Assembly (NCBI RefSeq): GCF_902713615.1
Contig: NC_052146.1
Span: 87,587,626-87,651,625 of the forward strand
Length of the DNA: 64,000 bases
Source of the DNA: Scyliorhinus canicula
Lineage: Eukaryota
Direction of reading: 5' to 3'
The position numbers and the translations under genes were made by a program. The notes under the pieces are model-generated. The model saw only the letters and a list, made by a program, of their open reading frames with translations. It did no database searches and was not told the DNA's origin. This document shows, piece by piece, positions 1 to 64,000 of this stretch (position 1 is its first letter; every line of letters starts with the position of its first letter).

Positions 1-496
1 ATTTCCATTCTACAGGAGGCCAGAGTAGCTAAAATACATCCAGACAAATTGATGAGTGATGGAACTGGTTAGCAGCATCTTGGCTGGACTCCAAGATCAG
101 TGAAAGTGCTCCAGACCACTGGCCAGGAAACAAGCCACAAGTAAATAACCTGCCACACTAAATTTGAAAGGATTATTATTTTCAGCAGTAAACAAAACAG
201 GGCTAAATGTTTAACAGAACCATTAGAGAACCATACCCTGGAACATAAAAACTGAAGTATTGCTTCAAGGAATGCATTAAGTTAATGTTATTAATATTCT
301 TTTCAGCTAATGCTTTCTAGAAGCTGTTTCCAGCAGGTTTCACTTCATTGCATTCACCACATACAACATTGATCTGTAATATCATTCCTCTTGCATCCAG
401 TTCATTGACAACTAACATCATGAAGAATTGTTCCATGGCTTGTTCAGATCTGCTTCTTATGGTTTGTGTCATGCTGGCAATGCAGAAGCCACACCA

Positions 497-535
497 TCAT
501 TCTGGAGTTCCCAATCGTTGTTTCAGTATCAAATA
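497..535 (-). CDS. IQCC: IQCC last coding exon (YLILKQRLGTPE*)
   Basis: Acceptor ttttaatag; continues the conserved motif; TGA at 499-497. Confidence 0.88.
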   Translation of the reverse strand, partial: YLILKQRLGTPE

Positions 536-3500
536 CTATTAAAATAAAATACGAACACCACTATGAGCGAGTAAAATCACACACGTGCACACAATCAATG
601 GTTTATAAGACTGTAGCACGAGGACTGGCTAGAGAACATAGAATTTACAGTGCAGAAAGCCATTTGGCCCATCAAGTCTGCACCAATCCTTGGAAAGACC
701 ACTTCCACCCTATCCCTGTAACCCCTCTTAACCTTTTTGGACATTAAGGGCAATTTAGCATGACCAATCCACCTAACCTGCCCATCTTTGGACTGTGGGA
801 GGAAACCGGAGCACCCGGAGGAAACCCATGCAGACACGGGGAGAACGTGCAGACTCCGCACAGACAGTTACCCAAGCCGGGAATCAAACCTGGGACCATG
901 GAGCTGTGAAGCCACAGTGCTAACCACTGTGCTACCATGCCACCCATTGATTACTGATTAGATGCACTCCCTCAGTCACACAGCAACATATTACTTACAT
1001 TTTTACGACTGGCAATGGCCTGTTGCAGCCACAAGAGTTCCATTGCGAGGCTACTTCTGTACTTCTGTAGCCCTTCAAGTGTTGCTGGCATCTCTTTCTT
1101 CTGTAACTTACACAAAGGCTCTGGAAAATTGAAATATCAACATTCTTTCACGGGCTAATTCTTATGTTCAATTCACAAACCAATAACAGGGGCTGTTTAG
1201 CACAAGGCTAAATCGCTGGCTATGAAAGCAGACCAAGCAGGCCAGCAGCACGGTTCGATTCCCGTAACAGCCTCCCCGAACAGGTGTCGGAATGTGGCGA
1301 CTAGGGGCTTTTCACAGTAACTTCATTTGAAGCCTACTCGTGACAATAAGCGATTTTCATTTCATTTTTCATTTATAATGGGGGTTAAAGAAAGAAAGTA
1401 GGTTAGAGGAGAAATTTTATAAGTTTACCCACATTTTAAGAAAATATAACTATGAATTTCTAAAACTTTTGTAAGCCATGTCAAGTGCAGCTGAATCTGT
1501 GATAGGCACATGGGTCAAAACGATTTTCTTTTAAAAAAATAAATACATTTAAAGTACCCAATTCTTTTTTTTTCCAATCAAGAGACAATTCAGCATGGCC
1601 AATCCACCCAACCTGCACATCTTTGGGTTGTGGGGGTGAAACCCACGCAGACATGGGGAGAATGTGCAAACTCCATACTGACAGTGACCCCGGGCCAGGA
1701 TTCGATCCCGGGCCCTCAGCGCAGCAGTCCCAGTGCTAACCACTGCGCCACATGCTGCCCCTGTGCACTATAAGAATTCAATTTTATCCCATAGTGTGAA
1801 CGCCACACAATGGATCTAGCACTTTACCTGTAATGACAATATTGGGTGAAATCTCCAGTACGGTACTATTCCAGACTGATGTCACATCAGTAAAGTTCAT
1901 TGTGGTATCAGAATCTTTCCTCTCATCACCACTTGCAGAGGATATTTTTTCCATTTCTAAAAGGTGAATAGCATCTCCAATCTTTTCTGGTACGTGCTCA
2001 GGTGAAGCATGAATTACAATTGGAGTGCCAGGAACTTCCGACTGCTCAGATAATGTAGGAATATTTCCTGTGGTGGAGAATGTCTGATTTTCACAATAGT
2101 CTTTTTCTGGTTCATCATTCTCAAATAATGGACAAATTCCATTGTTTTCACCTTCATGACAAAGTGTTTCAGATGTTTTCCTTTTAGTTACACCATTCAC
2201 GCCTTTTACATTTTCATTCTGTCAAAGAAGAAAACAAACCCTGTCAAAGCAATTTATAGATTGAAACCTTGTAACCTTAAAGTAACCTTCGTACCACATC
2301 AGCACAAGCCTGAATACTGTCCAGGCCTTGCTGCATGTGGGCACATCTTGCTTCATTATCCAAGAAGGTACAAATGCGACTGAACACAGTGTAATCACCA
2401 GCGGTCCTGCCCAGAGAAAGTAATGCAAATGTTTTTGAAAAATTGTTTACTTTTGACTTTGAACATACCACATCTACAAAAATTAGGAATAGGACAGCTC
2501 GGAGTAAAGCAAGAAATACTACAATAATCCTTCTCGATTTACCTTACTAAACAGGCTGCTAAGCAGACAAAAAAAGTTTAGTGATTAGTCAATTCGTGTG
2601 ACGGGAAAATTTACCCCATAAAACTGCCCTAACATTCATGCTCTAGCTGGTTTTGAAGCAATTTGGAAAAACAAACTCAATTACTGATATCGTTGGACAA
2701 ACCAAGTAGTTGAACTGAAAATCTACTGATGCACAATGAGGCAGTCTTGACACTGTACACACACTGCAGCATCCTGGGAATTGTGTGCTGTCAGTATAAG
2801 CTTTGGGAAGGATGCCAACTCTACCCTTGGTCTTGAGTTCCAAGAATGTTCAAATGATACTCAAACACACAGGACCATTCTTTCAGTGCTTGTAAAAAAA
2901 ACATCAACAACCATGGTTGAAAACTATTAAGTTACAAACCCTATTTTGGCACTAAAGAGGATAAATAGAGCAATGGGAGATTTAAAGTGATCAAGATTGG
3001 AGAACAGTAAATTAAATTCTTATAAACAACATTAACATTTTGAGTCATTTGGCTCTTCATCAGAGCTAACGAGAGGGAGAATGTATTGGACATTAAACTG
3101 TAACTAGGAGAGGTTGCAACAAGATGTAGCAAACATTTTTTTTTATTTTAGAGTACCCAATTATTTTTTCCAATTAAGGGGCAATTTAGTGTGGCCAATC
3201 CACCTACTCTACACATTTTTGGGTTGTGGGGGCGAAACCCACACAAGCACGGAGAGAACGTGCAAACTCCACACGGACAGTGACCCAGAGCCAGGATCGA
3301 ACCTGGGAGCTCGGCGCCGTGAGGCAGCAGGGCTAACCACTGCGCCACCGTGCTGCCCGAGATGTAGCAAACATAAGGACAAAAGACAGATGTCCCAGTG
3401 TGGGAGGAAGGGTCTTTGGATTGAGACAAAATCCATTGGTATCGATTTACACATTAATGGCCCATCTCCGGGAAACAAAGAACGAGTGCTCAGGTAGCCG

Positions 3501-6500
3501 ATACTGTCCCAGACAATCCAGCGCCACTACCCCAGCAAGAAGACACAAACAAAGCAAGGCCAACAGCCACCTAGGACACGCCCAGCCATCAAGGCACCCG
3601 CCCCTTTATTGGCTTAGATAGATGGCAGTGATCGAGAAGCTGCCCAATTAATTGGGACCAAGTTTAAGATCCGCCTAAAAGCGCGCGAAGACCCAAGAAG
3701 AAGAAGGAACCCCCTCGAAAGGTTCGCTCTCTTGGATTTGGCTCTCAAGCAGAGACACCCTTCCACCAGCACCACCAGAAGCACCAGAAGCACGTAAGTT
3801 CAAATTCAATGCTCGCTACCAGACCTTAGCTGTACTCCTGTTACCTCTTCAAACCCAACAGCCTCAGATCCGAACAATGGCCATTGTTCCTCTGACCTAA
3901 GTGGACACCCGAAGTTAAGTATAGGTGTTAGTGATAGACATAGTTTAGCCTGTAGTGTTATTGTGCATGAGGAAATCATACTGTGTATAAATAAAGTAGT
4001 AATAACTTTGAACTAACTAACTAGTGTATTGGCTCTTTGATCGGTTTTCGGGTTGAACCTTGTAGCGGTATCGAGAGATACCTGGCGACCCTGAAAGCAT
4101 ACTCATAATTAGGATTAAGAAAGGTGACCTTATTAACCACCATATTTATAGCAAGTAAACAGAGCAACAGGTCCAAGAGGTGTGAAGAGTTGGGTTATTG
4201 GAGGAGAGGCTACTACGCTTTAAACTGGTATATTTTCTGCAAGTTTTATAGCAAATCATAACTCTGTTCTGCTTGGAAAATAAGTCAAACTAATCAAGAG
4301 ATGCGACACGATATTTAGCATGGCAGGTAAGAAATAGCACTATTAATAGGATCAAGATACTGCTTACAGATGTTGGAGTTGTGATGTTTTAAAGCAGGGA
4401 TGTTAATCCCTGTAACACATAGAAAAACATAGAAAAAATAGGAGCAGGAGGAGGCCATTTGGCCATTCAAGCCTACTCCCCCATTCATTATGATCATGGC
4501 TAATCATCCAACTCAATAGCCTAATCCTGATTTCCCCCATATCCTTTGATCCCCTTCGCCCTAAGTGCTATATCTAACTGCTTCTTGAAACCATACAATG
4601 TTTTGGACTCAAATACTTCCTGTGGTAACGAATTCCACAGACTCGCCACTCTCTGGGTGAAGAAATTTCTCTTCATCTGTGTCTTAAATGGTCTACCTCA
4701 TATACCCAGACTATGACCCCTTGTTCTGGACACACCCTCCATCGGGAACACCCTTCCTGCATCTACCCTGTCCAGTCCTGTTAGAATTTTATAGGTTTCT
4801 ATGAGATCCCCCTCATTCTTCTGAACTCACGTGAATACAATCCTAACGATTCAATCTCTCCTCGTACATCAGTTCTGCCATCCCAGGAATCAGTCTGGTA
4901 AACCTTCGCTGTACCCTCCATAGCTACAACATCCTTCCTCAGATAAGGAGACCAAAACCGTATACAATATTCCAGGTGTATCCTCACCAAGGCCTTGTAT
5001 AATTGCAACAAGACACCCCTGCTCCTGTACTCAAATCTTCTCGCAATGAAGGCCAGCGTACCATTTACCTTCTTTACCGCCTGCTGCACCTGTACGCTTA
5101 CCTTCAATGACTGGTGTGTACAAGGACACCCAGGTTTCATTGCATGTTCCCCTCTCCTAATTTATGGCCATTCAGTTAATAGTATGCCTTCAATGCATTA
5201 ACAGCACTGATTTATATTACTGATTAAGTCAAACTGTGTATTTCAAATGGGATTCTAGGTTTTTGAAGGATGTTTGGGTGGTGTGTGGTAGGCGGGTGGG
5301 GGGATTGCAATGTGGTGGAAGGATGTTTTGGGGTGGTGTTTGGGGGGGGGGGGGGGGGGGGGAGAATGTGGTGGAAGGTAAAACAAATTCCTCAATGTGT
5401 AAATCAATGGCATTATTAAATAAATAACAGCAAAACACTGCGGATACGGGAAATCGAAAATAAAAACAAGAAATGCTGCAGCATCACTGGAGAGAGAAAC
5501 AGAGTTAACGTTTCAAGTCTGTATGACTCTTCAAAGCATTATTCCATGTTCCTTTAGTTAAGTACTTAATCTTTGAATTTGATGTATTGTCACGTGTACC
5601 GAGGTACAGTGAAAAGTATTGTTCTGTGTACTTTATCTTTTTAAAAGAGCAGTGCAGTAACATAAACTATTTCCATATACAGCACGGTGGTTAGCACTGC
5701 TGCCTCACGGCGCTGAGGTCCCAGGTTCGATCCCGGCCCTGGGTCACTGTCCGTGTGGAGTTTGCACATTCTCCCCGTGTTTGCGTGGGTTTCGCCCCCA
5801 AAACCCTAAGATGTGCAGGTTAGGTGGATTGGTCACACTAAATTGCCCCTTAATTGGAAAAAAAATAATTGGGTACTCTAAATTTATTTTTTAAAACTAA
5901 CTACTTCCTGATATTTCACAGGTATTGGGAAAGGGAACATCATGAGGTTTAGCAATACTGGGAGGGTAGCTCTGGAGCTGTGGTACTACTGTATTGGGCA
6001 CAGGTGCTTATAACTTTATGTTTCACACTGTTTCTATGTAAGTGCTGGGATACAAATATCTGATGAGTTCAAACTCTTGTGTTATTTTGTTGTTAAACTG
6101 TAGGCCCTGTACCCAAGTAATATCACAAAGACTATTTGATATTAAGTACACACTCAGTAAATTCAAAGGTTAATTACAATTCAGAGCATGGATCAGAATC
6201 CTGAGATAGTCTTCAGAAAGGCTCTTGCTCCAACATTTATATTTCTGGAGAGGCTTTTACTGGACAATGCAAAAGATTGGTTTTGTTTCTTAAAACTTGC
6301 AATAGACAGTGCGACAGGCAAGTTGCTCCAAAAGGTAGACATATATACAGAAATAAACTCACTGTTCTCCAGTGAAACATACCTGGTTCTTAAATTTGGG
6401 CCTCAGTAGCACCTTGCCATCCCATTCCAACAAGTCCAAGCCTTCTTCGATTTCTTTTACAATACTTTCATAATCTTGACGCAAACGGTGGAACTTTTTT

Positions 6501-9500
6501 CTCACCAAATAACCACGAACATAAGCCTAGAAAAAGAGAGGGTGTAAAAATGTTTTTAAAAAATGAAGCAGAGGGGTTCTTTTGTCAAGGAATATTGCTA
6601 AAATAAACAAAATTCCCAGTCAATGCAAGGTAAAAGGTAAAGTCACCATAGTCCCAGATCCATAGGTTGCTTTCCCCCTTGAGGGGACAGCTGACTGATG
6701 ATGGTTTAACCTGAGGATAACCACACCTTATGCGAGGGGCAAGCTTCAGATGGCGGGCCTTCATGAATAACCTCAGCAGGTGCAGGGCTTGAACCCGTAT
6801 TGCTGGCCTCGCTCTGCATCACAAACCAGCTATCTAGCCAACTGAGCTAAACCGACCCCAGTCACTATATCATTGAGTATCTACAAAACATTAAGCTTAT
6901 ACTGGGCAGTGGGACTGTAAGATTAAAATAAAAGCAAAATAATGTGGTTGATATATAAAAGAACAAACACAGCAGATCTGGCGGCATCTGTGGTGAGAGA
7001 ATATAGGAACAGGAGTTGTTCATTCAGCCCCTCGAGCCTATCATAAGAACTGTGAGCAGGAGTAGGCCATCTGGCCCGTTAAGCCTGCTCCGCCATTCAA
7101 TGAGATCATGGCTGAACTTTTGTGGACTCAACTCCACATTCCCACCTGAACTCCAGAACCCTTTATTCTTCAAAACATTATCTATCTTTATCTTGAAAAC
7201 ATTTAATGAAGGAGCCTCAACTGCTTCACTGGGCAGGGAATTCCATAGATTCACAACCCTTTGGGTGAAGAAATTCCTCCTAAACGCAGTCCTAAATATA
7301 CTTCCCCTTATTTTGAGGCTATGCCCCCTAGTTCTGCTTTCACCCACCAGTGGAAACAAACTCCCCGCATCTATCCTATCTATTCCCTTCATAATTTTAT
7401 GTGTTTCTATAAGATCCCCCACATGCTTCTAAATTCCAACGAGCACAGTCCCAGTCTACTGATCCTCTCCTCGTAATCCAACCTCCTCAACTCTGGGATT
7501 AACTGAGTAAATCTCCTCTGCACACCCTCCAGCGCCAGTGCCATAAGACAAGGAGCAAAATTAGGCCACTTGGCCCAAAGACTCTGCTCCGCCATCCAAT
7601 CATGGCTGATATTTTCTCATCCCCATTCTCCTGCCTTCTCCCCATAAATCCTGATCCCCTTATTAATCAAGAACCTATCTATCTGTCTTAAAGACACTCA
7701 GTGAATTGGCCTCCACAGCCTTCTGCGGCAAAGAGTTCCACAGATTCACCACGCTCTGGCTGAAGAAATTCTTCCTCTTCTCTGTTTTAAAGGATCGTCC
7801 CTTTAGTCTGAGAAGGTGTCCTCTGCTTCTAGTTTTCCCTACAAGTGGAAACATCCTCTCCACGCCCACTCTATCCAGGCCTCGCAGTATCTTGTAAGTT
7901 TCAATAAGATCCCCTCTCATATTTCTAAACTCCAACGAGTACAGACCCAAAGTCCTCAAACGTTCCTCATACAAAACTTTCTTCATTCCAGGGATCACTC
8001 TTGTGAACTTCCTCTGGACCCTTTCCAAGGCCAGCACATCCTTTCTTAGACACGGGGCCCAAAACTGATCACAATACTCCAGATGGGGTCTGACCAGAGC
8101 CTTATACAGCCTCAGAAGTACATCCCTGGTCTTGTATTCTAGCCCTCTTGACATGCTAACATTGCATTTGCCTTCTTAACTGCCTATTGAACCTGCACAT
8201 TAACCTTAAGAGAATCGTAAACAAGGACTCCTAAGTCCCTTTGTGCTTCTGCTTTCCGAAGCATTTCCCCTTTTAGAAAATAGTCTATGCCTATATTCCT
8301 CCTTCCAAAGTGCATAACCTCACACTTTTCCACATTGTATTCCATCTGCCACTTCATTGCCCACTCTCCTAGCTGGTCCAAGTCCTTCTGCAGCCCCCTT
8401 GCTTCCTCAATACTACCTGTCTCTCTTCAGATCTTTGTATCATCTGCAAACTTAACAACAGTGCCTCAGTACCTTCTTCCAGATCATTAACGTATTTTGT
8501 AAAAAGTTGTGGTCCCAGCACAGACCCGAGGCACACCACTAGTCACCGGCTGCCATTCCGAAAAAGATCCCTTTATCCCCACTCTCTGCCTTCTGCCAGT
8601 CAGCCAATCCTTTATCCATGCCAGGATCTTACCCTGAACACCATGAGCTCTTAACTTATTTAACAGTCTCCTATGCGGCACCTTGTCAAAGGCCTTCTGG
8701 AAATCGAAACAAAATCACGTCCACTGGTTCTCCTTTATCTAACATCCCTGTTACCTCCTCAAAAAGCTGTAACAGATTTGTCAGACACGACGTCCCTTTG
8801 ACAAAGCCATGCTGACTCAGTCCTATTTTACCATGCACTTCCAAGTACTTCGCAATCTCATCTTTAATAACAGACTCTAAAATCTTACCAATGACCGAAG
8901 TACTTCCTTTCTCAGGTAATGAGACCAAAAATGAACACAATACTCCAGGTGTGGCCTCACTAACACCTTATACTGTTGCAGTATAACCTCCTTAGTCTTA
9001 AAGTCCATCCCTCTAGCAATGAAGAACAAAACTCCATTCGCCTTCTTAGTCACCTGTTGCACCTGTAAACCAATTTTTTGCGACTCATGCACTAGGACAC
9101 CCAGGTCCCTCTGCACAGCAGCATGTTTTAATATTTTATCATTTAAACAATAATCCCTTTTGCTGTTATTCCTACCAAAATGGATAACCTCACATTTGTC
9201 AACATTGTATTCCACCTGCCAGACCCTAGCCCATTCACTTAAACTATCCAAATCCCTCTGCAGACCTTCAGTATCTTCTGCACTTTTTGCTTTACCACTC
9301 ATCTTGGTGTCATCTGCAAACTTGGACACATTGCGCTTGGTCCCCAACTCCAAATCATCTATGTAAATTGTGAACAATTGTGGGCCCAACACTGATCCCT
9401 GAGGGACACCAGTAGCTACTGATTGCCAACCAGAGAAACACCCATTAATCCCCACTCTTTGCTTTCTATATTTCACCAATGCTCTATCCATGCTACTACT

Positions 9501-12500
9501 TTACCCTTAACGCCATGCATCTTTATCTTGTGCAGCAACTTTTTGTGTGGCATCTTGTCCCTTAATATATCTCTTAATATTTTCGCTTCAGAGAGATCCA
9601 TTCATCTCAGATTTTAAATTAACTGTTCTAGCTTCAACTGCTATTTGTGGGGAAAAGTTCCAAACCTCTACCACCCTTCGAGTGAAGAGGTGCTTAACAT
9701 CTTTCCTGAATGGTCTGGCTCTAATTTGTAGACTACTAATCTCTCCTCATACTTAACCCCTGTAGTCCAGGTATCATTTTTGTAAACCTACGTTACACTC
9801 CCTCCAAGGCCAAAATATCCTTCCTAAGGTGTGGTGCCCAGGACTGTTCACAATACTCCACCGCAGAATCACTGAGCAGAAGCTGATAGCCAAGTACCGC
9901 ATGCATGAGTACAGCCTCAACCGGAACCTTGGATTCATGTTGCATTACATTCACCCCCCACAATCTGGCCTAGGCTTGCAAAATCCTATCAACTGTCCTG
10001 GCTTGAGATAATTCACATCTCTTTAACCTGTGATTATCCCTCTCTCCAGTCACACTGTCTGGACCTGTAAAGACTTAATTACCTGCAAAGACCCACATTC
10101 AAAGTATTGTCTGCTATTTCCCCATTATCACTGACAATATCTCCATAGTCATCTTTTAGTGGGCCGACATTGCTTTTGACCACCTGTCTTCCCGTTAGAT
10201 GTCCCTTGCAAGTTGCATTTTTGTAAGCTTTTTCTTCTTGTTTTATGCTGTCCCCAAGCTCTTTAGTTGTCCATAGCTTTTTGTTTTGTGAAGTGGAGCC
10301 TTTTCCTCTCAGGGGTATATACTCACTCAGTATCTCGTTAAATGATTCTTTAAATATTCTCCACTGATCTACAGTCGTTTGACACAATAACAGATCTTCC
10401 CAATTTACCGTGGACAGTTTCTGTCTCACTCCGTTTAAGTCAGCCATATATCCAAGTCTAAATTTCTAGTATCTGAAACATGCTTTTCACTGTCAAATGC
10501 TACACTGAATTCAACCATTTGACATATGTTCGCACACAGTTAAGCTACTAATTAAACTTAAGAAACAGAGTTAATGTTTTGAATCTGATATGACTCTTCC
10601 TAGGTACCCAGTTTCTCCAACACAAAATTAGTGTTTGTACCATTTGGCCTTGCACAACTGTTAATACTTATTGTTTTAATAAAATATTTAAGACTCTCAC
10701 TCAGAATTTAAGACTGCCATTATTCAATAGTTTTAAAATTACTCAGCAACATGTCCAGTTTTTAAGCAGTATCCTCTGAGTTATTATCCAACTCGCAAAA
10801 AGAAAGTAGTTCACGGTCAGGGCCCTAATTAAATTATTTTTGTTTCCTTTCAGTGTTGGAAACAATCTTTGAAGGACATGTGCAGAAAATCTCAAACAAA
10901 TAAATAAATATATGTGCAATGGAATTCAGCTGCAATGATAGATTAATGTATTCTTCTTTTCGATGGTGGCACAGTTTCTGTGCACCAGGGTGTTTTTTAT
11001 TAGCAGTGAAACAATATTAAACACAGCACTGAGCATAAATATGCAAACGTCTGCTGTGCTAAAGGTTAGCACTCAGTCAGAAGTTTGCAGATTGTAGGTT
11101 CCAGCTATACTCCTGGGCTAAAGTCTTGGCTCACCACTTCAGTGCGGTGCTGCTACCTTTCAATTGAGACACAATGCAGACCTAGTAATCCAGAGACCCA
11201 GAGTACTGAACTGGGGTCCCGGGTTCAAATCACACCTTGGCAGATGGCAAAATTAGAATTCAATAGAAATCTGGAATTAAAAGCCCATGAAACCATTGTT
11301 GATTGTTGTAAAAACCCATCATGTTCTTTAGAGAAGGAAATCTGTTATCTTTTGACAAAGAGTCATCGAGACTCAAAGCATTAGCTCCCTTTTGTTGCTC
11401 GTTATGCTTCCCCTTAACTTGCTCTGTTTTAATTACCTTTGCTCAAGAGTCACCAGGTACCTTTCTGATAACACCACAGGGTTCAAAGCCGAATACTGAT
11501 CAATGACTCGATACACCAGTTAGTAAGTTTGAAATCAATACACATTTATTTACACACACCGTCAATTATTACTCATGCATAAACTATACTCGCTAAACTA
11601 CAACTACTACTAAAGCCTACACTTAGCTTCGAGTGGCCCACTCAGTCAGAGGAACAATGGCCGTTGTCCGGTTCTGATACTGTTGGCTTCGAACTGATAT
11701 GGAATAATAGCTAGGAGCGCCTATCTTGTAGCGTGCGTTAACCTTAGACTTACTTGGCTGGTGCTTGGCGGCCTCTCGTCGCTGAGAGCCAAAAGCCAAG
11801 GTGAAGGTGAAGAGATCTTCCAAGAGCTTCCAAGAGAGCGAACTGACCTTGGGGACTCTGTTTTATAGCCCCCAGGGGTTTCGCGCCCTTCTGGGCGGAC
11901 CCTGGATTTGGTCCCAATTAATTGGACCATGTCCCAATCGTTCGTATTGATTTTCTCCAATACCAGGGTTGTTCCCTGATCGTTGGGCGGGCCCTATGTA
12001 ACCGTTGGCCTGCCTTTGTTTTAGCTTCCACTGGCGCCGTGGAGTCTGTCCTGGTCTCGATTGTTTCAATGTTTCTTTTTGTCCCCGGAGATAGCTCATT
12101 ACTATGCTAATGGCTATTGGTTTCAGTCTTGTCTGAGTTCTGCAGGTCCTAATGCACAGGAAACCTTGCACCTGCTTGTTTTCTCTAGTGCTGTCCATTT
12201 TTCCCTGCACTCTTTGAGAGTGTCCATTTTGGAATCGGGACGTGGCCACCCCAGGTGGCTACACTTTTCTCTCCATAGATGATGTCAAACCTGCTGAGAG
12301 TGTTCAGTATTTTCTGTTTTTGTTTCAGATTCCAGCATCCGCAGCAATTTGCTTTTATAATCTGTTATCCTTATCTGGTCTGGCCTATATGTGACTCCAG
12401 GCCCATAGTAATGTGGTTGACTCTGAACTGCCACTCAGTTCAAGGGCAATTAGGGATGGGCAATTAGAATTGTTAGCGATTTGCACATTCTCCCCGTGTC

Positions 12501-15500
12501 TGCGTGGGTTTCACCCCCACAACCCAAAAGATGTGCAGAATAGGTGGATTGGCCACGTTAAATTGTCCCTTAATTGTAAAAAATAATTGGGTACTCTAAA
12601 AAAAATTTTTTTTTAATTGTTAGCGATGCCTATATCCATGAAAGTACAAAAATAATGCCAAGGTCTCATCTGCCATTCTGCAGTTGACATGAAAAATACC
12701 CCTGAGCATGGAATTCACAGTTTAAAAAAAAATTCATTTACGGGATGTAAGACCAGCACTTATTGCCCGTTCCTAGTTGCCCTTCACAATGTGGTGGTGG
12801 GTTGCCTTCTTGGACCGCTGCAGTCCTTCAGGTGTAGGTACACCCACTGTGCTGTGAGGGAGGGAGTTCCAGTATTTTGTCCCAGTGGAGGAATGGTGAT
12901 ATATTTCCAAGTCAGGGTGGTGAGTGACTTGGAGGGGAACCTCCAGGTGGTCTGGTTCCTAGGTATGTGCTGCTCTTGTCCTTCTAGATGGTAGTGGTCG
13001 TGGGTTTGGAAGGTGCTGTCAAAGGAACTTTGGTGAGTTACTGCAGTGCATCTTGTAGATGATACACGCGGCTGCCACTGTTTGGCGGTGGTGGAGGGTT
13101 TGTGGAAGGAGGAGCAATCAAGTGGGCTGCTTTTTCTGCACTCATCCAAGCAAGTGGAAAGTAATCCATTACATTCCTGACTTATGCCTTGTAGATAGTT
13201 GACAGGCTTTGAGGGGGGGTCAGGAGGTGAGTTACTCGCTGTAGGATACCTAGCCTTTGACTTGCCCTGGTAGCCAGAGTATTAATGTGGCAGGTCCAGT
13301 TCACTTTCTGATCAATGATGACCTCTAGGATGTTGATTGCAGTTCTCAATGTTCATTCTTCAACCAGTATCAATAAAACAGCTTAATGCATAATTCCAAA
13401 CACTATTGGTGAGCTTGCTATACCTGAATTTGGGACGGCAGGGTAGCGCACTGTGGCTTCACAGTGCCAGGGACCTGGGTTCGATTTCTGGCTTGTGTCA
13501 CTGTCTGTGTGGAGTCTGCTTGTTCTCCCAGTATCTGCGTGGATTTCCTCCGGGTGCTCCGGTTTCCTCGCACAAGTCCCAAAAGACGTGCTTGTTAGGT
13601 GAATTGGACATTCTGAATTCTCCCCCAGTGTACCCGAACAGGCGCCAGAGTGTGGCGACTAGGGGCTTTTCACAGTAACCGCATTGCAGTGTAATGGAAG
13701 CCTACTTGTGACACTAATAAAGATTATTATTATTTTCCAGCAAAACGATCACAGCTTGCAAAGCAGTTTGGAACATCCTGATGATCTGAAAGGTGTTACA
13801 TCAATTCAGATAATTAGGGGAATAAAAGTACTTAAGAGTGAATGCAGAATCTCATTTCATTGTTAAACATTTAAAAAATATTTTCCAATTAAGGTGCAAT
13901 TTAGCATGGCCAATCCACCTAACCTGGTCATTTTTGGGTTATAGGGGCAAGACCCACACAGACATGGGGAAAACGTGCAAACGCCACATGGACTGTGACC
14001 CGGGGTCAAACCTGGGTTCCTGTTGCCGTGAGGCAGCAGTGCTAACCACTGTGCTGTCCCCTCATTGTTAAACTCATCAACAAGATTATTAAGGCCATAA
14101 ATGAAAGCAAGCAAGGCACTGGAGTTTGTTTCTAGTGGGATAGAATTGAAATCAGAGATGTTATAAACTTCTGTAGAGTCTTAGTTAGACAGACTACATC
14201 CGAATAGCTCTAATACTATGAAAAGGACATTGAGGCAAAACAAAATTACTAGAATGACACAAGAACTTAGAGACTATACTTATCAGGAAAAATTGAACAT
14301 ACCGGGACTCTTTTAAAAAGGCCGCTTCACTTTCCATTCAGCGATTGCATTACTTAATCTGGGAAAAGTGTTTCAGTTTAAAATAACAGCAGAAAGCAGT
14401 GTTCAGAAACTGTGCATTCTGCAGGTTTGTCGCCCTCAACAACTTTCTGTGCTTTTATTGTGTAGTTAGAAAGAGATAGCTAGATAGAGATAAAGACAGG
14501 TAAAGTGGGGGCAGCACGGTGGCACAGTGGGTTAGCCCTGCTGCCTCATGGCACCGAGGTCTCAGGTTCGATCCCGGCTCTGGGTCACTGTCTGTGTGGA
14601 GTTTGCACATTCTCCCCGCGTCTGCGTGGGTTTCGCCCCCCACAACCCAAAGCAGCACGGTAGCATGGTGGTTAGCACAAATGCTTCACAGCTCCAGGGT
14701 CCCAGGTTCGATTCCCGGCTGGGTCACTGTCTGTGCGGTGTCTGCACGTCCTCCCCGTGTGTGCGTGGGTTTCCTCCGGGTGCTCCGGTTTCCTCCCACA
14801 GTCCAAAGATGTGCGGGTTAGGTGGATTGGCTATGCTAAATTGACCGTAGTGTCCTAAAAAGTAAGGTTAAGGGTTATTGGGTTACGGGTATAAGGTGGA
14901 TACGTGGGTTTGAGTAGGGTGATCATTGCTCGGCACAACATCGAGGGCCAAAGGGCCTGTTCTGTGCTGTACTGTTCTATGTTCTATGTTCTATGTGCAG
15001 GGTAGGTGGATTGGCCACACTAAATTGCCCCTTAATTGTAAAAAATGAATTGGATACTCTAAATTTTTTTTTTTAAAAGACAGGTAAAGTGAATGGGCAA
15101 GAACCCTGAAGATAAAATAGAATGTGGCTATCCAATTTTGTAGAAAAAATAGAAACGTAGCATATTTTATGAGTGGAGAGAGATTGGGAAATTTTGCTAT
15201 TTAGAGCAACCTCAAATGTCCTTGTAATCAAAGCACAAAAATTTGTATGCAGGTCCAGCAATCATTTGGGAAAACTATTACGGTCTTTATTACAAACAGA
15301 TTAGTGTACAAGAGTACACTACGCAAAGCATAATCCTCTGCCATTTTCACCAACTCCAGCGTGATGCCACCACCAAACACATCTTCCCTTCACTCCCTCT
15401 GTCGGCATTCCGCAGAGACCGTTCCCTCCGAGATAATCTAGTCCACTCGTCCACCACACCCAGTACCCCTCCCATCATCCATGGCACCTTCACCTCTTCC

Positions 15501-18500
15501 ATTCTTAACATCCCACGCCCAAAACACTCATTCCAGGTTAAGCAGCGCTTCACTTGCATCTCTTCCAATTTGGTCTACTGCATTCGCTGCTCCCAATGTG
15601 GTCTCCTCTATATTGGAGAGACCAAACACAGACTGGGTGATCGCTTTGCTGAGCATCTTCGGTCTGTGCACATTCAGGACCCTGACCTTCCCATTGCTTG
15701 CCGTTTCAACAAAAGACCTTGCTCCCAGGCCCACATGTCTGTCCTTGGCCTGCTGCAATGTTCCAGTGAAGCTCAACGCAAACTGGAGGAACAACATCTC
15801 ATCTTCCAGTTAGGCACACTACAGTCTTCCAGTCTCAACATCGAATTCAACAACTTCAGATGATTAGTTCTAGCCCACCGCGACCCATTTGTTTTCATCC
15901 CATTTAATTTTAACTGTCTTTTACCATTTCTTTATTTCTTGTCTTTCTTAATATATATTAACCCCCCCATCTTATCCACCTTTCCTTACCCTTTCTCCTC
16001 TTTGCTTCCCCCTTCCCCTCCCCCCACATCTACAGTTCACCCACTGATGTTAGTTTCTCTGCTGTTTGGCCTTTCACATCTTTTGTTCTCTCTGGGACTG
16101 CCATTAGCACTCTTTTCCCTTGGTTTCTATGGCCATTAGCACACGGTTTCCCTGGGTTTCTGTGGCTATGACTCATCTTTCATTCTCACTCCACAACATA
16201 AATATTTCCCACTTTCTCTCTGTTAGCTTTGACAAAGAGTCATCGGACTCGAAACGTTAGCTCTTTTCTCTCCCTACAGATGCTGCCAGACCTGCTGAGA
16301 TTTTCCAGCATTTTCTCTTTCATTTCAGAATCCAGAATCCGCCCTAATTTGTTTTTATCCAGTGTACAAGAGTAAGTAGATTTCACTGCAATTATATAGG
16401 ACATTGGTGCGACCATACGTTGAATATTATAAAGTTTTAATCTGCATACAGCAACTTGCATTTACACAGCATCTTTAATGGAAGAAAACATCCAAAGGTA
16501 CACCCAAAAAAGGAAATACTTATTTAGGGAGGGTGCATTGAAAAGTTAACTCGATTGATTCTTGGGGAGAGGAAATTGTCCAACGAGGAGACATCAAGTA
16601 AAATAGGCCTATTTACCTAGAGTTTAAAGAATGTAAAGGTATTTTTTATTCATTCATGGGACGTGGGTGTCACAGGCTGTGCTAGTATTTATTGCCCATC
16701 ACTAATTACCCTTGAAGGAGCAGGTAAGAATCAACCACATTGCTGTGGGTCTGGAGTCACATGTAGGCCAGACCAGGTAAGGAGGGCAGTCCAAAGATGT
16801 GGTTAGATGAATTGGCCATGCTAAATTACCCTTAGTGTCCAAAATTGCTCTTGGTGTTGGGTGGGGTTACTGGGTTATGGGGATAGGGTGGAGGTGTGGA
16901 CTTGGGTAGGGTGCTCTTTCCAAGACCCGGTGCAGACTCAATGGGCCAAATGGCCTCCTTCTGCACTGTAAATTTAGATTTAGAACAGTACAGCACAGAA
17001 CAGGCCCTTCGGCCCTCGATGTTGTGCCGAGCAATGATCACCCTACTCAAACTCACGTATCCACCCTATACCCGTAACCCAACAACTCCCCCTTAACCTT
17101 ACTTTTTAGGACACTACGGGCAATTTAGCATGGCCAATCCACCTAACCCGCACATCTTTGGACTGTGGGAGGAAACCGGAGCACCCGGAGGAAACCCACG
17201 CACACACGGGGAGGACGTGCAGACTCCGCACAGAGAGTGACCCAGCCGGGAACCGAACCTGGGACCCTGGAGCTGTGAAGCATTGATGCTAACCATGCTA
17301 ACCACTATGCTACCGTGCTGCCCCTATTCTATGAAATTCTATGATTTCCTTCCCTAAAGGACATTAGTGAACCAGATGGGTTTTTACGACAATCGACAAT
17401 GGTTTCATGGTCATCATTAGACTTTTAACTCCAGATTTTTAATGAATGCAAATGATTGCATTGAAAGATATTGAAATGCTTGACAGGGTAGATGCTGGAA
17501 GGACGGTGTACAACTGGAGATTACAGTCGGAGTAAAGAATTTCAAAATAAAAAGGGGGAAATCACATTGCTGGGAGTGCACTACAAGCCCCAAACAGCCA
17601 GGGACAGATAGGAGATCAGATACATCTCAGAAGTGTAAAAACAATAGTGTAATAATAGAATGTCACTTCAACTGTCCCAATATTAATTGGCATAGTCAGG
17701 GTGTGAAAGGCTTAGAGGAGCTGGAGTTCTTGGTGCATCCAGGACAGCTTTTTGAGCCAGCACGTAGAAAGTCCTACAGGAGAGGAGCCGGTACTTTATC
17801 TAGTTTTTAAAAATAACGTCGAGCAGGTAGTATAAGTATTAGTGGGGGAGCATTTGGGTGATAATGATCATAACTCAGTAAGATTTACAGTAGTTATGGA
17901 AAAGGACAAAGATGGACCAGAAATGAAGGGGTTCTAAATGGGGGAAGGCCGATTTTAATAAAATATGACAGGCTTTTATTAGTTGTAGCATAGAATTCAA
18001 GAGCAGGGATGTTATGATGGAGCTGTGTAAAACCCTCATTGGACCACAGCTAAAGTACTGTGTATAATTCTGGTCACCAAACTACAGGAAGGATGTGATT
18101 GCACGAGAAAGAGTGTAGAGGAGATTCACCAGGATATTGCCTGGGCTGGAGCAATTTAGTTATGAGAGGCTGGTTAAACTAGGGTTGCTCTCCTTAAGAG
18201 CAGAGAAGGGAGACCTGATTGAAGTGTACAGAATTATGAAAGACATAGATAGGGTAGGAAGGAAGAAACTATTCCCCTTAGCAGAGTAGTAAATAGCCAG
18301 GAGGCATAGATTCAAGGTAACCAGGCAAGAAATTTGAGGAAAAACCTTTTAACCCAAAAAGTGATAGGAATCTGGAACTCATAGCCTGAGGTGTTAGAGG
18401 CATTAAGCATTTAAGCAGCATTTAGATGGGCACTCGAAATACCCTAGGATGTAACGCTACAGACCAAGTACTGGAAAATGGGTTCAGAATAGACAGCTGC

Positions 18501-19402
18501 TTGATGAGCGACACCTCTTTCTATGCTGTGAAACTTTGTCCCCAGGTGATCATTTAAGACAGAGAACAAAAAATGTCTTTATTCACAGAGTTATTTGGGA
18601 AATGTTACCACAGAGTTGTTGGATTTTTAAAAAAATCAATAGATTTTTTTTAGATTCAAGAGATATTTCTGTACATATCGAGTGGAGGCAGATGATCGAT
18701 CAACCAGATTTTTTTAAATGACAGAGCAGGTTTGAAGGGCAAATGCCTGAATCTATTTCTTGTGATCATTAACACAAATGCCTCCGTGGAAAATTATTTT
18801 ACCCAGCACATTCCAAATACTACAGAAGCTACTTCAGTTCCACCTGTGCTCAAATATTATCAATGCAAAATGAGTGTGTGCATGAGCAAGCTTGTGACTA
18901 AGAGCAGGAAAAGGCCATTCAACCCCTCAAATCTGTTCTATCTTTTAAAAAGACCATAGTTGATGTGTACATAGCCTGGACTCCAATTTCCTTCCCGAGC
19001 CCACCATCCTTAGACTCCCTTATCAATCTATGTAATCAGCTTTTAAAAATATGCAATGGGGGAAGAGAATTCCAGACTCACGACCCTCAAAGTGAGAAAA
19101 AAGTTATCTTCCACTTCAATCATTCAGCTGCAAAATCTATAACTGAAAAACAAAACTCAAAAATGCAGAATTTGTACTTTCAACCACTGAAGATTGTTGG
19201 ATAATTGCCATGGTAACCGCCTTACTGCTTCACCAACTGTTAGAAAATATATTCCAAACGTTTAACAGTCGATTTCAAACAGTGTCAGCTGGTAAAGTTA
19301 CAATTTCCAGTGTGAATGGAGAAACTCTACACTAACTAGCAGCAAGTTGCTGAGACAAACCTGCAGGACACACACTCCCTGAGGGAAGTCGTCCGCCGCC
19401 AT
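497..19402 (-). CDS. IQCC: IQ domain-containing protein C, spliced CDS join(19402-19361, 6526-6383, 2218-1828, 1120-999, 535-497), 245 aa
   Basis: Five GT-AG exons join in frame (42+144+391+122+39=738 nt). The N-terminus MAADDFPQGVCVLQ|AYVRGYLVRKKFHRLRQDYESIVKEIE carries the IQ motif. The C-terminal block [28 protein letters not shown] matches the conserved IQCC motif (human, from memory: [24 protein letters not shown]). Confidence 0.93.
636..945 (-). mobile_element. HE1-type V-SINE with CR1 tail (other copies 14652-14992+, 16981-17324-, 20113-20230+, 36338-36637-, 45313-45640-, 47550-47730-, 58170-58370+, 60519-60827+)
   Basis: tRNA-derived head, V-domain GCGTGGGTTTCCTCCGGGTGCTCCGGTTTCCTCCCACAGTCCAAAGA, tail CTGCACTGTAAATTCTATG. 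Confidence 0.9.
999..1120 (-). CDS. IQCC: IQCC coding exon 4
   Basis: Acceptor caattttccag, donor AAT|GTAAGT; encodes (E)[40 protein letters not shown]. Confidence 0.93.
1189..1374 (+). mobile_element. tRNA-headed SINE without V-domain, same Rex1-like tail (second copy 19938-20103 minus)
   Basis: GGGGCTGTTTAGCAC..GGTTCGATTCCC head joined to GTGGCGACTAGGGGCTTTTCACAGTAACTTCAT...GTGACAATAA(TTTCA)n. Confidence 0.75.
1828..2218 (-). CDS. IQCC: IQCC coding exon 3 (acidic, poorly conserved linker)
   Basis: Acceptor ttcttctttgacag, donor G|GTAAAG; 391 nt open frame overlapping ORF 1784..2200; phases fit exons 2 and 4. Confidence 0.85.
3137..3359 (-). mobile_element. Short (~220 bp) V-SINE with A-rich tail
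   Basis: 15-bp TSD AGATGTAGCAAACAT (3122-3136, 3360-3374). Other copies ~1530-1762, 5680-5895, 12481-12614, 13870-14061, 27491-27715, 38954-39177, 55085-55230, 57380-57605. Confidence 0.9.
3375..4169 (+). mobile_element. Solo LTR related to 11393-12263 (5' boundary uncertain)
   Basis: Shares CCAATTAATTGGGACCA, GGCCATTGTTCCTCTGAC and the GAGCAACA end with the other LTR. Confidence 0.7.
4415..5185 (-). mobile_element. CR1 (HER1-type) LINE 3' fragment
   Basis: LYKALVRIHLEYCIRFWSPYLRKD; 3' tail ending in TTCTATG repeats. Confidence 0.9.
6383..6526 (-). CDS. IQCC: IQCC coding exon 2
   Basis: Acceptor ctctttttctag, donor CAG|GTATGT; 144 nt encoding AYVRGYLVRKKFHRLRQDYESIVKEIEEGLDLLEWDGKVLLRPKFKNQ. 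Confidence 0.93.
6628..6859 (-). mobile_element. tRNA-headed SINE ending in (TTTACC)n
   Basis: GGGGTCGGTTTAGCTCAGTTGG A box, GGGTTCAAG B box, tail GGACTATGGTGACTTTACCTTTTACC. Confidence 0.75.
7003..10560 (-). mobile_element. Stack of at least four CR1 (HER1-type) fragments in the same orientation, with a Penelope piece at ~9860-10110
   Basis: RT motifs GVPQGSVLGP, KFADDTK, LVRPHLEYC; separate 3' tails at ~7003, ~7043 and ~7542. Confidence 0.9.
9858..10110 (+). mobile_element. Penelope-like (second family) C-terminal fragment
   Basis: RRITEQKLIAKYRMHEYSLNRNLGFMLHY resembles the end of a Penelope GIY-YIG domain. Confidence 0.6.
11175..12650 (+). mobile_element. tRNA-headed SINE sharing 5' and 3' ends with the family B LINE; interrupted by a Penelope tail, a solo LTR and a short V-SINE
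   Basis: CTAGTAATCCAGAGACCCAG..GGGTTCAAATC head, body GACTCCAG..GCCACTCAGTT joined directly to the CAAGGGCAATTAGGGATGGGCAAT tail. Confidence 0.75.
11393..12263 (-). mobile_element. Solo LTR (871 bp)
   Basis: TGTAGCC...GAGCAACA termini on the minus strand, 4-bp TSD CTTT, internal TATAAAA and AATAAA. Confidence 0.9.
12730..13350 (-). mobile_element. Family B LINE 3' fragment
   Basis: Homologous to 46650-47320 (CCTGACTTGGAAATATATC, same tail). Confidence 0.8.
13432..13735 (+). mobile_element. V-SINE variant with a Rex1-like tail ending in (ATT)n (3' piece also at 55310-55443 minus)
   Basis: V-domain followed by GTGGCGACTAGGGGCTTTTCACAGTAA...CTACTTGTGACACTAATAAA. Confidence 0.75.
14508..15075 (+). 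mobile_element. Short V-SINE with a full HE1 nested inside
   Basis: 16-bp TSD AAAGACAGGTAAAGTG (14492-14507, 15076-15091); HE1 at 14652-14992. Confidence 0.9.
15317..16360 (+). mobile_element. 5'-truncated Penelope-like element (GIY-YIG endonuclease + 3' region)
   Basis: NLVYCIRCSQCGLLYIGETKHRLGDRFAEH; 14-bp TSD AGTGTACAAGAGTA at 15303-15316 and 16361-16374. Confidence 0.92.
16225..16262 (+). ncRNA. Minimal type I hammerhead-ribozyme-like motif in the Penelope 3' region
   Basis: AGCT-TTGACAA-A-GAGTC-ATCG-GACTC-GAAAC-GTT-AGCT: stem I AGCT/AGCT, stem II GAGTC/GACTC, GAAA, palindromic stem III. Confidence 0.6.
16645..17445 (-). mobile_element. Second copy of the family B-related SINE, interrupted by two tail-to-tail HE1 copies (16790-16975 plus, 16981-17324 minus)
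   Basis: Host sequence GGTAAGGAGGGCAG|ATTTCCTTCCCTAAAGGACATTAGTGAACC is continuous across the insert. Confidence 0.75.
17460..18760 (+). mobile_element. Decayed CR1 fragments (EN and C-terminal parts)
   Basis: Degenerate homology to CR1 (GTACTGTGTATAATTCTGGTCACC, GGAGACCTGATTGAAGTGTAC). Confidence 0.7.
19361..19402 (-). CDS. IQCC: IQCC coding exon 1 (MAADDFPQGVCVLQ)
   Basis: ATG in AAGATGG context at 19402; donor CAG|GTTTGT; phase 0 into exon 2, completing the IQ motif LQ|AYVRGYLVR. Confidence 0.88.
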
Positions 19403-19577
19403 CTTAGACCGGCACTGAGGACATGACGCAATTCCTTAACAGGAAGTAACGTACTCTATCCTTGTGACCAATCACCGCCGGCCGCCCGATAATTGACAGT
19501 CCGATTAACCAATCAGAGGTATGAAGGAAACCAGGCGGCGCCTGGTGCCGCGCATGCGCGGACAGACAGGCTGAGTG
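19396..19577. promoter_or_regulatory. CpG-rich bidirectional promoter shared by IQCC and ZBTB8OS
   Basis: 175 bp between divergent ATGs. YY1-like CCGCCATCTT 19396-19405 (overlapping the IQCC ATG), ETS core CAGGAAGT ~19440, CCAAT boxes 19468 and 19509, palindromic NRF1 site GCGCATGCGC 19550-19559; no TATA box seen. Confidence 0.85.
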
Positions 19578-19659
19578 ATGGACGACAGGGAGTATGATCT
19601 GAGCGCGGCTCAGAAAGCGGTGAAAGCCAAATATCCCCCCGTCAGTAAGAAATACCAAT
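19578..19659 (+). CDS. ZBTB8OS: ZBTB8OS coding exon 1
   Basis: ATG at 19578, KAKYPPV motif, donor T|GTAGGT (phase 1). Confidence 0.92.
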
Positions 19660-22600
19660 GTAGGTGAATCTCCGTCAACTATTGGCCATTCAGAACCTGG
19701 TTAATGTCGGAACTGAGGGGGTGGCAGGGCCTGTGCCGCACTGAAGACGTTTACATTTTGCTTGACCTGGAGAAGATGTTGTAGGGGTAGGGGTATTGGG
19801 TGGGGGGAGAAAGTGTTGGGGGATATGGTTGGAAGGAAGAGAGTGTTGGGGATATGCGGGGAGGAGGAAGAGAGTGTTGGGTAATATGGGGGGGGGGGGG
19901 GGTGTGTGTGGAGGAGGAAGTGAGTGTTGATGAAAATATCACTTATTGTTGCAAATAGGCTTCGATGAAGTTACTGTGAAAAGCCCCTAGTCGCCACATT
20001 CCGATACCTGTTCAGGGATGCCAGTACAGGAATTGAACCCGCGCTGCTGCCTTGTTCTGCATTACAAGCCAGCTGTTTAGCCTGTTGTGCTAAACCAGCC
20101 CCTGCAGTATTGGGGGATAGCACAGTAGTTAGCACTGTTGCTTCAGGATCCCAGGTTCAATTCCCGGCTTGGGTCAATATCTGTGCGGAGTCTGCACGTT
20201 CTCCCTGTGAGTGCGTGGGTTTCCTCCCAAGGTGGGGGGGGGGGGGGGGGTGGGTGTTGGTGGGGGGGGGGGGGGTGGTGTGTTGGAGGGGGGTGGGATG
20301 TTGGTGGGGGGGAGGGGGGGGTGGGTGTTGGTGGGGGGGAGGGGGAGGTGGGTGTCGGTGGGGGGGGAGGGGGGGGTGGGGTGTCGGTGGGGGGGGGAGG
20401 AGGAGGTGGGTGTCGGTGGGGGGGGGAGGAGGAGGTGGGTGTCGGTGGGGGGGAGGGGAGGTGGGTGTCGGGGTGGGGGGGAGGAGGAGGTGGGTGTCGG
20501 TGGGGGGGGGAGGAGGAGGTGGGTGTCGGTGGGGGGGGGAGGAGGAGGAGGGGGTGTCGGTGGGGGGGGGAGGAGGAGGTGGGTGTCGGTGGGGGGGGGG
20601 AGAGGAGGTGGGTGGTGGGGGGGGGAGAGGAGGAGGAGGTGGGTGGTGGGGGGGTGGGAGAGAGGAGGAGGGGGTGGTGGGGGGGTGGGAGAGAGGAGGA
20701 GGTGGGTGTTGGGGGGGGGAGGAGGAGGTGGTGTTTGGGGGGGGAGGAGGAGGAGGTGTTGGGGGGGAGGAGGAGGGGGTGTGGGGGGAGGAGGAGGTGG
20801 GTGTGGGGGGGGGGAGGAGGGGTGGGGGAGGGGTGGTGGGGGGGGGAGGAGGTGGGTGTGGTGGGGGAGGGGGAGGGGAGGTGGGTGTCGGTGGGGGGGG
20901 GGAGGAGGAGGTGGGTGTGTGGGGGGGGGAGGAGGGGGTGTGGTGGTGGGGGGAGGAGGAGGTGGGTGTTGGTGGGGGGGGGGAGGAGGTGGGGGTGGGG
21001 GGGGAGGAGGTGGGTGTGGGGGGGGAGGAGGAGGAGGGGGTGGTGGGGGGGGAGGAGGAGGTGGGTGTGGGGGGGGGGAGAGGAGGAGGTGGGTGGGGGG
21101 GGGAGAGGAGGAGGTGGGTGTTGGGGGGGGAGGAGGAGGTGGGTGTTGGGGGGGGGAGGAGGTGGGTGTTGGGGGGGAGGAGGTGGGTGGGGGGGAGGGG
21201 TTGGTGGGGGNNNNNNNNNNNNNNNNNNNNNNNNNNNNNNNNNNNNNNNNNNNNNNNNNNNNNNNNNNNNNNNNNNNNNNNNNNNNNNNNNNNNNNNNNN
21301 NNNNNNNNNNNNNNNNNNNNNNNNNNNNNNNNNNNNNNNNNNNNNNNNNNNNNNNNNNNNNNNNNNNNNNNNNNNNNNNNNNNNNNNNNNNNNNNNNNNN
21401 NNNNNNNNNNNNNNNNNNNNNNNNNNNNNNNNNNNNNNNNNNNNNNNNNNNNNNNNNNNNNNNNNNNNNNNNNNNNNNNNNNNNNNNNNNNNNNNNNNNN
21501 NNNNNNNNNNNNNNNNNNNNNNNNNNNNNNNNNNNNNNNNNNNNNNNNNNNNNNNNNNNNNNNNNNNNNNNNNNNNNNNNNNNNNNNNNNNNNNNNNNNN
21601 NNNNNNNNNNNNNNNNNNNNNNNNNNNNNNNNNNNNNNNNNNNNNNNNNNNNNNNNNNNNNNNNNNNNNNNNNNNNNNNNNNNNNNNNNNNNNNNNNNNN
21701 NNNNNNNNNNATAATGTCAGTGCTCCAGATTGGCAACTGGCATTTCACACCACCCACAGACTGGAATTCCCAATCTTGTGTCAACTACCCAAAGAAAATT
21801 GATGCTATAGCTGCAGCAGATGTATCTGGTGGCAGAAATTCTAGTCTAATATGTCAACAAATGCTGTAAAATACAAACATTGGTGGCAAATGAACAGGAG
21901 TCTAATAGTCTTGCAGACCTCTTAAACTTCCTCTCTCAGACACCCCAGAGACTTGAATTTAAAAAGCTGTTCAGTGTGTTACATAACTCGAGCATTCTGA
22001 GGATCTTGATTTGCATTGCAATGCCTTCAAAGCCCTGACACGATAATCTTTGTGATTTTATTGCCAGAGGTATCTGGTGTGTAAAGATCAAGCAATAGTG
22101 AACAAGAAAGAACATAGGAATTAGGAGCAGAAATAGGCAATTCAGCCTTTCGAGCCTGTTCGCCATTCAATCAGATCATGCCTGATCTCTTCTTGGTCTC
22201 AAATCCATGTCCCTACCTGTTCCCCATATCCCTTTAACTGGTTTTTTAAAATCATAAATATATCTATCTCCTTTTTGAAACCATTTAATGATTCAGTCTC
22301 CACCGCACTATCGGGCAGCGTGTTCCACAAATTCACCACCCTCTGCCAGAAGTAGTTTCTCCTCATCTCAGTTCTAAATCTACCACCTCTCAACCTATAT
22401 CTGTGACCCCTCGTTCTAGATTGTCCCACAAGGGGGAATATTTGGTCTACGTTTATCTTTATCGATTTCTTTTAGTATTTTAAATACCTCGATCAGATCC
22501 CCTCTCATTCTTCTAAACTCCAGCGAGTAGAAGCCCAAACTGTTAATCTCTTCTCTTGTCAACCCTTTCATCCCCGGAATCAATCTGGTGAATCTCCTCT

Positions 22601-25600
22601 GAACTGCTACCAATGCTACCACATCCCTCCTCAAATAAGGAGACCAAAACTGGACACAATACTGCATATGTGGTGTCACCAACACCCTATACAATTGCAA
22701 CAACACTTCTTTTATACTCTAGTCCTTTTTGCGATAAACGCTAAAATTCCATTTGCCTTGTTTATTACATCCTGTGCTTGCATGCTGATGTTCTGCGATT
22801 CATGAATAAAAACACCCAGATCTCTCTGCCCAGACGCATTTGGAATCTGCTTTCCATGTAGATAATCAGAACTATACTATTTTTTCGGCCAAAATGGACA
22901 ACCAAAGTGGGTGACCTCACAAGGAATTTGATTAAATAGATAAAAGCAAATTACTGCGGATGCTGGAATCTGAAACAAGAACAGAAAATGCGGGACAATC
23001 TCAACAGATCTGACAGCATCTGTGGAGAGAGAACAGAGCTAACTTTACTAACATAATTAAATAGTCCCAAATCAACTTCTATAACTATGAGTAATGATGT
23101 TACTCAGAACACAATTTAAATGAATAGGCATGATTTCTCTTTCTGACAGATATCCACTGTGAACTGACAGCTGAATCTCAGTCTTTGAATAAGTTTATAC
23201 CTGCAACAAAATTGAGAAATACTGGAAGCACAGAACAGATCAAACCAGTATCTGTGGCAGACAAGTTAATGTTTCAGGTGTAAGCTCTGTGCTAGAACAT
23301 TGAGTTCCATAATCTACATGTTGTTTTGCCTGCCTTGAGGGAGAGCATCATTTGACCTTGCCAAGTGACCAGAATTCAGTATTTTCTCTAGTTCTTTGTC
23401 CATGGTTCTGGATGTACTTGTATGATATAAAATATAATACCAAACATAATTCTAACCCAAGTTTCATATTTTTGTTTTGTCTATTTTCTTTTAGGGCATG
23501 ACATGTTGTCTCTGCTCTATAATTTCATGAACGAATGGCTCTATCAATTCAGCGCAGAAATGTTTTTCATTCCAAGGGTCAGTGAATTGTTTAAAAATGG
23601 AAATAAGAAAGATGTGAATTGACATTAGAATTGAACAAATTTTTTTTTAAAAATTATTTTTATTAAGATTTTCAAAAACATATCAAAAACATAAAATAAC
23701 AGCAAGAAAACCGTATTAACAACACCAAAAAGAAATAACACAATAACCCCCAAAACCAACCCCGCCCCCCCCAGTAACTACAAAAGAAGAAATAGATAAG
23801 CACCCGGCATATTCAATAAACACATATACACATTCCCCCCCCCACTCCCTTTTCCAATTTGATGAACCCCGCCATATCATTGATCCAGGCCTCCACGCTT
23901 GGGGGCCTCACATCCTTCCATTGAAGAAAAATCCTCCGCCGGGCTACTAGGGACGCCCTCCACGGATCCACCCCTCCCATCTGGTCCATAAACCCCCTCA
24001 ACATCTTAGCCGCCGCGGGCCTCCTGCCCGTTCTGGACATGGATCAATCCAATGGGGGATCCAGCACCGTGTTAAAGTCCCCCCCCCCACCCCCCCCCCC
24101 CCCAGTATCAAGACCCCCGTCTCTAGATCCGGAATGCGGCCCAACATGCGCCGCATAAAACCCGCATCGTCCCAATTTGGGGCATAGACATTCACCAGCT
24201 CCACCCGCTCCCCTTGCAACTTGCCGCTCACCATCACATACCTCCCTCCACTGTCAGCCACCACCTTTGATGCCTCAAACGACACCCTTTTTCCCACCAG
24301 AATCGGCACCCCCTGATTTTTTGCATCCAGCCCCGAATGAAACACCTGGCGTACCCAGCCCTTCCTCAGTCTAACCTGGTCCGCCACCTTCGGGTGCGTC
24401 TCCTGGAGCATATCCACGTCCGCCTTCGGGTGCGTAAACACCCGAGCACGTTTAACCGGCCCATTTAGCCCCCTCACATTCCAAGTTATCAGCCGGATAA
24501 GAAGGCTCTCTGCCTCCCTCCCCTGCTGACTAGCCATAACCCGTCCCCTGCCCGGCTAGCGTCCCTTGCTCGGCCCGTTCCCCACAGCGGCAAACACCCA
24601 CACCAGCCCCCCCCCTGCAGACTCCAGCTCCTTCCTGGCCATTTCAGCAGCAACCCGGTACCCCCCCCCCCCCTTCCAGGCTAGGACCTCTCCCAGCCGC
24701 GTAACTCCCACCATAGCACTCCCATGAGCCAGATAACTTCTGCTGACCCCTGCAGCTCCTGCCACCCCTCCGACCCCTCCCAACATGGGGCTGCTCCTCC
24801 TCCCCCAGACCCATCAGCAGATCCTCCTCTTCCTCCCCCTCCCGCTCTTGCGCGGGAAAAAAGCCCGCACTTCTCAGCTCAGACCCCGCCCCCATCCACC
24901 CTCAGCGCGGGAAACAGAAGAAAAGCCCGCGCTTTCCCTCTGCCCGGCCCCGGGAAAAAAGACAGCACCCCACCCACCCTAGAAACAACACACAACCAGC
25001 TTGAAACAGCATGAAACAGCATAAAACAGAGACCCTTCCCACCAAAAGTTAACACAGTTCTTTACAAATCCCCGACCCTCAGTCAGAGTCCAACTTCACG
25101 GCCTGCAAAAAGGCCAACGCCTCCTCCGGGGACTCAAAATAAAAGTGCCGGTCCTTGTAGGTGACCCACAGACGTGCCGGCTGTAACATGCCAAACTTCA
25201 CACTCTTTCTGTGGAGCACCGCCTTCGTCCGGTTGTACCCGGCCCTCCGCTTGGCCACCTCCGCACTCCAGTCCTGGTAGATCCGCACTACGGTGTTCTC
25301 CCACTTGCTGCTCCACTCCTTCTTGGCCCACTTAAACACGCACTCTCGGTCAATGAACCGGTGGAACCGCACCAGCACCGCCCGTCGGTTTGGGCCTCCT
25401 GGCCAGTATTCTGTGGGCCCACTCCAGCTCCAGGGGCCCCTGGAAGGACCCAGCTCCCATCAGCGAGTTCAACAAAACGACCACATAGACCCCCAGGTCT
25501 GACCCTTCCAGCCCCTCCATGAGGCCCAGGTTCCGCAAATTCTTCCGCCTTGACCGGTTCTCCATCTCCTCGAACCGCTCCTGCCACTTCTTGTGGAGCG

Positions 25601-28600
25601 CCTCGTGCATCTCCACCTTTACCGCGAGGGCTGCGGCCTCATCCTCTCTTTCAGAGGCTTGTTGTCGGAACTCCCGGATCTCCACCCCCTGGGCTGTCTG
25701 CGTCGCCAGCAGCTTGTCCATATTAGCCTTCAGCGAGGCGAGTCCAGCAGCTCCACTTTGAGCTCCTGAAAACAGCGCTGGAGAGTCTCCTGCTGCACCT
25801 GCGCCCACTGCCTCCATTCCTCGAGGCCTCCACCGGCCGGCATCTTGATTCTCTTCCCCCGCTTTTCTTAGGCGCTGCCACCGCTATTCTGCTGGCCCCG
25901 CTCCTGGTCCAGACCATAGACCACTGGGGATCTGCTGCAGACACCTTACCATGTTGGGAACCGTCGAGCAAGTACCGTTGGGGGCCCTTAAAAGAGCCCA
26001 AAAGTCCGTTCCTGGCGGGAGCTGCCGAACGTGCGGCTTAGGTCCACATAGCCGCAACCGGAAGTCCAGAATTGAACAAATAAAGCACTGTTTATACAGC
26101 GGGTAGGAATTATTTGGAAAGTACCTGTGAAGGGTGCTGGAAAAGAAATGCATTACTACAAATTTGTATATCCTGCTTGTTTTAAACATGCCTGAAAGGG
26201 TTCCAATAGAGGCTGATGAAATTATATTATGTCAAGTCGAGCTTAGGTTTTACATGTAATGGTGCCAGCAGGCTTGGCCGCTATGTCTCATGCTGCTGAT
26301 GACATGTTTACAATAGCTAGAGATTGTGTTCCAGAGGGCGTGATGATAATCTAGTGCCTCCACGAAGATTACCAATATAATAACATGCTTTCCAAGGAAA
26401 CTGATCTTGCTCATCCAATAGTTCAGCTATTGAAGAGGATGCTTAAATAAATTAAAAGTACACAAATGGATGTTAAGTGAGGATGAAACTAGGCTCAGGG
26501 AGGTGCCCTGCTGTTAATGATTAAGGCTAATTTTAAATACACCCCCCCCCCACGCATACACACACACACACGCGTAGATTGGATTTTTCATTCAGTTTTA
26601 CATCAGTTCAGTTTTGATTTTGTTGGAGAGTAAAATCAGACAGGGTCTAAAATGGGTGTCTGTTTATCATCCCATCATGTGGGTTTGGTTGAAACTACCC
26701 CTTAACTTCCTGCATTCACATAAAAAATAGATACTTGGTACTGTAAGATACCTTAGCAATGAGAGCGTGTTCTTGATTGCCCTTGAGAAGATGGTAATGA
26801 GTTGCCTTCTTGAACTGCTGCGGTTCATATAGTGTAAATACACCCACTGTGCAGTGAGGGAGGGAGTTCCAGGATTTTGACCCAGCGACAGTGGGGATAT
26901 ATTTCCAAATCAGGATGGTGAGTGACGTGTAGGACAACTTCCAGGTGATGTTCCCAAGTGTCTGCTGCCCTTATCCTTCTTTATGGTAGCAGTCATGGGT
27001 TTGGAAGGTGCTGCCTAAGGATGCTCAAGTGAGCTCATGCAGTGCATCTTGTAGGTGGTGTACACAGGTTTTGCGGAGTCAGGAGGTGAGTTACTCGCCA
27101 CAGAATTTCTAGCCTCTGATCTTCTTTTGTAGCCACAGGATTTATATGGCTAGTCTAGTTCAGTTTCTGGTCAATGATAACCCCAGGATGTTGAGCGTGG
27201 GCGATTCAGTGATGCCATTGAATGTCAAGAGGCTATGGTTAGATCCTCTCTTGTTGGAGGTGGTCATTTCCCGGTATATTTATGGTGCAAATGTTATTTG
27301 CAACATCAGCCCGAGTCTAGATATTATCCAAATCTTGCTGCATTTGGGCCGGGACTGCTTCAGTATCTGAGGAGTTGCAAATGTTGCTGAATGTTGTGTA
27401 ATCATCAACGAACGTCCCCAGTTCTGACCTTATGATGGATGGAAGGTGATTGATGAACAGCTGAAGAAGGTTGGGCCTAGGATGCTAACCCTTGTAAAAG
27501 TAAATTTAGATTGCCCAATTCGTTTTTTCCATTTAAGGGGTAATTTAGCGTGGCCAATCGACAAACCTGCACATCTTTTGGTTGTGGGGGCAAAACCCAT
27601 GCAAACACTGGGAGAATGCAAACTCCACACGGACAGCGACCCAGAGCCGGGTTGGAACCTGGGACCTCGGCGCCATGAGGCAGCAGTGCTAATCATTACT
27701 CCACCGTGCTGCCCTGCCTAGGACGCTAACCCGAGGAACTCCTGCAGTGACATCCTGGAATTGATGATTGACCTCAAACCACAACCATCCTTTGTGCCAG
27801 GTATGACTCCCAACCAACAGAATTTTCCCATTGATTCCAGTTTTGCTAGGGATTCTTGATGCCACACTTGATCAAATGCGGTCTTGATATTAAGGGCAGT
27901 CACTTTCACCTTACCTCTGGAGTTTAGCTCTTTTGTCCATGTTTGAACCAAAGCTGTGAGGTCAGGAGCTGAGGGACCTTGACTTAACCCAAACTGAGCA
28001 TCTGAGCAGGTTATTGCTGAGGAAGTGATGCTTGATGGCACCGTTTTTTTTTGATAAACCATTTTAATGAGGTATTTTTTGGCATTGTAAAACAGTAAAA
28101 TTACAGAACGTGAAAACAAAAGGATTGTACAATAAACAAAGTACACAGTGCAATTGCCCTAACCTGTCCTACTCAGATCTGACTAATTGACCCCCAATAC
28201 TACATTCCCCTAACCCCCGCCCCCTTGTTGACGATTAATTCTCTGCAAAGAAGTCAATTAATGGTTGCCACCTCCGGGCGAACCCTAACACCGACCCTCT
28301 CAAGGCTAACTTGATTTTCTCCAAGCCCAGGAAACCCGCCATGTCTGACAGCCAGGCTTTCGACTTCGGGGGCTTTGACTCCCTCCAAGCTAGAAGTATC
28401 CGTCTCCGGGCTACCAGGGAAGCAAAGGCCAAAACGTCGGCCTCTTTCTCCCCCTGGACGTCCAGGGCCTCTAAAACCCCAAAAATCGCCACCTCCGTAC
28501 CCATTGCCACCCTTATGTTCAATACTCTAGGCATGACGTCCTCGAACCCCTGCCAGTAGTTCCTAAGTTTTGGACACGCCCAAAACATGTGGACATGGTC

Positions 28601-29935
28601 TGCCGGTCCTCCCAGACACTTTACACACCTGTCCTCTACACCGAAGAATCTGCTCATCCGGGACACTGTCATGTGGGCCCAGTGGACGACCTTAAATTGA
28701 ATCAGGCTGAGCCTGGCACATGTTGCACTCCCATTAACCCTGCTCAGCGCGTCCGCCCACAGGCTCTCCCCAATCTCCCCTCACAACTCCTCCTCCCATT
28801 TATGCCTCAGTTCCTCAGTCTGCGTCTCCTCCGCCCCTATGAGCTCCTTGTAAATATCCGAGACACTTCACTCCCCCACCCATCCTCTGGACACTACCCT
28901 ATCTTGGATCCCCCTTAGTGGCAAGAGTGGAAAAGATGGCACCTGCCTGCACAAAAAGTCCCGCACCTGAATATACCGGAATTCATTCCCCTTCGTCAAA
29001 CCAAACTTGTCCTCCAGTGCCCTCAAGCCAGGGAAGCTCCCTTCCAAGAACAAATCTCCCATCCGCTCAATCCCCGCCCTCCGCTATACCCGATACCCCC
29101 CCCCCCCCCCCCGTCCATCCTCCCCGGAGCAAACCGATGGTTGTCACATATTGGGGACCAGACTGATGCTCCCACATGCCTCCTCCACTGTCCCCAGATC
29201 CGAAGGGCCGCCACCACTACAGGACTGATGGAAAAGCGCGCCGGCGGGAACGGCAGAGGCGCCGTCACCAACGCCCCCAGACTAGTGCCCCTACACGAGG
29301 CGGCCTCCATCCACTCCCCAGTCGACCCCCCCCCCCCCCCCCGCCAACCACTTCCTTATCATGGCTATGTTAGCCGCCCAATAATAGTTGCTGAAATTCG
29401 GCAGTGGAAGCCCCTGCTTCCACCGGTTCCACTCGAGCATCACCCTCTTTACTCACGGGGACTTGCCCGTCAATACAAAGCCCAAAATGATCTTGCTTAT
29501 CCTCTTAAAAAAGGAACGTGGAATGATAATGGGGAGACACTGGAACACGAATAGGAACCTCGGGAGGACTATCATTTTAACTGTCTGAACTCTCCCAGCT
29601 AACGACAACGGGAATGGATCCCACCACCGGAACTCCCCTCGCATTTTATCTACCAGCCGGGACAGGTTCAGCTTGTGTAGTCGACCCCATTCCCGCGTCA
29701 CTTGTATTCCCAGGTACCTGAAACTGTCCCCCACTAGCCGGAACACAGCTCCCTCAACCGGTCCCCTTGGCCCCTCTCCTGGACTACAAACATTTCATTT
29801 TTTGTCATATTCAATTTATACCCCGAAAACCGGCCGAATTCCCCCAAGGTCGCCATGATTCCGTCCATCCCCGCCATCGGGTCTGAAACGTACAAAAGCA
29901 GGTCATCTGCATACAATGAAACCCTATGCTCCATC

Positions 29936-29978
<43 letters not shown>

Positions 29979-32900
29979 CCCGAACCAGCCCCTTCCAACC
30001 CTCTGAAGCCCTCAGAGCAATTGCCAGCAGCTCTATAGCTAGCGCAAACAGCAGCGGGGAAAGGCGGTACAGTCTGAAATGAGGAAACCCACCCCAAATC
30101 CAAACTGTTCCAGCACCTCCCATAAGTAGTCCCACTCTACCCGGTCAAATGCCTTCTCCGCATCCATAGCCACCACTACCTCCACCTCCTTTCCCTCCGG
30201 GGGCATCATGATCACATTGAGCCATTTTCTTTTATTCGCCCCCAGTTGCCTACCTTTAACGAACCCTGTTTGGTCCTCCCTAATAACACTCTACGCACAA
30301 TCCTCAATCCTAGTGACAAAAGCTTTGCCAGCAGTTTGGCATCCACGTTAAGAAGGGAGATCGGCCTATAAGACCCACACAACCCCGGATTCTTGTCCCG
30401 TTTTAAAATCAAAGAGATGGTAGCCTGCGACATCATCTGGGGAAGCACCCCTCTGTCCCTTGCCTCATTGAAAACCTTGACCAGCAGCGGCCCCAATATC
30501 CCGGAGAACCTGACTGCATAGCCTTTAAGCCCTCTATAATCTCAACTCTGATCGGGGCGCTCAGCCCTTCTACTAGCTCCCTGCCCACTCTTGGGAATGT
30601 CAGGCCGTCTAAGAAGCGTCTCATCCTCTCCAGCCCCGCGGGGGGACTCCAAGCTATAAAGTTTGCAATAAAAGTCCTTGAAAGCTCTGTTCACACCCGC
30701 CGCATCCCCAACCAAGTTACCGCCTCCATCCACCACTTTACCTATTGCCCTAGCCGCCTCCCTCTTTCTGAGCTGATGAGCCAGCATCCTGCTGGCTTTC
30801 TGTCCATGCTCATATAACGCACTCCTCGCCTTTCTGAGCTGCTCTACTGCCTTGCCCTTGGTCAACACCCCAAACTCTGCCTGCAGCCTCCTCCGTTCCC
30901 TCAAGAGCTCCGCACTCGGGGTTCCCACATCCTCCTGTCAATCTGCAGAATCTCTGCTAACAGTCGGTCCGTTTCTGCCCTGTCTGTCTTTTCCCTGTGA
31001 GCCCGGATTTAAATCAGCTCCCCTCTCACCACTGCCACCACCTCAAACTGCACCCGTTTGTTCACCAGAATCGCGACTCCCCTGGTCTTAGCGTCTAGCT
31101 GGAGTACTGAGTGGAGTACCTGATTAACCCAGCTCTTCCTCAACCTGATCTGGTCCACTTCCTTCAGGTGCGTCTCCTGCAACATTATCACGTCCGCCTT
31201 TAAAGCCCTAAGATGCACGAACACTTTAGCCCTGTTCACCGGCCCATTTAGCCCTCTAACATTCCACGTAACCAGCCTAGTTGGGTTGCACCATGCCCCA
31301 CCCCCCCCCCCCCTTTTCCGGTCAGCCATCCCCTTTCCTGGGCCTGCCCCCAGCCCGTGCCTCTGTAGCCCCGCCTCCTGGCAGTGCCCATCCCTGACCT
31401 CTTCTCCACTTCTAAAATCAAATCCCTCCCTCGTCAGCCAAGCACCCCCCCCCCCCCCCACCCCCCAGCAACAACACTCTGTAACCTAACCCCATCCCTA
31501 ATCTGATTGTATACACACCCCCCCCCCCCCCCCACTGCGCTCCCACAGACTAGCTCTCCCAGCTAGCCTAGTGGCCCACAGCTCCGGCGCCAGCACGTCT
31601 CCCACCTATTGTTGCCTACCTGCCCTCCCCCGCCCCTCAAAACCATTGCCCTCATCAACCCAGCCCCGACGGACGCCCCCTTTAAGAAACAGACGCCACC
31701 CAAAGTCAGCATAAAGAAAAACAAAGCCAAACTCTCGCCATAATACAAATCAAAGTAATACCTCTCAAATAAAATAGTCAAAAATCCCCTCACAACACAG
31801 AAAACCCACCGAAATCGAATAATTTTTTAACTACTTTCCCCTTATTAAACAAAACACAATTATCGAAGAGAAAAGCCAAGAACGAAAACAAACAAACGAA
31901 TAAATCAGTGCAAACAGCGTTTGAAACGAGCAGGAAAATCAGTTTCTCAAACTTAGAGCAGAATGTTCTCAAGTTGGCACCAGTCCTTTCTTCCTGGCAA
32001 ACTCCATAGCATCCTCGGCCGACTCAAGGTAGTGATGTTGGTCCTCATACGTAACCCAAAGTCGCGCCGGATACAACAGACCGAACTTAACCTGCTTCTT
32101 GAACAGGATCGACTTGACTTGATTAAAGCCTGCCCTCCTCTTGGCCACCTCCACGCTTAGATCTTGGTACACCCGCAAAATGCTGTTGTCCTATTTACAG
32201 CTCCATGTGCGTTTGGTCCATTGGAGAATACGCTCCTTATCCAGGTACCTATGGAACCTGACCACCATTGCCCAAGGGGGAGTCTCCCTGCTGCGGCTTC
32301 CTCGCCAGCGCTCTGTGCGCCCGATCCACCTCCAATGGTCCGGGGGAAAGCCCCATCTCCAAGCAGCTTCTGGAACATTTTCGCCACAAACTCCCTGGGA
32401 TCAGCCCCTCCGCCCCCTCCGGGAGGCCGACAATCCTTAGGTTCTGCCTATGGGACCTGTTCTCCAAATCCTCTTACCTGTTCCAGCAGTCATTTTTGCT
32501 GGTCCCTCAGCATCCCCACCTCCATTTCCACCGCCATCTGGTGTTACTCTTGTTCTGCTAGCGCCTTCTCCGGTTTCTGGATCGCCCTGTCCTGGGCATC
32601 TAGCATCCGCTCCATCCTCTCCACTGTTTCCTTAAATCGGGTCCAGACATTCCCGATTCTGTCTAGCGAAGCCTTCCCGGATAACCTGCATCAGCTCCTC
32701 CGTTGGTGGTTGAGTCGAAGCCCCAAGGGTCTGGACACCGGCCATCTTGTCCGCTGCTGCAGCCAACACCCAGCTTGACCCTGACTTTTTGTTTCTTCCC
32801 TTTCGATCTCTTTGGGTTCTCTGTTCCATAAACCAATATATACACTGAACACTTGTTCACCGTTTCTTCAAATCCAGTGCGTAAAAGAGCAAACAAAGTC

Positions 32901-35900
32901 GGGGGGGGGGGGGGGGGGGGGGGGAAGGTCCGAATGTCTAGCCAGAGTGGGAGCCACCAAATATGCGATCTACTCCCTCATGGTCGCCACCGGAAACCCC
33001 CTTGATGGCACTGTTGACGATACCATCAATCACCTTTCTGATGCTCAAGAGTGGACTGATATGGCAGTAATTGGCTGGGTTGTATTTGTCTTGCTTTTTG
33101 TGTACAGGGCAATTTTCCACGTCGGGTAGTTGCCAGTGTTGTAGATGTACTGGAATAGCTTGGTTAGGAGAACGGCAAATTCTGGAGCAAGTCTGCAGTA
33201 CTATTGCCAGAATGTTGTCTGGGCCCATTACCTTTGCAGTATCCAGTGCCATCAGCTGTTTCTAGATACCATGGGGACTGAATCAAATTGGCTAAAGACT
33301 GGCATCTGTGATGCTGGGGGCCCGAGATGGATCATCCACTTGGCACTTCTGGCTGAAGGTTATTGCAAATGCACCAGCCTTGACTTTTGCACTGATGTGC
33401 TGGACTCCTCCATCATTGAGGATGGGGATATTTGTGGAGTTGCCTCCTCCAATGAGTTGTTTAATTCTCCACCACCATTCACGACTGGACATGACAGGAC
33501 TGCAGAGCTAAGAACTAGTCCATTGCTTGTGGAATTGCTTAGCTCTCTCACTTTCTGCTTATTTTGTTGGGTGCACAAGTAGTTCTGTGTTGTAGCTTCA
33601 TCAGGTTGACTTTTTAGGTATGCCTTGTGTTGTTCCTGGCATGGCCTCCTGCAGTCTTCCAACCAGGTTGATCCCCTGGTTTGGTGACAGTTGTAGAGAG
33701 GGGGATATGCCAGGCCATTAGGTTACAGATTGTGGCTGAGTGCAATTCTGCTGCAGTTGAAGGCCTACAGTGCCTCATGGATGCCCAGTTTTGAGTTGCT
33801 AGATCTGTTCTGAATCTACCCCAGTTAGCAAGGTGGTAGTGCCACACAATATGATGAAGGATATCCTCAATGCAAAAATTTGATTTTGTCTCCACAAGGA
33901 CTGTGCATTGGTCACTTCTACCGATAATGTCATGGATGGGCGCATCTGGAGCAGGCAGGTTGGTGAGGATGAAATATAAGTAGGAGGAGGAGGCCATTTA
34001 GCCCTTCGAGCCTGCTCCACCATTCATTGGCTGATCATCCAACTCAGTAGCCTAATCCCACTTCCCCCCCCCCCCCCCCCCCCCTTAGCCTTTGATCCCC
34101 TTAGTGCTATACCTAACTGAAGTCAAGTATGTTTTTACTTCATGTTTCCCTCACCAACCTTCGCAGACAAAGTCCTCCAGCTATGTCCTTTAGGACTTGA
34201 CCAGCTCGGTCTGTGGTGTCTTTGAGATTAGGGAATTTTATATCGGCTGCAGCTGTGATTTGAAATCTTCTTGACTGAGCTGCTGCTTTGATCAACTTAA
34301 CCATCAAAGGAGCTACCATAAATCTAAATTTATTTTTTAAAATTCTGTTTTCAGTATGGAGCATTTTTGCTGACCAAACAATTCAACCAGCCACAGGATC
34401 ACTGTGGTGCTACTATTTGATCCAGACTAGTATAAAATTTCAACAACAAGTTTACAACAGCTCATCAGGAATTTTTTATTTCTAATGCCTGTTAATATTT
34501 TTAAAGTTGCTATTCTAACTTGGTTTTCTTTTTTAGGAGATGAAAGTGATTTATTTGGATCGAGTTAATTATAAAATTCGATCAATCGGGTACGTATGGT
34601 AATTAATTTGAACAATTTGGTATATTAACCCATTAATCTTAACTGCTGGCAGGTTTGAGAATTGGCCATCTCTGAGCCCAACTACTTACTCAGATCTGGT
34701 ACACCTTCACTGAAATACCCATTTCCATTCCTCAGCCCCCAGCTTTAAATTGGATATTATAATTTTAATTTTTAAAGTTTTTACTGACTGGCAGAAAGCA
34801 TTTTTTAACCTTAGATTTATTCAAGTGATAAGTTCCTGTTGCCGTTCCATTATTTGTAAGAGAAGTGGGTTACGGTGGGAGGCTCGGTGGGGTTATGGAC
34901 CTGTCTATAACAGCTTTGTGACCAGCTTGTGCGACAGAATTCTGAGACTAGGTTATCTTGCTCCTCAGCAAGAGAATGCAGGAGCAAACATACAGAGTGG
35001 AAAATACCAAGAAGTTGAGATAGCATTTTGAGTTTCAGTTGGTTATTCATACTTTTGTATTCCAAGTTGCGATATTTTCAACAGTAAGAAATTATCTTCA
35101 TTGGTACAGCCATGAGAGCAGTTTTATTATTTTGAGCATAACTTCAGTCTAAATCGCTGCTGGAAAATTTTGATTGGACGAGAACCATTTTTTAAAATAA
35201 TCTTGTATCTGTCCAATTCAGATACTTCAACCAACTCTTTAATTAAAGTTCACCCAGGTGTCTTTATTCATGAGGAGAACAAAGTAGGACACAGATATAA
35301 TGCAGCACACTTTAGTAAATATAGTTAACCCATAAATTACCCACTATACATACAAGAAACACCCAGGATTCGACTATACTTCCCGTAAAGGTGGTTTGGT
35401 AAGCTGCAGATCTGATCCCTGAGTCCCTCTGGTTCCTCTTTGTAAAGGTGATTCTCGCTGGCTTCCTTGCTTCCTTCCTTCTGGTCTGATCAAGGTCACC
35501 TCGCACACCATGCTTAGAGTCTTTTGTGCCCAGTCTTTGCCCCTAGATGTCTGGAATGCCTGTTTTTATCCCCCTGTCGCCACCACCTCCTTTCTCGGAG
35601 TCTCAGGATGCAGGATCTCAGTGCCCAATGGTCTGGTTGATGACCTGTTGACAGGGTACCTGAGCCCTCCCTGGGAAGAGTGATGATCGCTTGATGGGTT
35701 TTCAGGAACTGTGGACAATAGGCCAATGCATCTCAAGTAGCAGCGATAATTATTTGATGGGTTATTCAGGGGCTGCTTCAGACATGCCCCAGGCAGCTTG
35801 TCTGAGTTCTGTTTATTCGGATTCTGCAGACTGTGGTTTTTAAAGTGCCCAATTCTTTAATTTTAGATACCCAATTTAATTGGCCTTAACTAGGCCCTGA

Positions 35901-36967
35901 TTATATTACTACAATAATTTAAATTTTCTATGGTTTGTTTGCCCTATTCTGGCTATTCTTTCTTATTGTGAGTTGATTCTTTGCCATTTTCCTTGTACTT
36001 ATTTAATCTTTGTGCATCACAAGTGAAACCATTTTGTAAGAAAAGGGGTAAGAAATCTAATGGGTGGATTGAAAATTAGTTTCTCTTCTGTTTTAATCTA
36101 GATGTGAGCATTAAAAATCGGTTTAACATATACAGACTATTAGAGCGTGTGCTTCAATTGTAACTTATGAGTTCATGCTTTGGACAGTGAAATTCATAAT
36201 AATGTCTTTAGAAGTTAAGAAACAGCTGGACTCAACTGAAGTTCATTTAAATTTTTCCATTGCACTAAAATGTTTTATGAAGATTCAACCTTTTATCCTG
36301 TCTTTAATGGCATTCAAGATGAATCTCAAAATATTTCACAGAATCCCTACAGTGCAGAAGGAGGTTATTCGGTCCATCATGTCTGCACTGACCCTCTGCA
36401 AGAGCACCGCACCTAGACTCAATTCCCCACCCTATCCCTAAATCCACACCTAGGGACAATTTAGCATGGCCAATTCACCTAACCTGCACATCTTTGGACT
36501 TTGGGAGGAAACCAGACAATCCAGAGGAAACCGACACAGACACAGGAAGAGTATGCAAATTCCACGCAGTCGCCAGAGGTTGGAATTGAACCGGGGTCTC
36601 TGGCACTGAGGCAGCAGTGCTAACCACTGTGCCCCCATATGTTTCCTAAAGGGAGGTTTAGAATAAGAAAATTGTTTCTAAGTAAGTTAATGCCCTGTAG
36701 CTCACCTAAAATCTGATCAAAGGTGTTTTTTTTTCTCTAAAAGGTGGGGAGAATCGTTTGATTTGGCCAAACATCCACAGGTAAGATTAGAACATTTCAA
36801 TTTTAACCACACATTTCCTCTTACTATTTCTAAGTTGACGAATGACAAGCAAAATTGATCCAGCTATTTCTCTCTTACAGGGCACTGAAGTCAAAGCTAT
36901 CACATACTCTGCCATGCAAATTCATGAGGACGATAAACCTCAAATTTTTGTCATAATTGATATTTGA
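19578..36967 (+). CDS. ZBTB8OS: Protein archease (RTCB tRNA-ligase cofactor); visible exons 19578-19659, 23495-23577, 34537-34589, 36744-36780, 36881-36967; exons 2-3 not in the sequenced part
   Basis: Translated exons MDDREYDLSAAQKAVKAKYPPVSKKYQ / HDMLSLLYNFMNEWLYQFSAEMFFIPR / EMKVIYLDRVNYKIRSIG / WGESFDLAKHPQ / GTEVKAITYSAMQIHEDDKPQIFVIIDI* match vertebrate archease, including KAITY and the terminal IIDI. Confidence 0.95.
20231..21210 (+). repeat. G-rich low-complexity minisatellite (unit ~G5-9 AGGAGGAGGTGGGTGTCGGT)
   Basis: ~1 kb almost entirely G/A/T with a recurring GAGGAGGAGGTGGGTGT unit; abuts the gap. Confidence 0.95.
21211..21710. other. Assembly gap (500 N, probably a placeholder size)
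   Basis: Run of exactly 500 N. Confidence 0.99.
22105..22905 (-). mobile_element. CR1 3' fragment
   Basis: LYRVLVTPHMQYCVQFWSPYLRRD; RNYFWQRVVNLWN; CR1 tail. Confidence 0.88.
22935..23043 (-). mobile_element. Short Penelope terminal fragment (similar pieces at ~5430-5535, ~6925-7000, 11350-11392 + 12264-12358)
   Basis: Matches 16258-16360; flanked by an ATTAAATAG duplication. Confidence 0.7.
23495..23577 (+). CDS. ZBTB8OS: ZBTB8OS coding exon 4 (83 nt)
   Basis: Long polypyrimidine tract + ag; donor AGG|GTCAGT; SLLYNFMNEWLYQFSAE. Confidence 0.94.
23641..26067 (-). mobile_element. Internally deleted L1 (5'UTR, ORF1, endonuclease, ORF2 C-terminal tip, A-rich tail)
   Basis: ORF1 motifs ENRSRRKNLR and RIYQDWSAEVAKRR; EN motifs ITWNVRGLN and LQETH; 14-bp TSD AGAATTGAACAAAT at 23627-23640 and 26068-26081. 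Confidence 0.93.
26720..34220 (-). mobile_element. Family B LINE split by an L1 (28046-33000), a SINE (27491-27715) and a CR1 3' fragment (~33975-34120)
   Basis: RT reading ...KVIDGIVNSAIK resumes as HHFLSNNLL..AQFG across the L1 target-site duplication. Confidence 0.85.
28046..33000 (-). mobile_element. L1 element with intact ends, frameshifted and partly deleted ORF1/ORF2
   Basis: ORF1 (ENRSHRQNLRIVGLPEG), EN (TWNVRGLN), RT (YRPISLLNVDAK, LYADDLL), C-terminal HMFWACP; TSD CTTGATGGCAC[C/T]GTT at 28031-28045 and 33001-33015. Confidence 0.93.
34537..34589 (+). CDS. ZBTB8OS: ZBTB8OS coding exon 5 (53 nt)
   Basis: ttttcttttttag acceptor; donor GG|GTACGT; EMKVIYLDRVNYKIRSIG. Confidence 0.93.
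35200..35913 (-). mobile_element. Possible solo LTR
   Basis: Minus strand begins TGTAGTAA and has TATA-like and AATAAA motifs in LTR order; 3' end and TSD not resolved. Confidence 0.35.
36744..36780 (+). CDS. ZBTB8OS: ZBTB8OS coding exon 6 (37 nt)
   Basis: WGESFDLAKHPQ, donor CAG|GTAAGA, followed by a 100-nt intron. Confidence 0.94.
36881..36967 (+). CDS. ZBTB8OS: ZBTB8OS last coding exon (87 nt)
   Basis: ctctcttacag acceptor; GTEVKAITYSAMQIHEDDKPQIFVIIDI then TGA. Confidence 0.95.
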   Translation, partial: GTEVKAITYSAMQIHEDDKPQIFVIIDI

Positions 36968-37474
36968 TTTTTATTTAAATGTTTTGCAGATTTTCTTGTG
37001 TATTTCAAAATATGTACAGTACAGAGTGTACCTTTATCTTTTTTATTGAAATGACACGTCTCCGAGTGTGTAAATAAGTGTCATTATCTGGTGGCTGTCT
37101 ATTCTATTTATGTTTAATATGAATTCCTTTTGATATTTTGATAGAACTTGCTATGCCAGGAGGGAGTAGAAAATCTGGATTTTCTGTCATTTTCTTCCTT
37201 TTTTGGTGAAATGTAATCAGAATGGGTTATTTTTAACAAATTGTACATGGGTATTCTGTAATGAAGTGCCGTATCCCATCTACTGAAAATGCTTTTCTGC
37301 AACAAATCAATCAACAGCAAATATGGCGGGGCATCTGGTTTTAAATTATCATAATTTTCACCTTTTCGAAATGGGTGAGAAAGTTTAATTTCCTTTGGCT
37401 GACAGGACTGGCATCGTCGGTAGCGTGTTTGACAGACATGCTTGAAGATTGACTAAGCTGCAGTTATTGTTGGT

Positions 37475-37624
37475 GAAGATGCACGGTGAAGATGCACATT
37501 GAAGATGCGCATAGTGTGTTTTTATTTGATGTGAAACCTTTATGAAATGAAATACACCTGACAGTGAAGATGCACAGTGTTTTTATTAGATGTGAAACCT
37601 TTATGAAATGAAATACACCTGACA
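37475..37624 (+). repeat. Local tandem duplication in the ZBTB8OS 3' region
   Basis: TGAAGATGC x4 and two ~62-bp copies ending GATGTGAAACCTTTATGAAATGAAATACACCTGACA. Confidence 0.9.
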
Positions 37625-37840
37625 ACGCGATCTCAATGTCACCCTCCAGTGAATCCTAAATCATTCCATTGGCGGTGCAGACTAAAGGCAATGTGGTGCC
37701 CCAATGAAATGTATATTTCATGCTAATGGCAATGATTTGTGATTTTAATGATCACTATCAAAATTTATGTGCATTTAATATTGAATATAGGTTTGAAACT
37801 TTAGAACCTTCTTCGTGCCATGCACATGGATTGATTTATC

Positions 37841-37846
37841 AATAAA
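37841..37846 (+). terminator. Candidate polyadenylation signal of ZBTB8OS
   Basis: AATAAA ~870 nt after the stop codon in AT-rich unique sequence; alternative ATTAAA at 38039. Confidence 0.4.
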
Positions 37847-38179
37847 CAAACCATTAGGGATGAAGGGGTAGTATCATTAATTTTTTTATTCATCCAAAAT
37901 TAGAATTGTTTACAATATAACTCTAATATGGATTACTTCATAGAACCTGCAAAGATTTGGCCTCTGCAATTGTGCTGACTAATCATTCGAGGCATTAGAA
38001 ATGTTTTTAAAGTTTTGATTTCAAATGTAAATGAAGTTATTAAAATATGTATGTAATGTAAAAATGATCTTGTTCTTCATCTTTCTTCCTGCAAATTGTT
38101 TATCACGTTTGCCTACATGAATTAGTCTATTTCAAAAGTAGTCCATTATCCATCAGCACTCTTGATATCCTGAGGCACT

Positions 38180-38760
38180 TTGTTTTTTCTTTTAAGTGTA
38201 TTTTATTACAAACATGCATCAAAACAGGTTACAGCAAATAACTATCGTGGGAAACATACTTCCCAACAATCAACTATACAGTCTGACAGATTTTCCCCCT
38301 TTGTCACCCTCTCCCACCCCTTCCCCCACTCCCTGCGACAAACAGTTCCTCAAACATGGTTACAAACATCCCCCACCTTTTCTCAAACCCCCTTGTTGGG
38401 CCCCTGAACTCATACTTTATCTTCTCCAACAGCAGGAAGTCGTACAGGTCACCCAACCAAGCCGCTACCCCAGGTGGTGATGCCGCCTGCCACTCCAGGA
38501 ACATTCGTCGCCGTGTAATCAGAGAGGCGAAGGCCACGACATCGGCCTTCCTCCTCTCCATGAGCTCTGGCTTCTCTGAAACTCCAAATGTCACCTCCCC
38601 CTCCACTACCCTGGCTAAGACCGTCAACGCTCCCACCCAGAATCTTCCCAATTTTTCACAACTCCAAAACATATTTGTATAATTCGCTGGCCTTCTGCCC
38701 TGAGGCACGATGTAAATACAAGCATTTAATACTATCGCGGATAGCACGTGACCGCCTCTC
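38180..38760 (-). mobile_element. L1 3' fragment
   Basis: NMFWSCEKL..AFASLITRRRMFLEW..LEKIKY, followed by an A-rich tail. Confidence 0.85.
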
Positions 38761-38824
38761 GATATGTGAGTCCACCGGCAGGAAGGGAATGGATGGCCAC
38801 TAGGCAAAGCAGGAGGATTAGGCA

Positions 38825-39530
38825 GGCAGGGACTGCAATAGTTATAGGGGATTCAGTTGCAAGGGGAACAAATAGGCGTTTCTGTGGCCACAAATGAGAC
38901 TTCAGAAATGGTATATTTCCTCCCTCATGCTCAGGTCAAAGATGTCTCCAAGTGGGGCAGCATGGTGGCATATTGGTTAGCACTGGGACCGCGGCGCTGA
39001 GGACCCGGGTTCAAATCCCAGCCCCGGGTCACTGTCCGTGTGGAGTTTGCACATTCTCCCCGTGTCTGCGTGGGTTTTGCCCCCACAACCTAAAGATGTG
39101 CAGGGTAGGTGGATTGACCATGCTAAATTGCCCCTTAATTGGAAAAAAAGAATTGAGTATTCTAAAAAAAAATTTGAATGTCTCCCAAGTGGCTGCAGGG
39201 AGGGTAAACAGCCAGTGATCGTGGTGCAAACTATAGGTTTTTAACAAGGGTTGCGGTCCTAAATGCAGGGCATAGGAAGTAAGTTGAAAGGTAGGACCTC
39301 AAAGGTAATGATGTCAGGACTAATACAAGTGCTAGTCAGGGTAGAAATACCATACCAGGATGTATCGGATGAATACGTGGCTGAAGAGATGGTGTGAGGG
39401 TTTCAGATTCCTGGGGCATTGAGACAAGTCCTGAGGGAGGTGGAACCAAAACAAGCAGGACAGGTTACATTGGGCATAACCGAGAGGGAGTATTTGTTAA
39501 AATGGTTGGGGAAGGTGTAAACTAAAATAA
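38825..39530 (+). mobile_element. CR1 ORF1 SGNH/GDSL esterase-domain remnant
   Basis: Reads AIVIGDSVARGTNRRFCGHK...AQVKDVS, typical of the CR1 ORF1 esterase; interrupted by a short V-SINE. Confidence 0.7.
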
Positions 39531-40089
39531 AAGGATGAAAACCAAAATGATAGGGGGATGGGAATCAATGCAAGTAATCAGAAGAGGGGAAATCGAGGAT
39601 AAGAACAAAAGACGGGTATAAGAAAAGTGATGGGCAGAGAATGAAACTGGGCTGCAGTGAAAAATAGCAGGAATGGGACAAGGCAAGCCTTAAGGTACGA
39701 AGATGTTATTGAGTTGGATGATCAGCCATGATCATAATGAATGGCAGGAGCAGGCTTGAAAGGCCAAATGGCTGCCTCCTGCTCTTATTTTCATTGTCGA
39801 GCCTTATTTTTAGTTGAAAGAAAATATTGTTCTGCATCAGTCAGTTGCAAGGAAGTGAGATTGATTTGGAACTGGGGCATGGAGCTTGCAGGAGTGGCTG
39901 AAGATTATAAGGATTTTCCTGCAGGCTTCAGAACACTGTTGTCAGGCTGAAATAGGAAGTCAGATACCCGCACCATGTAGGGAACAGGCACTCACTGTTG
40001 ATTTGTCCCGAATTGATTGATTAATGGCCAGAGAGGAGGCTCAACATTCAATAAAGTAAGTCAAGTGGGCTCTATATTGGAGGCCAATC

Positions 40090-43000
40090 TTTTTTTATTC
40101 ATTTACGGGATGTGAGTATCGTGGTTAGCCCAGCATTTATTGCCCAGCCCTAACTGCTCTTCAGAAGGTGGTGGTGAGTTATCTTCTTGAACCGATGCAG
40201 TCCTTCAGGTGTAGGTACACCCGCTGTGCTGTTAGGGAGGGAGTTCCAGATGTTGCCCAAGCAACAGCGAAGGAATGGTGATATATTTCCAAGTCAGGGT
40301 GGTGAATGACTTGGAGGGGAATCTCTAGTTGGTGGGGTTCCCAGGTATCTGCTGCTCTTGTTCTTCTGGATGGTAGTGGTCGTGGGTTCAGAAGGTGCTG
40401 TTTGAGGAACCTTGGTGAGTTACTGCAGTACATCTTGTAACGGCTGCATGGTTCACCAGTGGTGGAGGGTTTTAATGTCTGTGGGAGGGGAAGCAACCAA
40501 GCCGGCTGCTTTGTCCTGGATGGTGTTGAGCTTATGTGTTGTTGGAGCTGCACTCATCCAGACAAGCAGTGAGCATTCCATTACACTCCTGACTTGTGCC
40601 TTGTAGATTGTGGACAGGCTTTGGGGGGGTCAGGAGGTGAGTTGCTCACCATAGGATTCCACCCTTTAACCTGCCCTAGTAGCCACAGTATTAATGTGGC
40701 TAATCCAATTCAGTTTCTGATCAATGGTAACCCCCTGGATGTTGATTGTGGGAGATTCAGCGATGGTAATGTCATTAAATGTTATTGGGCAGTGGTTAGA
40801 TCCTGTCTTATGGAGACGGTCATTGCCTGGCATTTGTGTGCTGTGAATGTAACTTGCCATTTGTCAGCCCAAGGCTGGATATTGTCCAGGTCTTGCTGCA
40901 TTGGGACATGGACCTATCAGACATTATCTGAGAAGTTTTGAATGGTGCTGAACATTGTGCAGTCATCTGAAAACATCCCCACTTCTGACCTTATGATAGA
41001 AGGGAGGTCATTGATGAAGCAGCTGAAGATGGTTGGGCCTAGGATGCTACCCTGAGGAACTCCTGATTGAACAAGCATCTGAAAGAAAGATGGCGCCGGA
41101 GCGAGGCGATTTCCTGCAAGCTGTGCCCAGAATACCCTCTAATTCTATCTTTTACACTCATTCTATGCTTCTAAAACTTCATTCTAACTCTTTTAAACTC
41201 TCTAACAATGTTCTTATTCAATTACTTACAGCTTTAGACATTACATTCTGCAGTCTCCTTCCCTATGTACGGTCGGCATTGTTTGTACAGCATGCAAGAA
41301 ACAATACTTTTCACTGTATACTAATACATGTGACAATAATAAATCAAATTACATCAAATCCTGCAGTGATGTCCTGGAGCTGAGTTGATTAACCTCCAAC
41401 TACCACAACCATCTTTCGTTGTGCCAGGTATGACTCCAACCAACAGTTTTCCCCCCGATTCCCATTGACTCCAGTTTAGCTAAGGCTCCTTGATGCCATA
41501 CTCTGTCAAATGGTGTCAAGGGCAGTCACTCCCCTCACCTCTGGCATTCAGTTCTTTTGTCCATGTTTGAACCAAGGCTGTAATGAGGTCAGGAGCTGAG
41601 TGACCCTGGCGGAACTCAAACTGAGCCTCCATGAGCAGGATATTGCTGCTTAAGTGCCGCTTGATAGCACTGTCGATGACTCCTTCCATCACCTTGAAGG
41701 ACAGCAGACTGATAGGGTGGTAATTGGCTGGGTTGGATTTGTCCTGTTTCTTGTGTAGACACAGCTCGGCAATTTTCCATATTGCTGGGTAGATGCCAGT
41801 GTTATCGCTGTACTGGAACAACTTGGCTAGGGGTGCAGCAAGTTCTGGAGCACAAGTCTAAAGTACTATTGCCGTGATATTGTCAAGAGCCCATAGCCTT
41901 TGAAGTATCCAGGGCCTTCAGCTTGATGTCACATGGAGTGAATCAAATTGGCTGAAGACTGACATTTGTGGTGCTGGGGACCTCCGGAGGAGACACAGAT
42001 AGATCATCCACTTGGCACTTTCTGGCTGAAGATTGTTGCGATTGCCTCCGCCTTGTCTTTTGCACATAACTGCAGAGCTCCTCCATCATTGAGGATGGGG
42101 ATATTTGTAGAGCCTCCTCCTCCAGTGAGTTGTTTAATTGTCCACCACCATTCATGGCTGGATGTGGCAGGACTACAGAGCTTAGATCTGATGTGTTTGT
42201 TGTGGAATCGCTTAGCTCTGTCTATTACTTGCTGTTTATGCTGTTTGGCACACAAATAGTCCTGTGTTGTAGCTTCAACTGGTTGACAACTCATTTTCCG
42301 GTATGCCTGATGTTGCTCCTGGCATGCCCTCCTGCATGCGTCATTGAACCAGGGTTGATCCCCTGGCTTGGTGGTAATGGTAGAGTGGGGATATGCTGGG
42401 CCATGAGGTTGCAGATTGTGGTTGAATACAATTCTGCTGCTGCTGATGGTCCACAGCACCTCATGGATGCCCAGTCTTGAGTTGCTAGATCTGTTTGAAG
42501 TCTATCCCATTTAGCTCGGTGGAAATGCCATACAACACGATGGAAGGAATCTTCAATCTGAAGATGGGTCTTTGTCTCCACAAGGACTATGCGATGGTCA
42601 CTTCTGCAGCAGGCAGATTGGTGAGGATGAGGTGAATTATGTTTTTCCCTCTTGTTGGTTCCCTCGTCACCTGCTGCAGTCCCAGTCTAGCAGCTATGTC
42701 CTTTACGACCTGGCAAGCTCGGTCTGTGGTGGTACTACTGAGCCACTCTTGATGATGGACATTGAAGTACCCCCACCCAGAACATATTCTGTGCCCTTGC
42801 CATCCTCAGTGCTTCCTCCAAGTGGTGTTCAACATGGAGGAGTACTGATTCATCAGCTGATGGTGGTTGGTACGTGGTAATCAGCAGGAGGTTTCCTTGC
42901 CCATGTTTAACCTGAAGCCATGAGACTTCATGCGGTCCAGAGTCAATGTTGTGGACTCCCAGGGCAACTCCCTCCTGACTATATTCCACTGTGCCACCAC

Positions 43001-43591
43001 CTCTGCTGGGTCTGTCCTGCTGGTGAGACAGGACATACCCAGGAATGCTGATGGTGGTGTCTGGGACATTGTCTGTAAGGCATGATTCTGTGAGTATGAC
43101 TATGCCTGGCTGTGAGCTAGTCTGTGAGACAGCTCTCCCAACTTTGGCATAAGCCCCCAGATGTTAGTAAGGAGGACTTAGCAGGGTAGACGGGGCTGGG
43201 TTTCCTTTGTCGTTTCCGGTACCTGGTCTGATGCCGGGAGGTCCATCTGGTTTTGTTCCTTTTTTTGTGTTTTCATAGCAGTTGAATACAACTGGGTGGC
43301 ATGCTAGGCAATTTCAGAGGGCATTTAAGAGTCAACAACACTGCTGTTAGTCTGGAGTCACATATAGGCAAGACCAGGTAAGGAATTTCCTTCCCTGACA
43401 TTAGTGAACCAGATGGGTTTTTATGACAATCGGCCTTGGTTTCATGGTCATCATTAGATTTTTAATTCCAGATATATTTTATTGAGTTTAAATTCCATCA
43501 CCTGCTGGGATGGGATTCAAACCCAGGTCTCCAGATCATTATCCTGGGTCTCTGGTTTACTAGTCCAGCAACAATACCACTATGCCACTGC
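40090..43591 (-). mobile_element. Near full-length decayed single-ORF CR1/L2-group LINE (family B) with tRNA-like 5' head
   Basis: APE endonuclease start VLLTNIWGLMPKLGELSHRL (~43177) and RT motifs (YHPISLL, AQFEFRQGHSAPDLITALVQTW); 3' tail GGGCAATAAATGCTGG...ATGAAT; A box 43587-43577, B box 43522-43513. Confidence 0.88.
41066..41358 (+). mobile_element. Short non-autonomous Rex1/Babar-like retroelement inserted in the family B LINE
   Basis: AAGATGGCGCCGG 5' part; tail CTTTTCACTGTATACTAATACATGTGACAATAATAAA(TCAAA)n; TCCTG duplicated at the junctions; same tail at 5570-5632 (-). Clade assignment is from memory of the tail motif. Confidence 0.55.
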
Positions 43592-54377: not shown

Positions 54378-56545
54378 TGAACATATGAAATAGGAACAGA
54401 AGTAAGCCATTCAGTCCCTCAAGCCTGCTCTGCCATTTGATGAGATCATGGCTGATCTGCTTATGTTGAGTTCTACATTTCCATCTATCCTCGAAAGCCT
54501 TTGATTTTCTTGCCTAACAAGAATCTATCTACCTTCACCTTAGAAATATTCAGTGACTTCGCCTCCACCGCCTTCTGAGGCAGAGTTCCAAAGTCCCACA
54601 ACCCTCTAAGAGCAAACATTTCTCCTCATCACTGTACAAAAAGGGTGACCCCTAGTTCTGGATTCACGCAGAAGAGAAAACACCCTTTCCATGTTGACCT
54701 TGTCAAGATCATCCAGGATCTTATACACTTCAATCAAGTCACCCCTCACTCTTCTAAACCCCAATGGAAACAATCCCAGTCTGTCCAACCTTTTCTCATG
54801 AGACAACCCACTCATTCCAGGTGTCAATCTAGTGAACCTCTTCTGAATCACCTCCAACACATTTACATCCTTCCTTAAGTAAAGAAACCAAAAATACATA
54901 GAATGTGCGAGATGTGGTGTCACCAATGACCTGTATAACTGAAGCATGATGTGGAGATGCCAGCGCTGGACTGGGTTGGACACAGTAAGAAGTCTCACAA
55001 CACCAGGTTAAAGTCCAACAGGTTTATTTGAAATCACAAGCTTTCAGAGTGCTCCGAAAGCTTGTGATTTCAAATAAAGCTCTTTGTAAAATAAATTCAA
55101 AGTACCCCATTATTTTTTTTCCCAATTAAGGGGCAATTTAGCGTGGCCAATCCACCTAACCCGCACATCTTTTTTGGGTTGTGGGGGTGAGAACCACGCA
55201 GACACGGGGAGAATGTGAAAACTCCACACTTAATAAACCTGTTGTGAAACTTCTAACTGAAGCAGAACATCCTTACTTTCATGTTCAATTCCTCATGTAA
55301 TAAAAAAAAATGATGATCTTTATTAGTTTCACAAGTAGGCTTACATTAACACTGCAAGTTACTGTGAAAATCCCCTAGTCGCCACACTACAGCACCTGTT
55401 CGGGTACACGATGGGAGAATTCAGAATGTCCAATTCACCTAACGTTCATTTGGGGCATCCCATTCCATTACCCATCTCAATTACTTGCTGAAGCTACATA
55501 CTAACCTTTTGTGACTCATGCACTGGAACACCGAGATCCCTCTGCACAACAGAATTCTGCAGTTGTTCTCCAATTAAGAAACACTCTGCTTTTTTATCCT
55601 TCCTGCCAAAGTGAACAACTTCACATTTTCCCTCATTCCATCTGCCAGATTTTTGCCCCATTCACTCAACCTATCCACATCCGTCTGCAACCTCCTTATG
55701 TCCTCTTCACAACATACTTTCCTGCCTATCTTTATGTCATCTGCAAATTCAGCTACCATGCCATCCCTCCCCTCATCAAAGTGATTGATGTAAATTGTAA
55801 AAGGTTCAGAGCCTAGCACAGACCATTGCAGGACTCCACTCGTCACAATCAGACAAAGATCCATTTCTGAATACTCATTGTTTTCTGCCAGTCAGCCAAT
55901 CTTCTATCCATGCTAATATTTTACCCCCTGCACTATGGGCTTTCATTTTCCACAATAGCCTTTGATGTGACATCTTATCAAATGCCTTCTGGAAATCCAA
56001 GTACAGTATATCCACCAGTTTCCCTTTATCCACAGTGCATGTTACTGGTGCAAATTACTCAAATAATTGAATAAACATGATTTCCCTTTCACAAACCATG
56101 CTGACTCTTTCCGAGTACTTGAGTTTCCCTATGTGCCCAGCTATAAGCTCCTTAATCATCGGTTCTAACACCTTCCCCACAACAGATGTGATGGATCTCT
56201 ATCAAGATGCGAACTATAGTTTTCCTTTTTCTGCCTCCCTCCCTTCTTGAATTGAGGGGTTATATATTCTACTTTCCAGCCTGATGGAACTTTTCCAGAA
56301 TTTTGTGAATTTTGGAAAATTAACACCAATGCATCTACTATCTAATCTGTCACCTCTTTTAAGATCCTAGGGTGAAGTCATCAGGATTCTGAGACTTGTC
56401 AACCACAGCTTAACCAATTTGCTCAGTACCATTTCCCTAGTGATTGTAATTTCACCAAGTTCCTCTCCGCCTTGCACCTCCTGATTTACACTAATTACTG
56501 AAATGTTTTTGTATCCCCTTTGGTGAAGACAGAAACAAATAATGC
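54378..56545 (-). mobile_element. CR1 fragment with nested Penelope-derived and SINE insertions
   Basis: VTSGVLQWSVLG, EFADDIK, LYRSLVTPHL; CR1 tail at ~54380. Confidence 0.85.
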
Positions 56546-56929
56546 TTAAAAAGGGTTATCCACAAGATAGATATAGGTAAAGGAAGAGCTGGAAAATCTT
56601 TGAAATCCATATAAAATCTGAAAGTACATCTGTTAGGTGTACTTTACAATAATAGCCCATAAGTTAACAACAATCCTGCAGCAGAATAGGGAACATCATT
56701 GAGTGAAGCAATTTCTGCAGGTGGGGAGTTCCCCTGCAGACAGATTCTGATGCAAGGTATGAAAGCAGAAGTTTTTAAAAAAGCAGCGAGAAGCCGCTGA
56801 AAGGGAGAAACAGGGAACTGAGCTTAAACTACCCACACTTTGTGAGGGAGGGGACTGTAATGGTGCAGCCCATGCCTTCCAAATAAGGTTTGGGTAGGGC
56901 CTCATGCAGTGCAGCTGAGAAGTGACACT

Positions 56930-57200
56930 TTTTATTCATTTATGGTATGTGAGCTTCGCTGACTAGGCCAGCATTTATTGCCCATCCTTGCGAAGGTGGT
57001 GATGAGCCGTCTTCTTGAACTGCTGCAGTCCCTGAGCTGTTGGGGAGGGAGTTCCAGAATTTTGACCCGGCAATATATTTCCAAGTCAGGATGGTGAGCG
57101 ACTTGGAGAGGAGCTTCCAGGTGGTGGTGTTCCCATATGTCTGCACCCTTGTCCTTCTGGATGGTAATGGTCGTGGGTTCGGAAGGTGCTGCCAAAGGAT
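56930..57200 (-). mobile_element. Family B LINE 3' end
   Basis: Same 3' tail and terminal coding region as the other family B copies. Confidence 0.8.
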
Positions 57201-57605
57201 GTATATCCTAAATGTATATCACAACAGCTGCTTTTCAAGATGCTTCAGTTTGCTCAAGCATTTCAACTCACAGCTTATTCTGAGTATTTTCTTGTCCCAA
57301 AACATTAGTATTCCATCCACCATTGATGCACAGTGTGACCCATGACTTCCTTCACTGTGTTTTCACGTGCAAGAGATCTATTTTTTAAATTTAGAGTACC
57401 CAATTCATTTTTTAGCAATTGAACAGCAATTTAGCGTGGCCAATCCACCTACCCTGCAACATCTTTAGGTTGTGGGGGCAAAACCTATGCAAACACGGGG
57501 AGAATGTGCAAACTCCACATGGAAAGTGACCCAGGGCCGGGATTGAACCTGGGACCTCAGCGCTGTGAGGCAGCAGTGCTAACCACTGTGCCACCATGCT
57601 GCTCC

Positions 57606-58165
57606 GAGAGAGAGATCTCTGAGGCCCTTTTCAGATCCAAATTTGGTTCAGCTATTAATTTCCGCAGGATCGCCATGTTGTTGACTCCGCACACAAGGTG
57701 GCCCATCAGCATCTCCAGTAGGGATGGCCCGTAATCGCAGTGCTCAGCCAGCTTGCATAGGCAGTGGAATTGATGATGCCGCCAAACATGTAGTAAATCT
57801 ATGATCATGAACTTTCTGAAAGCAAGGAGTTGTTCTAGCACATTGCTTCAATCCTGATATGCCATCGCCCCACATCAAATGGAAAGAGGAATTTCATAGG
57901 ATTTTTTCTCAAGGCTCACCATTGAGTCTACACTTGAAAACTCTGAAACTGACTGCCCCGGGGTTCTCTCCGCAAATTGAACCTTTGGACAATAACCAAC
58001 AGTTTGGGGTAATAGTGGTCCACCACGAACACCACCAGTTCATCAAAGGTTTTGGAGTCTGGAGCCACAGTGTAGGTCAGGCTTTTGATTATGCTAAAAG
58101 TAGGGACCCCACCATCGCTCAGGAGTATCACTTTCTGGTGGTCATTTCCTACAACGATGTTGGCC
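57606..58165 (-). mobile_element. Gypsy-type gag remnant
   Basis: PDSKTFDELV..DHYYPKLLVIVQRF and LAEHCDYG..LVCGVNN..RKLIAEPNLDLKRA are typical of fish Gypsy gag. Confidence 0.75.
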
Positions 58166-59984
58166 CTGTGTTCGGCCCACAGTTGAAAGATGTGCAGGTT
58201 AAGTGGATTGGCCAAGCTAAAATAGCCCCTTAGTGTCCAAGGATGTGCAGGTTAGATTAGGGGAATAGGGCGGGGTGGGCGGGGAGTGGATCTAGGTAGA
58301 GTGCTCTTTCAGAGCGTTGTTGAAGACTCGATGGGGCGAATGGCCTCTTTCTGCACTGTAGGTATTCTATATGCACACACAGTGAGCCATGAGAAAACAT
58401 CCTATGAAATACTCTTTCCATTTGATGTGAGACAAAGGCATATCAAACTTGAAGCAATGTGCTGGAACAAATCCTCGTATCAGAGAGTTCGTGATCAGAG
58501 ATTTACTACATGTTTGGCGGTGTCATTAATTGGACTACCAAATCACTTCCATTTAAGCAAGTTTACCATGTGGGCCCAAGCTGGTTTTGTTTATGGTGCA
58601 GTTATCTATTGTGGAAATAAAGCAGCACAAATGGATAAAATCAAAAAATTTGCACACCTCAGATTAAGTGCAATGTAGGGCACGGCATAAATTAGTGACC
58701 CGATTACTTATTTGTTCAATCTTATCTTGCATAATCACTCCCTCACTCGTGGGACTGTCTCACTTGAGCATTATCAACGTGCTTAGAAATGAACATCAGC
58801 TCAGCCTGTCAAAGAAATCTTTGCACAGTAGTTTGTAACTTATCTGTGAATCAAACTATTTTGTTGATATCCCAGATTTGGTCTTGTTGTACTCAGCTAC
58901 ACAAACAGTTGCCTTGTAATACAATATTTAAGTATTGCTGAAAAAAGAAGCATGATTTTCATCTTGTACTCATCAGGCCATTCGCAAGAATACCAATTGT
59001 TAAGGTAACAACAATTTATATTGCATGAGGAGAGCTGATTGGTGGAAAACTGACTCTGACTGGTAGAGACATTGACATGGCGAATGCACCAGAGGGCAGT
59101 TAACTGTTGAGCTTTGTTTAAATTCAAACCAGGCAGCTTGGCCTTGATTGGTCAAGGCAAATTAACCAGGGGATGATTGTCCTCTCAACTTTTGTATAGT
59201 TTAGACTTTCTATGACAGTGTCGTAGACCCAAGGTTGTGTCAGTGATAATTTCTTGAATCTGATTTAGTCGTGTCCAGAGTACAAAGGTCTCTGGGTCTT
59301 TTAATTTGCTGTCCATGACCGTTTGCCTTTTCTCGTAGTTGCCACTTTAAGGCAGCAACTTCTTTTCACTCAGGCTGTCTCTGCAGCTTGTCAGTTCTGT
59401 TTGATTTTCCTGGGCTCTCCTGATGTAGACGGGTCTCCCGGTGATCATGGGTCTTTTCCAAACTTTTAATGTAAGAGCATTTGTTTCTTTTTTCTCTCTG
59501 CAGGACCCGCTTATTTTGAATTCTATTGGCTATCTCAATTTTTGATCTTCCCACACTTTTGGAGTTTTGGCAAAGGCACTTTTTTAAATAGGTTGCAAGC
59601 TGTCAAATCTGCAGTAATGTGTTTTGTTAATATTTGAGCTGCAGCAATTTGTTTCTGGGCGATTGATTCCATTTTTGTTAACTTCTGCAGGTCTTTTGGA
59701 TTTTGTTCTGCATGTCCAGCACTCCAGGAGTCCTGAGGCTGGTTATTATTATTTTTAGCTTAAAACAATACCTTTGTCCTCTGTTCTGTTCTTTTTCGGG
59801 CAACCTTTCCTTTACTTTTTAATTTTTTAAAACTATTTTTTATAAATTTGTAATTTTGTTCCAGCTTCTCTATTCAACTGCTGGACTAGTCAACAATGCC
59901 CAGATCCCATGAATGAATGAAAAAATGTAGCACTCCCGTGCAGGTTTTTTTTTACAGTCAGACGAAGTTTACAAGTTTGTAGAT

Positions 59985-60960
59985 TATCCAGAGATGAGAA
60001 CCTTCAGTTATGGGGATAGATTGGAGAATTTGGGACTGTTCTCCATGGAGAGGTAAAAGCTGAGAGGAGATTTAATTGAGCTGCCCAAATCATGAGGAGG
60101 CTAGAACAAGTCGATAGGGGAAATCTGTTCCTGCTCGTAACAGGATCAAGATTTACAGGGCACAGACTGAAAATGATTTGCAAAAGAAGCAAATATGATG
60201 TAAGAAAGAACTTTTCCACACAAGTGGTTCAGATCTGGAATGCACTGCCTGGAAGTGTAGGAGAGGCTACTTCAATTGAGGCATTCAGAAGGGTATTGTA
60301 TGATTATTTGAATGGAAACAATGTGCAGAGTTACAGGAAAATGGCACGATGTCATAATGCTAATTTTTTGGCAGCATGGTGGCACAGTGGTTAGCACTGA
60401 TGCCTCACGGCGGAGAGGTCCAAAGTTCGATCCCAACTCTGGGTCACTGTCCGCGTGGAGTTGGCACATTATTCCCATGTTTGCGTGGGTTTCACCCCAC
60501 AACCTAAAGATGTGCAGGGGCAGCACGGTAGCACAGAAGCTAGCACTGTGGCTCCACAGCGCCAGGGTCCCAGGTTCGATTCCCCACTGGGTCACTGTCT
60601 GTGCGGAGTCTGCACGTTCTCCCCGTGTCTGCGTGGGTTTCCTCCGAATGCTCCCACAGTCCAAAGACGTGCAGGTTAGGTGGATTGGCCATGCTAAATT
60701 GCCCTTAGTGTCCAAAAAAGGTTAGGAGGGGTTATTTGGTTACGGGGATAGGGTGGAAGTGAGGGCATAAGTGGGTCAGTCCAGACTCAATGGGCTGAAT
60801 GGCCTCCCTCTGCACTGTATGTTCTATGATTGGCCATACCAAATTGCACCTTAATTGGAAAAAATTAATTGGGCACTCTAAATTTATTTTTTAAAATAAT
60901 GCTCATTTGGAGAGTTAGTACAGACACAAAAGGCCGCATGACCTCTTTCTGCACCATAAC
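59985..60960 (+). mobile_element. CR1 3' fragment hosting nested SINEs (60370-60895)
   Basis: RKNFSTQVVQIWNALP; host sequence resumes after the SINE TSD. Confidence 0.75.
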
Positions 60961-61524
60961 AATTCTGTGATTATACTGAGCCTGTGAGTACAGCTGCTTT
61001 TGTAATTTTGTGTACCATCAGGTTCTTTCAAATTTTTGTAGTGAATATCTACTCACTCTGATGAATTCCTCGCTTCCAAGTCTGTAGTGAAGCTTCTTCA
61101 AAATGTTCTTCAATGTTTCTTCTTACGTGTATGTCTTTCTGGCTTGCCATCAGTTTCCATTCCTTGGGATACTGTTCTGGATTCCTGCATTTAGCTGTCA
61201 TCAATCACAACACCGCTGATCACCACCACTGAACTCCATGGTACTATCTCCATTGATCATCACCAACAATGTGATATCTTTCAGAAGATGCCACCATTGC
61301 CAACTACATTGTGATGTCTCATTGAGATCCAGCAGAGTTGTATGTTTTAACATGAACTCTTTATTGGCTTTCTTTAGCTATTTACAATTTGCAGTTATTA
61401 CTGCCATACAGGTAGGCTGCTTACTTATGGTGTTGTTTCCAGATTCTCAGTGCCTATTACCATGTGACTCTATGCATTATACGGTGGGGATGCTACCCTC
61501 CAGTCCCTCAGCGCTGTGAGGCAG

Positions 61525-62260
61525 CAGTGGCTGTGTTACTAAGTAAGAGGGTGTCTTTCTCAATGAAGAGGTTCATTGCTGATCCGAGTGGTAGATTTGT
61601 GTTGGTGTTTGCTGACTGGACGAACAAGGGAGAGGGAAGAGGAACTAGGCCTTGAGCTTGGGGGAGGTCTCTGGAAAAAGATCTTGTATAGAGTAAACTC
61701 CTCCTCCTCGTGCGTGAGGCTGGATCTGACACAACTAAAAGTGGTGTAAACGGCATCCTGACCAGGACACACACGAGTGGATCCTTCCCAGGGGTGGATG
61801 ACAGCTCTGAGTGATGCCAGCAGGTTCTGGCTAACCACTCTCACATGTTCTGGTCCTGCCCAAAATTGATCGGATTCTGGACCACGTTCTTTGAAGCCAT
61901 GTCCGAGGTCATGGGATCAAGGTGGAGCCATGCCATTTAATGGCAAACTTTGGGGTGTCAGGAAACAGACCGAACTCTTCGAGGGTAAGGGGCAATCGTC
62001 ATGGCCTTTTCCTCCCTGATGGCCCAGCGACATCTCCTACTTGGGTGGACATCGGTGGTGCAGCCTAGGGCCTCTGACTGGCTGACACACCTGGTGGCAT
62101 TCCTGATTGGAAAAAAATCAAATTTGCCATCAGGGGGTCAGAAGGCTTCCACTCCAGGTGGAGGCAGTTCACCACCATCTTCAAGGATCTGCCCGTGACC
62201 AATAGCTTGGGGAGAGCAGGGGAAAGAGCACAGCGATAACGCTTCTAAAATAAAAGTACA
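61525..62260 (+). mobile_element. Highly deleted L1 remnant (EN piece + C-terminus)
   Basis: AVLLSKRVSF..ADPSGRFVLV followed by HMFWSCPKL and MAFSSLMAQRHLLLGW. Confidence 0.7.
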
Positions 62261-62334
62261 ATGAACTGTTTGCACTATATCCATTGTAACGATGCCCAGG
62301 AGCTGTGTTGTTCTGTAACTTTTTGAATATCACA

Positions 62335-64000
62335 GTAAAATATAGCAGAAAAGGCGATTCAGCCCATCTAGTCTACACCACCACAGAAAAGGCACCTAAT
62401 CTGCCAATCCTAATCCCATATGCCAGCACTTGGCCCATAGCCTTCAATGTTCATACCTGCCAAGTGCTCATTCAGGTACTTTTTAAAAGACATAAGGCAA
62501 CCTCACCAGGCAGTGCGTTCCAGACCGTCACCACCCTCTGGGTAAAAATGGTTTTCCTCAAATCCCCCCCTCATCTCCCGCCTCTCACCTTGAACTTGTG
62601 TCCCCTCGTAACCAACCCATCAACTAAGGGGAACAGCTGTTCCCTATCCATCCTGTCCCTGCCCCTCATAATCTTGTAAACTTTGATCAGATCACCGTTC
62701 AGTCTTCTCTGCTCCAGTGGAAACAACCCAAAGCCTATCCAACCTCTCTTCATAAGTAACATTTTTCCATTCCAGGCAGCATCCTGTGAAATGCCTCTGC
62801 ACCCGCTCCAGTGCAATCACACCCTTCCTGTAATGTGGCGACCAGAACTGCACACAGTACTCCAGCTGTGGCCTCACCAATGTGCCCTTTTCACCACCCT
62901 ATTAACCTGCCCTTCTACCTTCAGATATCTATTTACAAACATGCCAAGGTCTCTTTGTTCCTCAGGACTTCCCAGTGTAGTGCCATTCATTAAATATTTC
63001 CTTGTCAAATTGCTCCTTCCAAAGTGTAACACCTCACACTTTTCAGGATTAAATTCCATCTGCCACTTTTCTGCCCATTTGACCATCGCATCTATATCTT
63101 CCTGTCACCCAAAACTCTCAGCGTCACTGTTAACCACCTGGCCTATCTTTGTGTCATCCGCAAACGTACTGATCCTACCCCCACATAGTCATCTGTCATT
63201 TATATAAATTACAAATAATAGGGGACCCAGCACAGATCTCTGTGGTTCTCCACTGGACACTGGCTTCCAGTTTGTCATCATCCTATGTTTTCTACAGCTC
63301 AATCACTCAACCAGCTTTGAATCCACCATATCAAGTTCCCCTGTATCCCATGTGCATTTGCCTTCTTTATAGGTTTCCCATGTGGGACCTTGTCAAATGC
63401 TTTGCTAAAATCCATGTAAACTACATCAACTGCACTACCCTCATCTACACACTTAGTCACGTGCTCAAAAAATTCAATCAAATTTGATTGGCATGACCTC
63501 CCTCTGACAAAGGCATGCTGACTATTCCTGATCAAACCTTGCCTCTCCAATTGGAGTTAGATTCTCTCCTTCAGAATTTTCTCCATTAGTTTCCCCACCA
63601 CTGACATGAGACTCACTGGCCTGTAGCTCCCTGGCTTATCCCTACAGCCTTTCTTAAACAGTGTGACCACATTCTCAGTTTTCCAGTCTTCTGACACCTC
63701 TCTTGTTGCCAAAGAAGAATTAAACATTTAGATCAGGGCCGTTGCAATCACCTCCCCCGCTTCCCACAGCAACCTGGGACACAATTAATCTCGACCTGTA
63801 GATTTGTCCACTTTTAGGCCCGCCAACACCTCCAATACCTTGTCCCTCCCTTTGACAACTTGCTCAATAACATCACAGTCTCTCTTCCCGAGTTCCATAT
63901 CTGCCTCCTCATTCTCTTGGGTGAAGGCAGATGTGAAATATTAATTTAACACCCTACCAGTGTCCTCTGGCTTCACCCACAGATTTCCGCTTTGGCCCCT
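62335..64000 (-). mobile_element. CR1 (HER1-type) RT fragment running off the window
   Basis: SQHAFVRGRSC..VYMDFSKAFDKVPH; VRPQLEYCVQFWSPHYRK. Confidence 0.92.

Follow-up and report, generated by a model that had tools for sequence, protein, structure and literature searches.

This locus raises the question of whether a tRNA-like head, of the kind that belongs to SINEs, can be an integral part of a LINE, and of which RNA polymerase would then transcribe the element. The window that we analysed is a stretch of 64,000 nucleotides from Scyliorhinus canicula, in which the minus strand holds, from 43591 down to 40090, a decayed full-length LINE with a single endonuclease/reverse-transcriptase (EN-RT) ORF. 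In the initial annotation it had been proposed as an autonomous LINE that RNA polymerase III (Pol III) transcribes, with a tRNA-like head, no ORF1 and a sense strand purged of runs of four T (T4). We have good confidence in a more general description, i.e., a LINE family of cartilaginous fishes with EN-RT but no ORF1 and with a SINE-derived leader, of which this is a dead full-length copy. From 5' to 3' the element, which starts with GCAGTGGCATAGTGGT at 43591, is made up as follows:

43512–43594, minus strand: head, apparently tRNA-derived, forming the repeat unit's 5' end (sequence, Rfam)
43287–43472, minus strand: conserved SINE body, Deu-domain-like (blastn and MAFFT against free SINE pieces)
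43178–43286, minus strand: linker from the SINE-like leader to the endonuclease (whale-shark models, word depth)
42500–43177, minus strand: APE-type endonuclease domain, broken up by stops and frameshifts through decay (Pfam, phmmer)
41356–41857, minus strand: N-terminal part of the reverse transcriptase (Pfam RVT_1 on 41519–41857; tblastn to full-length EN-RT proteins)
41066–41355, minus strand: foreign repeat of 290 bp, private to this copy and missing from the sister copies
40490–41065, minus strand: C-terminal part of the reverse transcriptase with the FADD site (Pfam RVT_1, E 6e-7, on 40920–41138)
40090–40167, minus strand: 3' tail common to LINE and SINE (alignment), ending in ATGAATGAATAAAAAAA

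The coding part has the organization of the CR1/L2 group, an APE endonuclease followed by a reverse transcriptase in a single polypeptide, as found by Pfam domains on stop-free pieces and by tblastn, in which EN-RT proteins of 940–1195 aa covered 2.2 kb of the LINE in order. Pfam Exo_endo_phos_2 matched 42590–42805 within the endonuclease part (E 1e-3), and phmmer with this part returned EN-RT proteins as matches. Within the CR1/L2 group the LINE probably belongs to the L2 clade, a placing that follows the published match of the SacSINE1 tail to L2-2_CM (PMC5499810). The endonuclease start, VLLTNIWGL, lies at element position 415 (window 43177), right behind leader and linker, so that there is indeed no room for an ORF1, as had been noticed. 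However, this absence is not unusual, since ORF1-less L2 LINEs are already known, the active zebrafish element ZfL2-2 being one without ORF1p (PMC3880073). The 290-bp insertion was bypassed by a joint from 41060 to 41359 in 16–20 contigs of two species.

SINE/LINE pairs are usually described as having the 3' tail alone in common. Here, a Deu-type SINE of tRNA origin that stands free in the same window is matched collinearly by the first ~305 nt of the LINE. Element positions 29–272 match the free SINE pieces (17453–17344, 16783–16725, 12368–12432 and 11182–11326) by blastn and MAFFT. At the other end, aligning the 3' ends of four LINE copies with the tails of two free SINEs gave a common tail of ~78 nt, i.e., as in the CR1/L2 group, a 3' tail of the stringent type that a SINE partner has too. 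With head and body collinear and the tail in common, LINE and SINE share both ends and are thus one lineage in a long and a short form. In the read contigs the SINE copies show up as joints with about 3.2 kb of the LINE left out; they diverge from the element at 43317–43319 and go straight into the tail sequence, so that taking element positions about 306–3425 out of the LINE yields the SINE. As part of the whole explanation, we are reasonably sure that the partner is a SacSINE1-type SINE. The body (43287–43472) is a putative Deu domain, a label that leans in part on the coordinates given for SacSINE1 in the literature (PMC5499810).

Evidence that the leader belongs to the LINE comes from the junction with the ORF. 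The head segment has no SINE tail; the body is followed by the linker (~110 nt), which holds the likely start of the ORF, mutated in this copy, and then by the endonuclease start. The same order from head to endonuclease recurs, at the level of protein models only, in four whale-shark gene models (P0002, P0020, P0027 and P0151). In three of these (P0020, P0027 and P0151) the linker is translated too and the ATGAAAC start is read or contained in it. P0020 and P0151 translate the 3' end of the body and the linker into the endonuclease start, P0027 begins at the same linker ATG, and in P0002 the body core (MSFREGN) is joined to the endonuclease start across a deletion. One metagenome contig (L003) has the head (element 8–55) and element 171–625 in collinear order; it appears to be mosaic, with ~70 nt of another repeat in place of the linker. 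Three other contigs (L001, L002 and L004) are 5'-truncated or too short to show the junction.

Copy numbers gave the same picture. Word depth was 8,458 at 43301 (124 contigs) and 8,401 at 43180 (121 contigs), i.e., the linker equals the LINE 5' end, against 54,000–107,000 for the SINE core in the same read set. In the second species the pattern of linker, LINE and SINE depths was broadly similar, with the depth of the linker again that of the LINE 5' end. None of the listed contigs bridged 43180 to 43320 directly, and the support from reads consists of the depths at these sites and of loose ends. A locus search found no relative among the metagenome contigs, exact-pattern scans of metagenome, viral and genome collections for further copies gave no matches, and a region-restricted protein search for relatives returned the query alone.

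Because it recurs at other loci, the junction is more than chance. A head without SINE tail that continues through a linker into the ORF is not a chance SINE insertion, an origin that we ruled out, there being also no SINE remnant after the LINE. Insertion of the LINE into a SINE was ruled out as well, the sequence past the A-run being unrelated to the SINE tail. The initial annotation had allowed that the head might stand beside the ORF in this copy only; instead, with no SINE tail at the junction and the same junction in the whale-shark models, the head is integral to the LINE unit, as it had proposed.

The A box TGGCATAGTGG (43587–43577, minus strand) and the B-box-like motif GGGTTTGAATCCC (43524–43512, minus strand) reported at the start of the element are both there in the sequence. 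The core of the latter, GGTTTGAATCC, is one CpG-to-TpG change away from GGTTCGA, and the 5' end has the two boxes, A and B, of a type-2 Pol III promoter that are expected in the head of a tRNA-derived SINE. ARAGORN found no tRNA over the head, the Rfam tRNA model scored 15.6 bits on 43594–43517 (E 2.3) against a threshold of 29 bits, and the fold contained no cloverleaf (z -1.65). To judge from its sequence, the head (43512–43594) is tRNA-derived and not a tRNA. Read depth of the family was about 22,000 at the head and about 2 past 43595. In our description, the 5' untranslated leader of the LINE consists of the tRNA-derived head and the conserved body of a SacSINE1-type SINE. The shared tail would let an L2-type reverse transcriptase copy the RNA of either LINE or SINE, and each full-length retrotransposition would copy the head too, which would place the start of transcription at or before the first base of the head. 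Most likely, the head would act as the internal promoter or start-site determinant of the element.

For Pol III, the initial annotation had pointed to the scarcity of T4 runs on the sense strand. Only one was reported for ~3.2 kb, and in the homologous LINE sequence this is right. The run (40970–40973) lies at the FADD site of the reverse transcriptase and is a mutation private to this copy, the sisters reading TTTGCA, TTTGCT or TTCGTT. A second one (41173–41176) was overlooked and falls inside the foreign 290-bp insertion. The homologous blocks of the sister copies are free of T4 except for the split copy (at about 33878), the CR1-like LINE at 7541–9560 has 12 runs of T4 or longer on its sense strand, more than ten having been claimed, and the inferred ancestral LINE sequence has none against about 3 expected. 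The proposal of a sense strand that was ancestrally without T4 is supported. Over the 8.9 kb of the family in the window there are 3 TTTT words (2 runs) against 21.6 expected from base composition, a strong deficit, and A-runs are not depleted.

The deficit shrinks when the controls keep more of the sequence. Given the observed TTT count, the family has 3 TTTT against 5.3, i.e., as expected. In the single copy, dinucleotide shuffles gave 1 T4 against 2.9 expected (P 0.18) and synonymous-codon shuffles 1 against 2.62 (P 0.21), neither being significant. Pooling the copies gave 1 against 8.8 under synonymous-codon shuffling, with 0 of 500 shuffles as low, a result that overstates the deficit because the copies share ancestry. 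The CR1 in the same window had no deficit in this test (8 against 8.66). When shuffling preserves dinucleotides or codon usage, the depletion of T4 is thus borderline. The contrast with CR1, offered as evidence for Pol III, comes mostly from codon and amino-acid usage. The headed LINE uses TTC over TTT and CTN over TTR, and Phe is rare, so that from synonymous shuffles one would expect about 1.2 T4 per kb in it and 5.5 per kb in CR1.

As to the polymerase, the reading to which we give most weight, though a less than even chance, is that the leader is a captured 5' UTR and that the LINE is transcribed by Pol II from a promoter in or near it, the scarcity of T runs being a by-product of an A/C-rich coding strand. 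Mammalian L1, with its repeated replacements of the 5' UTR, would be an analogue. Most of the T4 difference is explained by composition and codon usage, AATAAA is found at the extreme 3' end of the LINE ahead of the A run, LINE mRNAs need to be translated, and ORF1-less L2 elements are active under Pol II promoters in assays (PMC3880073). On the other hand, an uncharacterised Pol II promoter would be required, with its start precisely on the first base of a head of tRNA type, and the residual deficit of T4 in the ancestor, weak as it is, is left unexplained.

Transcription of the whole 3.5-kb LINE by Pol III, starting at the A/B-box head and with selection keeping the sense strand T4-free, is a plausible hypothesis from the sequence, but we consider it less likely than not. 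The head is where an internal type-2 promoter requires it, at the extreme 5' end and in the register of the SINE, and the T4-free ancestor, the private nature of the only T4 in homologous sequence, the count for the family with its undepleted A-runs, the pooled shuffles and the absence of such a deficit in CR1 would all be in keeping with it. Against it are the single-copy tests, the TTTT count expected from TTT, the usage biases and the kinship of copies that inflates the pooled test. In addition, RNA reads over the element did not pile up at 43591 as at a start site and yielded no strand call that could be used, and what Pol III makes is as a rule short, without a cap and translated poorly. 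In a softer variant the Pol III RNA would be a template for reverse transcription only, mobilised in trans via the shared tail, with the protein coming from other transcripts. The complete proposal, an autonomous LINE family with a tRNA-type internal promoter, from which Pol III would transcribe ~3.5 kb, at a minimum to supply the template for reverse transcription, and with the SINE as its ORF-less deletion form, seems to us doubtful.

The weakest reading, in which a SINE merely lies beside the LINE 5' end by chance adjacency, as a one-off template-switch chimera or as an assembly artefact, could appeal to the single copy that reaches the 5' end in the window (every sister is 5'-truncated), to the lack of a clear target-site duplication in the sequence flanking the composite and to chimeras of small RNAs and LINEs such as U6-L1 (mentioned in PMC5499810), a known by-product of reverse transcription, but it is largely refuted and very improbable, given the missing SINE tail and remnant, the linker and junction in independent whale-shark models, L003 with its head plus LINE, and a linker that in two species matches the LINE 5' end in copy number. 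The U6-L1 chimeras also have small-RNA-derived sequence joined 5' of a LINE; their junctions, however, are unique and contain the complete small RNA at a locus-specific point, whereas here the junction is common to several loci and the SINE tail is missing.

Among other known systems, the R2 elements, which rely on a self-cleaving ribozyme, are a precedent for LINE RNA that does not come from an own Pol II promoter; they depend on the promoter of the target gene, while the LINE described here would carry an internal promoter of its own. R2 is co-transcribed with rRNA (PMC5786205). Close counterparts are the Deu-SINEs SacSINE1 and LmeSINE1 with the L2 partner L2-2_CM (Luchetti et al., 2017, PMC5499810), whose head comes from a tRNA and has A and B boxes, with a conserved body at about positions 124–258 behind it and a 3' tail homologous to an L2 LINE; the family occurs in sharks, the whale shark included. 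For that pair, sharing was found in the tail alone (PMC5499810), whereas our LINE also has head and body as a leader. L2 elements of the ZfL2-2 type similarly consist of one ORF for EN-RT and have a stringent 3' tail that their reverse transcriptase recognises and that a SINE partner shares, but these papers describe no 5' leader of SINE or tRNA origin for them (PMC3880073; PMC4176376). In bipartite SINEs made up of 5' and 3' UTRs of LINEs, such as Bov-tA/Bov-B and those with bodies derived from RTE or Vingi, both ends are shared, and the SINE may be viewed as a LINE with its interior deleted (Kojima, 2018, PMC5786205). There, however, the small-RNA head is on the SINE only, and RTE and Vingi were the only LINEs found to contribute (PMC5786205), while here a tRNA-type head is on the LINE itself and the LINE is of the CR1/L2 group. 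Our literature search, which covered papers, found none describing a SINE-headed LINE.

The origin of widely conserved SINE bodies, for example the Deu domain, has been stated to be unknown (PMC5786205). If transcription by Pol III were true, the leader of an L2-type LINE would be a candidate origin or carrier of this deeply conserved domain. Two testable models present themselves, that SacSINE1-type SINEs are internally deleted descendants of a headed LINE or that a LINE captured the promoter of a SINE, and the family may serve as a natural example in which to ask if an autonomous retrotransposon can be driven by Pol III. Repeat annotators are likely to split such copies into "SINE + L2", so that the numbers of full-length LINEs in shark genomes would be mis-stated.

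The element appears to be a SINE-headed LINE without ORF1 whose SINE partner shares both of its ends, a reading that is well supported by the sequence comparisons. This copy carries many stops and frameshifts and is dead. Its parts are as follows:

43591 to 40090, minus strand: LINE element, 3,502 nt
43591, minus strand: 5' start of the element, first bases GCAGTGGCATAGTGGT
43587-43577, minus strand: A box, read in the sequence
43524-43512, minus strand: B-box-like motif GGGTTTGAATCCC, one CpG-to-TpG change away from GGTTCGA
41066-41355: foreign insertion of 290 bp, absent from the sister copies (other LINE copies of the family in the window)

The A box and the B-box-like motif described in the initial annotation are both present at the 5' end. 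The head is probably tRNA-derived like SINE heads and not a tRNA gene, since ARAGORN found no tRNA in it, it scored 15.6 bits against the Rfam tRNA model (threshold 29) and folding of its 81 nt gave no cloverleaf. The window contains a single true tRNA gene, an intact tRNA-Gln (CTG) at 49834-49905 on the minus strand (ARAGORN call, Rfam 68.3 bits). The absence of ORF1 was also borne out: the endonuclease motif VLLTNIWGL begins at element position 415, leaving no space for it. An active L2 element, ZfL2-2, is likewise without ORF1 (PMC3880073). Stop-free pieces of the element match Pfam Exo_endo_phos_2 and RVT_1, 2.2 kb is tiled in order by full-length EN-RT proteins (tblastn), and the joint from 41060 to 41359, which skips the 290-bp insertion, is found in 16-20 read contigs of two species. 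In this copy VLLTNIWGL is immediately preceded by a stop codon, and the start codon of the ORF has either disappeared or become ambiguous; gene models of the whale shark, Rhincodon typus, indicate a start at an ATGAAAC some 80 nt before the motif, which would give a leader of about 335 nt, SINE-homologous almost throughout.

Free head and body pieces of the partner SINE were found in the window by blastn with the element (11182-11326, 17453-17344, 16783-16725 and 12368-12432). The conserved body, which is probably of Deu type given its matching coordinates in the shark SINE SacSINE1, passes in the free copies straight into a tail. This tail can be aligned to the final ~78 nt both of the element and of three sister LINE copies. 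Because head/body and tail both match, the SINE corresponds to the element without roughly positions 306-3425, and the read aligner sees SINE copies as joints jumping ~3.2 kb of the element. Inserted into one free Deu-type copy is a second SINE, likewise tRNA-derived but from a different family (17340-16800, minus strand, starting GGGGCAGCACGGTAGCATAGTGG). The partner SINE has the same layout as SacSINE1: A and B boxes lie in a tRNA head, the conserved body spans ~124-258, and the tail resembles L2. In SacSINE1 this tail is homologous to the LINE L2-2_CM; however, the study of sharks and chimaeras found homology between SacSINE1 and this L2 LINE in the tail only (PMC5499810), whereas here both ends are shared. 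SINE bodies from LINE 5' UTRs are known, a systematic Repbase survey having found them in RTE and Vingi LINEs only, where the small-RNA head is on the SINE alone, in contrast to the element, in which it is also on the LINE; according to the same paper, where the Deu domain came from is unknown (PMC5786205). We found no description of a LINE bearing a SINE head in the literature, as distinct from the curated libraries Repbase and Dfam, and that this is the first description is not a certainty.

Every other LINE copy in the window lacks its 5' part and begins no earlier than element position 861. At the element's own head there is no SINE tail and a ~110-nt linker leads into the ORF, and nothing SINE-like lies downstream of its LINE 3' end; this rules out an ordinary SINE insertion next to a LINE as well as insertion of the LINE into a SINE. 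When the N-terminal endonuclease piece was searched against the whole library with phmmer, short relatives came up, several of them whale-shark gene models. The N termini of P0020 and P0151 are the translated 3' end of the SINE body plus the linker, followed by the endonuclease start. Another, P0002, begins MMSFREGN, the translated body core (8 residues, 87.5% identity to the free SINE at 17373-17344), joined to the endonuclease start across a deletion, and P0027 shares the ATGAAAC start with P0020. Being 55-80% identical to the element, these models are different loci. The metagenome contig L003 (JGI 3300026616) carries element positions 8-55 (head) and 171-625 (body through endonuclease), collinear; we count it as weaker support since ~70 nt from a different shark repeat stand in place of its linker and the contig appears to be mosaic, made up of repeat pieces. 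Those ~70 nt match sequence just downstream of the second SINE (around 16980-16900), shark-repeat-like DNA lies at L003:1221-1790, and a further contig of the same sample, L004, carries the LINE family as well.

In the read contigs of two species the depth of the family ends at about 43595. The LINE depth follows the usual gradient, falling from about 150,000-200,000 at the 3' side to 11,000-30,000 at the 5' side, and the SINE core reaches 54,000-107,000. At 43317-43319 the abundant SINE copies part from the element and go on into tail sequence. Depth is equal at 43301, in the last part of the body (8,458, 124 contigs), and at 43180, within the LINE 5' end (8,401, 121 contigs). None of the contig pieces listed bridges the head-to-LINE junction, and the support from depth is indirect. 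Taken together, the missing SINE tail, the whale-shark models, L003 and these depths strongly favour inheritance of the SINE-like leader over a one-off event. Runs of the second species (organism B) contain ~0.39 of the exact 31-mers of the element's 5' region, 42700-43600, an indication that this species has either the orthologous insertion or a very close relative.

Both RNA data sets cover the element, with coverage that tracks copy number and a 3' bias, and neither (one is an oligo-dT library) has a pile of RNA starts at 43591. If the head is copied into full-length progeny, transcription would have to begin at or before its first base. A captured leader driven by Pol II is quite possible, at somewhat below an even chance. 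The Pol III transcription proposed in the initial annotation is plausible but less likely than that: the strongest point in its favour is that a tRNA-type A/B-box promoter starts transcription at or before the first base of the head, where full-length progeny would need it, but Pol III products are usually short and poorly translated, and the T4 evidence is weak. The translation problem would disappear in a milder version, in which the Pol III transcript might be a template only and, like a SINE, would owe its mobilisation in trans to the shared tail, with protein supplied by other transcripts. Chance or a one-off chimera is very improbable, as the assignment of the tRNA-like head to the LINE stood up well (no SINE tail at the head, whale-shark models with the same linker, matching linker and LINE 5' depth).

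The T4 evidence concerns a sense strand said to be purged of such runs, with only one, at the FADD site. That run exists (40970-40973; sister copies there read TTTGCA, TTTGCT or TTCGTT), but a second lies at 41173-41176, within the private 290-bp insertion. Across the homologous blocks of the seven sister copies, 6.0 kb in all, a single run occurs.

TTTT counts, family sequence (8.9 kb)
Observed: 3
Expected, base-composition model: 21.6
Expected, dinucleotide model: 14.2
Expected, conditional on the TTT and TT counts observed: 5.3

A runs are at the expected level in the family, and T4 is enriched across the whole window. The scarcity holds against base composition but not for the single copy against shuffles (observed 1; expected 2.9 with dinucleotides, P 0.18, and 2.62 with synonymous codons, P 0.21). 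Pooling all family copies, which overlap and have common ancestry, gave 1 against 8.8 expected from codon shuffles, reached by 0/500 of them; for the inferred ancestor the count is 0 where about 3 would be expected (P roughly 0.03-0.07). The CR1-like LINE fragment at 7541-9560 (minus strand; RVT_1 match at 8877-9488) does have more than ten runs, 12 T4+ on its sense strand, as its usage predicts (codon shuffles, observed 8, expected 8.66). Codon and amino-acid usage account for most of the contrast with the element family: the family has TTC against TTT at 34 to 17 and CTN against TTR at 155 to 28, and Phe makes up 2.4% of its codons vs. 4.4% in the CR1. Such usage could reflect selection against T runs or plain composition.

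Elsewhere in the window, a G-rich minisatellite of ~1 kb (20233-21200, period about 25-29, 33-37 copies) may be able to form G-quadruplexes and contains stop-free ORFs of >530 aa in several frames of both strands. An ORF at 15243-15863 on the plus strand, with a weak GIY-YIG nuclease match (E 8e-4), is possibly a piece of a Penelope-like element.
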